Positions 1 to 64,000 of a stretch of DNA of 64,000 nt are shown one piece after another. The number at the start of each line of letters is the position of its first letter. Within the stretch, counting starts at the first letter, position 1. Source of the DNA: an uncultured Holophagales bacterium (GTDB lineage Bacteria; Acidobacteriota; Thermoanaerobaculia; Multivoradales; UBA5704). The DNA is taken from assembly GCA_963842525.1 (NCBI GenBank), contig CAWJGT010000008.1, forward strand, positions 1-64,000, read 5' to 3'. The position numbers and the translations under genes were made by a program. Under the pieces are notes generated by a model. The model ran no database searches. It was given only the letters and a program-made list of their open reading frames with translations, and was not told the origin of the DNA.

Positions 1-824
1 CGCCAATGCGTTGAGGGTCGGCAATGACATGCTGGGAGCCGAGGAGGCTTTCGCACGTGCCGGGGAGTTCTCGGAAGCCGGAGCTACGGCAGATCCAGGG
101 TTGTTGCCGGAGTGGCGCCTGCTGGACCTGAAGGCATCCCTGCGACGGGACCAGCGCCGATTTGCTGAAGCCCTGGACCTGCTTGATCGTGCTCGTACGG
201 CCAGCCCTCAAGAGACCGCGGGCCGCATCTTGCTGATCAAGGCTGTCACTCTGGAGCACATGGGGGAGTCCGAGGCCGCTATCGAGGCCCTGCAGGATGC
301 ATCCCCTCTGGTGAACGGTCAACTCGATCCGCGGCTGCGTTTCGCGCTCCGGTTCAACCTGGCTACGAACCTTTGCCTTCTGGGAAAAACCGAAGAGGCA
401 AGGCCCATGCTCGACGAGGTCCGGAAACTGGCGGTTGTCCTCCAAAAGGAGTTGGACCTCGTCCGGGTGGTCTGGCTACAGGGACGAGTGGCGGCTGGTA
501 TGGGCGAGCCGAAGGAGGCGGTTTCCTGCTTCGAGCAGGTACGGCGGGAGTTCCGGGCGCGGGAGATGGAACGACTTCGCGCTCGCCAGTCTGGAGCTGG
601 CTGTGCTCTACCGCGAGCAGGGTTGCCTTTGCGAAGTCAAGACATTGGCTGGGGACATGCTGTGGATCTTCCGCAGACAAGGTATTCACCGTGAGGCCTT
701 GGCCGCTCTCCGGCTCTTCTGTAACGCAGCCGAAAGGGAGACGGTCACGGTCGAGCTGGCCCGGCGGCTCTTCCAGTATCTGAATCGAGCCCGCCTCGAC
801 CCGGAGCTTCGATTCGAGCCCTGA
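1..824 (+). pseudogene. C-terminal half of an XRE-HTH/TPR-repeat regulator (5' end outside window), frameshifted near 570
   Basis: TPR-like helices in ORF 11..694 (AEEAFARA, ALDLLDRA, RFNLATNL) continue in another frame (ORF 435..824, DFALASLELAVLY...LRFEP). Frame change at gagatggaacgacttc, about 563-578. Could be a sequencing error. Confidence 0.65.
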
Positions 825-903
825 GGGCATGCTCCGGTCTTGCGAACGGGGCGGGTTCTCTTCCCTCGCCGCTTCGAAACCCGCCCCTGTGCGAGCCTGC
901 TCT

Positions 904-1179
904 CTACCGACGTCGTCCATCTTTTGGAATGGCTTCATCCGCCCTTTCGGCCGGAGCAACAGATTCCCCGGAGATCAAAATGCACAGGCCATTGGGGTCG
1001 ATCGAGCATCCGACCTCCGACCGCAACACGCCGGTGAGCCACTCCCAGAGTTGGGAGACGAGAGGTGTAGGCGCGGCGCGGCCAGGCTCGAAGCCGGGTA
1101 GTGCCGCGGCGCACAGCGGCATCGCGAGGAATAGACTCAGAATCAGGACGGCAAGTGAGCGGGAAGCGGGACGGTACAT
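904..1179 (-). CDS. Small secreted peptide precursor, 91 aa, with WEWL and EVGCSIDPNGLC motifs
   Basis: Strong RBS (AAGGAGG) upstream of the ATG; basic N-region, hydrophobic core and Ala-rich cleavage region form a signal peptide. Confidence 0.75.
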   Translation of the reverse strand: MYRPASRSLAVLILSLFLAMPLCAAALPGFEPGRAAPTPLVSQLWEWLTGVLRSEVGCSIDPNGLCILISGESVAPAERADEAIPKDGRRR

Positions 1180-1308
1180 GGGGACCCTCCTTACAAAGAG
1201 GTACCTTCCGGGCCACTATGGCCCGGTGGGCGCCTCTGAGAATAAGGTGCCGGAATTAGAAAAAAACCAACCGAACTGCATTCTGGATGTGTGCACGAGA
1301 GGGATGAT

Positions 1309-1917
1309 ATGGAAGATCCGGCCGATGTGGCACTGCTGGTCCGGTTTCTGCGCGGCCTCCGCGACTGGACGCAGACCGACCTCGCCGAGGCGGCCGGCCT
1401 GGACGCCAGCTCGATCTGCCGCTACGAGGGCGGCCAGACGATGCCCCGCCGGAAAACGCTGGAGCGGATCGCCGCTGCCGTGGACATCCCGATGTCGCTC
1501 GTGGATGCGTGCTTCCTCCCCGCGATGGGGGTAGCTCGCGCCGCGTCAGCCCTGGACGCGGATGCTTTCTTCGCAGACCTGGAGAAGCCGACAGCCGAGC
1601 TCGGCGATGCCGCGGCAGGGACCGTTCGCGCCGCTGCCGCCGCCTTCCTCGCGACGCTGGAGGCGTCGGATCAGGATTCTTCCCGCCATGCGGTGGATGC
1701 GTGGGAGCGGCTCGAGCCCTGCACCTCCGAAGAGGCGCAGTTCCTGATCGAGACCTGTCCCGAGTTCCAGACCTGGGCGCTCGCCGAACGGCTCTACCGG
1801 GAGAGCATCGCCCGGCCGGAACGGGCTCAGGAGCTGGCCGAGCTGGCGGTCCAGGTGGCCCGCCGGGCTCCTAATCCGCCTTCTTCCCCCGCTTCCGGCG
1901 AGGGCGTGGGCGGGTGA
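1309..1917 (+). CDS. XRE-family HTH regulator, apparently a C-terminally truncated XRE-TPR protein
   Basis: LRGLRDWTQTDLAEAAGLDASSICRYEGG is an HTH_3 motif; the ORF ends by running 47 bp into the 3' end of nfo on the opposite strand. Confidence 0.8.
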   Translation: MEDPADVALLVRFLRGLRDWTQTDLAEAAGLDASSICRYEGGQTMPRRKTLERIAAAVDIPMSLVDACFLPAMGVARAASALDADAFFADLEKPTAELGDAAAGTVRAAAAAFLATLEASDQDSSRHAVDAWERLEPCTSEEAQFLIETCPEFQTWALAERLYRESIARPERAQELAELAVQVARRAPNPPSSPASGEGVGG

Positions 1918-2767
1918 GGGCCCGCAGCGTCTCCAGGTCCCGGCGGTGCCCTTCCATCTCGTCCCCCGGCTCGGTTTCCAGGACCATCGGGATCGCCGCC
2001 AGACGTGGATCGTGGAGGAGCCTCGCGAAGGCGTCGAGACCCATCTCCCCTTCGCCGATGTGGGCGTGGCGGTCGCGGCGCGAGGCGAAGGGACGCACGG
2101 AATCGTTCAGGTGCAGGCAGCCGACGACCTCCAGGCCCAGGAGCTCCTGGACCGCGGCCCAGAAGTCCTCGTAACCGGCCGGCTCGTGGATGGCGTAGCC
2201 GGCGGCGAAGGTGTGGCAGGTGTCGAGACAGATGCCCACCCGCTGCGGCGCCGCCAGCCGGGCGCGGATCGCTGCCAGGTGCTCCAGCCGGTGCCCCAGG
2301 CAGGTCCCCTGGCCGGCGGTGTTCTCCAGGAGGACCCGGGTCGGGACCTCCGGCACCGCGGCGAGGATGCGGTCGAGCGACTCCGCGACCCGCGCGATGC
2401 CCGTCTCCTCGCCGGCCCCCAGGTGAGCGCCCGGATGGAGGACCAGGCCTTCGACGCCCACCCGGGCGCAGCGCTGGAGCTCGTCGGCCAGCGCCTCGCG
2501 CGATTTTTCCAGGATCTCCGGATCGGTGGCGGCCAGGTTGATCAGATAGCTCGCATGCGCGACGAGAGGGCCGACGCGGCTCTCCGCATGGGCGCAGCGG
2601 AAGCTCTCGCATTCAGGGTCCGCCAGCTCCTTGCCCCGCCACTGGTTGGCGTTCTTGACGAAGATCTGGATCGCCGTGCAGCCGAGCTCCTCGGCCCGCT
2701 CGATCGCGGTCGGCAGGCCGCCGGCCACCGAGACGTGCGCGCCGAGGGGAGGGAAGGTCGATGCCAT
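1871..2767 (-). CDS. nfo: Endonuclease IV (deoxyribonuclease IV)
   Basis: GAHVS, HASYLINL, LLENTAGQG, CLDTCH, HLNDS, DRHAHIGEG and LET motifs. Confidence 0.95.
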   Translation of the reverse strand: MASTFPPLGAHVSVAGGLPTAIERAEELGCTAIQIFVKNANQWRGKELADPECESFRCAHAESRVGPLVAHASYLINLAATDPEILEKSREALADELQRCARVGVEGLVLHPGAHLGAGEETGIARVAESLDRILAAVPEVPTRVLLENTAGQGTCLGHRLEHLAAIRARLAAPQRVGICLDTCHTFAAGYAIHEPAGYEDFWAAVQELLGLEVVGCLHLNDSVRPFASRRDRHAHIGEGEMGLDAFARLLHDPRLAAIPMVLETEPGDEMEGHRRDLETLRALTRPRPRRKRGKKAD

Positions 2768-2787
2768 AGGGTGCGGATTGTAGACCC

Positions 2788-4836
2788 TCACCCCTGGGGT
2801 GGTGGTGTACTGGATGCTGTACCCGATGACGTGGCAGGCATCGCGAACACCCCTTCTTCCACCTCAGGGTTCACGCGGATCCTCTCGACCCTCGTTACGG
2901 TGTGCCGGGCGCCGTACTCCTTCTCGATCCGGTGGGGGATGACCAGGCCGTCGACGGTTCGGAAGTCGGAGAACCAGGCCCTCTCCTGCATCTCCTGGGG
3001 AAGCTGGGCGTAGTCGAAGACCTTCGAGTCGACCGCGACCTCCAGGTAAGTCCGGGGATCGAGGTACCAGGTTTCCACCCAGCCGTTGGAGCGGGTGAGC
3101 TCGAGGCGGAGGGTCTCCTGACCGTTCACGTTTCCCCGGCCGGCCAGGACGACCTTGTGGCCCTTTTCCTGATAGCCGACGAGGGCCGGCTCGATCTCCG
3201 CATCGCGGGCGGTCATGACGACCACAGGAGGCTGCTCCATCTTTGCCGGGCTGTTGACCCCATAGTGGGGATAGAGCCACCAGGGCCCCCGGGCATCCTG
3301 AGCGAGGGTCATCTCCTTCCGTTGCATCCTGGAGTCGAACCGGTAGAGGTTCGGACGCTTGCGGCGAAGGGTGAACGGGGCTTCCTCGCTGAAGCTGGTG
3401 AACGTGCCCTCCATCTCGATGGACCGCAGAGCCCGCCAGCGTTCCCGGCTACCCCTGGCCGCTTCGTAGCGGGCCACGATCTCCTCGAGGGTGAGGGTGG
3501 GGGTTGCAGGGGAGGGGCTCGTGCCGGCTGTACCTCCTTTCGGGGCGGGGGCAGGCCGCGTTCCCCCCGTTCCAATCCCGGCAGACGCAGAAGCTGCCCT
3601 GGCGCCTGACACCCTGATCTCCAGGGCAACGATCTCGTCCTGGTCCCGCAGGTAGAGCCGGCCGTTGGCGAGGGTCGGTGCGGTCCACGCCTTGCCCTCC
3701 ATGGCCTGGAATCGTGCGAGCTCCGTGTAGGCGTCGGGAGTGGCCTCGACCAGGAGGAGGGTCCCCTGATCCGCAAGGACGATCAGCAGGTTCCCGTCCG
3801 CGGCCAGGAGCGAGCCCTTGCCCAGGCCCCGAAAAGCCCAGGTCTGCTCGCCCGTGGCGACCGAGAGGCACTTGAAGGTGGCGTTGTCGAAACCATAGAG
3901 GTGGGACCCCACGAGGACCGCATTGTTGAAGTGGTTCTTCATCGTGCGGGTCTTCCACAGCTCCTCGACCGCCTTGCCGCCTTCGGTCTTGATCCGCAGG
4001 AGGACCGCCCCGGCGTCGTCCCCACCCGAGACGTAGACCTTGTCCGGCGGGATGAAGAGGGCGCTGGCGATGACCGTGAACGGCCCCGGGTGGGTCCAGA
4101 GGACCGTGCCGTCGGACCGGAGCGCGACCGTTTGCGAGCCGGCCCGGCGGGTCACTACGTACTGTTTGATGCCACCGATCGTCATCAGGACCGGCGAGGA
4201 GTAGGCCGCATCGCCGTCCAGGGCCCCCCAGCGGACCTTCCCAGTGGCTTTCTCGAAGGCGACCACCCCCCGGCCCTCCTTCCCTCCGACCTCCAGGATG
4301 AGCAGGTCGCCGTCGATCAATGGGGAGCCCGAGTATCCCCAGGTGGGCCGCTTGGCGCCGAGCGCCTGGGGCAGATCCACCTCCCAGATCTTCGCCCCAT
4401 CGGCTGCCTTCAGGGCGAGAAGCCGGCCGTGGGAGCCCATGGCGTAGACCGTGCCGCCGTCCAGGGTAGGCGTCGTCCGCGGGCCGTTGCCCATGTTGTC
4501 GATCAGCTTGGGGCCGGCCGGAACGCGCCAGACCTCCTTGCCACTGCCCGCTTCCAGAGCCAGGACGTACTCGGCCGTGCCGTCCGAGTCCATGGTGTAG
4601 AGCCGGTCTCCGACGACGCTGATCCCGGAGTATCCTTCCCCGATCGCCCGCTTCCACACGACCTGCGGCCCCTTCGCCGGCCAGCTTCGAGGCAGGTCCG
4701 TCTCGGCCGAGACGCCGTCCCGGTTCACGCCCCGGAACTGCGGCCAGTCGAGGGCTGCAGCGGGTCCGGCAGCGAGGAGTGCCAGGGAGAGAGAAAGGGT
4801 GGGAAAGGGGAATCGAGCGATGGTCATGACGGGCAT
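2788..4836 (-). CDS. Secreted PQQ-like beta-propeller protein fused to a C-terminal LolA-like/outer-membrane sorting-type domain
   Basis: Signal peptide, DWPQFRG, repeated G..W propeller motifs, Pro/Gly linker, then a distinct domain ending FSDFRTVDGLVIPHRIE. Confidence 0.75.
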   Translation of the reverse strand: MPVMTIARFPFPTLSLSLALLAAGPAAALDWPQFRGVNRDGVSAETDLPRSWPAKGPQVVWKRAIGEGYSGISVVGDRLYTMDSDGTAEYVLALEAGSGKEVWRVPAGPKLIDNMGNGPRTTPTLDGGTVYAMGSHGRLLALKAADGAKIWEVDLPQALGAKRPTWGYSGSPLIDGDLLILEVGGKEGRGVVAFEKATGKVRWGALDGDAAYSSPVLMTIGGIKQYVVTRRAGSQTVALRSDGTVLWTHPGPFTVIASALFIPPDKVYVSGGDDAGAVLLRIKTEGGKAVEELWKTRTMKNHFNNAVLVGSHLYGFDNATFKCLSVATGEQTWAFRGLGKGSLLAADGNLLIVLADQGTLLLVEATPDAYTELARFQAMEGKAWTAPTLANGRLYLRDQDEIVALEIRVSGARAASASAGIGTGGTRPAPAPKGGTAGTSPSPATPTLTLEEIVARYEAARGSRERWRALRSIEMEGTFTSFSEEAPFTLRRKRPNLYRFDSRMQRKEMTLAQDARGPWWLYPHYGVNSPAKMEQPPVVVMTARDAEIEPALVGYQEKGHKVVLAGRGNVNGQETLRLELTRSNGWVETWYLDPRTYLEVAVDSKVFDYAQLPQEMQERAWFSDFRTVDGLVIPHRIEKEYGARHTVTRVERIRVNPEVEEGVFAMPATSSGTASSTPPPQG

Positions 4837-4954
4837 GGATGTGGCTCTTATACGGGCGCTGCCCGGCGAGGTTTTACTCTGTGGTCGCAGACATCGGACC
4901 TGCTGAGGGAGAGCCGGGTCAGCCCGGGGGTGAGGGTCTGCTAGACTGCGGACC

Positions 4955-5770
4955 ATGCTTGCGCGGCTCCTCCGGGGGCTGGCCTACGTGGCCTATGCCT
5001 TCGTGCTCGTCCTCGTCTTCGGGCTCGCGGCCTACACCTCCTTCAGCCTCTTCGTGCGCAGCGGCGTCACCACCGTGCCGGCTCTCAAGGGGCTGTCGCG
5101 GGAGGACGCGGCCAACCGGCTCGCCGACCAGGGGCTCGAGCTGCGGCGGGTGCAGGAGCCGGGGCGCTATGACGACACCGTGCCGGCGGGCCGCGTCGTC
5201 CAGCAGACGCCGGATCCGCGCACCCTGGTCAAGCGCGGCAGCGGCGTCAACCTGATCCTCTCGCTCGGACCCCAGCGGGTCGAGGTCCCCGATCTGTCCG
5301 GCAAGCCGCTGCCCGCGGCCCAGGCCGCCCTCTCCGGCAACGGCCTCGCCCTGGGGCGGATCCTCGGCGCGTTCGCCCGCGGCCAGGAGATGGGGGTGGT
5401 CCTCCAGCAGGACCCCGATCCGGGCGCCTCCGTCGCCCCCTCGACGCCGGTCGACATGCTGCTGGTCATGGCGGTGCCGCGCGACCGCTACATCATGCCC
5501 GACCTCATCTATCGCAATTACGACCAGGTGCGGCCGTTCTTCGAGCGCCGGGGCTTCCACTTCGGCAGCGTCCGGTTCGAGCGCTATGAAGGGGTCGCCG
5601 CCGGCACCATCCTCCGGCAGTACCCGTTGCCCGGCCATCCCGTGACGCGGGAGGAGGCCCTCTCGCTGGTGGTGGCCACGGCGGACAACATGCCGGACAC
5701 GGCTCCGTTCCCCGCACCCCCGCCGGCAGTCCCCCCGGCCGCCCCACCGGCTCCTGGGGGGACGCGTTGA
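4955..5770 (+). CDS. PASTA domain-containing membrane protein
   Basis: N-terminal TM helix followed by three VP.L.G / Q.P.PG PASTA-type repeats. Confidence 0.85.
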   Translation: MLARLLRGLAYVAYAFVLVLVFGLAAYTSFSLFVRSGVTTVPALKGLSREDAANRLADQGLELRRVQEPGRYDDTVPAGRVVQQTPDPRTLVKRGSGVNLILSLGPQRVEVPDLSGKPLPAAQAALSGNGLALGRILGAFARGQEMGVVLQQDPDPGASVAPSTPVDMLLVMAVPRDRYIMPDLIYRNYDQVRPFFERRGFHFGSVRFERYEGVAAGTILRQYPLPGHPVTREEALSLVVATADNMPDTAPFPAPPPAVPPAAPPAPGGTR

Positions 5771-6432
5771 TGCAGCTCGCGCCGTCCATCCTCGCCGCCG
5801 ACCTCGCCGATCTGGCCGGGGCGGTGCGGGTCTGCGAAGCCGGCGGGGCCGAGATGATCCACTACGATGTGATGGACGGGCACTTCGTCCCCAACCTGAC
5901 CTTCGGGATCCCGGTGCTCGCCGCGCTCCACCGGCGCACCCGCCTGCCGATCGACGTCCACCTGATGGTCTCCAACCCCGACCGCCTGCTGGACGAGTAC
6001 ATCGCGGCCGGGGCGGCGCGGGTGGCCGTGCACTGGGAGGCTGCGCCGCACCTCGACCGCCTGCTCGCCCGCATCCGCGAGAAGGGGGCGCTGGCCGGCG
6101 TGGCCGTCAATCCCGCGACGCCGGTGGAGCTGCTCGTCGATGCCCTGCCGCGGATGGACTACGTGCTCCTGATGTCGGTCAACCCCGGTTTTGCCGGCCA
6201 GGCGTTCCTGCCGCGCGCCCTGGACAAGGCGCGGCGGCTGCGCGAGCTGATCCGCGAAAGCGGGACGGCGGTCGAGATCGCCATGGACGGCGGCATCGAT
6301 CGCGGTAACATTGGCGATGTGGTGGCGGCCGGGGTGGAGGTCTGTATCGTGGGATCGGGAATCTTCGCCGCCGACGATCCTGTTGCGACCATGTCGAAGC
6401 TGCGCACTCTCGCCGGCTCGGAGAACCTATGA
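5767..6432 (+). CDS. rpe: Ribulose-phosphate 3-epimerase
   Basis: APSILAAD, HYDVMDGHFVPNLTFG, MSVNPGF and DGGI motifs. Confidence 0.96.
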   Translation: MMQLAPSILAADLADLAGAVRVCEAGGAEMIHYDVMDGHFVPNLTFGIPVLAALHRRTRLPIDVHLMVSNPDRLLDEYIAAGAARVAVHWEAAPHLDRLLARIREKGALAGVAVNPATPVELLVDALPRMDYVLLMSVNPGFAGQAFLPRALDKARRLRELIRESGTAVEIAMDGGIDRGNIGDVVAAGVEVCIVGSGIFAADDPVATMSKLRTLAGSENL

Positions 6433-7199
6433 GACGAATGTTTCCGCTGCTGGCATTGCTCCTCCTGGTGCTGACCGCCGCCTGCAAGAGCAGCGTGGAG
6501 TCGGACCCGATTCTCCGGCTCGCGGCCGAGGAGTCGCTGGCCGAGGGCAAGGAGCTGCTGGCGCGCGAGAAGTACGCCCGCGCCCGCCCCTACTTCACCC
6601 ACGCCTTCGAGGTCGAGCCCAACTCGGGCGTCGGCCGCGAAGGGCTCCTCCTCGCCGCCGACACCTACTATCTGGAGGGCGGCTCGGGCAACTTTGTCCA
6701 GGCCGAGGCCAAGTACCGCGACTTCCTGAACCGGTTCCCGACCAGCGGACAGGCGGCCTACGTGCAGTTCCAGATCGCCAACAGCCTGGCCAAACGGATG
6801 GAGAAGCCCGACCGCGACCAGACGGTCACCCGTAAGGCGATGGAGGCGTACGAGGAGCTGATCCGCCTCTATCCCACGAGCGAGTACGCCGCCCAGGCCC
6901 AGGAGCAGATCAAGCTCGTCAAGGCCAACCTGGCGGAGCACGAGTTCATGGTCGGACGCTTCTATCTGCGCTACGGCATCCCGGTCGCCGCCGCCGAGCG
7001 GTTCGATTACCTGCTCCAGGCCTATCCGGACTATCCCGACAAGGAGAAGGTCCTCTACCACCTGGGCATCGCCTACCAGCAGAGCCAGAAACCGGAAGAG
7101 GCCCAGAAGGCCTTCGACCGCCTCCGCACCGAATACCCGAACAGTCATTGGGTCGCCGAGATCCCCCAGACCAAGCCTTCGGGAGGAGCTGGACGATGA
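6429..7199 (+). CDS. bamD: Outer membrane protein assembly factor BamD (lipoprotein)
   Basis: Lipobox TAAC, TPRs, RDQT, YP.SEYA and LAEHEFMVGRFY. Confidence 0.9.
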   Translation: MRRMFPLLALLLLVLTAACKSSVESDPILRLAAEESLAEGKELLAREKYARARPYFTHAFEVEPNSGVGREGLLLAADTYYLEGGSGNFVQAEAKYRDFLNRFPTSGQAAYVQFQIANSLAKRMEKPDRDQTVTRKAMEAYEELIRLYPTSEYAAQAQEQIKLVKANLAEHEFMVGRFYLRYGIPVAAAERFDYLLQAYPDYPDKEKVLYHLGIAYQQSQKPEEAQKAFDRLRTEYPNSHWVAEIPQTKPSGGAGR

Positions 7200-8158
7200 A
7201 GCAAACCGTATCCCTCCTGCTCGCTCTGCCTCTGCTCGCCCTGGCGGCGGGCTGCTCCAGCATGCCGCTGCGGCAGGACACCTCGGCCCTGGAGGAGGAG
7301 GTCCGCCAGCTCCGGGCGCGGGTCGTCGAGCTGCAGCGACGGGCGGCCATGGACGACGTGGAGCTGACCCGGCTGCGCCAGCGCGTGGCGGAGCTGGAGA
7401 CCCGGCCGGGCGGCGCCCGGCCGGGATCCGCCGCCGCGGCCCCGTCGCGCCCGGTCCAGATGCGTCCGGCACCCACCCCCTCTACCACTACCGAGCCCCG
7501 CGTCGCCCAGGCGACGCCTCCCATCGGGACGCCGTCCCGGCCGGCCTCTCCTCCGCCGGCCAGCGCCGACCGCGGACAGACGACCGTGCCGCGCACGACC
7601 GCGCCGCCGCCGCGCTCGGCGCCGGCGGTGGACGCCTCCGGCGGGATGGAGGAGGTGGTGATCGAAGAGGCTGACATCGACGTGCCGGAGCCCGCTCCCC
7701 AGTCACCCCAGCAGCCGCGGCAGAGCGCGCCGCCGGTCCAGCCTCCGCCGGCCCAGACCGCGCCGGCGCCCGAGCCCGGCGACCTCACCGCCCAGGCGCT
7801 CTACGACCGCGGCTACACCCTCTACCACCAGGGCCGTTTCCTCGACGCCGAGAGCAGCTTCCAGCGCTTCCTCCAGACCAACGCCGAGAACGAGCTGGCC
7901 GACAACGCGCAGTACTGGATCGGCGAGTGCCGCTACTCCCGGAACGACATGCGCGGCGCCCTGGCCGCATTCCGCGAAGTGGTGGAGCGCTTCCCGCAGG
8001 GGAACAAGGTCCCGGACGCCCTCCTGAAGGCCGGCCAGTGCCTGGAGGCGACGGGCGACATCGAGGGCGCGCGCGTCACCTATCGCGAGGTGGCCCGCCG
8101 CTTCCCGGGCACCGCCGTCGCCGTCGCCGCCGAAGAGCGGCGCGCCAAGCTGCCCTGA
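7196..8158 (+). CDS. cpoB: Tol-Pal-associated CpoB/YbgF-like TPR lipoprotein
   Basis: Lipobox AAGC, coiled coil, LADNAQYWIGE and FPQGNKVPDALLK. Confidence 0.85.
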   Translation: MKQTVSLLLALPLLALAAGCSSMPLRQDTSALEEEVRQLRARVVELQRRAAMDDVELTRLRQRVAELETRPGGARPGSAAAAPSRPVQMRPAPTPSTTTEPRVAQATPPIGTPSRPASPPPASADRGQTTVPRTTAPPPRSAPAVDASGGMEEVVIEEADIDVPEPAPQSPQQPRQSAPPVQPPPAQTAPAPEPGDLTAQALYDRGYTLYHQGRFLDAESSFQRFLQTNAENELADNAQYWIGECRYSRNDMRGALAAFREVVERFPQGNKVPDALLKAGQCLEATGDIEGARVTYREVARRFPGTAVAVAAEERRAKLP

Positions 8159-8204
8159 GGCGCCTCAAACCTCAAGCTCCGCTTGAGACCGGGCGCGGCA
8201 AACC

Positions 8205-8233
8205 TTGACAGGTGAAGGCGAACGCTGTAGGTT
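8205..8233 (+). promoter_or_regulatory. Sigma70-type promoter of the LysM gene
   Basis: TTGACA, 17 bp, TAGGTT. Confidence 0.6.
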
Positions 8234-8287
8234 AAAGCATAGAGAAGTCACTATCTTTTTCTCCTCCATGGCGTTCAGGAGGCCCTC

Positions 8288-9472
8288 ATGAAAGTGCGGC
8301 TTTCAGGTCTCGTCCTTGCCCTCTTCCTCGTGCCGTCCATCCTGCTTGCAGCGGACCGGCCGCCGGAGGACCTCCATCTCGTAGGTGACCATTGGACGGC
8401 CTGGGATCCTCCCACGCCCCAGCCCGGCGCCCAGGTGCACATCATCCAGCGGGGGGACACCCTGTGGGATCTTGCCGCCCGTTTCTACGGCAATGCGTAC
8501 CTCTGGCCCCAGCTCTGGGAGAGGAACCAGTACGTGCTGGACGCCCACTGGATCTACCCCGGCGACCCGCTGGTGTTGGGTCCCGAGGTGGCGCCGGTCG
8601 ACCAGCTCACCGACGGCGGGCCGGGTACGGGCACCGGCATGCCCGGCGAGGAGGCGGCGCCCAGCGAGCCGATCGAAGGGGTCCAGACCGCGATCGAGGC
8701 GGCCGGCGAGCCGATTCCCTGGGGCGCCGAGAGCGACATCTACTGCACGGGCTACATCGGTGACATGGACGAGACGTTCCCTTACACCGTCCTCGGCTCC
8801 GAGTACGAGCAACTCGGACCGGAACCCTCGATCGTCTTCAACCGGCAGGGCCTGGTGGGAAGCTATCGCCGGATGAAAACCGACCGCTACAACCTGACCG
8901 TGGGCGACATCATCTATCTGGATGGCGGGCGTGCCCGCGGCATGTCGGCGGCCCAGGTCTTCACGGCGATCCAGCCGGGAGAGCCGGTCCGCCACCCCCT
9001 GACCCGCCAGGTCGTGGGGCGCTACTACCACTACACGGGACGGGTGCGGGTCCTCTCCGTGCAGCAGGACACCGCCATCGCCGAGATCATCCAGGCCTGC
9101 GATCCGATCCTGGTGGGGGAGCAGCTTCGACCGTTCGAGCCGGAGCCGGTGCCCCTGGGGCGGCCCACGGCGATACGGCCGCTCAACTACCCGGCCCCGG
9201 CCGAGAAGCTCCAGGCCGCGCCGGTCATCGTGTTCTCGCAGGACAACCTGATCTCGCTGGGCGAGGACCACGTGGTCCACATCGAAGGCGGAGAGGACCA
9301 GGGCGTGACGCCGGGCGACGTCTTCACCATCTACCGCATGAACCGCACCGGTTTCCCGCCGGTCATCCTGGGCGAGGTCGCCGTCCTGTCCGTCCACCGG
9401 CGGACGTCTCTCGCCAAGATCATCGAGTCGCGCTACCCCATCTTCGTCGGAGACCGGCTCGAGCCCAAGTGA
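8288..9472 (+). CDS. LysM peptidoglycan-binding domain protein
   Basis: Signal peptide; HIIQRGDTLWDLAARFYGN..LWPQLWERN..IYPG. Confidence 0.9.
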   Translation: MKVRLSGLVLALFLVPSILLAADRPPEDLHLVGDHWTAWDPPTPQPGAQVHIIQRGDTLWDLAARFYGNAYLWPQLWERNQYVLDAHWIYPGDPLVLGPEVAPVDQLTDGGPGTGTGMPGEEAAPSEPIEGVQTAIEAAGEPIPWGAESDIYCTGYIGDMDETFPYTVLGSEYEQLGPEPSIVFNRQGLVGSYRRMKTDRYNLTVGDIIYLDGGRARGMSAAQVFTAIQPGEPVRHPLTRQVVGRYYHYTGRVRVLSVQQDTAIAEIIQACDPILVGEQLRPFEPEPVPLGRPTAIRPLNYPAPAEKLQAAPVIVFSQDNLISLGEDHVVHIEGGEDQGVTPGDVFTIYRMNRTGFPPVILGEVAVLSVHRRTSLAKIIESRYPIFVGDRLEPK

Positions 9473-9581
9473 CGCGGACCCCCGGACCGGCCTGGTTTGC
9501 CCCGGGCGAGCGCGGGGTAAAATCGGGCCGCGTGTGGTATCCTGGAGTTTTCCTGGCTCGCTCTACCCGAGGGAATTCTCT

Positions 9582-9857
9582 TTGGCCGATCAGAACCTCA
9601 ACGGACGCCTGTATCAGATCGTCGACGAGCTCGTGAGGCGGGGCGTTACCCTGGAGCAGGCAAGGCGGGAGTTCGAGAAGCAGTTCATCGTGGCATCCCT
9701 CAAGTCGAACCGTGGTAATTTCTGCCGCTCCGCACGCTCGTTGGGAGTGCACCGCAACACCCTTCGCAACAAGGTCTCCGACCTCGGAATCCTGGTCGAG
9801 GACTACGATCGGCCCGGCCGCAGGCTGACGCGCCGGAAGCCCACCTCCGAGACCTGA
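9582..9857 (+). CDS. Fis-family HTH protein
   Basis: EKQFIVASLKSNRGNFCRSARSLGVHRNTLRNKV (HTH_8); TTG start inferred. Confidence 0.85.
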   Translation: MADQNLNGRLYQIVDELVRRGVTLEQARREFEKQFIVASLKSNRGNFCRSARSLGVHRNTLRNKVSDLGILVEDYDRPGRRLTRRKPTSET

Positions 9858-10067
9858 GCCTCCTTCGCCCGTCCCGCAGGGGACGCCGTACGTCCCGGCA
9901 GCTCTTGGGCGCCCATCTTGCATAGAAATCCGACCAGAACTTCGTAGATCCACCCCCCCGGGGGTGGATTCGCTGCTTCAGGACCAGATCCGCGACCGAG
10001 AGCCCACAGCTCGCTGTGGACGCAGGCTCGTCGTACGGGAGCGGACTCAAGAAAGAGGATTTGGCCG

Positions 10068-10820
10068 ATGAAGCATCGCGCTTTCCGGTTGCCGTTCGCC
10101 CTGCTGTCCACTGGATTCTTCCTGGCAATTTCCTTCCATCCCCTGCCCTCCGACCCGTCGATCACCGATCTTTCCGAGCTGCCCAGGCCGACGGACGCGG
10201 CGCTCCTCCAGGAGCTGGCGGACTGGGTGGTCACCCGGCCTCCCGAAGGGCTCCGCGCGCTGACGCCGGGCGACCTCGATGCCGCTCTGGCACCCGGGCC
10301 GCGCCAGCTCTCGCTCTTTCCCGAGATCGGGCCGGAGGAGCAGCGCCGCTTCCTGCGCGACCTCCCCTTCGGCACCGCCATGGCCACGATGGCCGAGCGT
10401 CATCGCGTCAACGGGCTGCTCCTCGCCGCCATCGTGGAGATCGAGTCCCGGTTCCGTCCCCAGGCGGTATCGCCCCGCGGCGCGGTCGGCCTCATGCAGG
10501 TCCTCCCCTCGACCGCCGAGGCCTACGGCGCGAGCGACCTCTTCGACCCGTACGTCAATCTGGATGTGGGGAGCCGGCATCTGCGGCGCTTGCTCGACGA
10601 CTACGATGGGGATCTGGAGCGCGCGCTGGCGGCCTACAACGCCGGCGCTGCGGCGGTGGAGCGCTACGACGGCGTGCCGCCGTACCGCGAGACGCGCGAT
10701 TACGTCAAGCGGGTGCTCGCCCGCTATGAACGGCACCGGCAGCGTGTCTGGGAATCGGGGGAGTCAGTCGGCGGGAAACCGGAGCTGAGCGCGCCATTCG
10801 GGCACATCGCAGCGCCGTAG
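10068..10820 (+). CDS. Lytic transglycosylase (SLT domain)
   Basis: IESRF, SPRGAVGLMQV, ALAAYNAG and ETRDYV. Confidence 0.92.
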   Translation: MKHRAFRLPFALLSTGFFLAISFHPLPSDPSITDLSELPRPTDAALLQELADWVVTRPPEGLRALTPGDLDAALAPGPRQLSLFPEIGPEEQRRFLRDLPFGTAMATMAERHRVNGLLLAAIVEIESRFRPQAVSPRGAVGLMQVLPSTAEAYGASDLFDPYVNLDVGSRHLRRLLDDYDGDLERALAAYNAGAAAVERYDGVPPYRETRDYVKRVLARYERHRQRVWESGESVGGKPELSAPFGHIAAP

Positions 10821-10854
10821 CGGCGGTGTTTGCCGTGCCGTCCGTCCGCGGGAG

Positions 10855-11037
10855 CTAGCTGTTCCGCGGTTCGTTGCGCTCTTCCAGCCGCTCCGAGTCG
10901 TCCCCCTTGAGGCCCTTCTTGAAATTGCGGATCCCCTCGCCAATCCCCTTGCCGATCTGGGGGATGCGGCTGGCGCCGAACAACACGACCACGATGAGGA
11001 AGATGACGATCAGCTCTGTTGCACCGAGATTAGGCAT
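10855..11037 (-). CDS. tatA: Twin-arginine translocase subunit TatA/E
   Basis: G..E-TM helix-LFG..RIP..G.G.G.GIRNFKKG. Confidence 0.93.
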   Translation of the reverse strand: MPNLGATELIVIFLIVVVLFGASRIPQIGKGIGEGIRNFKKGLKGDDSERLEERNEPRNS

Positions 11038-11067
11038 GGTCAGACCCTCGGTATGCAGTGTAGCAGA

Positions 11068-12054
11068 TCAGAGGTTGACAGGAGGGAGGACCGGGGCCCA
11101 GGCCCGGCCGAGCTCCTCCGCGACAGGCTCCCCCTCCGGGATGCGGGAGAGGTGGTGCAGGCAGCGGGAAAGGGTCGGCGGGATCAGCGGCAGGTGCCGG
11201 TCCGCGCCGCGCAGCGAGAACGACGTATAGGTCCCGATCGCTTTCAAGGTGCGCTGCGCCGCCGCCCGGTGGTAGCGGGTGCGGTCGGCGCCGCTGGCGG
11301 CGAGGAGCGACTCCTCGACCTCGGGCGGTGGGAACAGGGTGTCGTTGAGCAGCGAGGCGAGGTCGTATTCCGCGGGTCCGAGCCGCAGGTCCTGATGGTC
11401 GAGCACGGCAAGGTCGTCCGGTCCGATCGGGATGAGGTTGCGGCTCATGTAGTCGCGATGGCACGGCGCCAGGGGCTGGCCGGCCAGCCCCTCGCAGACG
11501 GTATCGAGCGCTGCACGCAGGGCCGCGGTCAGGTCCGGGCTGCCGGTGAGCCCGCGCGGCTCCAGGAAGAGGTCCCAGGTCTGCTGCAGCTCGCGGCGCA
11601 ACAGCTCGCCGTCGAGCGGCGGGTTGATCCCGGCGATCTCCGCGGCGGGGAGGCCGGCGATGCGCTGGAGCCAACACCGCGCCTGCTCGAACCAGAGGCT
11701 CAGCTCGCTCCAGGGCCGCTCCTTGTAGTCGGCGAGCGTCTGCGGACCGAGGTCTTCGAGGAGCATCCAGCCTGCGCTGCACGCCGCGGCGAGGACGCGC
11801 GGCACCCGCACGCCGGCCCCTTCGAGCAGCCCGGTCGTGCGCAGGAAGCGCCGGCAGGTCCCTCGCAGGTCCTCCGGGTAGGTGGCGAGGATGGCCGCCC
11901 TGCCGGAGCTATCGTCTTCGAGCCAGACCCGGAAATAGCGGCGCGGCGAGACGTCGCCGGTGAGCGGCTCGATGGCGCGCGCCGGGTAGCCGAGCCGAGC
12001 GAGCCACGCCTCCAGATCGCGCGGCGGCGGCTCGGTCCTCGGGGGCTGCGTCAT
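11068..12054 (-). CDS. Aminoglycoside-phosphotransferase-fold kinase (AmgK-like)
   Basis: GDVSPRRYFR, LLEDLG, HRDYMSRNL, LDHQD and YDLASLL. Confidence 0.8.
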   Translation of the reverse strand: MTQPPRTEPPPRDLEAWLARLGYPARAIEPLTGDVSPRRYFRVWLEDDSSGRAAILATYPEDLRGTCRRFLRTTGLLEGAGVRVPRVLAAACSAGWMLLEDLGPQTLADYKERPWSELSLWFEQARCWLQRIAGLPAAEIAGINPPLDGELLRRELQQTWDLFLEPRGLTGSPDLTAALRAALDTVCEGLAGQPLAPCHRDYMSRNLIPIGPDDLAVLDHQDLRLGPAEYDLASLLNDTLFPPPEVEESLLAASGADRTRYHRAAAQRTLKAIGTYTSFSLRGADRHLPLIPPTLSRCLHHLSRIPEGEPVAEELGRAWAPVLPPVNL

Positions 12055-12151
12055 GGGCGGTCCGTCCTCCGGCAAAGACCCAATAGGATAAGGCCAAAAA
12101 CCCCAGTTGGGAATGGGGTTCGCGGGCGTTCTGTTGCAGCCGGCGAACGGT

Positions 12152-12180
12152 TTGACACCTTGACGGACGCGGGCGATAAT
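12152..12180 (+). promoter_or_regulatory. Sigma70-type promoter
   Basis: TTGACA, 17 bp, GATAAT. Confidence 0.7.
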
Positions 12181-12208
12181 CCCGCGCATCGGCCCAGAGG
12201 CCGGGAGG

Positions 12209-12523
12209 TTGGATCTGGACGAGAAGCTCCATCAGATGCTTCGCGATTTGCGGCGCGCCCTCTCCGAGGCGATCTCGGATTCGACCGAGGTGAGCCGCAC
12301 CTTGCGGAAGATCCGCGAAGAGGGCTACTCCCTCTATCTGCTGGTGGACTGTAAACGGGAGGCGAACGTCGATGACGCGCTCTCCCTCACGCCGGCGCCG
12401 CGGTTCTCGTCCGAGCGCGATCCGGCGTTCCAGATCAACGGCAACGACCTCTCGTTCCTGCGCTCCATCGGGATCGATCCCACGCGCCGGCTGCGCCGGC
12501 GGCGCCGTGTCCTCGAAGACTGA
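12209..12523 (+). CDS. Hypothetical protein, 104 aa
   Basis: RBS GGAGG, coding-like composition, D..FL.S.GI C-terminal motif; overlaps the rlmN start. Confidence 0.7.
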   Translation: MDLDEKLHQMLRDLRRALSEAISDSTEVSRTLRKIREEGYSLYLLVDCKREANVDDALSLTPAPRFSSERDPAFQINGNDLSFLRSIGIDPTRRLRRRRRVLED

Positions 12524-13607
12524 CCTCTCGCTTCCACTGCCGCTGCCAGACCTGCTCGGCCTGTCACGGGAGTGCCTCGCCGAGGTGCTTGCGCCGGTGA
12601 TCGACCGCCCCTTCCGGGTAGAGCAGATCTACCAGGCGCTCCACCACCGAGGCGTCTCCGGCTTCGCGGAGATGACCGATCTCTCCAAAGACCTGCGGGC
12701 GCGTCTGGCGGACCAGTTCCGGATCGGGCTGCCGGAGATCGCCGAACGGCGTCTGGCCGCGGACGGCACCTGCAAGTACCTCTTCCGCCTGCACGACGGA
12801 GCCACCATCGAGGCGGTGGACATCCCGGAGCGCGACCGCCGCACCTTCTGCATCTCGAGCCAGGCCGGCTGCGCCCTCGCCTGCTCGTTCTGTGTCACCG
12901 GCTATTGGGGCGCGGGGCGGAACCTCACGGCCGGCGAGATCGTCGGCCAGGTGCTGGCCATCCGCGCCGACCGCGGCCTTGAGATGGAAGGCCTCAACCT
13001 CGTCTTCATGGGCATGGGAGAGCCGCTGCTGAACCTGGACGCCGTCAAGAGCGCGCTCGACATCCTGATGGAATGGATCTCGCCGCACCGGATCACCGTC
13101 TCGACAGTGGGTATCCTGCCGACGTTGGAAGAAATGGCGCGCTGGGAGCGCCGGCCCAATCTGGCGATCTCGCTCCACGCGCCCGACGAGGCGGCCCGCT
13201 CCGCCATCATGCCGGTCAACCGCACCTATCCGCTCGCGGACCTGATGGCGGCCCTGCGCCGCTATCCGCTCGAAAAGGGGCGGAAGATCACCTTCGAGTA
13301 CGTCCTGATCCGCGACCTCAACGACACGCCGGCGGACGCGGACCGGCTCGTCCGCCTGCTGTCGGGCCTGCGCGCCAAGGTCAACCTGATCCCGATCAAC
13401 CCCGACCCGGTCCTCGGCGACCGCATGGTGCCGCCGGACGACAAGACCATCGCGCGGTTCCAGGACCGCCTGCGCCAGAAGGGGCTGATCGCCACAGTCC
13501 GCCGCCGCCGCGGCGATGAGGTCAGCGGGGCCTGCGGGCAGTTGCGGGCGTTCGGGCGGGATCCGCGGGGGGTGGCGGCGCGGCAGGGCGCCTCTACCGC
13601 CAGATGA
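12507..13607 (+). CDS. rlmN: Dual-specificity 23S rRNA/tRNA m2A methyltransferase RlmN
   Basis: CISSQAGCALACSFC radical SAM motif, VFMGMGEPL and ACGQL. Confidence 0.95.
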   Translation: MSSKTDLSLPLPLPDLLGLSRECLAEVLAPVIDRPFRVEQIYQALHHRGVSGFAEMTDLSKDLRARLADQFRIGLPEIAERRLAADGTCKYLFRLHDGATIEAVDIPERDRRTFCISSQAGCALACSFCVTGYWGAGRNLTAGEIVGQVLAIRADRGLEMEGLNLVFMGMGEPLLNLDAVKSALDILMEWISPHRITVSTVGILPTLEEMARWERRPNLAISLHAPDEAARSAIMPVNRTYPLADLMAALRRYPLEKGRKITFEYVLIRDLNDTPADADRLVRLLSGLRAKVNLIPINPDPVLGDRMVPPDDKTIARFQDRLRQKGLIATVRRRRGDEVSGACGQLRAFGRDPRGVAARQGASTAR

Positions 13608-14265
13608 ACCCCATGTTCCGCCCCGCCCTCTTCCCCTCCCGCCGGTAGCTCCAGAGGCGCTCCTCGTCGCAGCGGGTGCAGCCTTGCACGGTGACCACCT
13701 CGCCCACGCCAGCCTTCTCAAGCTGCAGCCGGACCGCCAGTTGGAGATCGAGGTGGGGGCGGCCGGCGGGGCCGGGGACCACCACTTCGGGACCGCTCGC
13801 CTCCGCGATCTGGGACGCCACGTCGTCGCCGACCTCGTAGCAGCAGGGGCCGATCGATGGGCCGATCCAGGCGGTCCAGTCCGCGAGTGGCCCCGCGAGT
13901 TGCTGGAGCGTGGCGGGAACCACTCCGCCGGCAATGCCGCGCCAGCCGGCGTGGATGGCGGCGAGGCCTCCAGGGCCGGCGAGGAGGATGGGGACGCAGT
14001 CCGCGGTGATCACCGAGAGCGCGAGGCCGGATTGATCTGTAAAGAGGCCGTCACCCTCGCCGCAGGCGCCCGGCTGGGCCGGCAGGGCCAGGGCTGAATG
14101 GATCTGGCGTGCCCAGGCCACCGGCGGCGGAGATGGCTCGATCCGCGCCAGGGTCTCGGCTCGCAATCCGTCCGGGCCGCCTCTGCCCGTGAAGCGCACC
14201 TCCACCGGTCCGCCACGGTCCTTCCAGGTCCAGACACCGTTCGCTAGTTCAGGCCCTTCGATCAC
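13594..14265 (-). CDS. pgeF: YfiH/PgeF family protein
   Basis: QIHS, TADCVPILL, HAGWRG, GPSIGPCCYEV and SYRR. Confidence 0.9.
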   Translation of the reverse strand: MIEGPELANGVWTWKDRGGPVEVRFTGRGGPDGLRAETLARIEPSPPPVAWARQIHSALALPAQPGACGEGDGLFTDQSGLALSVITADCVPILLAGPGGLAAIHAGWRGIAGGVVPATLQQLAGPLADWTAWIGPSIGPCCYEVGDDVASQIAEASGPEVVVPGPAGRPHLDLQLAVRLQLEKAGVGEVVTVQGCTRCDEERLWSYRREGKRAGRNMGFIWR

Positions 14266-14885
14266 CGCGCCTCCCGGCGGGCTTTGATCAGCGGCTCGAT
14301 CTCGTCCGCGATCGCTTCGGCGAGGACCACCTGACCCTGTGCGTTGGGATGGATCGGATCGCTCTTGAGCGACGGGTCGAGCAGGATGTCGCCGAGGGCG
14401 TCGTCGACGACCGGGACGTTGTGCTCGTCGGCCAGCTTCGTGTAGATCTCGGCGTAGCGGCCGGCGAAGGGTATCTCGACCTCCACCAGCATCGGCACCA
14501 CGTTGGCGGCGAGCAGGCGCTGGAGGATCGAGCGCAACGCCGCCTCGGTCCGCTCGGGCGGCACGCGGTTCAGGATGTCGTTGCCGCCCAACTCGACGAC
14601 GACCAGCCAGGGATCGGCGGCGAGGGCCGCGTCGACGCGGGCCAGGCCGTCCTCGGCGGTGTCGCCGGGGACCCCCTGGTTGATCACCTCGGCGCCGAGC
14701 TTCGCGGCGAGGATCTCGGGGAACGCAGCACCCGGGGAGGCGCCGTAGCCGGAGGCGATCGAGTCCCCCAGGACGACGATGGTGCGGCCCGGGGAGCGCA
14801 GGTTGGGGACGTCCGGACCGCCGCAGGCGCCGAACGAGCAGAGCAGGAGGATGAAAACGGTCTTTCTCACCGGCGCATTATCCAT
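14262..14885 (-). CDS. SGNH/GDSL arylesterase lipoprotein (TesA-like)
   Basis: GDSI, NQGVPGDT, ELGGND and DPIHPN. Confidence 0.9.
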   Translation of the reverse strand: MDNAPVRKTVFILLLCSFGACGGPDVPNLRSPGRTIVVLGDSIASGYGASPGAAFPEILAAKLGAEVINQGVPGDTAEDGLARVDAALAADPWLVVVELGGNDILNRVPPERTEAALRSILQRLLAANVVPMLVEVEIPFAGRYAEIYTKLADEHNVPVVDDALGDILLDPSLKSDPIHPNAQGQVVLAEAIADEIEPLIKARREAR

Positions 14886-14918
14886 GCATCGCGGGTCTTC
14901 CTGGTAGGCTCCCGCGCC

Positions 14919-17018
14919 ATGCGCAAGGCCGATCTCGGGCGTTGGCTCGGCATCCTTTCGGCTGCGGTCCTCGCCGTCGATGCCGGGCTGTCTCCCGCGA
15001 GCCGGACGTGGCAGGCGATGGCCTGCATGGCCCTCCTGGCCGCTCTCGGGCTTGCCGGATGGAGGCTTGCCGCTCTGCTCCTGCCGGGAGAGAGCCTCCT
15101 GTCCCGCGTCACCGCGGCGTTCTCTCTCGCGATGGCGGTGGGAACGGTGGGCGCCACCGTGCTCGGGCACCTGGGTTGGCTGACGCCGCGCCTGTTCGAG
15201 CTGCTCGCCGGCTGCGGGGCCGCTCTCAGCCTGCTGGCGCCACGGCCGGAAACGTCGCCGGGCGAGGTGACCCGATGGCGTCCCGCGATCCTCCCTCTGC
15301 TGTCCCTGATCCTGCTGGCGGCCTTCACGTTGAGCCAGATGGTGGCCTATGGTGACAGCCCCCCGGGCACCTTGAGCTACGACGATCTTTCGTACCATCT
15401 GCCGGCCGTCGCCACCTGGCTGCACAATCACGACCTGCGGATGATGAAGCCCTCGTTCGGCGACCAGGGCACCACCTTCTATCCCATCGGCAGCGAGCTG
15501 TGGAGCTGGATCCTCGTCGCGCCGTTCCGCGACAGCGACGTCTTCGCGCGCTGGTCGCAGCTCCCCTTCGCCCTCTTCAGCCTGGTCGCCGTGGCGGCGG
15601 TGGCCCGCCGGCTGGGCCTCTCCGGGCCAACCACCACGCTGGCCGTCGTCTTCTACTGGAGCCTTCCGCGCACCGTCGAGCTGGGATTGACGGCGGGTAG
15701 CGACCACTCGCTGGCCTTCTTCATGATCGCCGGCGTCGACGCGGCGCTGCTCCTCGCCCGGCGCCAGGACTGGCGCCGGGCCGTCTATGCCGGCGTGGTG
15801 CTCGGGCTCCTCCTGAGCACGAAATACATCGCGGTCCTGTTCGCGCCTCTCCTCGTCCTCGTCTGGCTCGCCGCGCGCCGGGACGCGCGCCAGGAAGCTC
15901 AGTCTCTGGGATTGGCGGCTGTCGTGAGCTTGGTGCTCGTGGTTGCGGCAATCACCGGCGGCTATACCTATCTACGGTCGGCGGTGGTTACGGGGAACCC
16001 GCTCTTTCCGGCTCCGGTCGAGCTGTTCGGCCAGCGGCTCCTTCCCGGGTGGCCGGAGGCGAGCCCTTCGGCCCGCAGGGCGGGGGAGAGCGGCAGCGAT
16101 CTGCTGCCGCTGCTTTGGGATCGCACCGACCTGCTGGGTCCCCTGTTCCGCTTCACCGTGCTCCCGGGAGCCCTGGCAGCGGCCGTCCTCGCGCTCCGGA
16201 GATGGCGGGCTCCGGGCGGGCGCTCGGCCCTGGCGGTCGCGCTCCTCCCTTTCGGCATCCTCGCCGCGTTCGCCTATCTCCACGATCATCGCGACGTGCG
16301 CTACATCTTCGCCGCTCTCGCTCTGGCGGGAGTCGCGATCGGCCGAGCGCTGGAGCAGATCCGGCCGGCGCTTCGCACACGTTTCGCTGATCTCCTGAGC
16401 CTCGCGTTCGCGGCTTCCGCGGTCGCCATGGCGGCTCAGCCATGGACGGCGGCTCTCGCGGTGCTCGTCATTGTCCTGGTGGCCGTCTGGCTGCTCCGGG
16501 TGGAAGACCACCGCCGGGCCGGCTGGCTGGCGGTGGCGGCCTCCATTCCGGTCGCGTTCGGGCTGGGCGCCTTGATCCCCGGCTATGAGAGCCGGCGTCT
16601 GGAGGCTTCGCCGCCGGCGGCGTTTCTGGAGCTGGCCACGGCCGGCGGGCCCGCGGTCATCGCGTACTCGGGCGGCAACCTGCCCTACTTCTTCTTCGGC
16701 CGCAGGCTGCAGAACCGCGTGGAGATCGTGCCGACGCGAGGCCCGGTCGAGGACCGCACTTTCGACTGGCGGGGGAGCCCGCGGTTCCCCTACCAGGCCG
16801 GCCGCTTCACCGCCTGGCGGCGCAACCTCTGCCAGCTCGGCGTGGATTTCGTCGTCTTCGAGCAGGCCTGGAAACCCGGGGTCGAGCTGCGCTGGATGGC
16901 GGCGCATCCGGACCTCTTCCGGCCGCTCTTCCAGGCGGGCCGTTTCGGCATGTGGAGCCTGGAGAGCGGCGCCTGCGGGCCCGGCGGAGCTGACGGAACC
17001 GGGGCTGCGGTAGACTAG
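14919..17018 (+). CDS. Multi-pass membrane protein, GT-C (ArnT/PMT-like) glycosyltransferase
   Basis: Many TM helices; YDDLSYHLP, YP..SE and TGNPLFP motifs. Confidence 0.65.
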   Translation: MRKADLGRWLGILSAAVLAVDAGLSPASRTWQAMACMALLAALGLAGWRLAALLLPGESLLSRVTAAFSLAMAVGTVGATVLGHLGWLTPRLFELLAGCGAALSLLAPRPETSPGEVTRWRPAILPLLSLILLAAFTLSQMVAYGDSPPGTLSYDDLSYHLPAVATWLHNHDLRMMKPSFGDQGTTFYPIGSELWSWILVAPFRDSDVFARWSQLPFALFSLVAVAAVARRLGLSGPTTTLAVVFYWSLPRTVELGLTAGSDHSLAFFMIAGVDAALLLARRQDWRRAVYAGVVLGLLLSTKYIAVLFAPLLVLVWLAARRDARQEAQSLGLAAVVSLVLVVAAITGGYTYLRSAVVTGNPLFPAPVELFGQRLLPGWPEASPSARRAGESGSDLLPLLWDRTDLLGPLFRFTVLPGALAAAVLALRRWRAPGGRSALAVALLPFGILAAFAYLHDHRDVRYIFAALALAGVAIGRALEQIRPALRTRFADLLSLAFAASAVAMAAQPWTAALAVLVIVLVAVWLLRVEDHRRAGWLAVAASIPVAFGLGALIPGYESRRLEASPPAAFLELATAGGPAVIAYSGGNLPYFFFGRRLQNRVEIVPTRGPVEDRTFDWRGSPRFPYQAGRFTAWRRNLCQLGVDFVVFEQAWKPGVELRWMAAHPDLFRPLFQAGRFGMWSLESGACGPGGADGTGAAVD

Positions 17019-17026
17019 CGCCCGCA

Positions 17027-18511
17027 ATGGCGCATGAAGCGTACGAAGCGTACGAGGCGGTCATCGGGCTGGAAGTCCACGTCCAGCTCCTGACCGAGAG
17101 CAAGATGTTCTGCCGCTGCCCGAACCGGTTCGGCGCCGCGCCCAACACCCTGGTCTGCCCGGTCTGCCTCGGCTATCCCGGGACCCTCCCGGTGGCCAAC
17201 CGGCGCGCGGTGGAACTGGCGGTCAAGCTCGCCCTCGCGGTCGGGGCCAGGGTCCACGAACAGTCGGTCTTCGCCCGCAAGAACTACTTCTACCCGGACC
17301 TGCCGAAGGGCTACCAGATCAGCCAGTTCGACCGCCCGCTGGCCGAGGACGGGCTGCTGCCGCTCACCCTCCACGACAAGGGGGTGCGGATCGAGCGTCT
17401 CCATCTGGAAGAGGACGCGGGCAAGCTGCTGCACGAGGCGCCGGGCGGCGGGGCGCTGCCGGGCCAGAGCCTGGTGGACTTCAACCGCTGCGGCGTGCCG
17501 CTGGTCGAGATCGTCTCGCGGCCGGACATGTCCACCGCGGCCGAGGCGCAGGACTACCTGCAGACCCTCCACCAGGTCCTGCTCTACACCGCCACCAGCG
17601 ACGGCAACATGGAGGAGGGGAGCCTGCGCTGCGACGCCAACGTCTCGGTGCGCAAGCGCGGGGAGACCCGCCTGGGCACCAAGGCCGAGGTCAAGAACGT
17701 CAACTCGTTTCGCAACATCGCCCGCGCCATCGAATATGAAATCGAGCGGCAGATCGGCATCCTGGAGGCGGGTGGCCGGGTGGTGCAGGAGACGCGCAGC
17801 TACGATGCCGACGCCGGCGTGACCCTACTCCTGCGCACCAAGGAGGAGGCGCACGACTACCGCTATTTCCCGGACCCCGACCTGCCGCCGCTGGTGGTCG
17901 CCGCGGAGCGCGTCGAGGCGGTCCGCCGCGAGCTGCCCGAGCTGCCCTGGCAGCGGCGTTCCCGCTTCGCCGAGCAGTACGGGATCCCGGCCGCCGATGC
18001 CCAGGTGCTGACCGGGGCGCGCGACCTCGCCGACTACTTCGAGGCGGTGGCCGCGGCGCATCCGGCGAACGTCAAGGCGGCGGCCAACTGGGTCATGGGC
18101 GAGGTCCTGCGTGAGCTCAAGGAGCGCAAGGCCCGCGTCGAGAGCATCGAGAGCGCTCTCGATCCGGCCCGGCTGGCCGCGTTGCTGGCGCTGGTCGACG
18201 CCGGCAGCATCTCGCACACCGCCGGCAAGCAGGTCTTCATCGCCATCTGGGAATCGGGCGAAGCGCCCGCGGCGGCGGTGGAGCGCCTCGGCCTCGGCCA
18301 GGTGAGCGACACGTCGCAGATCGAGGCCTGGATCGAGGAGGTGCTGCGGGACAACCCGTCGCAGGTGACGCAGTACCGGGCGGGCAAGGCCCAGCTCCTC
18401 GGCTTTCTGGTGGGCCAGGTCATGAAGCGTTCCGGCGGGCGTGCCGATCCGAAATCGTTGCAGCAGCTCCTGCGCCAGGCCCTCGAGCGCGAGCCGGCAG
18501 CGAGCACGTGA
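17027..18511 (+). CDS. gatB: Asp/Glu-tRNA amidotransferase subunit B
   Basis: VIGLEVHVQL, RKNYFYPDLPKGYQISQ, LRCDANVS and YRYFPDPDL. Confidence 0.97.
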   Translation: MAHEAYEAYEAVIGLEVHVQLLTESKMFCRCPNRFGAAPNTLVCPVCLGYPGTLPVANRRAVELAVKLALAVGARVHEQSVFARKNYFYPDLPKGYQISQFDRPLAEDGLLPLTLHDKGVRIERLHLEEDAGKLLHEAPGGGALPGQSLVDFNRCGVPLVEIVSRPDMSTAAEAQDYLQTLHQVLLYTATSDGNMEEGSLRCDANVSVRKRGETRLGTKAEVKNVNSFRNIARAIEYEIERQIGILEAGGRVVQETRSYDADAGVTLLLRTKEEAHDYRYFPDPDLPPLVVAAERVEAVRRELPELPWQRRSRFAEQYGIPAADAQVLTGARDLADYFEAVAAAHPANVKAAANWVMGEVLRELKERKARVESIESALDPARLAALLALVDAGSISHTAGKQVFIAIWESGEAPAAAVERLGLGQVSDTSQIEAWIEEVLRDNPSQVTQYRAGKAQLLGFLVGQVMKRSGGRADPKSLQQLLRQALEREPAAST

Positions 18512-19034
18512 CCTCACCCCCTAGCCCTCTCTCCCATCGCCCTCCCCCCGGCCGGGAGAGGGGGGACGTAGCTGGAGCCTGGAGGCGAGGTCGGGGCTTT
18601 CTCAAGAGAGAGTCTCTGCTCTACTACATCCGAGAATCCTCGTGCGGCGCGCAAATTTCTTCTCCACCGGCCCAACGGGCCGGGAGAACGGAGTCCAGGG
18701 CTGAGGTCGGAGGCCGATGCCCTGGGCAGAGAGGTGATCAAACCCCGCGGCCTGAAAGGCCCGCGAGAGTGGCTGCCGGAGTCGTCTCAGCCCAGAGGTC
18801 TCGCGGCCTTTCAGGCCGCCTGAACGTGGGCCCTGTGACCCAGGGCATCGGCCTTCGGCCTCAGCCCTGGGCTGGAGTCTCCCGGCCCGTTGGGCCGGCC
18901 TGGAAGAGTTGGGTTGCGGGCAAGCGCGAGCCCGCGCTGAGAAGAAACTGCCAGCTATCCCCTCAGAGCAGGAACCACGTTCCCCCTCTCCCGGAGGAAG
19001 GGAGGGCGATGGGAGAGGGGGCCAGGGGGTGAGG
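18512..19034. repeat. Inverted pair of REP-like elements (family A) filling the gatB-ftsE spacer
   Basis: Left arm cctcaccccctagccctctctcccatcgccctccc...gggagaggggg (18512-18565); right arm is its approximate reverse complement (18982-19034). Confidence 0.85.
18667..18898. repeat. Nested multi-arm palindrome (family B, MITE/REP-like)
   Basis: Paired arms: ccggcccaacgggccgggaga / tctcccggcccgttgggccgg; ccagggctgagg..ggccgatgccctggg / cccagggcatcggcc..cctcagccctgg; cggcctgaaaggcc / ggcctttcaggccg. Confidence 0.85.
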
Positions 19035-19036
19035 TT

Positions 19037-19798
19037 CTGATCCAGTTCTTCCAGGTCACGAAGCGGTACCCGGGCGGACAGACGGCGCTCGACCGGGTGA
19101 GCTTCGAGATCGCGCGCGGCCAGTTCGTCTTCCTGACCGGCCCGAGCGGTGCCGGCAAGACCTCGCTGCTGCGCCTGATCTTCCGCGAGGACGTCCCCAC
19201 CGACGGCCAGATCCTGGTCAACGGCCGCAATGTTTCCTCGATCCCGCCGAGCAAGATCCCTTATCTGCGCCGCACCATCGGCGTGGTCTTCCAGGACTTC
19301 CGGCTGATCGCCCGCAAAACCGTCTTCGAGAACGTCTCCTACCTGCCGCAGATCCTCGGCGTCGGCCTCACGGCCCGGAAGAAAATGGCCTACCACGCGC
19401 TGCGCCGGGTGGGTCTTGCCCACCGGCTGAACGCTTTCCCGCCGGAGCTCTCGGGCGGCGAGCAGCAGCGCGTCGCCATCGCGCGGGCGTTGATCAACGA
19501 GCCCGACATCCTGATCGCCGACGAGCCCACCGGCAACCTGGACCCGGACCTCTCCTGGGAGATCCTCCGCCTCTTCCTGGAGGTCAATCTGCGCGGCACC
19601 ACCGTCCTGCTCGCCACGCACGACCGCGACATGATCCAGCGGGTCGGCCGCCGCGTCCTCACCCTGGAAGCCGGACGGCTCGCTTCCGACCAGGAGCTCG
19701 TGGGGAACGATCCGCCCCGGCTCGACGTCGTGCCTGAAGAGGCGCACGAAGGAGCCGAGCAGGACCAGACCGGACGGCCGGATGAGGCGCCGGCGTGA
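19037..19798 (+). CDS. ftsE: Cell division ATP-binding protein FtsE
   Basis: [27 protein letters not shown] and ADEPTGNLD; conserved N-terminus extends to a CTG at 19037. Confidence 0.93.
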
Positions 19799-20688
19799 CG
19801 TTCCTCAAGGCTCTCCGCGCCTTCTTCCGCGAGGCCTCCGTCAATCTGGTGCGCGGCTGGAAGGTCAGCCTCCTGGCGGTGCTGACCATCGCGGTGAGCT
19901 TGCTCGTCGGGGGCGCCTTCCTCCTGGTGAGCCGCAACCTGCTGGCCTCGGTGGAGCGCTGGCGCGGGGAGATGCGGGTGGTGGTCTATCTGCAGCCGGG
20001 CGCCTCGGCGGCGGACCTCCAGCGGCTGGCGGCGGAGGCGCGGCGCATCCCCTGGGCCGCCGCGGTCGAGACCGTCTCGGCCGCGGCGGCGCGCCAACGC
20101 TTCCAGGGCGCCTTCCCCAGCCTGTCGGACCTGGTGGAGGGGATGGGAGACGAGCCGCTGCCCGCCTCGATCGAGATTGCCTTGCGTGATCCGTCGCGCC
20201 GGCCGGCCGACCTGCGGCAGTGGCTCGACGAATGGCGGCGCCGGCCCGAGGTGTCGATGGTGGACGACGACCGCGAGTGGCTGGGCCAGCTCGAGACCGT
20301 GGTCGCCGTGGTCCGCGCGGTGGGGCTGGCGCTCTCGGCCGGCCTGCTGGGAGCCGCCATCTTCACCATCGCGAGCGTCATCCGGCTGACCGCCTGGCTG
20401 CACCACGAAGAGACCTCCGTCCTGCGCCTGGTCGGGGCGACCGAGTTCTACATCCGCGGTCCGTTCTATGCCGAGGGACTGCTCCAGGGATTGCTCGGCG
20501 GCCTGGTGGCGGCCGGCGGCCTCTGGGCCGCCTGGCGACTGGTGCGTCTCCACGACTCCGGATCGCTGCTGGCGACGCTTCTTCTGGGGGATTTCCTGAG
20601 CGCCCCGCAGCTCGCCCTGCTCATCGCCCTGGGCGGGATGGCCGGCCTGGTGGGCGCGGTGGCGTCGCTGCGACGGGAGCCGCTGTGA
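19795..20688 (+). CDS. ftsX: Cell division permease FtsX
   Basis: Follows ftsE; four TM helices; PLPASIEI and LVGAT..YIRGPF. Confidence 0.92.
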
Positions 20689-20694
20689 GGGTCC

Positions 20695-20724
20695 AAAGAA
20701 AAGGCCCCGCCGGAGCGGGGCCTT
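20695..20724 (-). terminator. Intrinsic terminator of the OmpA-like gene, possibly bidirectional
   Basis: Stem aaggccccgc-cgga-gcggggcctt followed by a U-rich tract on the minus strand. Confidence 0.75.
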
Positions 20725-20745
20725 CCAAGCAGCCGCGGCTGCCGG

Positions 20746-22050
20746 TTACGGGATGGTGAGGATGACCACGGCCGCCCTTCTGTCGGTGACCTGACCCTCG
20801 GTCGTGATCCGGCCCGGGTCGATCCCGTGCCGCGTCACCAGGTAGTTCTTCACTGCCTCGGCGCGCATCTCCGCGGTCCTCTGGTTGCCCGCCTGCGTGC
20901 CGGTCGAGCTCTCGGCGTAGCCGATGACCTGCGCCGTCGAGTCGGGCTCCTGCTTCATCCGCAGCGCCACCTCGTCGAGCTTGGCCTTGCAGATGTTGTC
21001 CAGCCGGCTGCTGCCCGGCGTGAACTCGCACTCCACCTCCATCCGCTCGGGCGCCGGTGGCGGCGGTGGCGGCGGCGGCGGCGGAGGAGGAGGAGTGTCT
21101 GCCGGCGGTGGCGGTGGTGGTGGTGGTGGCGGTGGCGGAGGCGGCGGCGGAGGCTCCGGCTGGATCAGCCGCGGGAACAGGGTGAGCCCGATCAGGCCAC
21201 CGAGCGGGCAGTGCTCGTCGAGGTCGCTGATCTGTTGGAGATCGGTGCGCAGGGCGAAGTTGAACGCCCACTTCTGGTCCGCACCGAGCCACAGCCGGCC
21301 ACCGGTGGTGAGGTCGATTGCATCCTCGAACTCGCCGACATCTCCGTCTGCGTTGTAGAAAGTCCCCACCACCTCGGTAATCCAGTCGAAGCGGTCGGAG
21401 ATACTGGCGGCGTAGCCGAGGCCGGCATGGAGCTCTTCACCCCGGTCGATGCCACCCTCGAAGTCCCCCGGATCCCGATAGCCGACGTCGAAGACCCAGT
21501 TCGCACGGCTCCAGCCGAGGCCGACGCCGAAGCCTGGGTCCTCCGAAGCCACGTCCTCGTCGCCGGTCGGCACCTCGACGAAGGCATTCAGAGCCAAGCG
21601 CGACGAGTCGGTGAACGGCTCGCCGAGCAGGCGGAATTTCGTGCCGATGCGGACGTTGCCCAGACCGCTGGCGTCGACGCCGTCATCGTCTCCGGGCTCG
21701 AAGAAGAGGTCGTCGTCATCGAACTCGAAGTCCTCGTACGGCACCATCACGCTGAATTCCCAACGGTCGGTGATGCCGTAGCCGATGCTGGCGCTCAGAC
21801 GGTTCCAGTCGAGGCTTACTCCATCGCTCCCCTCGCGCAGGAAATCGTCGTCGATGTCGATCAGTCGGTCCCAGTTGTTGTAATAAATTCCAAACGACCA
21901 TCCCCCCTTTGGCAGTGTGTCGCCACTCAGGAGCGTGAACAGCCCCGTTTCCCCCGTCGCCGTTGGCGCATTCGCCTCCTCCCCGGCGGACGCCAGCGCG
22001 GGCACGAGGCACAACAGTGCCACCCCGAACAGGTGTTTGAGTTTCCTCAT
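20746..22050 (-). CDS. OmpA-family outer membrane protein (beta-barrel, poly-Pro linker, OmpA-like C domain)
   Basis: Signal peptide, amphipathic strands, long poly-Pro tract, then AQVIGYA and RAEAVKNYLV. Confidence 0.85.
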   Translation of the reverse strand: MRKLKHLFGVALLCLVPALASAGEEANAPTATGETGLFTLLSGDTLPKGGWSFGIYYNNWDRLIDIDDDFLREGSDGVSLDWNRLSASIGYGITDRWEFSVMVPYEDFEFDDDDLFFEPGDDDGVDASGLGNVRIGTKFRLLGEPFTDSSRLALNAFVEVPTGDEDVASEDPGFGVGLGWSRANWVFDVGYRDPGDFEGGIDRGEELHAGLGYAASISDRFDWITEVVGTFYNADGDVGEFEDAIDLTTGGRLWLGADQKWAFNFALRTDLQQISDLDEHCPLGGLIGLTLFPRLIQPEPPPPPPPPPPPPPPPPPADTPPPPPPPPPPPPPAPERMEVECEFTPGSSRLDNICKAKLDEVALRMKQEPDSTAQVIGYAESSTGTQAGNQRTAEMRAEAVKNYLVTRHGIDPGRITTEGQVTDRRAAVVILTIP

Positions 22051-22196
22051 TCGTCCTCCTCTCCTCCGGCCTGTAGCCCTGAACTGCAGAGGCCTCGTGC
22101 AGCCTCTGCGTGTCTAAGCGTGAAACTACGACTGCCTGTGCTGCAACGACACTCTACGAGGCGCGCCGCTGGTGAGATCGTGGGGCTGGGAAAAAT

Positions 22197-23528
22197 CTAG
22201 CGGTACGATTTCACCGAGACACGCGCCTCTACCCCACCATCCCCTTTCAAAGCCTGTGCCACAATCCCGGAGAAGAAGAACCGATATTTCTTGAACCGGA
22301 AGGACGACTCGAAGCCGATGCCGGCATCGGGGATGTAGGAGTCGAAATCAGTGTAGATCGCACGGTCGAAGCCGACATTGCCGGCCCCCGCATACAAGAT
22401 CCAGTACCAATTCTGCCATTCCAGGCGCAGAAAGTCATGCTGCGCGTCGAGGAACCAGGGAAAGAAGTACTCCCAGGTCGTGTGCACCTCGTCCGTGCCG
22501 CCCATCCTGTCGCTCACTCCCTTGAGGTTGTCGCGTCCGTCGAGGCGGAAGAACTCGGAGCGCGGAACCGCGTAGGCGTCGAGCTCGTCGGCCTCCGGCG
22601 GCAGGTCGGCCGGATCGCGCAGGCTCTTGCGCAGGAAGCTGCCGGCGTGCAGCCGCCCCACCAGGAAGGTGCGCCGGCTCACGTCGAACCGCTTCAGGGT
22701 CTCCGCCTCGGCCTTGGCGTAGTCGAAGTCGCCGATGCCGAGCTCGAAGCCGTAGGTCAGCGCGCCGGTGAAGCCGGCGCCCCCGGGTCCGATCTCGCGG
22801 AAGGCGGTGAACAGGCGCTCGATCCGCGCCCGCGACTCGCCCACGATGGCGTTCGAGCGCGAGTCTTCGGGCGTGCCGATCTGGTAGCCGAAGCGGACGA
22901 AGGTGTTGGTCTCGCCCAGGCGGAGCACCTCGGCGAAGCTCTCCTTGTTGGTGCTGACCCGGTCGAGCTCGGTCAGCAGGAAGGTGCGCCGGTGGTAGCT
23001 GTGCGGCCACTGCATCAGCAGCAGGGTGCCGCGCACACGGTCGAAGTCGCTCGAGAAGTCCTGGATCTCCTGGAACTCGATGGAGTCGAAGACCGTGAGC
23101 TGTGTGGTCCGCCGGTAGCCGTAGTAGCGGTAGCGCAGAAAGGCCGAGATGTCGCCATTGACGAAGTTGTATTTGACCTGCCCTTCGAAGAAGGTCTCGT
23201 TGATGAGCCGGTTGACCCGCAGGTCGAGATCTCCTTCGGGAAAGTAGATGTCCAGGCGGGGAAGGAGGCCGTCGTCGGTTTTTCGCGGCCGCGCCTGGCC
23301 TTCCTCCTGAGCCGACGCCTGTCCCGGAGGCACCGGGGCGTCCTGCGGTGCAGGAGCCTCCTGAGCGACTGGCTCCTGGGGCTCCTGGGACGGGGGCTCC
23401 TCCTGCGCAGGCTCCTCCGGGGTCTGCTGGGGAGGCGCCTGGACCGGCTCCTGCGCCCGGGCGGCCGGCGCGGCGAGGGTAAGAGCGAGGAAGGCCACAG
23501 GCAGCAGGGCGGAACTACGGCGCAGCAT
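22197..23528 (-). CDS. Putative outer-membrane beta-barrel protein
   Basis: Signal peptide, Gln/Pro/Glu-rich linker, alternating aromatic beta strands. Confidence 0.6.
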   Translation of the reverse strand: MLRRSSALLPVAFLALTLAAPAARAQEPVQAPPQQTPEEPAQEEPPSQEPQEPVAQEAPAPQDAPVPPGQASAQEEGQARPRKTDDGLLPRLDIYFPEGDLDLRVNRLINETFFEGQVKYNFVNGDISAFLRYRYYGYRRTTQLTVFDSIEFQEIQDFSSDFDRVRGTLLLMQWPHSYHRRTFLLTELDRVSTNKESFAEVLRLGETNTFVRFGYQIGTPEDSRSNAIVGESRARIERLFTAFREIGPGGAGFTGALTYGFELGIGDFDYAKAEAETLKRFDVSRRTFLVGRLHAGSFLRKSLRDPADLPPEADELDAYAVPRSEFFRLDGRDNLKGVSDRMGGTDEVHTTWEYFFPWFLDAQHDFLRLEWQNWYWILYAGAGNVGFDRAIYTDFDSYIPDAGIGFESSFRFKKYRFFFSGIVAQALKGDGGVEARVSVKSYR

Positions 23529-23683
23529 GGGCGGATTGTAGCCCACCGGCCCGCGCTTGCGAGACCGGAGGCCCGCCCGAGAGCCCTGCTTCCGGACCGG
23601 CCGCTCCAGCGTCCTGCCGCGCGAGCCGCGTCCGCTCTCGGCAGGTCGAGCCGCCCGGACCTGGCATCACACCTCCGCGGACC

Positions 23684-23935
23684 GCGGTCCCTCTCGTTTG
23701 TTTCGCGGTCCCTGTGACCGGAGCCGCCAAGCTCGTTGCTGTCTTGCGGTCCCTTTGACAGGGACCGTGAGTCCAGCCGCGCGGGCCGTGAGTCCGGTCA
23801 CACGGAGCGTGCCTCCAGTCACACGGACCCCGGTCCCTGTGACGGGGACCGCGGGTCGGCAACGTAGTTTCGCGGTCCGCATCATGGGGACCACGAGGCC
23901 GGAGACGCGGACCGCGGTCCCGGTCGCGCGTCTGC
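23684..23935. repeat. Degenerate tandem array of about 12 palindromic 21-bp units
   Basis: Consensus GCGGTCCCTGTGACAGGGACC, e.g. gcggtccctttgacagggacc and ccggtccctgtgacggggacc. Confidence 0.75.
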
Positions 23936-23964
23936 CGGCCCGATCGCGCAGCGGAACCGGCCCC

Positions 23965-24789
23965 CTACCGCTTCAGCAGCTGCGCGACCCGGTCGAGGAA
24001 AGACTTGCTCTGGTTGGGGCCGAGGGCGGCGGAGACGACCTTCTCTTCGGAGCGGATGAGGTCGAGGATCGCCTCGACGCCGCGGCCGCCTTCCATCTCC
24101 GCCTTGCTGAGGCGGTAGGGGACGTCGAGCTCGGCCTGCCGGGTGTGCCCGGTGAGCAGGGTGCGCGCCTGCTGGTGGATGGACTCGGCCAGCTTCTGCA
24201 GCTCGCCGGCGCTCATCTTGTGCAGGCGGTCGGTCCCCAGCCTCCCCAGGTCTTCGTTCAGGGCGACCAGGCCCGAGGTGATCAGGCCATAGAGGAGCTT
24301 GCAGACCTCGAAGGCGCTCATGTTGAGCCCGATAGCGACCTCTTCGATCGAGCGCCGCTCGTCGATCTTGCAGATCAGGCCCCACTCCTGCGGGGTGAGC
24401 GACACCGACGTGGTCGCGGCCTGGCTGGTGAACACGGGGACCAGGCGGGTCGAGGGGATGCGCTTGGAGAGGATCTGCCACTCGTCGATGCGGCGGGCCG
24501 CCTCCATCAGGAGGTTGGTGTTGGACTTCTGGATCGTGGTGAGCTGCGTCTCCTGGCCGGGGGTGAAGACGAAGTCGCCCTCGGGCCAGACCGCCAGCTC
24601 GTAGACCGCCTCTTCGCCCTGGAGGTCGCCGACGTGGGCGTGGACGATCTGGCCGGCGCGCAGCCAGATCTCGCCCGTGGTGGCGTCTCCATTCCTTTTC
24701 AGGTTGAAGACGCCCGTCTTGCCCGAGACGGAGACGAGCTGGATGATGTCGGGGAGCGGTAGTTCTTTCAGTGAGCCTTGAAAGGCCAT
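23965..24789 (-). CDS. DUF4388 (PatA-N-like) domain protein
   Basis: MAFQGSLKELPLPDIIQL..KTG..GQIVHA..EGDFVF..LLMEAARRIDEW. Confidence 0.85.
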   Translation of the reverse strand: MAFQGSLKELPLPDIIQLVSVSGKTGVFNLKRNGDATTGEIWLRAGQIVHAHVGDLQGEEAVYELAVWPEGDFVFTPGQETQLTTIQKSNTNLLMEAARRIDEWQILSKRIPSTRLVPVFTSQAATTSVSLTPQEWGLICKIDERRSIEEVAIGLNMSAFEVCKLLYGLITSGLVALNEDLGRLGTDRLHKMSAGELQKLAESIHQQARTLLTGHTRQAELDVPYRLSKAEMEGGRGVEAILDLIRSEEKVVSAALGPNQSKSFLDRVAQLLKR

Positions 24790-24830
24790 TTCATTGTACC
24801 GGACGCCGGTTTACGTCGAAAAAAAAGATG

Positions 24831-25334
24831 CTAGCACAGCCGCCCTCCGTCCCGCAGCCGGTCGAGCCGCAGCCTCTGGGCGCAGCAGATGGCCAGGGCC
24901 AGGGCGTCGGTGGCGTCGCTGGCCCAGCCGGCGCCTTCGGTGGCCAGCAGCAGCCGGACCATGCGGGCGACCTGGGCCTTGTCGGCGCGCCCATTGCCGG
25001 TGACCGCCGACTTGACCTCGGCCGGGCTGTACTCCCGGGTCTCGATGCCGCGCAGGCCGAGCACCGCGAGCAGGGCGCCGCGGGCCTGGGCGAGGACGAT
25101 GAGGGTGCGGGCGTTCATGCCGTGGAACGGCGACTCGACGACGGCCAGGTCCGGCGGCCGGCGGTCGACCAGCTCCTGCAGGAGGCCGGCGAGGCGGGCC
25201 AGGCGCGTGGCCAGGGGAGCGTCGCGCGGGCAGGAGATGCGCCCGGCGTCCACGAGCTCGAGCGTGGAGCCGCGCCTCTCCACCAGGCCGTAGCCGGTGT
25301 GCAGGCTGCCCGGATCGAGCCCCAGGATCAGCAA
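24831..25334 (-). CDS. ruvC: Holliday junction resolvase RuvC
   Basis: ILGLDPG, VVE, VKSAVTGNGRADKAQV and DATDALALA. Confidence 0.96.
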   Translation of the reverse strand: MLILGLDPGSLHTGYGLVERRGSTLELVDAGRISCPRDAPLATRLARLAGLLQELVDRRPPDLAVVESPFHGMNARTLIVLAQARGALLAVLGLRGIETREYSPAEVKSAVTGNGRADKAQVARMVRLLLATEGAGWASDATDALALAICCAQRLRLDRLRDGGRLC

Positions 25335-25365
25335 CGGTCGGTCTATCCGTCTTCCGGTGCCGCGG

Positions 25366-26115
25366 CTACGACTGCTCCGCGAGCACCTTTTCGTCGATGT
25401 TCAGGTTGGCCCAGACATGCTGGACGTCGTCGTGGTCTTCGAGCGCCTCGACCAGCCGGAGCACCTGTCCGACGCGGTCGGCCGGGACGTCGACGGAGCT
25501 CTGCGGGACCATCGCCAGCTCCTTGGCGGCCAGCGGCACGCCGCGGCTCTCGAGCTCCTCCTGGATGCGGGCGAAGTCCTCCATCGAGGTGTAGATCTCG
25601 TAATGGTCCTCCTCGGTGGCGATGTCGTCGGCGCCGAGCTCCAGGGCCAGGTTCACGAGCTTCTCTTCGTCCATGGCGCTGCGGTCGACGGCGAAGAAGC
25701 CGCGCCGGTGGAACATCCAGGCCACGCAGCCGCTCTCTCCCAGGCTGCCGCCGTGCTTGGTGAAGAGGTGCCGGACCTCCGAGGCGGTGCGGTTGCGGTT
25801 GTCCGTCATGCCCTCGACGAGCACGGCCACGCCGCCGGGTCCGTAGCCTTCGTAGGAGACCTCTTCATACTGGGCCTCGCCCGCCAGCTCGCCGGTGCCC
25901 TTCTTGATCGCCCGGTCGATGTTGTCGCCGGGGACGCTGTTCGTCCGCGCTTCGAGGATGGCGCTGCGCAGGCGGGGGTTCGATTTGGAATCGCCGCCTC
26001 CCAGGCGGGCCGACACGGTGATCTCGCGCAGCAGCTTGGTGAACAGCTTGCCGCGCCGCGCGTCGGTCGCGGCCTTCTTGTGTTTGATCGTGGCCCACTT
26101 GCTGTGCCCTGACAT
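25366..26115 (-). CDS. yebC: YebC/PmpR family protein
   Basis: MSGHSKWATIKHKK, YEGYGPGG and TDNRNRT. Confidence 0.95.
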   Translation of the reverse strand: MSGHSKWATIKHKKAATDARRGKLFTKLLREITVSARLGGGDSKSNPRLRSAILEARTNSVPGDNIDRAIKKGTGELAGEAQYEEVSYEGYGPGGVAVLVEGMTDNRNRTASEVRHLFTKHGGSLGESGCVAWMFHRRGFFAVDRSAMDEEKLVNLALELGADDIATEEDHYEIYTSMEDFARIQEELESRGVPLAAKELAMVPQSSVDVPADRVGQVLRLVEALEDHDDVQHVWANLNIDEKVLAEQS

Positions 26116-26192
26116 GGCGCCATTGTACAAAACGCCCGGGCCCACGCCTAGCGGCCCGGGCCATAAATCTCTCATAAATCAGCACCTTTGGA

Positions 26193-26221
26193 TTGACTGG
26201 CGCGGGTCGGAGTGCTAGAAA
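26193..26221 (+). promoter_or_regulatory. Sigma70-type promoter of the kinase gene
   Basis: TTGACT, 17 bp, TAGAAA with an extended TG. Confidence 0.5.
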
Positions 26222-26248
26222 GACTTGTTACATCTGTGGAGAGCCCCA

Positions 26249-29584
<3,336 letters not shown>

Positions 29585-29609
29585 TGTCAGATCCCGTCTC
29601 GGAGGAGTG

Positions 29610-29846
29610 ATGAGCCTCACTGATCAACAGAGGAAGTTCTACGAGAACACCCTTGCCGTCACCCGTCAGGAGATGGAGGAGCTCGATCGCATGATCGAGG
29701 AGGAGCTGGCGAAGGTGAAGGACCGCCTGGCCGAGCTGCAGAACGCCAAGAAGGCCTCGCGCCAGATGTACGACGCGGCCTGCCTGCGCCTCGGGATCCC
29801 CAACGACCTGGAGGCCGAGGAGGGGCGCGACGGCGCGGAGGTCTGA
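29610..29846 (+). CDS. Small coiled-coil hypothetical protein
   Basis: RBS GGAGGAG; heptad-like sequence. Confidence 0.7.
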   Translation: MSLTDQQRKFYENTLAVTRQEMEELDRMIEEELAKVKDRLAELQNAKKASRQMYDAACLRLGIPNDLEAEEGRDGAEV

Positions 29847-29945
29847 GCTCCAGGGGGGCCCGCCCGCGTGCGGGCTCCTCTCCTCAGGGTCTCTCCGTTC
29901 CGTACGGCCGGCGCGTCGCGCCGTCTCGACGCCGCTTTCATCCCC

Positions 29946-30797
29946 ATGGCCTGGTTCCGCAAGACCAAGAAGCCCAAGCCGGTCCGCCAGGACCGCCCGC
30001 GCAGCAGCGTCCCCGAAGGCCTGTGGGTCAAGTGCGAAGGCTGCAAGGAGGTCATCTACGCGCGCGACCTCGACCGCAACCTGCGGGTCTGCCCCAAGTG
30101 TGAATACCACCTGCGCATCGATGCCCGCACGCGGATCTCGCTGCTGCTCGACGAGCCGGAGCCGCGCGAGCTCTTCGCCGGCATCCGGCCGACCGATCCG
30201 CTGAGCTTCCGCGACACCAAGCGCTACCGCGACCGCCTCAAGATCTACCAGGACGCGGTGGACGAGCGCGATGCGGTGGTCGTGGTCCAGGGGCATCTGG
30301 ACAAGGTCCCGGTGGTCCTCGCCGCCATGGAGTATCGCTTCATGGGCGGCTCCATGGGCTCGGTCGTCGGAGAGAAGATCGCCCGCGCAGCGGAGCGAGC
30401 CTTGGAGCGCCGCCTGCCGCTGGTCGTGGTCTCCGCCTCGGGGGGAGCCCGCATGCAGGAGGGCGTGCTGTCGCTCATGCAGATGGCGAAGATCTCGGCC
30501 GCCCTGGCCCGCGTGCGCAAGGCGCGCCTGCCCTACATCTCGGTGCTCACCGATCCGACCACCGGGGGCGTCACCGCCTCGTTCGCCATGCTGGGCGACC
30601 TCAACATCGCCGAGCCCGGGGCTCTGATCGGCTTCGCGGGCCCGCGCGTCATCGAGCAGACCATCCGGCAGAGCCTTCCCGAGGGATTCCAACGCAGCGA
30701 GTTCCTCCTCGAGCACGGTTTCCTCGACCTGGTGGTGAAGCGGTCCGAGATGAAGGAGACGCTCGCCCGCTGCCTCCGCCACCTCTACAAGCCCTGA
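29946..30797 (+). CDS. accD: Acetyl-CoA carboxylase carboxyltransferase beta subunit
   Basis: [12 protein letters not shown] zinc finger, [12 protein letters not shown] and GGARMQEG. Confidence 0.97.
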
Positions 30798-32119
30798 GCG
30801 ACCCACAGCCCATCCTCGCGCGGCTCGAAACGCTGGGCATCCGGCTCGGCCTGGAGAGCGCCCGCGACCTGCTGGCACGGCTCGGGGACCCGCAGCTCCG
30901 CGTCCCCGCCGTGCTCGTCGCGGGCAGCAACGGCAAGGGCTCGACCTCGGCGTTGCTCGCCGCCATGGCCACCGCCGCCGGCTACCGCACCGGCCTCTAC
31001 ACCTCGCCGCACCTGGAGTCGGTCGAGGAGCGCCTGCGCCTCGACGGCCGCCCGATCGAGACTGGCCGCCTCGGAGAGCTACTTGCCGGGATCGTTGACA
31101 TCGCCGAGCCGCTGCCCACCTACTTCGAGGCTTTGACGGTCGCCGCCTTCCTCTGGTTTGCCGAGGAGGCGGTCGACCTCGCCGTGATCGAGGTGGGGAT
31201 GGGCGGCCGGCTCGACGCGACCAACCTCGCCGAGCCGGTCCTGTCTCTCATCACCTCCATCAGCCTGGAGCATCGCGAGTTCCTGGGCGACACGCTGGCC
31301 GCCATCGCACGGGAGAAGGCCGGCATCCTCCGTCCGGGCAGGCCCGCGCTGGCCTGGGTCGAGGCGGCCGAGGCCATGGAGGCGCTGCGCCAGGCTGCGG
31401 ACGAGCTCGGGACGGACCTGCGCTCCGCTCCGGGGCTGGTGCGCCTCGAAGGGAGCGAGAGCGACGGCTGGACCGGGCAGCGAGTCCGGCTCGCCACGCC
31501 GGCCGGACGCTACGACCTGCGCACCGCGCTGCTCGGCGCACACCAGCAGCGCAATCTCGGCCTGGCAGTGCTGGCGGCCGAGACGCTGGCGGGCTCGGGA
31601 TTTCCGCGGCTCGGCCCGGGAGCCATCGCGGCCGGGGCCGCCGCCTGCCGCTGGCCGGGCCGGCTGGAGCCTATCGATCTTCCTGGTGGGCGGCCCAGTG
31701 GCCGGCGGGTCCTGCTCGACGCCGCCCACAACGCCGAGGGTGCCGGGGTGCTGGCCGCCTTCCTGGACGGTCTACGCGGTCCGGTCGACCTCCTCTTCGG
31801 GGTGCTGAGCGATAAGAATGCCGGCGCCATGCTCGACCTGCTCGCTCCGCGAGCCCGCCATCTCGTGCTGACCGCTCCTCCGAGCCCCCGCGCCGTCGCG
31901 CCCGCCGCCCTGGCCGAGCGGCTCGGACCGCGGGAGGGGGTCGTCGTCGAGCCGGACCCGGGCAGGGCGCTCGACCGGCTGCTGGAGCTGCCAGGCCCAC
32001 TGGATGCCGGCGGCACCGCCGTGGTCTGCGGCTCGATCTACCTGATCGGCGAGGTCCGGAGGGCGCTGCGCGAGCGGTTCGGAGTGCCCGCGCCACCTTT
32101 CGCTCGTTTCGATCAGTAG
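30794..32119 (+). CDS. folC: Folylpolyglutamate synthase/dihydrofolate synthase
   Basis: [34 protein letters not shown] and LDAAHN; homology extends to a CTG overlapping the accD stop. Confidence 0.93.
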
Positions 32120-32823
32120 CTCTCGCCCGGTTTCAGGGCGATCACCTCGCAGCTCACTCCCTGGTCCTCGAGCGCCTTGACCAGCTTTTCCGGCGTGCCG
32201 GTGAGGGCGGGGAACGTGCCCCAGTGGATCGGGATGACGCGCCGGACGCCGAGATAGCGGCAGGCGCGGGCGGCCTGGCGCGGATCCATGGTGAAGAGGT
32301 CGCCGATAGGCAGGAAGGCCAGCTCGGGCCGGTACATCTCGCAGAAGAGCTGCATGTCGGTGAACAGGGCGGTGTCCCCGGCATGGTAGAAGGTAAAGCC
32401 GCCCGGCAGCCGCACGATGAAGCCGCTCGCCGAGCCGCCGTAGAGGATCTGGTCGCCGTCGCTGATGCCGCAGGAGTGGTCGGCGCGGACCATGGTGACC
32501 TGCAGCCCCAGGACGTCCTGGCTGCCGCCTAGGTTCATGGCGGAACAGTTTTCCACCCCCTTCGAGCCCAGCCAGGTGCAGGTCTCGAAGTTGGCGACCA
32601 CCGTTTTCGGCCGGTGCTTCTTCGCCAGCTCCACGGCGTCGCCGACGTGGTCGAAATGGGCATGGGTGATCAGCATCGCGTCGAGCCGGTCGAGCTTTTT
32701 CTGCTCGTCCGGGCAGGCAGGGTTTCCCTGAACCCAGGGGTCGATGAGCAGGACCTCCCCGCCGGGAAGGTCGCAACGGACGGTGGCGTGACCCAGGTAG
32801 GTGAACTTCGGACGCGGGTGCAT
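32113..32823 (-). CDS. Metal-dependent hydrolase (UPF0173, metallo-beta-lactamase fold)
   Basis: YLGHA, THAHFDH, YHAGDT, PIGD and PIHWGTF. Confidence 0.9.
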   Translation of the reverse strand: MHPRPKFTYLGHATVRCDLPGGEVLLIDPWVQGNPACPDEQKKLDRLDAMLITHAHFDHVGDAVELAKKHRPKTVVANFETCTWLGSKGVENCSAMNLGGSQDVLGLQVTMVRADHSCGISDGDQILYGGSASGFIVRLPGGFTFYHAGDTALFTDMQLFCEMYRPELAFLPIGDLFTMDPRQAARACRYLGVRRVIPIHWGTFPALTGTPEKLVKALEDQGVSCEVIALKPGESY

Positions 32824-32859
32824 GGCTCCCTCCTCTCGTTCAGGCTGGGGATTGTAGCC

Positions 32860-32893
32860 AAAAAGAAAAGCGGCCGGGGGTCCGGCCGCTTTC
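32860..32893 (-). terminator. Intrinsic terminator after the ArsR gene
   Basis: Stem gcggccgg / ccggccgc followed by ttttcttttt on the minus strand. Confidence 0.8.
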
Positions 32894-32920
32894 GGGGGTG
32901 TAAGGACCGAGCCGGGAGGC

Positions 32921-33268
32921 TCAGACCTGGAACTGCTTGAAGAAGTTGTCGCGCAGCTTGGCGTTGAACACGTGCTCGGTCAGACGGTAGTAGATCGTCT
33001 GGGCGTCCCGGCGCGGAGCCACCAGCCCGTAGGCCTTCAGCTTCGCCAGGTGCTGGGACACGGCCGAGACCGAGACCCCCAGCATCTCCGCCAAGTCACA
33101 CACGCACAGCTCTTTCATGTTCTCGAGCAGGTAGAGGAGCTTGAGCCGGGTGGCGTTCCCGGCGAGGTTCATCAGCTCCGCAGCCTCCTCGATGTCCGGC
33201 GTCCCCTCAAGGTTCTGCCGGATCTGGGCCATTTCCTTCGACGACATGGACGGCGCCTCGCCTTTCAT
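32921..33268 (-). CDS. ArsR/SmtB family regulator
   Basis: TRLKLL, ELCVCDLA, SAVSQHLAKL and IYYRL; RBS GGAGGT. Confidence 0.92.
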   Translation of the reverse strand: MKGEAPSMSSKEMAQIRQNLEGTPDIEEAAELMNLAGNATRLKLLYLLENMKELCVCDLAEMLGVSVSAVSQHLAKLKAYGLVAPRRDAQTIYYRLTEHVFNAKLRDNFFKQFQV

Positions 33269-33287
33269 CGCTTACCTCCAGGTAAAA

Positions 33288-33315
33288 TTGGTTAAGGCAA
33301 ACCTGTCTCAACCAA
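33288..33315. promoter_or_regulatory. Imperfect 12-4-12 inverted repeat, candidate ArsR operator
   Basis: ttggttaaggca-aacc-tgtctcaaccaa (10 of 12 positions match). Confidence 0.45.
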
Positions 33316-33645
33316 CCCGTCGCGGGACCTCCGCGCCGGGGAAAGTAACAGTCTCTTTGGTAACTACGTGTCCTCTTCACTCCTAACCGGGACACCCGGT
33401 ACGACATTTTTCTCGCGGACTCTGGTTGAACACTCTCGATTATACTCATAGGGCGACGAGGAAATCTAGCGTTTTTTGGCCGACTTTGTCCCGTTTCGCC
33501 CTCCAGCCGCACCTTGCAACTTCTGAACAGGGTCCTCGCCCATTTAATTCCTCTCTTGAAGAGGAGTCCTCTGCATACCTCCGAGCCCTGTTTCGGCGCC
33601 CATCTGGCGGGGCAGGTATAATCCCGGGTGGAAAGGAGGTGGGGT

Positions 33646-33885
33646 ATGGCCTCACGCATCAGCATCGAGTACTGCACGTCCTGAAACTATTACCCCCGCG
33701 CCGCCGGTCTGGCGGAGCAGATCGAGAAGAAGTTCGGGACCCGGCCGCAGCTCATCAAGAGCTACGGAGGGGTCTTCGAGGTCAAGGCGGACGACGAGCT
33801 CGTCTTCTCCAAGAAAAAGTTGGGACGGTTCCCCCAGCCGGGAGAGGTCGAAGGCCTCCTGGAGCAGAAGACTGCCGCATCCTAG
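33646..33885 (+). CDS. SelW/Rdx-family selenoprotein, 79 aa, CxxU motif; absent from the ORF track
   Basis: RBS AAGGAGGT; MASRISIEYCTS(TGA at 33682-33684)NYYPRAAGLAEQIEKKFG...GGVFEV...VFSKKKLGRFP..GEV, ending TAG 33883-33885. Confidence 0.93.
33698..33718 (+). promoter_or_regulatory. Bacterial SECIS-like hairpin
   Basis: ccgcc-GGTCT-ggcgg; the loop starts with G and lies 21 nt after the UGA. Confidence 0.7.
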
Positions 33886-35037
33886 TCACCCGTGTGAAGC
33901 GCTCGCGCCGCCTCCAGGAGGAGGCGGCGCGGGGCGCCCTTCCTCCCCTTTCCCAATTTCTTTCCCGACTAGCGGCGTCACCTGCGCCAGGAACTGCCCG
34001 GCCACCACGTCCCAGTCGTACTGCCGCGTGTGCGCCTGCCCGTGCCGTCCGTACGCCTCCCGCCGCGCCGGCTCGCGCAACAGGGTCGTCAGGGCCGCCG
34101 CCAGCGCATCCACGTCCCGCGGCGGCACCAGCAGCCCTGCCTGTCCGTCGGGGACCACCTCCGGGATCGCCGCGGCCCGTGTCGCCACCACCGGCAAGCC
34201 GCTTGCCATGGCCTCGAGGAACACGATCCCGAACCCCTCCTGCACGCTCGGCAGGCAGAACACGTCGGCATGACGATAGAGACGCGCCACGTCGTCGTCG
34301 TCCGCGACAGCGCCCAGGAACCGGACCGTGTCGCCGAGCCCCAACTCGGCCGCCAGCATGCGGAGCGCCGCGTGCTCAGGCCCATCGCCGACGACGACGG
34401 CATGCGCGGCCGGCACTGCGCGGCGCACTCGGGGCAGCGCGCGCAGCAGGTCGGCGATGTGTTTGCGCGGGTACTGGCGCGCCACGCACAGGATCGTCGA
34501 TCCGTCGCTGCGGCGCGGAGTCTGCGCGGCGATGCGCTGCCAGCGTGCCAGGTCGATCCCCTCGGGCACCAGACGGATACGCTCGACGGGGACGCCATAG
34601 TGGCGGACGATGGCGTCCTGGCAGTAGGCGCTGTCTGCCAGCACGATATCGGCCTGGCGGGCGTTGCGGCCTTCCAGGCGGGCGAGCGCCTGGAAGAGGA
34701 GGCGAGTGCGTCCCGACTCGTGGAGAAGCTCCTCGGCGATGACCCCCTTGATGGCTACGACGTAGGGCAGGGTGCCACGCGAGGAAGACCAGAAGACGCC
34801 GTCGAGGTCCGTGCCGACGACCAGATCGTAGTCGTGGGTGCGCCAGCGCGCACGGAGCCGTGCGTTGAAAAAGAGGCGGCGCAGGGTCAGGTTGCGAGGG
34901 CGCGGCCCGGCCGGCGCGATGCGGGTGACGAGGTGGCCGCGCGCGCGCAACGCCTCCACCAGGCCGCCGATGCCCACGGCCGTGCCGCTACCCTCAGCGC
35001 TGCTCTGGAGCCAGGAGTCGAGGAAGGCGATCTTCAC
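33886..35037 (-). CDS. Glycosyltransferase family 4
   Basis: FCLPSVQEGFGIVFLEAMASGLPVV. Confidence 0.92.
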   Translation of the reverse strand: MKIAFLDSWLQSSAEGSGTAVGIGGLVEALRARGHLVTRIAPAGPRPRNLTLRRLFFNARLRARWRTHDYDLVVGTDLDGVFWSSSRGTLPYVVAIKGVIAEELLHESGRTRLLFQALARLEGRNARQADIVLADSAYCQDAIVRHYGVPVERIRLVPEGIDLARWQRIAAQTPRRSDGSTILCVARQYPRKHIADLLRALPRVRRAVPAAHAVVVGDGPEHAALRMLAAELGLGDTVRFLGAVADDDDVARLYRHADVFCLPSVQEGFGIVFLEAMASGLPVVATRAAAIPEVVPDGQAGLLVPPRDVDALAAALTTLLREPARREAYGRHGQAHTRQYDWDVVAGQFLAQVTPLVGKEIGKGEEGRPAPPPPGGGASASHG

Positions 35038-35531
35038 GGGGCCTTGATCTCGGCTTCGTACCAGCATCGCTGGCCCGCCGACTCCTGCACCGAGACGGCC
35101 AGGGTGTCCACCCGCGAACCGGCGAGGCACGGCGCCAGCTCGTCCCAGAGCAGGCGCGCGAGCAGCTCCATCGAGGTGTTGACCAGCGGCAGCAGGAGGA
35201 TGTCGTCGGCGGGGAACCGGTAGACCCTGTCCGCGAAGCGCACCTCGACGGCCCCCTCCTGCTGGGACCAGTGCAGGTGCCGGCTCTCGGACGGCAGCAG
35301 GGTGCGGCTGTCCAGGCGGGCGCAGCGCTCCCGCAGCGTCCTCTTGAAGCTCTCGAGGTCAACCAGCAGCCCCTCCCCGTCCAGCCCTTCGCCGGACAGC
35401 TCGACCTGCACCTGGTAGTTGTGGCCGTGGAGGAGCTCGGCCCGGCCGTCGGGGAAGATCGTGAAGTGGGCGGCCGAGAACTTGATGTCCTCCTTGGCGA
35501 GGGCGATGCGGTAGCGGGGGAGGTTTGGCAT
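35034..35531 (-). CDS. 6-pyruvoyltetrahydropterin synthase/QueD family, ExxHGH (PTPS-III-type) motif
   Basis: FSAAHF, ELLHGHNY, TSMELLA and VQE. Confidence 0.85.
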   Translation of the reverse strand: MPNLPRYRIALAKEDIKFSAAHFTIFPDGRAELLHGHNYQVQVELSGEGLDGEGLLVDLESFKRTLRERCARLDSRTLLPSESRHLHWSQQEGAVEVRFADRVYRFPADDILLLPLVNTSMELLARLLWDELAPCLAGSRVDTLAVSVQESAGQRCWYEAEIKAP

Positions 35532-35749
35532 GAGGCCGATTCTATCCGCGCGCGCCGAACGCCCGGCGATGAATCGCCGGGCTAGCAATAGCGCCCCATG
35601 AATGGGGCTTGAAGCCGGGTTCACCCGGCGCTGTTCCTAGCCCGGGCATTCATGCCCGGGCGGCAGGGCGGCGCAGCTCACCTCAATGGGGGGCGCTGTA
35701 AGATGCTGCCGCTCCTCCTGCGTGGAGCCGCCAGAGAAAGGACGCGACC

Positions 35750-38365
35750 ATGCCCTTGTCCTCCCGTCCGGGCCTTGCCCGCGCGCTGCCGGTCCTGCTG
35801 CTGCTCCTCTTCGCCGCCGCGCCCGGGGCCCCCGAAGGGCGGCAGCCTTTTGCGCCCGACGCTCCTCCCCAGGACATGCCGGAGCGGACCTTCGACCTCC
35901 GGCACCTGCGGCTCGACCTCGTCTTCGATTGGAAGGAGGGCGAGGTCGCCGGGACCGCCACCAACACGCTCGCGCCGCTGCGCCCCGGGACCGACACCCT
36001 GGTCTTCCACGCCGCCGGCCTGCAGGTGTCGAAGGTGCGGCTTGCCGGCGCGGAGCTGCGGTTCTCGTTCGACCCCAAAGCCGAGACCCTGACCGTACGG
36101 CTCGGCCGCGCCTATGGCCCCGACGACGTGCTCGATGTGGCCGTCGACTACACGGCCCGCCCGCGCGCCGGCCTCTATTTCGTCGGGCCGGACGAGGGTT
36201 ATCCCGACAAGCCGCGCCAGGTCTACTCGCAGGGAGAGCCCGACCTCAACCGCCACTGGTTCCCGAGCTGGGACTACCCCAACGACCGCACCACCAGCGA
36301 GCTGCTCGCCACGGTCGAACGCCCCCTCCAGGTCGTCGGCAACGGCAAGCTGGTCGAGGTGCTCGACCGGCCCGACAGCCGGCGTACCTATCACTGGCGG
36401 ATGGAGGAGGCGCATACCACCTACCTCGTCTCGATCGTGGCGGGCGAATTCGTCCGGGTGGCCGACCAGTGGAACGGAATCCAGATCGAGTACTACGTCC
36501 AGCCCGGCCGGGAGGAGGAGGCCCGCCGCTCCTTCGGTGACACGCCGAAGATGATGGAGTACTTTTCGACCGTCACCGGCCGGCCCTATCCCTACGCCAA
36601 GTACGCCCAGAGCACGGTCGTCGACTACATGTGGGGCGGCATGGAGAACATCACCGCCACCACCCAGACCGAGCGGACGCTGCACGACGCCCGCGCCGCG
36701 CTCGACATTTCGAGCGAGGGCCTGGTGGCCCACGAGCTCGCGCATCAATGGTTCGGCGACCTCGTCACCTGCCGGAGCTGGGAGCACGCCTGGCTCAACG
36801 AGGGCTTCGCCGACTACATGACCGCCCTCTGGGACCGGCACGCCCACGGGCCGGATGAATTCGCCTGGGAGGTGGACGACCTGCGGCGTGCCTACTTCGC
36901 CGAGGACAAGGACGAATACCGGCGGCCCATCGCCACCAAGCGCTACGCCGACCCGATCCAGTTGTTCGATGCCCACACCTACGAAAAAGGGGCGCTCGTC
37001 CTGCGCATGGTCCACGGCCTCCTGGGCGAGGAGACCTGGTGGCGGGCGGTGCGTCAGTACCTCGCGCGTTTCGCCGGCCGGACGGTGACCACCGCCGACT
37101 TCCAGGGCCTCTTCGACGAAGTCTCGGGCATCCCGCTCAGCCCCGTTGTCGAACAGTACGTCCAGGGCGCCGGCCATCCTGAGCTTGCGATTCGCTGGGA
37201 CTGGCGGCCCAAGGAGCGCATGGTGCGCCTCGCCGTCGAGCAGACCCAGCAGGTGACCGGCGAGACCGGGTTCTTCGCGCTTCCGGTCGAGATCGGGCTG
37301 GTGGGAGAAAAAGGGATCGAAATCCGCCGCGTGCAGCTCGAGCCGCGACGCTTCCAGGATCTCGACCTGCCCAGCGAGGAGCGCCCGCGTACGATCGTCT
37401 TCGACCCCAGCGCCTGGACGCTCGCCACGGTCGTCTTCGACAAGCCGCTCGCCGAGTGGATCGTCCAACTGGAGGCCGCGGACGGCCTGGCCATGAAGCT
37501 CGAAGCCCTGCGCGCCCTCGGCGAGACGGGAGGCGGCATGGCCAAAGGGGAGGCCGAGGCGGCGCTCGGACAGGCACTCCGCGAAGAGCCGTTCCGCGGC
37601 GCCCGCCAGGTCGCGGCGCAGTCGCTGGCAAAGCTCGGCACCGATGCCGCGCTGGCCGAGCTGAAGGCCGGCCTGAAAGACCGCGAAGGCCGCGTGCGCA
37701 CGGAGATCCTGAAAGCCCTGGGCTCCTTCCCGCAGCACCGCGAGCTGGTGCCGGTCCTCGTGCGAGCCCTGGAGCAGGAGGAAGGACCCTATGCGCGGGC
37801 CGCAGCCGCCGAGTCTCTGGGGCATTTCGAGGAATTCCGCGCCGAGGCATCTCCGGCGCTCCTCCGAGCCCTCTCCCAGAAGAGCCACGGGGATGTGATC
37901 ACCGGAACGGCGATCAAGGCCCTGGCCGACCTCGGGGCGCCGCAGACCTTCGACCATGCGGTCCGCCTGGCGCGCTACGGAGCGCCGATCAACAGCCGCG
38001 ACGACGCCTTCCTTGCCCTGGCCAAATACGCCACGAAGCAGGGTCCTGACGTGCGCACGAAGGCCCGCCGCGTCCTGGAAAGCTACCTCGACGACCCCTC
38101 CTATCTGGCACGGCGCGGTCTCTATCCAGCCCTGGCCGAGCTCGGCGATCCAGCCGCAATCCCGGCGCTCGAAAGGGCCGCGCGCAACGAAACGGACGCC
38201 CAGCAGCGCCTGAACGCCGAGGACGCCATCGCCAAGCTGCGCGAAGCGCCGACCGAGCCGGTCTCCACCGAGGTGGCGGCGGATCGTCTCCAGCAGCTCG
38301 AACGGGAGGCTGAGGTGCTCCGCCAGAGGGTTGACGAGCTGGAGGAGGAGACCTCACCTCCCTGA
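35750..38365 (+). CDS. Secreted M1 aminopeptidase with C-terminal HEAT repeats
   Basis: Signal peptide, GGMEN, HELAHQWFG..WLNEGFA and YEKG. Confidence 0.93.
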   Translation: MPLSSRPGLARALPVLLLLLFAAAPGAPEGRQPFAPDAPPQDMPERTFDLRHLRLDLVFDWKEGEVAGTATNTLAPLRPGTDTLVFHAAGLQVSKVRLAGAELRFSFDPKAETLTVRLGRAYGPDDVLDVAVDYTARPRAGLYFVGPDEGYPDKPRQVYSQGEPDLNRHWFPSWDYPNDRTTSELLATVERPLQVVGNGKLVEVLDRPDSRRTYHWRMEEAHTTYLVSIVAGEFVRVADQWNGIQIEYYVQPGREEEARRSFGDTPKMMEYFSTVTGRPYPYAKYAQSTVVDYMWGGMENITATTQTERTLHDARAALDISSEGLVAHELAHQWFGDLVTCRSWEHAWLNEGFADYMTALWDRHAHGPDEFAWEVDDLRRAYFAEDKDEYRRPIATKRYADPIQLFDAHTYEKGALVLRMVHGLLGEETWWRAVRQYLARFAGRTVTTADFQGLFDEVSGIPLSPVVEQYVQGAGHPELAIRWDWRPKERMVRLAVEQTQQVTGETGFFALPVEIGLVGEKGIEIRRVQLEPRRFQDLDLPSEERPRTIVFDPSAWTLATVVFDKPLAEWIVQLEAADGLAMKLEALRALGETGGGMAKGEAEAALGQALREEPFRGARQVAAQSLAKLGTDAALAELKAGLKDREGRVRTEILKALGSFPQHRELVPVLVRALEQEEGPYARAAAAESLGHFEEFRAEASPALLRALSQKSHGDVITGTAIKALADLGAPQTFDHAVRLARYGAPINSRDDAFLALAKYATKQGPDVRTKARRVLESYLDDPSYLARRGLYPALAELGDPAAIPALERAARNETDAQQRLNAEDAIAKLREAPTEPVSTEVAADRLQQLEREAEVLRQRVDELEEETSPP

Positions 38366-38408
38366 CCCAAGGGGAAGTCTGTTACAGTGTTTTCCGAGGA
38401 GGCCGAAG

Positions 38409-38660
38409 ATGGCCAACGTGATGATCGAGCTGCCCGATGAGGTGTATGAAGCCCTCCGCCGCTCGCCGAGCGAGGTGCAAAGGGATCTGCGTCTCGCCGC
38501 TGCCATTCGTTGGTACTCCCAAGGGCTGATCTCCCAGGAACGGGCAGCCATGGCGGCCGGCATGGACCGCACGGATTTCCTGATGGCGCTTGCCCGTGAG
38601 CAGGTCGACGCCTTCCATGTCGACCTCGACCAGCTTGCGAGAGAGATCGCAGGTGAGTGA
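38409..38660 (+). CDS. UPF0175-family putative antitoxin
   Basis: LAAAIRWYSQGLISQERAAMAAGMDR.DF; RBS GAGGAGG. Confidence 0.85.
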   Translation: MANVMIELPDEVYEALRRSPSEVQRDLRLAAAIRWYSQGLISQERAAMAAGMDRTDFLMALAREQVDAFHVDLDQLAREIAGE

Positions 38661-38775
38661 AGCTCCGGTTGTCAATTCCTCCCCTCTGCTCTACCTCGCT
38701 CACTCGCTGATCCCCTGGCGTCTTCATGCATGGTTTGACGGCGTCCTGGGTTGCTTGCCCACCAACCTCCGCTGA
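38653..38775 (+). pseudogene. 5' remnant of a DUF3368/PIN toxin
   Basis: VSEAPVVNSSPLLYLA resembles the DUF3368 N-terminus, overlaps the antitoxin stop, then loses similarity. Confidence 0.6.
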
Positions 38776-40420
38776 GCCGGTTCCCTGGGCTAGAATTCGC
38801 AGATGCCCTCCGTCTTCCTGAGCTACAGCCACAAGGACGAGGTGTGGAAAGACCGCCTCCAGACCCACCTCCGTGTCCTGGAAAAGCAGGGACTCCTCGA
38901 GACCTGGGAGGACCGGCGCATCGGAGGCGGGTCCGGCTGGCTTGAGGACATCCAGGAGGCCATGGAGCGCGCGAGCGTCGCCGTGCTCCTCATCTCGGCC
39001 GACTTCCTGACTTCGGAATTCATTCTTAAGGAGGAGGTTCCCCGACTACTCCAACGACAACGAGAGAGCGGGCTGTCTGTCCTTCCAGTGATCGTTCGCT
39101 CCTGCGCCTGGAAGGAGGTCGGCTGGTTCCGTGAGATCCAGGTCCTACCTCCTGATGGGAAGCCACTCGCCAGCTTCACGGGAGATCGACGCGACGCCGA
39201 GTTAGCGAACATCGCTCTCGAAATCCGGCGGATGCTGCGCGCAGAGGACGCCCTCGCCCGCCGGGAACAGGCCAACCTCGCTGGCCACGATCTGCGCGGT
39301 AAGGACCTCTCGGGCCAGGATCTCTCTGGCGCGGATCTGAGCGGAGCGGACCTCACTGCGGCCCGGCTGGTCGGAACCCGCCTGGCCTCGGCACGGCTGA
39401 TCAAAGCTCGGCTTCGGGAGGCTGACCTCAACACGGCCCTGCTGACCGGTGCAGACCTCACCGGTGCCGATCTCACCGGCGCTCGGCTGGTCGGAGCAGA
39501 TTTGCGAGGGGCTCACCTGGAACAGGCCCGCCTCCGGCACGCCAAGCTCCTGGGTGCCGTGCTCGACGCTGGGGCCTTCGAGGAGTCCGATACGTTCGGT
39601 GCCGCTTGGAGCCATCTCGGCGATCTCGGCGTACAGATACGCGCGAAGAGGGTATGCCAGACCGTCGCCTGGAGCCCGGACGGCGAGCTCCTGGCGAGTA
39701 CTCATGAGAACTTGGTGTTTATTTGGAATGCCAACTGCAGACGCGAGATCCGTGCCTTAGTGGGACACCAAAGCACGGTCTGGAGCGTGGGCTTCAGCCC
39801 TGACGGCAAGACCATTGCCAGCGCCTCCTCCGACAACACCGTGCGGCTCTGGCAGACCGACTCCGGCTCGGAAATCAAAACCTTGACCGGACACCAAGAT
39901 ACGGTTTGGAGCGTGACCTTCAGCCCTGACGGCAAGACCATTGCCAGCGCCTCCTCCGACAACACCGTGCGGCTCTGGCAGACCGACTCCGGCTCGGAAA
40001 TCAAAATCTTGACCGGACACCAAGATACGGTTTGGAGCGTGACCTTCAGCCCTGACGGCAAGACCATTGCCAGCGCCTCCTCCGACAACACCGTGCGGCT
40101 CTGGCAGACCAACTCCGGCTCGGAAATCAAAACCTTGACCGGACACCAAGAGTGGGTCAGGAGCGTGGTCTTCAGCCCTGACGGCAAGACCCTCGCCAGT
40201 GCCTCCGACGACAACACCGTGCGACTGTGGCCGACTGAGTTCGGCTCGGAAATCAAAACCTTGACCGGTGTCGAGTCCCGCGTAATTCCGTGGCCACCTT
40301 TTCGAAATATTTCGTGGCGGACAGAAGGGGGAAGAGAGCAGTCCCGGATTGGGCCGGGTGGCGGTGGAATCCGGGACTGTTTTTGACCGAAGGGGCCGAG
40401 TTTTCAGCAGTTGCTTTGAT

Positions 40421-40663
40421 TCATTCTGGTCTTCGCGCCCAGGAGTTGGCAATCCAGCGCCGCAGGCCGACACGGACGTTCTTGAAACGGGCGGCCGGCC
40501 GGTTGTTGTGATACCACCTGAAGGTCTTGGTCTCCTCGAGAATGTTGAGATCCTGGAAGTCTGCGATCAGCTCGTCGACAAACTCTTCGTCGAGCTTGCG
40601 ATCGAACGGGTACTCGGGGACCTGGTTTTGCAGGTAGTCGAGGATGGGTTCGGGTGTGTTCAT
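40421..40663 (-). CDS. Transposon accessory protein, 80 aa, unknown function
   Basis: ATGA overlap with the ATPase stop; helical with W/R-rich C-terminus. Confidence 0.75.
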   Translation of the reverse strand: MNTPEPILDYLQNQVPEYPFDRKLDEEFVDELIADFQDLNILEETKTFRWYHNNRPAARFKNVRVGLRRWIANSWARRPE

Positions 40664-41466
40664 GAGCGCATCTCCTCGGCGGCTTGCAGGACGTGCTCGG
40701 GCTCGACGAGCTTGGCTCTGGAAGTGGCTGCGGCGGCCAGGGCGTGGTGGGCCAGGGTGTCGATTCTGCGCATGATGCCCTGGGAGGCTTCAAAGAGGGC
40801 TTCCTGGGCGGGGGCGGTGAAGAGGGGTCGATCCAGGCCGGCGATCTTGAGGCGATGTTCGAGGTAGCAGCAGGTGGTGTCTCGGTCGAAGCCGCGCAGG
40901 GTGAAGCGGATGGTGATGCGCTGAGCGAGGGCCTCCAGATGCGACAGGCGCAGGATCTGTCGCAATCCGGATTGACCGGCCAGGAGAAAGGCAAGCCGTC
41001 CTTCTGCGTCCCATTCAAAGTTGGCGAGCAGGGGGAAGAGGGCGAGGACGTCGGGCCTGAGGTTGTGGGCTTCGTCGACGATGAGCAGGACGGTTATGTG
41101 GCGGTCTTTGACGAGGCGTTGGATCTCTTGCTGGACGAGGCGGAAGGTCATGGCGCGAGACCATTCGGGCTGGAGGCCGAGTGCAAGGGCGAGTTGGCGG
41201 CAGAAGTCGGCGGGGTTGACCAGGGTGTCGTGCAGGTACACAGCGCGCACCTGGTCGGGGTGGAGATCGTCGCGCAGTCGCCTCAGGGCGGTGGTTTTGC
41301 CGCTGCCCGGCTCGCCGGTGAGCAGGCCGATGGCCCTGGAGTCGACCAGGTAGCGCAGACGGCTGTGGAGCTCTTCGAGCCCCTGAGGCCGAAACAGAGA
41401 GTCGGCGGTGAGGGGGCCGTGGAAGGGCGGCCGGGTGAAGCCGAAGGCGGTGGTATAGAGGTTCAC
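40660..41466 (-). CDS. ExeA/TnsC-like AAA+ ATPase
   Basis: GEPGSGKT Walker A, LIVDEAH Walker B, LAGQ and ALAQRI. Confidence 0.92.
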   Translation of the reverse strand: MNLYTTAFGFTRPPFHGPLTADSLFRPQGLEELHSRLRYLVDSRAIGLLTGEPGSGKTTALRRLRDDLHPDQVRAVYLHDTLVNPADFCRQLALALGLQPEWSRAMTFRLVQQEIQRLVKDRHITVLLIVDEAHNLRPDVLALFPLLANFEWDAEGRLAFLLAGQSGLRQILRLSHLEALAQRITIRFTLRGFDRDTTCCYLEHRLKIAGLDRPLFTAPAQEALFEASQGIMRRIDTLAHHALAAAATSRAKLVEPEHVLQAAEEMRS

Positions 41467-42791
41467 TGGGGCTCCCCCTGATAGAACTTCTTGGCGATGA
41501 GCTCGAGGTAGCTGATGCCGGTGGTGGGCGCTTCTCTGGCCGGCTCGCTGTTTCTTTCGAGTCGGCGCAGGGTGGCGTTGGTGGCGAGGTCGAGCCGGCG
41601 CAGAGGCAGCTCGGCGCTCTGGCCTTTGCGGCAAAAGTGGACGGGCCGGGCGGGGTCATAGGGATCGTAGAGGACGTCGACGGTCTCACCGGCATAGCCA
41701 TCGGGAGCCTCATAGAGACGGCCGTCGAGGTGGACGGTGCGGTCGCGGCCGACCCGGCGGGTGACCTTCATGCGCAGCCAGGCCTCCAGGTGCTCGGGGG
41801 CCGGGCGGATCAGGGCCTGGTCCTTCAGAAAGCGGTCCAGAGGCGTTTGCCCGTCCAGGCCGCCGTGGGCAGTCTGGTGATACTCGCCCTCCAGCCAGGC
41901 CCAGAAGACGCGGTTGAGCTGGGCCAGATCGGCGAGGACCTCGCTGGTGAGGTGGGGGACAAAGGCGGTGCGGACGTGGCGGAAGAAGCGCTCGATCTTG
42001 CCGCGACCGCGCGGCTTGTGGGGCCGGGAGTGGACCAGGGAGATGTTCAGCGTGGCGCAGATGACCTGCAGGTGGTGGGTGCGGAAGGTGGCGCCGTTGT
42101 CGCAGTAGAGCCGTCGCGGCAGGCCGCGGCGCAGCAGAGCCTGCTTCAGAGCGTCCTGGAAGCAGGCGGCGTTTTCGGCCAGGTAGAAGGCGGCAAACGG
42201 CACCATGCGCGAGGCGTCATCGAGGAAGGCGTAGAGGTAGGTCTTGCCGCCGTCCTTGCGCCCCGGCACCAGCAGGCGGGGCCCGTGCATCAGGTCGGAG
42301 GTCCACAGGTCGTTGACATGCGGAAAGGTGAAAGCCAAAGCGTCCGGCTCGGCGCTGGACCCTTGGCGGGCCGGCACCGCCTGGGCGGCGAAGAAGCGGT
42401 GCACGCTGCTGCGCGACAGCCGCAGATTGGGCGCAAAGCGGCCGCACAGATGCACGGCGCGGATCAGGCTGTCGAGCGAAGCACCGGGCCGCTCGGCCCG
42501 CAGCGCCAGCAGCAGATCCTGCACCTCCTCCGGGATCGCCCGCGAGCGCCCGGCATCGGTACGCGGGCCCGGCTTGAGCCCCTCAAACCCATGGATCTGG
42601 TACAGCTCGAGCCAATCTCGCACCGTCGAACGGCCGACGTGGCTGCGCGCGCTGCCCGGGATCGTCCACGTCTTTTCCGCGATCGCACACAACAGCTTCT
42701 CTTTTTCGCGTGGCGCCAACGGCCGGCTGATCAGCTCGGCAATGACGCTGTGGCGAAACAACGCAATCTGCTCTCTTTGGCTCTCATCCAT
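41463..42791 (-). CDS. DDE integrase/transposase with HTH and Mu-transposase-like C-terminus
   Basis: WTSDLMHG, FLDDASR, LYCDNGA, RGKIERFF and RRVGRDRTVHLDGRLYE. Confidence 0.93.
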   Translation of the reverse strand: MDESQREQIALFRHSVIAELISRPLAPREKEKLLCAIAEKTWTIPGSARSHVGRSTVRDWLELYQIHGFEGLKPGPRTDAGRSRAIPEEVQDLLLALRAERPGASLDSLIRAVHLCGRFAPNLRLSRSSVHRFFAAQAVPARQGSSAEPDALAFTFPHVNDLWTSDLMHGPRLLVPGRKDGGKTYLYAFLDDASRMVPFAAFYLAENAACFQDALKQALLRRGLPRRLYCDNGATFRTHHLQVICATLNISLVHSRPHKPRGRGKIERFFRHVRTAFVPHLTSEVLADLAQLNRVFWAWLEGEYHQTAHGGLDGQTPLDRFLKDQALIRPAPEHLEAWLRMKVTRRVGRDRTVHLDGRLYEAPDGYAGETVDVLYDPYDPARPVHFCRKGQSAELPLRRLDLATNATLRRLERNSEPAREAPTTGISYLELIAKKFYQGEPQ

Positions 42792-42882
42792 CGCACGAAG
42801 TCTCCGCAATCGGGCTCTGGGACCATCCCACAGCCCCCGCCAGTAGCTTCGTGGCAGAACCCTGCGATGGGTAGTTACCAAC

Positions 42883-43446
42883 CTATGGAGAGGCCTCCCC
42901 TGACCGCCAGGACGGCCGGCCGTGGCGGAACAGTCCGCTCACTCCGCCGAAAAAGCAGCCCCAGGACGACCACAGAAAGTGCCGCAGCCGCGTCAACCAA
43001 CCCGCCGCCTGGCCCACCACCTCCTGCGCCCCCCGCCACCACGGAGCCGGCACTGGCCCCAGCAGCGCCTGCAGCTTGGCGGCAAAGGGCTCGTGCGCGC
43101 TGCGCAGCCAACCCCGCACCCGCCGCACCCCCGAACTGCCGCACTGCCCTGAAACCTCGGCGCCTTCGCTCGGACTCCCCGCAGCCAGACCCGCCTCCAC
43201 GGCCGCCAAGGTCAAATCGCGATAGGCGCACACGTCCTCCGGCAACACCGCATGGCTGACCCTGCAACGCGGGCACCGCACCCGCCGCAAGGCCTGAAGC
43301 ACTCCTGCGAGGAAGCGCTTGTAGGAGCCGTGGCCCCGCAGACGGGTCCTCTGACAATCCGGATCCGGGCAGCTCAGCTCGGGAACCGCCCCGCCGTCCA
43401 TCTGCTCTCGATACTGCTTGCAGCCCACGCCCTTCAGACTTAACAT
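42883..43446 (-). CDS. DUF6431-like zinc-ribbon/HTH protein
   Basis: CPDPDC..GHGSYKR..RVRCPRCRVSHAVLP; RBS GAGGAGG. Confidence 0.75.
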   Translation of the reverse strand: MLSLKGVGCKQYREQMDGGAVPELSCPDPDCQRTRLRGHGSYKRFLAGVLQALRRVRCPRCRVSHAVLPEDVCAYRDLTLAAVEAGLAAGSPSEGAEVSGQCGSSGVRRVRGWLRSAHEPFAAKLQALLGPVPAPWWRGAQEVVGQAAGWLTRLRHFLWSSWGCFFGGVSGLFRHGRPSWRSGEASP

Positions 43447-45055
43447 GGCCTCCTCTCGGAAGCCCGTCGGGTCATCCCCGGTCCGCCAAAAGACACAAGG
43501 AGAGCCCGGCGGGCTTCGCTTGCCTTGCCCGACCTCTCCACAGGCAAAATCGTCCCGCACTCCTGCGCCGACGAATCTACCTGACCACGCTGAAAACTGG
43601 GAAAAACTCAGGCGGCGGTCACGAAATAAGGCGGGCGTCTACACCGGACACCAAGACACGGTTTGGAGCGTGGTCTTCAGCCCTGACGGCAAGACCATTG
43701 CCAGCGCCTCCGACGACAACACCGTGCGACTGTGGCCGACTGAGTTCGGCTCGGAAATCAAAACCTTGACCGGACACCAAGACACGGTTTGGAGCGTGGT
43801 CTTCAGCCCTGACGGCAAGACCCTCGCCAGCGCCTCCTCCGACAACACCGTGCGACTCTGGCAGGCCGAGTCCGGCTCGGAAATTGAAACCTTGACCGGG
43901 CACCAAGACACGGTTTGGAGCGTGGCTTTCAGCCCTGACGGCAAGACCCTCGCCAGCGCTCCCGACGACAACACCGTGCGACTGTGGCAGACCGAGTCCG
44001 GCTCGGAAATCAGAACCTTGACCGGACACCAAGACACGGTCAGGAGCGTGGTCTTCAGCCCTGACGGCAAGACCCTTGCCAGTGCCTCCGACGACAACAC
44101 CGTGCGACTGTGGCAGACCGAGTCCGGCTCGGAAATCAGAACCTTAACCGGACACCAAGACACAGTCTGGAGCGTGGTCTTCAGCCCTGACGGCAAGACC
44201 CTCGCCAGCGCCTCCTCCGACAACACCGTGCGACTCTGGCAGACCGAGTCTGGCTCGGAAATCAGAACCTTAACCGGACACCAAGACACAGTCTGGAGCG
44301 TGGTCTTCAGCCCTGACGGCAAGACCCTCGCCAGCGCCTCCTCCGACAACACCGTGCGACTCTGGCAGGCCGACTCCGGCTCGGAAATCAAAACTTTGAC
44401 CGGACACCAAGACACAGCCTGGAGCGTGGCCTTCAGCCCTGACGGCAAGACTCTTGCCAGCGCCTCCTTCGACAAAACCGTCCGACTGTGGCAGACCGAC
44501 TCCGACTCGGAAATCAGAACCTTGACTGGACACCAAGACACGGTCAGGAGCGTGGTCTTCAGCCCTGACGGCAAGACCCTCGCCAGCGCCTCCGAAGACA
44601 AAACCGTCCGGCTCTGGCAAACCGACAGCGGCTCCGAGATCCGGGCTCTCACAGGACACCAGAACACGGTCTGGAGCGTGGCCTTCAGACCAAACGGAGA
44701 GACCCTCGCCAGCGCCTCCGCCGACCAAACCATACGCCTCTGGGACGTAGCGACCGGCCGGTGCCTGGCGGTTCTTCTTTCCCTTCCTGAAGGGTGGGTG
44801 GCGTTCTCTCCGGATGGCCGCTACAAATTCGGCGGCGTGCCGGCCGGGGGGTTCTGGCACGCGATCAGCCTCTGCCGGTTCGAGCCCGGCGAGCTCGACG
44901 AGTGGATTCCCGGCCTGCGGTTGGCGGACGACGCCTCGTTCCTCGACCTGCCGGCCTGGAAGCCCGAGGTGAGCCGCCGCACCAGCGAGGTGTTGTAGAC
45001 CTCACGGGGCAAAGCTCACCTGCCCCTGGCCTCGTACTGCTGAAAAAGGAGCTTG

Positions 45056-45305
45056 CTGCGCCGAGGTGGAGGCCGACCGGGCCGAGGTACAGTCGATCTG
45101 CGCCGTGGCGCGGGTTGGCCGGCCGAGGTGCAGATGGGCTGCGCCAAAGCCGGGCATACCTGTACCTTGGCGCAGGTAGACCCCACCATGGTGCAGGTCA
45201 CCTACGCCTCGGCGTTGGTGCGCACGCCGAGGTGCAGCCGGGCTGCGCCGAGGTCGCGTCCGACTGCGCCGAAGCCGGGAAACCTCCAGAATCGGCGCAG
45301 CTCGA
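45056..45305. repeat. Degenerate tandem array of about 12 palindromic 21-bp units
   Basis: Consensus CTGCGCCGAGGTGCAGGTCGA, e.g. ctgcgccgaggtggaggccga, ctgtaccttggcgcaggtaga and ctgcgccgaggtcgcgtccga. Confidence 0.7.
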
Positions 45306-45340
45306 CCAGAAATCGGCTCTGGATTGGGTGGGTGGGCCTG

Positions 45341-46069
45341 ATAGGGGTAGGGAGGACCGGTTACCCGGCCCCCCCTCCCTCCGAACCGGACTTGCGGATC
45401 TCCCGCATCCGGCTCTCCGGTTGGTGGTTTTACCTCAGAGAGGATTGACGGCCTGTTCATAGGCTGTGGAATCGGAGAACAGCCTATGCACAGCAAAGAG
45501 TTTGACAGCTTCTTTCGACCTCAGCTTCGAGGCCCGTCAACATAGACTTGGCTCGGACTGACGATTCCTCCCACGCCCACTGGCCTTGGGAGTCTCCGGC
45601 TCGGTTAGCCCTCAGGGCACTCACACGCGGTCTCACTTCCGTCAGACTCCGCCTCCTCTATCCACCTTCCTGTCCTCCTTTGCTCCACGCCCGTTACGGC
45701 GCTTCTCAGCTCCTATGAGGACTCTGACTCCTCGGCAAGTCTCCGGCCCGACCGAGGGCTCCCCGCTTCACGTCACTCGTCCCTGCGAGACCATTCTGCC
45801 TCCAACCACCCCATGGCCCCCATGGCCGCTTTCTCACGCTACCCCTCAGCGCCGTGGGCTTCCCTTGCGGGTCTGAGCTTCGCCTTTACTCCGCAGGCTC
45901 GCCGGGTACATAAGGCCGAATCGAGTTCGTCATTCTGCGGACTGGTCTCTCACCTCCGGTTGCTCCCCACCCCGCCTCGCGGCGACGCAGTTACCTTCGG
46001 TTTCAGGCCGGAGAGCGTATGCCTGGAGAGGACTTGCACCTCTCTGAACGAGTGCGCTCACGGGCGCAC
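45341..46069 (-). mobile_element. ORF-less group II intron, 729 nt
   Basis: 5' GTGCG at 46069; domain V GAGCCGGATGCGGGAGATCCGCAAGTCCGGTTC (45383-45415) with AGC triad; domain VI ending CCCTACCCCTAT; no RT ORF. Confidence 0.9.
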
Positions 46070-46206
46070 GGAGCGCCGGCGTCCCGCCGGCTCTCCACGA
46101 GGCCGTGGATGAGACGAAGCCGCCGACTGCTGGAGCGGTGGCGGTGTCTGGCGGTGCCTCAGCGGTCGGCGCAGCTCCGGGCCGGCGGGACGCCGGCGCT
46201 CCCAGG
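46070..46206. repeat. Inverted pair of REP-like elements (family C), one split by the intron
   Basis: ggagcgccggcgtcccgccggc (46070-46091) and gccggcgggacgccggcgctcccagg (46181-46206). Confidence 0.85.
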
Positions 46207-46231
46207 GTTCCCTCTGGCCGAGGCACCCATC

Positions 46232-46283
46232 TTGCAGCCCGAAAAGGCCGTGCTATAGGATGACCTTGTGACGACTTTCACAA
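46232..46283 (+). promoter_or_regulatory. Promoter of the act/cox operon with a downstream Rex/CRP-FNR-type operator
   Basis: TTGCAG then TGCTATAGGAT; palindrome TTGTGA-CGACTT-TCACAA at 46266-46283. Confidence 0.65.
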
Positions 46284-46350
46284 AGTCCCTTGAACCCAGA
46301 CCTGCGCTCCGATATCGTCCTGTCGCTGGGTGGCTAGGGAGGGCCGTCCG

Positions 46351-47007
46351 ATGCAGATCTTCCATCGCAGCACCAACACGGTCGCCAAGGTGAGCATCTT
46401 TGGCGCGGTCTTCTTCCTGGCGTTCTTCGCCTGGGTCTTCTCGACCCTGCTGCGCTCGTCGTACGCCACACGCCAGGGGGTGATCCTCAAGCAGCCGGTG
46501 CCGTTCAGCCACGACCATCACGTCACGGGCCTGGGGATCGACTGCCGGTACTGCCACACTTCGGTGGAGACGTCGGGCTTCGCCGGGATCCCGTCGACCG
46601 AGACGTGCATGAACTGCCACCGGCAGATCTGGACGAACGCGGACATGCTGGAGCCGGTGCGGGCGAGCTTTCGCGACAACGTGCCGATCCAGTGGACCCG
46701 CGTGCACGACCTGCCCGACTTCGTCTACTTCAACCACAGCGTCCACGTGGCCAAGGGGATCGGCTGCGTGACCTGCCACGGGCAGGTGGACCAGATGCCG
46801 CTGGTGTTCCAGGAGGCTTCGCTCCAGATGGAGTGGTGCCTGGACTGCCACCGCGATCCCGGGAAATTTGTGCGGCCGCGCGAAGAGGTGTTCAACCTCC
46901 AGTGGCAGCCGCCGGCCGATCCGGCCGCGGCCAGGGCGCTGCAGGCGCGGCTGGTCAAGGAGTATGACGTGAGGCCGATGACGAGCTGCTCGACCTGCCA
47001 CAGGTGA
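46351..47007 (+). CDS. actA: Alternative complex III pentaheme cytochrome c ActA
   Basis: Five CxxCH motifs, QPVPFSH and LPDFVYFNHS. Confidence 0.93.
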   Translation: MQIFHRSTNTVAKVSIFGAVFFLAFFAWVFSTLLRSSYATRQGVILKQPVPFSHDHHVTGLGIDCRYCHTSVETSGFAGIPSTETCMNCHRQIWTNADMLEPVRASFRDNVPIQWTRVHDLPDFVYFNHSVHVAKGIGCVTCHGQVDQMPLVFQEASLQMEWCLDCHRDPGKFVRPREEVFNLQWQPPADPAAARALQARLVKEYDVRPMTSCSTCHR

Positions 47008-47065
47008 GAGCGGGCGGGCTGCCAGACCGGATCCCTGACACGACTCAACGAGAGCGAGCCAACGG

Positions 47066-50000
47066 ATGGACAGCACCAGCGGTGTGAAAGGCAAATGCGG
47101 CGCCGAGGCGGGCTGCCGGTGCGGGGCGGCCGAGCCCCTCGACCTGGAGCAGGTGCGCGCGAAGCTGCGGGACAAGAAGGGGCCGGAGCTCTGGCGGAGC
47201 CTCGAAGAGCTCGCCGGGACCCCGCAGTTCGAGGAAATGCTCCACCGCGAGTTCCCGCGCCAGGCCTCCGAGTGGCCTTCTGGGGCCGAGGGAGCTGAAG
47301 GCGTCTCCCGCCGCGGCTTCCTGCAGCTCGCCGGCGCCTCCCTCGCTCTCGCCGGCCTGACCGGCTGCACGAAGCAGCCGGTCGAGAGGATCGTCCCCTA
47401 CGTGCGCCAGCCCGAGCAGGTCATCCCGGGCAAGCCGCTGTTCTTCGCCACCGCCCTCACCCTGGGCGGCTATGCGACCGGCGTCCTCGCCGAGAGCCAC
47501 CTGGGCCGGCCGACGAAGATCGAGGGCAACCCGGACCACCCGGCGAGCCTCGGCGCCACCGACGTCTTCTCCCAGGCCGCCGTCCTGACGCTCTACGACC
47601 CGCAGCGCTCACAGTCGGTCGCCCGCGCCGGCCGCATCTCGACCTGGAGCGGCTTCGTCAGCGACACCGGGGCGGCGCTGCGCGCTCTCCAGGCGCTCGG
47701 CGGGGACGGGCTCCGCATCCTCACCGGCGCGGTCACCTCGCCGACCCTCGCGGCGCAGATCCAGGCGCTGCTCACGCAATACCCGCGGGCCCGCTGGCAC
47801 CGCTGGGAGCCGGCCGGGCACCACCACGCCCACGCCGCCGCGATGAGCGCCTTCGGCCGTCCGGTCGAGACCCGCTACGACTTCTCGCGCGCCGCCGTGG
47901 TCCTGGCGATCGACTCCGACGTCCTCACCTGCGGGCCGGGCAACGTCCGCTACTCGCGCGACTTCACCGCCAACCGCCAGGTGCGGGCGAGCCGCCCGGA
48001 GATGAACCGCCTCTACTGCGTCGAGAGCATGCCGACCAACACCTCGACGATCTCCGACCACCGGCTGCAGCTCCCGCCCGCCGAGGTCGAGGCCTTCACG
48101 GCCGCCCTTGCGCAGGCCCTGGGTGTGACAGGCGCAGGCGGCGGCCAGGTGCTGGCCGACGATTTGACCGGTAAAAGGGCGCAGCGCTGGGTGCAGGCCG
48201 TGGCGCAGGATCTGCGGCAGAATGCCGGCCGCTCGCTCGTCGCCGGCGACGAATACCTCTCGCCGGCCTGCCAGGTGCTGATCCACGCCATCAACCAGGC
48301 CCTCGGCAACGTGGGCGCGACCGTCTTCCACACCGAGCCGGTCGAGGCCGCGCCGGTCCCCCCGGCTCCCTCCGTCTCCTACGCCGAATCGCTCGCCGAG
48401 CTGGTGCGCGACATGGGCGCCGGCCGGGTCGACATCCTGCTGATGCTCGACGGCGTCAACCCGGTCTACACCTCGCCGGCCGACCTCGGCTTCGCCGCCG
48501 CCCTGGACAAGGTGCGGCTGCGCATCCACCACGGCCTGTACGGGGACGAGACCTCCGAGCGCTGCCACTGGCACATCCCGGCGGCGCACGAGCTCGAGAC
48601 CTGGAGCGACGCCCGCGCCTTCGATGGCACGGTCAGCATCATCCAGCCGCTGATCGAGCCGCTCTACGACGGCAAGAGCGCGCACGAGGTGCTGGCCGCC
48701 CTCGGCAGCCAGCCGGATGCCACGAGCTACGACCTGGTCCGGGCGCACTGGCAGACCCTGCTGGTCGGGGACTTCGAGGGGGCTTGGCGCGCCGCCCTGC
48801 ACGACGGCTTCCTGCCCAACACCCAGCTCCCGCCGGTCTCCGCCGGAGTGGCGGGCGGCGCGGCGCAGCAGGCCGCCGCCCAGATCCTCCAGGACGTCCA
48901 GCGGGCCCGCGCGCAGAAAGATGTGATCACCTTGTGCTTCCGTCCCGATCCGACGGTCTGGGATGGCCGCTTCGCGAGCAACACTTGGCTCCAGGAGCTG
49001 CCCAAGCCGATCACCAAGCTCACCTGGGACAATGCCGTCCTGCTCGGCCCGGCCACGGCCCAGCGCCTGGGCGTGCGCCTGGAAGAGAAAATCGAGCTGA
49101 CCTGGAAGGGGCGCAAGCTCCAGGCCGCCGTCTGGGTGCAGCCCGGGATGGCCGAGAACACGGCCGTGCTCACCCTCGGCTATGGCCGCACCCGCGCCGG
49201 CCAGCACGCCAGCGGGGCCGGCTTCAACGCCTACGCGTTGCGGACCTCGGACGCGCTGTGGACCGCCCGCGGGGTCGAGGTCCGCGGCCTCGGCGAGCAC
49301 CACGCCTTCGCCTGCACGCAGAACCACCACGTGCTGGAGAGCGGCGAGAGCGAAATCCCCCTGGCCTCCGCGGAGGCCGAGCGCCGGCACTTGATCCGCA
49401 CTGGCACGCTGGAGCAATTCCGGCAGGACCGGGACTTCATCAAGAAGCACCGCGAGAAGCCAAAGGACGACATGTCCATGTATCCCGCCCATAAGTACGA
49501 GGGGCACAAGTGGGGCATGGCCATCGACTTGAACGTCTGCACGGGCTGCAGCTCCTGCGTGATCGCCTGCCAGGCGGAGAACAACATCCCGGTGGTCGGC
49601 AAGGACCAGGTGCTCGCCGGGCGCGAGATGCACTGGCTGCGCATCGACCGCTATTTCTACGGCGTCCTCGACGAGCCGGCGATCCACAACCAGCCGGTCC
49701 CCTGCATGCACTGCGAGAACGCCCCCTGCGAGGTGGTCTGCCCGGTGGCAGCCACGGCGCACAGCGACGAAGGCCTGAACGACATGGTCTACAACCGTTG
49801 CGTGGGCACCCGCTACTGCTCGAACAACTGCCCCTACAAGGTGCGGCGGTTCAACTTCCTGCGTTACAGCGACCGGGAGAGCCCGCTCATGCGCATGCTG
49901 TACAACCCGGACGTCACGGTGCGCATGCGCGGCGTGATGGAGAAGTGCACCTACTGCGTACAGCGGATCGAGCAGGCGAAGATCGAGTCCAAGGTCGAGG

Positions 50001-50242
50001 GGCAGGGCATCCCGGTCGACAAGCTCCAGACCGCCTGCCAGCAGTCCTGTCCCACGCAGGCGATCGTCTTCGGCGACCTGAACGACGAGGCCTGGACGGT
50101 GACGCAGTGGCAGGCGGATCCGCTCAATTACGGCCTCCTCGAAGAGATCAACACCCGGCCGCGCACCACCTATCTCGCCAAGCTGCGCAATCCGAATCCC
50201 CTGCTCGAACCGGCGGAAAGGACTGAGCATGGCCACTCTTGA
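47066..50242 (+). CDS. actB: Alternative complex III subunit ActB (molybdopterin oxidoreductase-like plus Fe-S)
   Basis: WRSLEEL, SRRGFL Tat motif, [20 protein letters not shown] and [13 protein letters not shown]. Confidence 0.95.
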
Positions 50243-51653
50243 CGACGGCGGCGCGACGTTCTCTCCCGCCGCTCCGCCCTCCAAGCCGCCAGTCGTGGCC
50301 CCGGGGCATACGACGGCGACGGTCACCGACAAGATCAGCTCGGTGGTCCTGCAGAAGGCGCCCAAGTGGTGGTTCGCCGCCTTCGGGATCTCGTTCATGA
50401 TCATGATGCTCTTCCTGATGTCGGTGACCTGGCTGCTCGTCAAGGGTGTCGGCATCTGGGGCGTCAATCAGCCGGTGGGCTGGGGCTTCGCGATCATCAA
50501 CTTCGTCTGGTGGATCGGCATCGGCCACGCCGGCACGCTGATTTCGGCGATCCTGTTGCTCTTGCGCCAGGAGTGGCGGACGTCGATCAACCGCTTCGCC
50601 GAAGCGATGACGCTCTTCGCGGTGGCCTGCGCCGGCATGTTCCCGGTCCTCCATCTCGGCCGGCCGTGGCTCGCCTACTGGCTGTTCCCCTATCCGAACA
50701 CCATGGGCATGTGGCCGCAGTTCCGCAGCCCGCTGGTGTGGGACGTGTTCGCGGTTTCCACGTACGCCACGGTGTCGATGCTCTTCTGGTACGTCGGCCT
50801 GATCCCCGACCTGGCGACGCTGCGCGACCGGTCGAAGAACCGTTTTGCCAAGGTCGTCTACGGCTTCGGCGCCATGGGCTGGCGCGGCGTCTCGTCGCAC
50901 TGGCACAACTACGAGACGGCCTACGTGCTGCTCGCCGGCCTGGCCACGCCGCTGGTGCTCTCGGTCCACACCGTGGTGTCGTTCGATTTCGCCATCGGCA
51001 TCATCCCGGGCTGGCACGCCACGATCTTCCCTCCCTACTTCGTGGCCGGCGCGATCTACGCCGGCTTCGCCATGGTCCTGCTCCTCGCCATCCCGCTGCG
51101 CGCGGTCTTCGGCCTGCAGGACTTCATCACCACACGCCATCTGCAGAACATGGGCAAGGTGATGCTGGCGACCGGCATGATCGTGGTCTACGGCTACCTG
51201 ATGGAGTTCTTCTTCGCCTGGTACAGCGGCAACCACTACGAGAAGTTCGCGTTCATCAACCGCGTCTTCGGGCCGTACAAATGGCACTGGTTCGGGCTGA
51301 TCCTCTGCAACGGCTTCGTGCCGCAGCTCCTCTGGTTCCGGCGCTTCCGCACGTCGCCGGCCTGGCTGTTCGTGATCTCGCTGATCGTCAGCGTCGGCAT
51401 GTGGCTGGAGCGCTTCATCATCGTGGTGACCAGCCTGCACCGCGACTTCCTGCCGTCGTCGTGGGGCATGTACCAGGGCACGCGGTGGGACTGGATGACC
51501 TTCGCCGGCACCATCGGCCTGTTCCTGACCCTGTTCTTCCTGTTCATCCGCTTCCTGCCGATGATCTCGATCTTCGAGATGCGCACCATCGTGCCCGGCA
51601 CCAAGGGGAGCGCGTCCACGGAGGTGCCTGCGAATGACCCAGGCCCACGGTAA
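50229..51653 (+). CDS. actC: Alternative complex III subunit ActC (NrfD family)
   Basis: [26 protein letters not shown] and SPLVWD. Confidence 0.95.
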
Positions 51654-52203
51654 TCAGCGCGAGCAGCTCGAGCGGCGCGAGATCTACGGCCTGATGGCCG
51701 AGTTCCAGTCGGCCGAGGCCCTGATCGAGGCGGCGCACAAGGTCCACGCGGCGGGCTACGAGCGCGCCGAGGCCTATACGCCCTACCCGATCGAGGAGCT
51801 TGCCCACGCCCTCGGCCATCATCGCTCGAAGCTGCCGCTGATCGTGCTGATCGGCGGCCTGTGCGGCATGGTGGGCGGCTACATGCTCCAGTACTGGGCG
51901 TCGGTGATCGAATATCCGCTCAACATCGGCGGCCGGCCGTTCCACAGTTGGCCCGCCTTCATCGTGCCGACCTTCGAGACGACGATCCTGGCGGCGGCGC
52001 TGTCGGCGGTGCTCGGCATGTTCGCCCTGAACGGGCTGCCGCACCCGTACCACCCGGTCTTCAACGTGCCGCGCTTCGCCCTGGCGTCGCGCGACCGCTA
52101 CTTCCTGGTGGTCGAGGCGCGCGATCCGAAGTTCGACCGCGACCAGACCCGGAGCTTCCTCCTGGACCTCAATGCGAGCGAGGTGTCGGACGTTGAGCCC
52201 TAG
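51634..52203 (+). CDS. actD: Alternative complex III subunit ActD (DUF3341)
   Basis: [21 protein letters not shown] and PTFETTIL. Confidence 0.92.
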
Positions 52204-52981
52204 AGCCCTGGCCCCTCACCCCCGGCCCCTCTCCCATCCGCCCTCCCGAACCGCCGGGAGAGGGGAGTCGTGGTGCCCCGAAGAATCGCTTCCAGCTTCC
52301 CCTGTCTCCTTCCCCCCTCTCCCGGGAGGTAGGGAGGGCGGATGGGAGAGGGGGGGCAGGGGGGTGAGGGGCCTCGCGCTACTCCTGGCCTGCTCGGTCC
52401 TGCTGCTCGCCGGCTGCCGGCAGAACATGCACGACCAGAACAAGGTCGAGCCGCTGGAGGCGAGCGCCTTCTATGCCGACAGCAAGGGCGCGCGCCCGCT
52501 GCCGGCCGGCACGGTGCCGCGCGGCGGTATCGGCGGCGAGAGGGGCGAGAAGATCGCTCCCTACACCGGCCTGACCGTGGCGCGGTGGACGGTCCCGGCC
52601 GGAGGCCCACCGGTCACCCTGGAGCTGCTGCGCCGCGGCCAGCAGCGCTATGACGTCTTCTGCTCCCCCTGCCACGACCGTACCGGCAGCGGACGCGGCA
52701 TGATCGTCCAACGCGGCTACAAGCAGCCGACCTCGTACCACGACGCGCGGCTGCTCAGCGTGCCGACCGACTACTTCGTCCAGGTGATCACCGAGGGGTT
52801 CGGCGTGATGCCCAGCTACGCCCCGCAAGTGCCGTTGGAGGACCGCTGGGCCATCGCCGCCTACATCCGCGCCCTCCAGTACAGCCAGAACGCCCGCCTG
52901 GCCGACCTGCCGCCCGCGCGGCGCCAGGAGATCGAGCGGGAGCTCGCAGCGGGCACGTCCCGACCCACCGAGGTGCCATGA
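52193..52981 (+). CDS. actE: Alternative complex III monoheme lipoprotein ActE, with a REP in its N-region
   Basis: LAGC lipobox, MHDQ, CSPCH and DRWAIAAYIRALQ; start is TTG 52193 or GTG 52363. Confidence 0.9.
   Translation: MSPRALAPHPRPLSHPPSRTAGRGESWCPEESLPASPVSFPPLPGGREGGWERGGRGVRGLALLLACSVLLLAGCRQNMHDQNKVEPLEASAFYADSKGARPLPAGTVPRGGIGGERGEKIAPYTGLTVARWTVPAGGPPVTLELLRRGQQRYDVFCSPCHDRTGSGRGMIVQRGYKQPTSYHDARLLSVPTDYFVQVITEGFGVMPSYAPQVPLEDRWAIAAYIRALQYSQNARLADLPPARRQEIERELAAGTSRPTEVP
52210..52373. repeat. Family A REP inverted pair inside the actE 5' region
   Basis: ggcccctcacccccggcccctctcccatccgccctccc ... gggagggcggatgggagagggggg..ggggtgaggggcc. Confidence 0.85.
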
Positions 52982-54195
52982 ACGCAGAGCCCGGTTTTCG
53001 CCCCGATCGCCTCGACCGCCTCGACGCCGCGGCGTTCACCGCTCCGGCGGCGGTCGACCGCGTCCAGCGCACCGCCCTGATTGCCGGCGGGCTGGGCGCC
53101 GCCGCCTGCGTCCTCGGGTGGATCCTGTCGCCGGCCTACTTCTACCGCGCCTGGCTGGTCGGCTGGGTCTACTGGGTCGGCGTCGCCGCGGGCTCGCTCG
53201 CGATCTTCCTGCTCCACCATCTCACCCGCGGCGCCTGGGGCCTCGTCGCCCGCCGTATCCTGGAGGCATCCGCGCGCACGCTGCCGTTCCTGGTGGTGCT
53301 CTTCCTCCCGCTCGTCTTGGGGATGCGCGAGCTCTATTCCTGGGCGCGTCCGGAGGTGGTGGCCGGCGATGCCATCCTGCAGAGCAAGGAGGCCTATCTC
53401 AACCTGCCCTTCTTCTTCGTCCGGCTGGTGCTCTATTTCGTGGTCTGGGGCGGCATCGCCTGGCTGCTCAGCCGCCTGTCCTGGCGCCAGGACCACGGCG
53501 ACGACCCGGGCCTGACGCGCCGCATGCAGCTCCTCGCGGGCCCCGGCCTCGCCGCCTACTGCCTGGCGACGACCTTCGCCGCGGTCGACTGGCTGATGTC
53601 CCTCGATCCGCACTGGTTCTCGACGATCTACGGCGTTTCGATGATGGGCAGCCAGGCCCTCTCGGCCCTCGCCTTCCTGATCGTCTGCGCGCTCTGGCTG
53701 TCACGCCGTGCGCCCATGGACCACGTCCTGCGCAGCGGCCACTTCCACGACTGGGGCAAGCTGATGCTCGCCTTCACCATGCTCTGGGCCTATTTCTCGT
53801 TCTCCCAGTTCCTGATCATGTGGGCGGGCAACCTGCCGGAGGAGATCGTCTGGTACCTCCACCGCATCCGGCACGGCTGGGGCTACGTGGCGCTGGTGAT
53901 CGTGCTCTTCCACTTCATGCTGCCCTTCACCCTTCTCCTGTCGCGCGACCTGAAGAGCCGGGCCTCGCGGCTGGCGGGTGTGGCCGTGCTGATGCTCGTC
54001 ATGCGCCTGGTCGACCTCTTCTGGCAGGTCGAGCCCGGGTTCGAATACCAGGATTTCAGGTTCTACTGGCTCTATTTGGCGGCGCCGGTGGCCATCGGCG
54101 GCGTCTTCGTCTTCTTCTTCCTGCGCGAGCTCAAGCGCGCGCCGCTGCTGCCGGTCGGCGACCCCAATCTCCCGGAGGTGCTCGCTCATGAGTGA
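52978..54195 (+). CDS. actF: Alternative complex III subunit ActF
   Basis: About 10 TM helices; DWLMSLDPHWFSTIYG and WAGNLPEE. Confidence 0.92.
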   Translation: MNAEPGFRPDRLDRLDAAAFTAPAAVDRVQRTALIAGGLGAAACVLGWILSPAYFYRAWLVGWVYWVGVAAGSLAIFLLHHLTRGAWGLVARRILEASARTLPFLVVLFLPLVLGMRELYSWARPEVVAGDAILQSKEAYLNLPFFFVRLVLYFVVWGGIAWLLSRLSWRQDHGDDPGLTRRMQLLAGPGLAAYCLATTFAAVDWLMSLDPHWFSTIYGVSMMGSQALSALAFLIVCALWLSRRAPMDHVLRSGHFHDWGKLMLAFTMLWAYFSFSQFLIMWAGNLPEEIVWYLHRIRHGWGYVALVIVLFHFMLPFTLLLSRDLKSRASRLAGVAVLMLVMRLVDLFWQVEPGFEYQDFRFYWLYLAAPVAIGGVFVFFFLRELKRAPLLPVGDPNLPEVLAHE

Positions 54196-54796
54196 GATCC
54201 ACATCGGGCCCCATACCCGGGACGAGCCCCGAAAGATCCCGCACGACACGACCGGGACGTTCGACCGCGAGATCGACCTGAAGGCGATCGCCTGGCTGGT
54301 CGGCGGCCTAGTCGCTATCGCCCTCGTGGTGCAGGTCCTGGTCCTGTGGACGATCCGCGGCTTCGAGCGCTTCGACGAGAAGAGGGACGTGCGCCCGTCC
54401 CCGATCGAGGCGGCCATCCCCCAGGGTCCGCCGCCGGGGCCGCCACTGCAGACCGACGACGAGAAGGACATGCGCGATCTGCGGGAGGAAGAGGACAGCG
54501 TCCTCGACAGCCCGGCCTGGGTCGACCCCGCGCAAGGACGGGTGCGGGTGCCGATCGACGTCGCCATGGAGGTGATCGCCAGCCGGGGCCTCGGGGCGGA
54601 GGTGGTGGGCGGGGCCCCTCACCCCCCTGGCCCCCCTCTCCCAACCGCCCTCCCATCCCCCGGGAGAGGGGGGAAGGAAGACACTTCCGAGAGGGATCGC
54701 GAGCGGTCTCTGCTCCCCTCTCCCGGGGGCCAGGGAGTGCGGTTGGGAGAGGGGCCGGGGGTGAGGGGGCCGGCGCCACAGGAGAGCCCGCTTTGA
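54188..54796 (+). CDS. Single-TM accessory protein (ActG-like) with an in-frame REP
   Basis: TM helix, P.P.LQ and WVD...VRVPIDVAM; position between actF and SCO. Confidence 0.7.
   Translation: MSEIHIGPHTRDEPRKIPHDTTGTFDREIDLKAIAWLVGGLVAIALVVQVLVLWTIRGFERFDEKRDVRPSPIEAAIPQGPPPGPPLQTDDEKDMRDLREEEDSVLDSPAWVDPAQGRVRVPIDVAMEVIASRGLGAEVVGGAPHPPGPPLPTALPSPGRGGKEDTSERDRERSLLPSPGGQGVRLGEGPGVRGPAPQESPL
54613..54771. repeat. Family A REP inverted pair inside CDS 54188..54796
   Basis: ggcccctcacccccctggcccccctctcccaaccgc ... gcggttgggagaggggccgggggtgagggggcc. Confidence 0.85.
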
Positions 54797-55653
54797 CCCG
54801 TCTCCTCTCGACCCTCACGCTCGCGGCCGCCCTGCTGGCCGCCTCTTCGGCCTTCGCCGGCGACCGGGTGTGGACCGGCCCCGGGCCGGGGCTCGGCCCC
54901 AACGCGGCGGCCATGGCAAAACCGTTGCAGCAGGTGCGTTTCGACCAGCGCCTCGGCGAGCCGGTGCCGCTCGACCTCGCGTTCCGCGACGCGTCCGGCC
55001 GCCCGGTCCGGCTCGGCGGCCTGTTCGGCAAGCGGCCGGTGGTCCTGGTCTTCTCCTATTACGAGTGCCCGATGCTCTGCCCCATGGTCCTGAACGGCCT
55101 GGCGACCAGCCTGAAGCCGCTGACGTTCGAGCCCGGCCGGGACTTCGAAGTGGTGGTGGTGAGCATCGATCCGGGGGAGACCCCGCAGCTCGCCGCGGAT
55201 GCCAAGCGCCGGACGCTCGAACGCTATGGCCGCCCGCAGAGCGCCGCCGGCTGGCACTTCCTGACCGGCGGCCAGGACGCCATCTCCGCACTGACCGACG
55301 CGGCCGGCTTCCGCTACGTCTATGACGCGGAGCGCGACGAGTATGCCCATGCCGCCGGCGTCGTCGTGGCCATGCCCGACGGCCGGATCTCGCGCTACCT
55401 GTTCGGCATCGATTACCCGCCGCGCGACATCCGCATGGCGGTGATGGAGTCGGCCGGCCGCCGCACCGGCTCGGCCATCGACAACGTCATCCTCTACTGT
55501 TTCCACTACGATCCCACGATCGGACGCTACAGCGCGGCGACGTTCAAGATCCTGCGGCTCGCGGCCGTTGCCACGGTCGCCGGGCTCGTGCTGATGATGG
55601 TCCTCCTGCGCCGGCGGGAGACCCGGGACAACGGTCCTCTGGGGGCAGCCTGA
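54793..55653 (+). CDS. SCO1/SenC copper chaperone
   Basis: YYECPMLC, GWHFLTG, HAAG and CFHYDP. Confidence 0.92.
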   Translation: MTRLLSTLTLAAALLAASSAFAGDRVWTGPGPGLGPNAAAMAKPLQQVRFDQRLGEPVPLDLAFRDASGRPVRLGGLFGKRPVVLVFSYYECPMLCPMVLNGLATSLKPLTFEPGRDFEVVVVSIDPGETPQLAADAKRRTLERYGRPQSAAGWHFLTGGQDAISALTDAAGFRYVYDAERDEYAHAAGVVVAMPDGRISRYLFGIDYPPRDIRMAVMESAGRRTGSAIDNVILYCFHYDPTIGRYSAATFKILRLAAVATVAGLVLMMVLLRRRETRDNGPLGAA

Positions 55654-55655
55654 CC

Positions 55656-56630
55656 ATGCAGAGCATGGCATCCGATCTACCGCTTTTTCCCGAATCGGCC
55701 TCCAGCGTCGCGCCGCAGATCGACGCCCTTTTCTTCGCCTGGTCGGCGGTGAGCATCTTTTTCTCGCTCCTGATCGCCGTCCTGATCATCTATTTCATGG
55801 CCAGATACCGCCGGCGCTCCCCCGACGAGGTGGGCCTGGCGGAGAGGGCGCCGTTCTGGCTGGAGATCGCCTGGTCGCTGATCCCGCTCGCCATCATGCT
55901 GGTCATGTTCTTCTGGGGCACGCGGGTGTTCATCAACATCTACCGTCCGCCGGCCGACGCAGTCCAGTACTACTCGATCGGCAAGCAGTGGATGTGGAAG
56001 TTCCAGCACCCGACGGGTCAGCGCGAGATCAATACGCTGCACATCCCGGTGGGGCAGCCGATCCAACTGCTCCTGCAGTCGGAGGACGTGATCCATAGCT
56101 TCTTCGTCCCTGCCTTCCGGGTGAAGCAGGACGCGGTCCCGGGCCGCTACACCTCCGTCTGGTTCGAGGCCACCAAGCCGGGTGTCTTTCATCTGTTCTG
56201 CGCCGAGTACTGCGGCGGCGAGCACTCCCGGATGATCGGCAGCGTCGTGGCGATGGAGCCGAGCCGGTACGAGGAGTGGCTGTCCGGCGGCCCCGCGGGC
56301 CGTTCGGTGGTGGCCTCGGGCGCCGATCTCTTCGAGCAGCTCGCCTGCCAGACCTGCCACAACCCGAGCCAGGCCGGCCTGGCGCGCGCGCCCACCCTCG
56401 AAGGGCTGTTCGGCAACCAGGTCAGGCTCCAGGACGGGCGCACCGTCGTCGCCGACGAGAACTACCTGCGCGAATCGATCCTCAACCCGATGGCCAAGGT
56501 GACGGCCGGCTGGCAGCCGATCATGCCGACCTACCAGGGGCAGGTGACCGAAGAGCAGCTCACGCAGCTCATCTCCTACATCCGCTCCCTTGAAGAATCC
56601 AGCGGGGCAGAGGTGACCGTCCGACCATGA
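55656..56630 (+). CDS. coxB: Cytochrome c oxidase subunit II with fused cytochrome c (caa3)
   Basis: [18 protein letters not shown] CuA motif and CQTCH. Confidence 0.96.
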
Positions 56631-58303
56631 GCACAGAACTTTCCTCCGCAACCGTCGCACCGGGCCCGGAGACCGGGTACGAACGGCCGAACTATCTGAA
56701 CGCCGCCTATGGCGTCCGTTCGTGGCTCCTGACCCGCGACCACAAGCGGATCGCCATCCTCTACCTCCTCTCGGTCACGGTCTTCTTCGCCCTGGGCAGC
56801 CTGTTCGCCCTGCTGCTCCGCCTCGAGCTGCTGACGCCGGAAGGCGACCTCATGCAGCCCGACATGTACAACCGGATGTTCACCATGCACGGCATCGTCA
56901 TGGTGTTCTTCTTCCTCATCCCCGCGATCCCGGCGGTGCTGGGCAACTTCCTGGTGCCGCTGATGATCGGCGCCAGGGACCTGGCCTTCCCCCGGCTCAA
57001 CCTGGCGAGCTGGTACGTCTACAACCTCGGCGGGATTTTCACTTTATGGGCGATCGCGCACGGCGGCGTCGACACCGGCTGGACCTTCTATACGCCGTTC
57101 AGCACCGCCTACTCGAACAGCTACGTCGTCACCGCGGCGCTCGGTATCTTCATCAATGGATTTTCGACCATCTTCACCGGGCTGAACTTCATCGTCACCA
57201 TCCACCGCATGCGGGCGCCCGGCATGACCTGGTTCCGGCTGCCGCTCTTCATCTGGTCGAGCTATGCGACGAGCGTGATCATCGTGCTCGGGACGCCGGT
57301 CATCGCCATCACCCTGCTGCTGGTGGCGGCCGAAAAGGTGCTCCACCTCGGCATCTTCGACCCCCGGCTGGGCGGCGACCCCATCCTCTTCCAGCACCTG
57401 TTCTGGTTCTACTCGCACCCGGCGGTCTACATCATGATCCTGCCGGCGATGGGAGTGATCAGCGAGCTGGTGGCCGCCTTCGCGCGCAAGCGGATCTTCG
57501 GCTACCGCTTCGTCGCCTTCGCCAGCATTGCCATCGCGGTGCTCGGCTTCCTGGTCTGGGGGCACCACATGTTCCTGACCGGCCAGTCGATCTACGCCAG
57601 CACGATCTTCTCGATCCTCTCGATGCTGGTGGCGGTCCCCTCGGCCATCAAGGTGTTCAACTGGACGGCGACGCTCTACGAGGGCTCGATCTCCTACCAG
57701 ACCCCGATGCTCTATGCCCTGGGCTTCATCGGCCTGTTCACCATCGGCGGCTTGACGGGGGTGATGATCGCCACGCTCGGCATCGACGTCCACGTGCACG
57801 ACACGTACTTCATCGTCGCCCACTTCCACTACATCATGGTGGGCGGCACGATCATGGGCTACATGGGAGGCCTCCATTACTGGTGGCCGAAGATCTCGGG
57901 CAAGCTCTATCCGGCGTTCCTGTCGCGGCTGGCGGCCCTGCTGGTCTTCGTCGGGTTCAACCTGACCTTCCTGCCGCAGTTCGTGCTCGGCTACCTCGGC
58001 ATGCCGCGCCGCTACTGGTCCTACCCGCCCGAGTTCCAGGTGCTGAACGTCCTGTCGACCGCGGGGGCCTCGATCCTCGGCGTCGGCTACATCCTGCCGC
58101 TCTTCTACTTCGCCTGGTCGATGCGCTACGGCGCGAAGAGCGGCGACAACCCGTGGGGCGCCCTCGGCCTCGAATGGGACACGCCGTCGCCGCCGCCGAC
58201 CGAGAACTTCTACACCCCTCCGGTCGTCACCCACGGACCGTACGAGTACAACCCGCAAGAGGTGCACGACCGCACCTCGCATCCGGAGGCACGCGTTGGC
58301 TAG
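56627..58303 (+). CDS. coxA: Cytochrome c oxidase subunit I, A2 type
   Basis: [22 protein letters not shown] and HFHY. Confidence 0.97.
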
Positions 58304-59084
58304 CACGACCATGGAACCGCACGCGCACGAAGCGCATCATCACCCGGCGCACCCGGCGCTGCAGCACCAGTTCGACGACCTCGCGCAGCAGAAGGAGTCC
58401 TCGACGCTGGGGATGTGGCTGTTCCTGGTCACCGAGATCATGTTCTTCGGCGGCCTGTTCCTCGCCTACGTGGTCTACCGGCGGGCCTACTCCGAGGCCT
58501 TCCTGCTCGGCAGCAACACGCTGGACGTCCTGCTCGGCGGCATCAACACCGCCGTCCTGATCTGCAGCAGCTTGACGATGGCCCTCGCCATCTGGGCCGC
58601 GCAGGTGAACCGGCGCAAGTGGATCGTGCTCTTCCTGATCGCCACGATCGTCCTGGGTGCAGTCTTTCTCGGCATCAAAACGGTCGAATACAAGGACAAG
58701 TTCACGCACCACCACGTCCCGGGGCCGAATTTCCACTTCGTGCCGGAGCACGGCGGCGAGCATGCCGCGGAGAGCCCCTTCCCCGGTACGGGGGAGAGGG
58801 CCGGGGAGAGGGGGCACGGGATCAACCCGGCCGAAGACCCCCAGCTCGAGCGGCACGCCTCGCTCTTCTTCTCCCTCTACTTCGTCATGACCGGCCTGCA
58901 CGCCACCCACATGATCATCGGCATGATCATCCTCGGAGTGCTGGCCGTCTACGCCTGGAAGGGAAAATACGACAGCACGTACTACAACCCGCTGGAGATG
59001 ACCGGCCTCTACTGGCACTTCGTCGACATCGTCTGGATCTTCCTCTTCCCGCTCCTCTACCTGCTCGGGGCCCACGCGGCCTGA
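58296..59084 (+). CDS. coxC: Cytochrome c oxidase subunit III
   Basis: [26 protein letters not shown] and YWHFVDIVW. Confidence 0.96.
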
Positions 59085-59101
59085 GCGCGGAGAACCGAGG
59101 C

Positions 59102-59413
59102 ATGCCCGAGCACCACGAGCACGTTTCCTCCCCCTGGATGTACTTCGGGGTCTTCGCCGCCCTGATGGTCCTCACCGGCATCACCTGGGCCGTCGCCCAG
59201 GTCGACCTCGGCTGGGCCAACGACGTCGTGGCCCTGACGATCGCCGTCACCAAGGCGCTCCTCGTCATCCTCTTCTTCATGCACGTCCGCCACAGCACGC
59301 GCCTGACGAAGCTGACGGCTCTGACCGGGTTCTTCTTCCTGGCGATCCTGATCTTCATGACCCTGAACGACTACGTCACCCGCGGTGCCCTGCTGACGGT
59401 GCCGGGGAAGTAG
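59102..59413 (+). CDS. coxD: Cytochrome c oxidase subunit IV
   Basis: Three TM helices; LMVLT and KALLVILFFMHV. Confidence 0.9.
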   Translation: MPEHHEHVSSPWMYFGVFAALMVLTGITWAVAQVDLGWANDVVALTIAVTKALLVILFFMHVRHSTRLTKLTALTGFFFLAILIFMTLNDYVTRGALLTVPGK

Positions 59414-59532
59414 AAGAGGCAAGATCCCGCTCGCCCGTTGAGGAAAGGGGGTTCCAATGCGACGTCAAGATGGTAGACTACAGACTCAGCCAAAGGTAGG
59501 ATCTGGCCGCGAGGTTAGGGCTCGCTGACGAA

Positions 59533-61326
59533 ATGGAACGAGACGATACAGGCGCTCACCGCTCCCCTCTCGTCTTTATCAGCTATTTCCAGAAACCGCC
59601 GCAGCACAAGAAGAGAGTTCAGGCCTTCGCAGTGCGCCTTGCGAAGGAAGGGCTCGAGGTCGTCATCGACAGTGATCAGGAACCCGAGGAGGGTTGGGCT
59701 GCCTGGTCCGGGCGACAGATCGAGACGGCTGATTATGTTCTGATCATCTTCAGCCCTGGATATGCGAGCGAGGGCAGCGGCGCGTCGAGCCCTGAAGGAC
59801 GCGGCAGCGCATGGGAGCTCCATCTGGTTCAGCAAGACCTCTTTGAATCGAGAGCCAAGAATCACCGCTTCATTCCCGTCCTGTTCTCTGCTGAGCACAC
59901 CGGGCTCATTCCTCGATTCCTCAGGGGCGCCTCCTACTACGATGTCAGTACCGAAGACGCCTATCAAGGCCTTCTGAAGAGGTTGCGCCGGCCCCGCGCG
60001 AAGAGTGCAACTCCGCCCGCGCCACTGGTATCTGCCATGCAGGCGGTCCGCGCCGCCACCTGGACACGCATTGGGCCGATTCCCGAGCCCGCCGATGTGT
60101 ACAAGTACGACCCGTCGGATCGACATTCAATCTTCCTGCGCAACCTTCTACGGAATCCACCTCTAGAAGAGGTGTTGACTCATCACCGCGAGGACCCGCT
60201 GAGGATTCTCAGCATATGGGGTGCCAAGCACGACAAGGACCGGATCGACTACCACCTTGGTCACCTCTACGTCCTCCAGAAGTTGCGAGATTTTGTTGGC
60301 GAACCTTCGGTCCGGACCGAGCTCTTCCTCGGCATTAATCCGATGGCGAGCTTTACCAACCCTGAACGGGCTCGCCGTCAGGCAGAATATCTTGAATGCA
60401 CCGAAAAGCTGGTACGTTCCGTCCTTGGAGATCAAATCCGGATCGACAACTGCCTGAAGAGTGCCGATCTCCCCGAGGTCCGCGACATTTGTGAGCAGGC
60501 TAAGCGGACGTATTCCGAGGTCATCGAAAAGCTGGTCTCCATCTTCGACGTTGACCGGGTGAGCCAGATCCGCACGAGCCTGCCGGCAGCAGATCAGGAA
60601 GCCATTCTCAGCGAATTGGAAGCCGCCTTCGAGCTTCCCCGGGAGCAGGCCGAACAACTGTTTGAAGATTTGAAGGCATTCTTTGGCACGAAGAAGCCCT
60701 GGCTCCATGCCGAATTCGAAAGAGAGCACCGCCGCCAGCTCTTTGTCTACACCCATGCAATCGCGAAGCCGCACTGTATCCTGGTGAGCACGCGTCACCT
60801 TGCCCAATGGCGATGGTACCAGGCCGTCCTCTGGCTGGGCAAGATGAACCCAGTCCCCGAGTTGATCCTCCTCGACGCGTTCCGAGACCCGAACGATGAC
60901 GAGCCCATGAGATCGGGCGCCGGCCTGCCGATCTTCCTTATGGATCTCCCGAGCGAGACTCGTGCGAAGCTCGAGTACGCCAGCACGAGTTTCGAGTATT
61001 TCCTGCCGCAGTGCTTCGACTATCTCATCTTTCCCCAGCAGGAGGAGGTCGAGGTCGTTGCTTCCGGGACGGACCGGCGGACGGTTTTTCTCAAGGCACC
61101 GTGGAACTTGTCCCGCTACCGCGAGCAGCGCCTCGGCTCCCGCGAGATCCTAGCCGCCTGCCAGCAGCAACTCCTGCGCCTGTTCGAAAGGCATCGGCAG
61201 GTCGTCTCCAAAGCGCGGCAGTCCTTCTATGAGTCTCATACAGGTTGGATCAGCCTCACGAACGCACAGTGTCTGGCCCAGGCGGCGAGCTGGTGCGGTG
61301 TCACATTGGAGGAGCAGAGCTTCTGA
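59533..61326 (+). CDS. SEFIR/TIR domain fused to a class I aaRS-like (TyrRS/TrpRS-type) HIGH domain
   Basis: VFISY..VVID..GWAAW..IETADYVLII..GRGSAWE..FIPVLF; then PLRILSIWG..HLGHLYVLQKLRDF, EPMRSG..PIFLMD and FDYLIFP. Confidence 0.75.
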   Translation: MERDDTGAHRSPLVFISYFQKPPQHKKRVQAFAVRLAKEGLEVVIDSDQEPEEGWAAWSGRQIETADYVLIIFSPGYASEGSGASSPEGRGSAWELHLVQQDLFESRAKNHRFIPVLFSAEHTGLIPRFLRGASYYDVSTEDAYQGLLKRLRRPRAKSATPPAPLVSAMQAVRAATWTRIGPIPEPADVYKYDPSDRHSIFLRNLLRNPPLEEVLTHHREDPLRILSIWGAKHDKDRIDYHLGHLYVLQKLRDFVGEPSVRTELFLGINPMASFTNPERARRQAEYLECTEKLVRSVLGDQIRIDNCLKSADLPEVRDICEQAKRTYSEVIEKLVSIFDVDRVSQIRTSLPAADQEAILSELEAAFELPREQAEQLFEDLKAFFGTKKPWLHAEFEREHRRQLFVYTHAIAKPHCILVSTRHLAQWRWYQAVLWLGKMNPVPELILLDAFRDPNDDEPMRSGAGLPIFLMDLPSETRAKLEYASTSFEYFLPQCFDYLIFPQQEEVEVVASGTDRRTVFLKAPWNLSRYREQRLGSREILAACQQQLLRLFERHRQVVSKARQSFYESHTGWISLTNAQCLAQAASWCGVTLEEQSF

Positions 61327-61327
61327 T

Positions 61328-62569
61328 ATGGCTCAGGTCCTCGACGAGCAGCCGGAGGCATTCAGCGATCTCTATTGGCAGGTGATCGATTCTGTCTGCG
61401 CATTCCTGACCACGAAAGCTGCAGGCAACAAAGGCAGCCCGAAGATTCTTGGGCGGCTCTTGGAGCTCGTCCAGCGCATGAAGGATCTCGACGTCTACCA
61501 TTGGCTGACGGAGAAAGCCTACCGGGACGAGTACAGCCACGTTATCAACGTCGGCGTCTGCGGACAGATCCTGCTCGGAAACGTACAGGCCGAGGGCCAG
61601 ACTCTGGGCGCACTGATCCGCAAGCTCCTGGGCTGGAACGAGCAGACATCCGATTCGCTGATAGAGGCCACTTGGTGGCTGACGGCTTTACTCCACGATC
61701 ATGCCTACCCCATCTCACACTTCCTGCGGCACTTCGGCCCGCGTACCTATGTGGAGCGCTCGCGGTCAGGAGGGCCGCGGGAGAATCTTCCGGAATCGTG
61801 GCTCCGCTTTTCCTCGTCGCTCGCCGACCTGGTGCAACGGCTAGCTGGAGGACGCTTGCGCACACTTCTCCAAGACCTCCAAGGAGGAGAGCGCTTTCCC
61901 GATTTGGCTAGCTATAGAAGAAAGATTCAGGCCGAGTTGACGAGCATCATCCGCAGGCACAATCTGCTCGGGGATTCCGGGCCCCACACGTCGGACCTCA
62001 CCTGGGAGACCACTGTCGACCATGGCATCCTGGCAGCGCTCAATCTCTACGAATTCGCCGACGCCGAGAGTCTTTTGCATTCCAGAGACAGGAGCGCGTG
62101 GCAGCCGATTGACTACGTGGCCGACGCGATCGCTGTTCACAACCATCCCGGCCTCCGCCCCATGCTCAAGTTCGAGGAGAATCCATTCGCCTATGTACTG
62201 GCCCTCGCCGACGAGATCCAGGAATGGGGTAGGAGCGCACTCAGCGAAGACTATCTCCATCCGATCGCCAAGGTCGACATCGGACCCTTCTTCGAGGAGC
62301 AGGGCAAAATGACCTCGCTTCCGGACCGGCGCTTGAAGGTCCGCTTTTTTGTGGCCGACGCTTTTCGCCGGCAGGAGCTGCGGTGGAGCCTGGAGCGTTT
62401 CGAGAGAAGCAAAAACGATACCTTCAAACGGCTGGCGCTCCCGGTAATCGATCCAACAGGATCAGATCCAGAGTTGGGTGCACGAGAGTTGCTGCGAGCC
62501 ATCGACTATGAGCTGCGCATGGAAGGGATGAAGTTCCACGGAGATCCTCCAAAACGTGAACGCATCTGA
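61328..62569 (+). CDS. HD-domain phosphohydrolase
   Basis: YRDEYSHVINV, ALLHDHAYP, DHGILAA, AIAVHN and LADEIQEWGR; starts 1 bp after the upstream stop. Confidence 0.8.
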   Translation: MAQVLDEQPEAFSDLYWQVIDSVCAFLTTKAAGNKGSPKILGRLLELVQRMKDLDVYHWLTEKAYRDEYSHVINVGVCGQILLGNVQAEGQTLGALIRKLLGWNEQTSDSLIEATWWLTALLHDHAYPISHFLRHFGPRTYVERSRSGGPRENLPESWLRFSSSLADLVQRLAGGRLRTLLQDLQGGERFPDLASYRRKIQAELTSIIRRHNLLGDSGPHTSDLTWETTVDHGILAALNLYEFADAESLLHSRDRSAWQPIDYVADAIAVHNHPGLRPMLKFEENPFAYVLALADEIQEWGRSALSEDYLHPIAKVDIGPFFEEQGKMTSLPDRRLKVRFFVADAFRRQELRWSLERFERSKNDTFKRLALPVIDPTGSDPELGARELLRAIDYELRMEGMKFHGDPPKRERI

Positions 62570-62582
62570 CTCGGGAGGACAT

Positions 62583-63446
62583 ATGATCGAACGCATCCGC
62601 ACGTATTCGGCCATTGACACACCCCAGGACATGGCAGCGGCCGCCAAGGTCCTCGAACAGCGCTTTGACATTGAATTTACAGTTCTCTTGCACTTCAAGC
62701 AAGGCTTGCTTCATAGCCTCCAGAGTGCGAACGGCTCTCCGGAAGACCTTCCTGAGGGGGCCTTTGTAGCCTCCCGTTCGGATCCGGGTGTGCTCGAGCT
62801 GTTTGGCGAGTTGACCTGGATCGCCAACTCGGGCACCCTGACGGTGGAGAAACGGCGGCGCTACCTCGCGGCCCTCCAAGCGATCTATCGGCGGCTTCCC
62901 GGCTCACCGCTGGACTGGATGAGCGATCCCGGTGCCCTTTTCGTCGCTCCTGAGCGCGAGGGCCGAATCCTAGCCGAGACCCTGGGCTGGCTTCCTTCCG
63001 GCCGGTCGCTCCGGCCACATGTCAAGAGGATCCACTATGGCGATGACCTGGTCGTAGGACTGGGCGACTTCGTGCCCAGCCGGCGAGCTTCCAGGTGCAT
63101 CCTGATTGACGGGGCAATCGCCAGCGGCGCCACCCTGATCTCCCTGATCGAACGGCTTCGGGCTTTCACCGAGTATTTCTCGATCTATTCAGTGCACGCG
63201 ACATGCGAGGGACTGCGTTGCATCCTGGCCTACGGCCGGGAGGCAGGCGTTAAGATCTCCATCACCGTCGGCCATGCGACGCCGGGTATCAATCGGCATT
63301 TCTACGCAGTCGGCTCCGATGGACGTGTCATGGTGGGCGACCTGGGTGATACAATTGCACCGCTCCTAGACGCGATGTTTGAGCCAGCCCATTCGGACCG
63401 GAAGGATGACACGGGCCTTGATCTGCAAGTTCCGTTCCTGAGCTGA
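62583..63446 (+). CDS. Type I phosphoribosyltransferase, divergent UPRT-like
   Basis: RBS GGAGGA; ILIDGAIASGAT PRPP loop, ATCEGL, GINRHFY and VGDLGD. Confidence 0.8.
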   Translation: MIERIRTYSAIDTPQDMAAAAKVLEQRFDIEFTVLLHFKQGLLHSLQSANGSPEDLPEGAFVASRSDPGVLELFGELTWIANSGTLTVEKRRRYLAALQAIYRRLPGSPLDWMSDPGALFVAPEREGRILAETLGWLPSGRSLRPHVKRIHYGDDLVVGLGDFVPSRRASRCILIDGAIASGATLISLIERLRAFTEYFSIYSVHATCEGLRCILAYGREAGVKISITVGHATPGINRHFYAVGSDGRVMVGDLGDTIAPLLDAMFEPAHSDRKDDTGLDLQVPFLS

Positions 63447-63473
63447 CCTACCTGCGCGCGTTAGGTGAACTCA

Positions 63474-64000
63474 TGGGGCGCCCTCGGGCTCGAAAGGGCA
63501 TCCCTTCGCTGCCACGTCCCGGGGCCGAATTTCCACTTCGTGCCGGAGCACGGCGGCGAGCATGGCGAAGAGACCTCCCTTTCCCCCGGTACGGGGAGAG
63601 GGCCGGGGAGAGGGGGCACGGGGTCAACCCAGCCAAAGACCCCCAGCTCGAGCGGCACGCCTCGCTCTTTTTCTCACTCTACTTCGTCATGACGGGCCTG
63701 CACGCCACCCACATGATCATTGGCATGATCATCCTCGGAGTGCTGGCCTGGTACGCCTGGAAGGGGAAATACGACAGCACGTATTACAACCCGCTGGAGA
63801 TGACCGGCCTCTACTGGCATTTCGTCGCCGCCCTGATGGTCCTCACCGTCATCACCTGGGCCGTTCGCCCAGGTCGACCTCGGCTGGGCCAACGACGTCG
63901 TCGCCCTGACGATCGCCGTCACCAAGGCGCTCCTCGTCATCCTCTTCTTCATGCACGTCCGCCACAGCACGCGCCTGACGAAGCTGACCGCTCTGACCGG
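63474..64000 (+). pseudogene. Decayed patchwork copy of the coxA 3' end, coxC and coxD (continues beyond the window)
   Basis: Matches about 58154-58195, then about 58710-59025, then about 59156-59328, with substitutions and indels. Confidence 0.9.

Follow-up and report, generated by a model that had tools for sequence, protein, structure and literature searches.

A TyrRS/TrpRS-like domain behind a SEFIR-type TIR domain in a three-gene insert of a Holophagales bacterium: a possible nucleotide-binding input module

Aminoacyl-tRNA synthetases have non-translational offshoots, which include MshC, GluQRS and the cyclodipeptide synthases (CDPSs), the last being about 220–300 aa long. Among bacterial systems that carry a SEFIR-type TIR domain, bSEFIR defends through NAD+ depletion. 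CDPSs have been described as highly derived versions of the synthetase catalytic domain (PMC2922099), and HisZ as a synthetase paralogue that lacks adenylation activity and regulates the phosphoribosyltransferase (PRTase) HisG as its ligand-sensing subunit (PMC9437257). Table 1 of the latter source, a 2022 review, gives no function for a paralogue of TyrRS or TrpRS. In PUA-Cal-HAD systems, a domain derived from an RNA enzyme acts as a mononucleotide sensor for the phosphoesterase effectors that it drives, and it is also found fused to TIR (bioRxiv 10.64898/2026.01.15.699771). In Clover, the activity of the HD dNTPase CloA is set by its nucleotidyltransferase partner, CloB (PMC12265719).

Here we compare with these systems a locus from an uncultured Holophagales bacterium, located in a 64,000-nucleotide stretch of DNA that was analysed as a whole (the window). 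An initial annotation had recognized a repurposed class I synthetase-like domain behind a TIR domain at positions 60130–61326, which correspond to ORF1 residues 200–597 plus the stop codon. The features of the locus are as follows.

59533–61326, plus strand: ORF1, 597 aa, composed of a SEFIR/TIR domain, a linker and a TyrRS-like domain, termed X (open-reading-frame list and translation)
59572–59970, plus strand: SEFIR-type TIR domain, ORF1 residues 14–146 (Pfam, PADLOC and solved structures)
60130–61323, plus strand: domain X, with a class Ic aminoacyl-tRNA-synthetase fold, ORF1 residues 200–597 (AF2, Foldseek, VIA-align and PDB profile)
60253–60264, plus strand: HLGH at the HIGH position, domain residues 42–45, ORF1 residues 241–244
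60787–60798, plus strand: S-T-R-H at the GxDQ position, domain residues 220–223
60907–60918, plus strand: M-R-S-G at the KMSKS position, domain residues 260–263, with Pro rather than Lys just before it
61328–62569, plus strand: ORF2, 413 aa, a predicted HD-type metal-dependent phosphohydrolase module
62583–63446, plus strand: ORF3, 287 aa from its ATG, a UPRT-like type I PRTase
63468–64000, plus strand: decayed partial second cox copy (end of subunit I and subunit III–IV region), detected as direct repeats

The three genes are closely spaced. The ATG of ORF2 lies 2 nt past the ORF1 stop codon and is preceded by GGAGGAG, and the ATG of ORF3 leaves a gap of 13 nt, with an alternative GTG start at 62556 yielding a 296-aa protein that overlaps the end of ORF2. 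The database gene call for ORF1 (P0003) starts 33 residues later than the 597-aa frame, and this start would lose the first TIR strand because the Pfam TIR_2 match begins at residue 14. The three genes form an insert with a GC content of ~0.59, as against 0.64–0.73 in the flanks. The insert sits between duplicated cox sequence and is bounded on the right by the decayed cytochrome oxidase copy, in which the segments 58148–58178, 58712–59025 and 59151–59328 are repeated at 87–99% identity with internal deletions. Within ~6 kb lie genes for a YhgA/Rpn-like protein and for a large serine recombinase. A search of the genome found domain X in a single copy. In a search of sequencing runs, one soil-metagenome DNA run contained 0.11 of the sampled words, and no RNA run containing the locus sequence was listed.

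By the initial annotation, the predicted fold should contain a Rossmann core whose first helix begins with HLGH. This arrangement is present in the AF2 model of X, which is of moderate confidence (pLDDT 68.4, pTM 0.66), exhibits the β–α–β Rossmann pattern and carries HLGH in the first turns of a helix spanning domain residues 38–57; pLDDT is below 50 at residues 33–43 and 262–304, the loop preceding HIGH and the KMSKS-equivalent loop, respectively. A Foldseek search with the model yielded 20 matches at E ≤ 0.001, and those at ranks 1–14 and 16–20 (19 of 20) were all TyrRSs. VIA-align, run over 48,161 chains, ranked TyrRS/TrpRS-type entries in each of the first 13 places. The best match, Aeropyrum pernix TyrRS (2cya; Z 16.2, rmsd 3.8 over 270 residues), spans residues 1 to 368 of the model and includes the helical part beyond the KMSKS position. 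CDPSs matched at Z 9.8–11.0 and covered only residues up to ~255. Among the top 50 entries, the sole cytidylyltransferase-like one was 3glv (Z 8.3), PanC entries scored 8.1–8.5 and NMNAT was absent; an HxGH-type motif is common to X and NMNAT-type families. The comparison of predicted folds that had been proposed at the outset, against TyrRS, TrpRS, CDPS and NMNAT, places TyrRS and TrpRS first, CDPS behind them and NMNAT-type cytidylyl/adenylyltransferases as much weaker neighbours (Z about 8).

A profile of the X family searched against PDB sequences agrees with the fold. Five of its eight matches at E ≤ 10 were to TyrRS or TrpRS, each of them weak alone (best E 0.021), and the likeness goes beyond chance because these enzymes make up five of the eight. 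Domain X has the class Ic (TyrRS/TrpRS) synthetase fold, and its homology to these enzymes is established. Single-sequence searches of ORF1 residues 200–597 found nothing in Pfam, NCBIfam, PADLOC or PHROGs, and X is covered by no model in any of the four collections. A phmmer search against the PDB had returned chance TPR matches on the HLGH helix (E 0.39); a TPR-like helix was rejected, as the profile and the fold overruled it. In a language-model atlas, where recognition of X was low (1372) and the result serves as a lead only, the clusters were automatically named NurA domain-containing (0.95), CDPS (0.92) and DIT1_PvcA (0.92), and one listed cluster had PF16715 in 26% of its members. A two-copy homodimer prediction scored 0.00, which speaks neither for nor against dimerisation.

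The initial annotation had also read the order of elements in X as parallel to that of TyrRS/TrpRS, and every motif that it quoted is present and aligned to the matching element. The stretch HLGH..LQKLRDF aligns to the HIGH helix of Helicobacter pylori TyrRS (6byq), of the host TyrRS and of a Methanocaldococcus jannaschii TyrRS variant; CILVSTRH aligns to the 'VGKDNE' strand of TrpRS 6ncr in the profile search of the PDB, with STRH opposite G-K-D-N; PMRSG..IFLMDLPSETRAKL aligns to the KMSKS-bearing 20-residue stretch of the same TrpRS and to 'GKMSSS..IAVDDSPEEIRAKI' of 7ynw; and YLIFP aligns to 'YVIYP' of Nanoarchaeum equitans TyrRS (7fg6). From the N-terminal helix through the HIGH helix, the GxDQ strand and the KMSKS loop to the segment after KMSKS, the elements align in TyrRS order, the last of these aligning by sequence to residues 253–359 of the N. 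equitans enzyme.

Conservation within the family separates what X has kept from what it has replaced. HLGH is invariant in all seven family sequences, as is the surrounding loop (W30 G31 A32 D35 K36 ... H42 L43 G44 H45 Y47 V48). The GxDQ and KMSKS positions are altered, as had been noticed from the sequence of ORF1. In the five full-length members, S220, R222 and H223 are invariant, such that S-x-R-H replaces GxDQ, with Asp changed to Arg and Gln/Asn to His. KMSKS is replaced by x-M-[RKT]-S-x in a loop that reads P/I/T/V/E-M-R/K/T-S/A-G/A/R; M260 is invariant in these five sequences, the first Lys of KMSKS is absent from all of them (P, I, T, V and E stand there) and a basic residue, Arg or Lys, is kept within the loop in four. 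Altogether, 63 positions are invariant among the full-length members, and they cluster on the catalytic-core elements. The conserved HLGH loop, together with the uniformly replaced charging signatures, suggests that the pocket has been conserved to hold another ligand and has not simply decayed. The invariant HIGH element and the conserved pocket would fit an active enzyme equally well.

These data bear on whether X could be an additional functional TyrRS or TrpRS, such as an auxiliary copy or one resistant to an antibiotic. Its class Ic fold and intact HLGH would allow it. However, neither KMSKS nor GxDQ is conserved, X is fused to TIR or HD domains, and PF00579, the model of this synthetase family, was detected neither in ORF1 at E ≤ 1 (Pfam) nor for X at E ≤ 10 in a scan of the genome, reaching E 8.4e-4 in just one of the seven family members. 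Because PF00579 misses X, and because two canonical PF00579 genes exist elsewhere in the genome (249 and 247 bits), X is not a translation enzyme, in line with the initial annotation. We rejected a working synthetase, which we consider hardly credible. Rather, X is probably a paralogue of archaeal/eukaryotic-type TyrRS/TrpRS that has lost tRNA charging.

A decoy function, in which X would mimic TyrRS/TrpRS to trap phage factors directed against host synthetases and binding would free the TIR domain, draws on the shared fold and the TIR fusion only. In structural alignments, X is 7–14% identical to real TyrRS/TrpRS, and hhalign of the X family against the host TyrRS aligned 36 columns at the HIGH helix with a probability of 25%; surface mimicry is unlikely because identity is so low and so few columns align. 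In the AF2 model, moreover, a helical insertion of ~105 residues (domain residues ~108–212) stands at the CP1 position, and the C-terminal part is helical. The replacement of CP1 argues against a decoy, as do the relatives, which lack the TIR domain and have an HD module instead. We know of no phage factor that targets host synthetases in this way, and we consider the decoy very improbable.

The domain in front of X is a TIR, as had been noted at first, and more exactly one of SEFIR type. The N terminus of ORF1 matches Pfam TIR_2 (7.6e-13) and SEFIR (7.9e-12), as well as PADLOC bSEFIR (E 4.2e-30), the latter over model positions 38–182 of 412 only. Among solved structures, it comes nearest to the bacterial SEFIR domain (5y8e/5y8f; E 8e-5) and to the Act1 SEFIR domain (2.5e-4). 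Glu95 of ORF1 aligns to a Glu of 5y8e, which we take to be the catalytic residue. The fusion of TIR to X is found in this genome's copy alone.

The X family is rare, with 6 representatives among 1.84 billion. A search of genome contigs gave 26 pattern matches and 1 relative (L001, 42 residues at a contig end), and one of metagenome contigs gave 27 pattern matches and 1 relative (L002). Viral contigs gave 15 pattern matches and no relative, and tblastn with X against plasmids and phages gave no match. In all four relatives that extend past X, an HD module follows at its C terminus; the module is complete in P0005, P0006 and P0007, and in P0004 it runs as far as the record does. Because X and HD are fused in these relatives, the HD module is the tightest partner of X. 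The genomic surroundings of relatives come from two loci, L001 and L002. In L002, the closest relative, the X–HD gene abuts a gene for GTP cyclohydrolase II at 10415/10416, and the flanks contain a sigma factor, Maf and an ORF read by eye as a methyltransferase, with no defence genes nearby.

In the window, the HD module is encoded separately, as ORF2. Residues H71, H123-D124-H125, D231-H232, H271 and D295 are invariant in eight of eight sequences, and the metal-binding motif H...HD...D is thus present. With the AF2 model (pLDDT 72.7), VIA-align returned almost exclusively HD/PDE-type proteins in its top rows, the best being the HD exoribonuclease YhaM at Z 11.7, a score short of the ~13 under which the tool advises caution with helical proteins; no Foldseek match reached E ≤ 0.001 and no Pfam HD model matches ORF2. 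In the language-model atlas, ORF2 fell mostly into unnamed clusters, with HD at 0.95 (16% of members) and HD-CE at 0.89. The module also occurs behind a receiver (REC) domain (P0132) and an AAA/STAND-like NTPase (P0131), these being two of the four other HD-module proteins, the two with a recognizable N-terminal domain. Because REC and AAA domains are found there, the N-terminal slot of the module appears to accommodate input or regulatory domains. A profile of the module found no relatives in viral contigs.

Several neighbours of ORF2 raise the question of whether X recognizes tRNA (tRNA-Tyr/Trp-like, of phage origin or with a damaged end) and either senses it or guides the HD protein as a nuclease or end-phosphodiesterase, so that translation would stop while TIR depletes NAD+. 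Besides YhaM, the structural neighbours of ORF2 include the Cas3 HD domain, HD domains of GlyRS β subunits and a tRNA-processing enzyme; one HD-module relative matches PADLOC Cas3e (E 0.0012), and Pfam Cas3_HD matches two of the eight sequences at 0.09. The match of X to TyrRS beyond the KMSKS position, in structure and in sequence, would also suit this reading. On the other hand, CP1, which in TyrRS contacts the tRNA acceptor stem, is the region that X has replaced, positions 50000–64000 of the window hold no tRNA gene, and the nucleotide enzyme encoded by the third gene would be left without explanation. We regard tRNA recognition as unlikely.

The third gene, ORF3, belongs to a family of at least 177 proteins. 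Uracil PRTases account for six of the seven PDB matches of the family profile (best E 0.013), the alignment taking in the PRPP loop, and the family-invariant stretches D185-G-A-I-A-S-G-x-T and G261-D-L-G-D align to UPRT 2e55. Pfam UPRTase matches 11 of 20 family members (best 3.5e-5); ORF3 itself reaches E 0.16 with Pribosyltran, at 11.7 bits against a cut-off of 26.3. An assignment as a retron-type PRTase-CE effector was rejected, the matches being weak alone, in 6 of 20 members (best E 0.0076); the terms PRTase-CE and HD-CE have no occurrences in PMC7159879. Because the ORF3 family is repeatedly fused or adjacent to HD nucleotidases, PRTase followed by HD is a recurring two-step pair. In a Streptomyces replicon, family members stand in nucleoside-salvage-type surroundings (an IU nucleoside hydrolase, a nucleobase permease and a YfbR-like HD protein), which point to metabolism rather than immunity. 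A sample of 300 further genomes from this phylum yielded no match to the ORF3 profile, and viral contigs yielded no relative. The corresponding third gene in L002 is identified as GTP cyclohydrolase II by Pfam (1.3e-33) and by an E value of 1.8e-25 to solved RibA, to which three conserved Cys positions align. UPRT and GTP cyclohydrolase II both give ribonucleoside 5′-monophosphates; the likeness of the two third-gene products is drawn from these textbook reactions.

Two further readings draw on the third gene. In the first, X would itself be an active HIGH-superfamily enzyme, an adenylate-forming ligase or nucleotidyltransferase in a short pathway: PRTase or GTP cyclohydrolase II would give an unusual pyrimidine-type ribonucleoside 5′-monophosphate, X would adenylylate or aminoacylate it, HD would trim or degrade the product, and TIR would use or be controlled by it as a signal or an NAD-like dinucleotide, which takes in the NMNAT-like transferase of the initial annotation. 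The invariant HLGH and loop and the clustering of the 63 invariant positions on the catalytic core are consistent with such an enzyme, and X catalysis is still conceivable because four of five members keep a basic residue in the KMSKS-equivalent loop. Both alternative third genes encode nucleotide enzymes, the PRTase–HD pair recurs, and enzyme–enzyme fusions such as X–HD would be are common for consecutive steps. By contrast, the loss of the first KMSKS Lys and the replacement of the GxDQ Asp and Gln by Arg and His in all five members argue against activity, as do the low scores of NMNAT/cytidylyltransferase-type and PanC-type neighbours (Z 8.1–8.5, versus 16.2 for TyrRS) and the regulatory nature of the HD module's other partners, and the similarity of the third-gene products is itself taken from the textbook. 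We consider an active enzyme, the main rival to the reading favoured below, possible, if on the unlikely side.

In the second, the locus would have no immune role and would be a regulated module for nucleotide salvage, catabolism or a small metabolite, in which X would act as a ligase or, like HisZ, as an allosteric subunit, and the fusion to TIR would be a lineage-specific oddity. The Streptomyces surroundings, the position of L002 outside any defence island, the lack of a PADLOC match for ORF2 and ORF3 and the HisZ–HisG precedent, in which a synthetase paralogue regulates a PRTase, are consistent with it. Against it stand the match of the fusion partner to PADLOC bSEFIR (4e-30), the extremely patchy spread of both X and ORF3 and the lower GC content of the trio beside recombinase genes. 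A purely metabolic role is in our view doubtful.

The initial annotation had offered three functions for X, namely a sensor, a decoy and an NMNAT-like transferase, and the sensor best fits the evidence from domain architecture. We favour, at a little under an even chance, an input module that binds a nucleotide or adenylate and controls the HD and TIR effectors. The argument from architecture is built on the four X–HD fusions and on two of the four other HD-module proteins. X has been combined with effector-type domains of two unrelated kinds, HD at its C terminus in relatives and TIR at its N terminus here, and the other N-terminal partners of the HD module are regulatory. The three genes are, in addition, tightly coupled in a low-GC insert near a recombinase, and HisZ and PUA-Cal-HAD are precedents for such an input module. 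Mechanistically, X, having kept the nucleotide-binding HIGH element along with a strongly conserved, re-tuned pocket, would bind a nucleotide, whether adenylate-like or of another kind, which the nucleotide enzyme of the same transcript (the UPRT-like PRTase here, GTP cyclohydrolase II in the closest relative) may produce or use up. Ligand-bound X would then switch on the attached effector, which in relatives would be the HD module in the same chain and here the HD protein encoded 2 nt downstream together with the SEFIR/TIR domain captured at the N terminus of X; the latter would degrade NAD+ or signal. For this copy, a role in conflict with phages or mobile elements is the most likely one because of the TIR domain and the location beside recombinase genes.

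A more specific scheme, which we judge improbable as a whole, is a hitherto undescribed nucleotide-signalling immune pathway whose signal would be received, or synthesized, by a converted aminoacyl-tRNA-synthetase fold. On infection, the PRTase (GTP cyclohydrolase II in the relative) would make an unusual pyrimidine-type mononucleotide, the TyrRS-derived pocket, ancestrally for aminoacyl-adenylate, would bind or adenylylate it, and the SEFIR NADase and the Cas3-like or PDE-like HD protein would be switched on.

A literature search found no description of the X family, within a scope outside Nicastro et al. 2023 (NAR 51:11479; nucleotide-targeting 'conflict effector' domains) and supplements. 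No earlier case would then exist of a domain descended from TyrRS that is connected to TIR and HD modules of immune type. As a sensor, X would represent a new class of input domain for bacterial sensor–effector immunity and would reveal the residue changes by which a pocket that forms adenylates becomes a receptor; as an enzyme, it would define a new nucleotide or aminoacyl-nucleotide product.

Compared with known systems, X is closest to archaeal/eukaryotic-type TyrRS (PF00579, tRNA-synt_1b; 2cya, human mini-TyrRS 1n3l and N. equitans 7fg6), with which it shares the Rossmann fold and the helical domain that follows it (Z 16.2 and 15.3), to which it is about 10% identical and from which it differs in S-x-R-H, x-M-[RKT]-S-x, the helical replacement of CP1, sub-threshold Pfam scores and the TIR/HD fusion. 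It is likewise distinct from the genome's own TyrRS and TrpRS genes. CDPSs (PF16715) are also a non-translational offshoot of the class Ic fold (Z to X of 11.0, 10.4 and 10.2), but they are compact and lack the HIGH element and the C-terminal tRNA-binding domain, whereas X retains HLGH together with its C-terminal helical part and is nearer to TyrRS by 5 Z units. In HisZ–HisG, as in the X operon, a synthetase paralogue without charging is encoded with a PRTase, the link between X and ORF3 being one of gene order; HisZ, however, is of class II, acts in histidine biosynthesis and has no TIR or HD partner. The bSEFIR single-gene system (PADLOC PDLC03957) has the N-terminal SEFIR-type TIR in common with ORF1, whereas the C-terminal part of ORF1 differs. 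Clover resembles the X operon in pairing an HD-superfamily effector with a nucleotide-handling partner, but CloB is a Pol-β-type rather than a HIGH-type nucleotidyltransferase, CloA is a SAMHD1-like dGTPase and no sequence relation was found. PUA-Calcineurin-CE-HAD differs in its folds (PUA versus synthetase, calcineurin versus HD, HAD versus PRTase) and has been shown experimentally, whereas the X operon is known from its sequence; yet, as far as it is described in the source cited above, it unites a borrowed sensor, a phosphoesterase effector and a second nucleotide enzyme, the same arrangement as is proposed here for the X operon.

The first gene of the three-gene insert, ORF1, is a single open reading frame in which a SEFIR-type TIR domain precedes X, the domain under study. 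The arrangement is as follows.

59533-61326, + strand: ORF1, 597 aa, single open reading frame
ORF1 residues 14-146, + strand: SEFIR-type TIR domain (Pfam TIR_2 7.6e-13, SEFIR 7.9e-12)
60130-61326, + strand: X, the span of the initial annotation, ORF1 residues 200-597 plus stop, the C-terminal two thirds
61328-62569, + strand: ORF2, starting 2 nt past the ORF1 stop and preceded by GGAGGAG
62583-63446, or from GTG 62556, + strand: ORF3, the third gene of the insert

The solved chains nearest to the TIR domain are a bacterial SEFIR domain (5y8e/5y8f; E 8e-5), in which a Glu lies opposite ORF1 Glu95 in the alignment, and then the SEFIR domain of Act1 (2.5e-4). The PADLOC model bSEFIR matches ORF1 at 4.2e-30, but the match covers only model positions 38-182 of 412. 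The public gene call (P0003) places the start codon 33 codons past the 59533 ATG, so that the first TIR strand would be lost; the longer ORF1 is the better gene model.

Searches with X returned no match in Pfam, NCBIfam, PADLOC or PHROGs, and no meaningful match in the PDB when X was used as a single sequence. The family is small: six proteins, including the window's own, were found at E<=0.001 (HMMER, 1.84 billion representatives), and a word-index search of 5.8 billion yielded two, the window's own and the truncated relative P0004. A profile was built from seven sequences trimmed to the X domain (alignment A4). Five of its eight matches to PDB sequences at E<=10 were to TyrRS or TrpRS; these are individually weak (best E 0.021), the alignments run in order along TyrRS/TrpRS, and a wider profile gave the same outcome. 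The HIGH helix of X aligns with Helicobacter pylori TyrRS 33-86, the segment from the strand 'iarPdlilvstrHeahW' to the loop 'sevMRSGanssifliDkaeevrdkL' with TrpRS 6ncr 154-233 (starting 'VPVGKDNEAH'), and the following 100 residues with Nanoarchaeum equitans TyrRS 253-359. One of the seven family members also reaches Pfam tRNA-synt_1b (E 8.4e-4).

The AF2 model of X, built from the seven-sequence alignment (pLDDT 68.4, pTM 0.66), is, like that of ORF2, of moderate confidence, and it is in the loops of X critical for function that confidence falls furthest. The X model begins with strand 24-31, helix 38-57 (HLGH at 42-45), strand 63-70, helix 78-102 and strand 103-107; a helical insertion (about 108-212) is followed by strand 216-219, helix 221-236, strand 244-247, a low-confidence loop and a helical C-terminal part. 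The Rossmann core with HLGH at the start of the first helix, on which the initial annotation had staked its reading, is thus present in the model. Foldseek against the PDB gave 20 matches at E<=0.001, and all 19 of those listed (ranks 1-14 and 16-20) are TyrRS. A VIA-align comparison with 48,161 representative chains puts TyrRS/TrpRS-type entries in the first 13 places, led by Aeropyrum pernix TyrRS (Z 16.2, rmsd 3.8, 270 aligned) and including human mini-TyrRS (Z 15.3) and a TrpRS homologue (Z 14.8); lower down are CDPS (11.0), other class I synthetases (~10), PvcA (8.6), and PanC and cytidylyltransferase-like chains (Z ~8). Because the profile, AF2, Foldseek and VIA-align results agree on a TyrRS/TrpRS-type fold, the original observation of a class I synthetase-like domain behind a TIR is confirmed. 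A fold of this type brings to mind a tRNA-directed role, which we consider improbable, and a decoy, which we consider very improbable.

HLGH and its surrounding loop are invariant in all seven family sequences, and 63 positions are invariant among the five full-length members. The alterations noted earlier at the other two signatures hold across the family. The GxDQ position reads S-x-R-H in five of five full-length members; the KMSKS position reads P/I/T/V/E-M-R/K/T-S/A-G/A/R, with the first Lys missing in all five and a basic third position in four. Scanning the 9.9-Mb genome with PF00579 recovered two canonical genes elsewhere (249 and 247 bits) and did not detect X. X is thus a synthetase paralogue that retains the nucleotide-binding signature and has changed the two others in a conserved manner, and, as had been proposed, it is not a translation enzyme; that it is a working synthetase is barely credible. 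X has the fold and HIGH of class Ic synthetases but neither their KMSKS nor their GxDQ, and the family HMM does not recognize it. Its scaffold is that of a synthetase, but X is better not classed as a TyrRS.

The relatives of X place it in a different setting. P0005, P0006 and P0007 (800-824 aa) lack a TIR, as does the truncated P0004; in all four, an N-terminal X runs straight into a module homologous to ORF2, and the split between ORF1 and ORF2 falls at the linker position of these fused proteins. ORF2 residues H71, H123-D124-H125, D231-H232, H271 and D295 are invariant in eight of eight relatives. Its AF2 model (pLDDT 72.7) gave nothing in Foldseek at E<=0.001, and the Pfam HD models do not match ORF2; VIA-align retrieved HD and PDE proteins (YhaM, Z 11.7; class I PDEs, ~9; YedJ, 9.0; Cas3-HD, 8.5), and one ORF2 relative matches PADLOC Cas3e (E 0.0012). 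Motif conservation and these middling Z scores suggest that ORF2 adopts an HD fold. Modules of the ORF2 type also occur without X: after a receiver domain in P0132, after an AAA/STAND-like NTPase in P0131, which also carries a C-terminal SHOCT, and after N-termini that were not recognized in P0133 and P0134. The module forms a rare family of its own, with swappable N-terminal domains and no Pfam model.

This domain architecture is the strongest argument available on the role of X. Effector-type domains of two unrelated kinds are attached to X, a C-terminal HD module in the relatives and an N-terminal SEFIR/TIR domain in this genome, and the slot ahead of the HD module is otherwise occupied by the input domains REC and AAA. 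Because different effectors have been recruited and the slot is one common to regulators, X is most simply an input domain. The pocket of its TyrRS ancestor holds ATP and the aminoacyl-adenylate. The conserved Arg-His of X occupies what we take to be the positions where TyrRS touches the ribose and the carboxylate of the amino acid, and the lost lysine is presumably the residue that drives adenylate formation. On the strength of the architecture, the retained HIGH, the conserved Arg-His and the lost KMSKS lysine, we tentatively favour, at somewhat short of even chances, a receptor: a nucleotide- or adenylate-like ligand would bind in the X pocket, and ligand-bound X would gate the predicted HD hydrolase as well as, in this genome, a predicted SEFIR NADase.

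The conserved core of X is as compatible with catalysis as with binding, and the third gene bears on this choice. Uracil PRTases account for six of seven PDB matches of the ORF3 profile, with the PRPP loop in register, and 11 of 20 family members match Pfam UPRTase. The family, at least 177 proteins, is far larger than that of X, and some members carry a fused YfbR-type HD domain or methyltransferase. On replicon p1 of Streptomyces sp. BHT-5-2 (L009 4553-9871), an ORF3 homologue in an unannotated stretch is flanked by genes that encode an IU nucleoside hydrolase, an MFS transporter, a permease of the xanthine/uracil type and a YfbR-like HD protein; the stretch looks like a nucleobase/nucleoside salvage cluster around an uncharacterized UPRT-like family. 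In L002, a 514-kb metagenome contig with the closest X relative for which context is available, the gene abutting the X-HD gene encodes GTP cyclohydrolase II rather than a PRTase (Pfam 1.3e-33; solved RibA is matched at E 1.8e-25, and its three Cys positions are kept in the alignment). Here (7953-11072) the X-HD fusion gene runs without a gap into a second-copy-type GTP cyclohydrolase II gene, with a Maf gene after it, and the cyclohydrolase has Q-S-V-C in place of H-S-E-C before and at the first Cys. By their textbook reactions, a UPRT-like PRTase and GTP cyclohydrolase II both yield pyrimidine-type ribonucleoside 5'-monophosphates. X might therefore still be an enzyme that acts on the mononucleotide supplied by the third gene, and the pairing of PRTase and HD recurs; we judge this main rival unlikely, though to be taken seriously. 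On the other contig with context, L001, merely 42 residues of X are present, and a weak nucleoside-deoxyribosyltransferase-like ORF (PF05014, E 7.3e-4, below the cut-off) lies ~600 bp upstream.

The surroundings of the insert contain the following features.

58148-59328 versus 63468-64000 (on the contig to about 64108; L007 1-1108): duplicated cytochrome oxidase DNA
L007 3199-4212, - strand: YhgA/Rpn-like gene (Transposase_31, 4.8e-25)
L007 4606-5891 (contig C8 about 67606-68891): large serine recombinase, ~4 kb past the trio

The left border is the end of a cytochrome c oxidase operon (I, III, IV) with intact subunit III/IV genes, and the right border is a decayed, partial second copy of this DNA (87-99% identity, internal deletions). 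The decayed copy lacks about 59026-59150 and 58179-58711, and insertions do not usually leave a footprint of this kind, with an intact operon end on one side and a decayed duplicate on the other. GC content is 0.64-0.73 in the operon versus ~0.59 across ORF1-ORF3. The domains of the recombinase are split between two frames, Resolvase in one and Recombinase plus Zn-ribbon in the other; either the gene is frameshifted or the assembly is in error. None of 300 other sampled genomes of the phylum yielded a match to the ORF3 profile. The GC drop, the duplicate-bounded insert, the nearby recombinase and this absence of ORF3 point to horizontally acquired cargo. One of the two X relatives with genomic context (L001 and L002) lies outside any defence island; that the cluster is a non-immune metabolic module has, in our estimate, a low probability.

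We regard the cluster, with X as its putative receptor, as a candidate sensor-effector, nucleotide-centred conflict system on a synthetase paralogue. No relevant account emerged from literature searches on synthetase-like domains, whether in phage defence or in combination with TIR and HD; an earlier mention is possible in a 2023 paper, which reportedly defined 'conflict effector' HD and PRTase families. Table 1 of a 2022 review gives no paralogue function for TyrRS or TrpRS (PMC9437257), and among the class I synthetase-like proteins surveyed in 2010 are CDPS and a MetRS paralogue (PMC2922099). TyrRS is a closer match to X than CDPS is, and X retains features that are absent from CDPSs. Precedents for the proposed rewiring are HisZ, a paralogue of a synthetase that is described as lacking adenylation activity and as a regulator of a PRTase (PMC9437257), and the PUA-Cal-HAD system, in which a domain derived from RNA enzymes is described as sensing a mononucleotide and driving phosphoesterases and is also present on TIRs (10.64898/2026.01.15.699771); by analogy with both, a similar rewiring of X is plausible.
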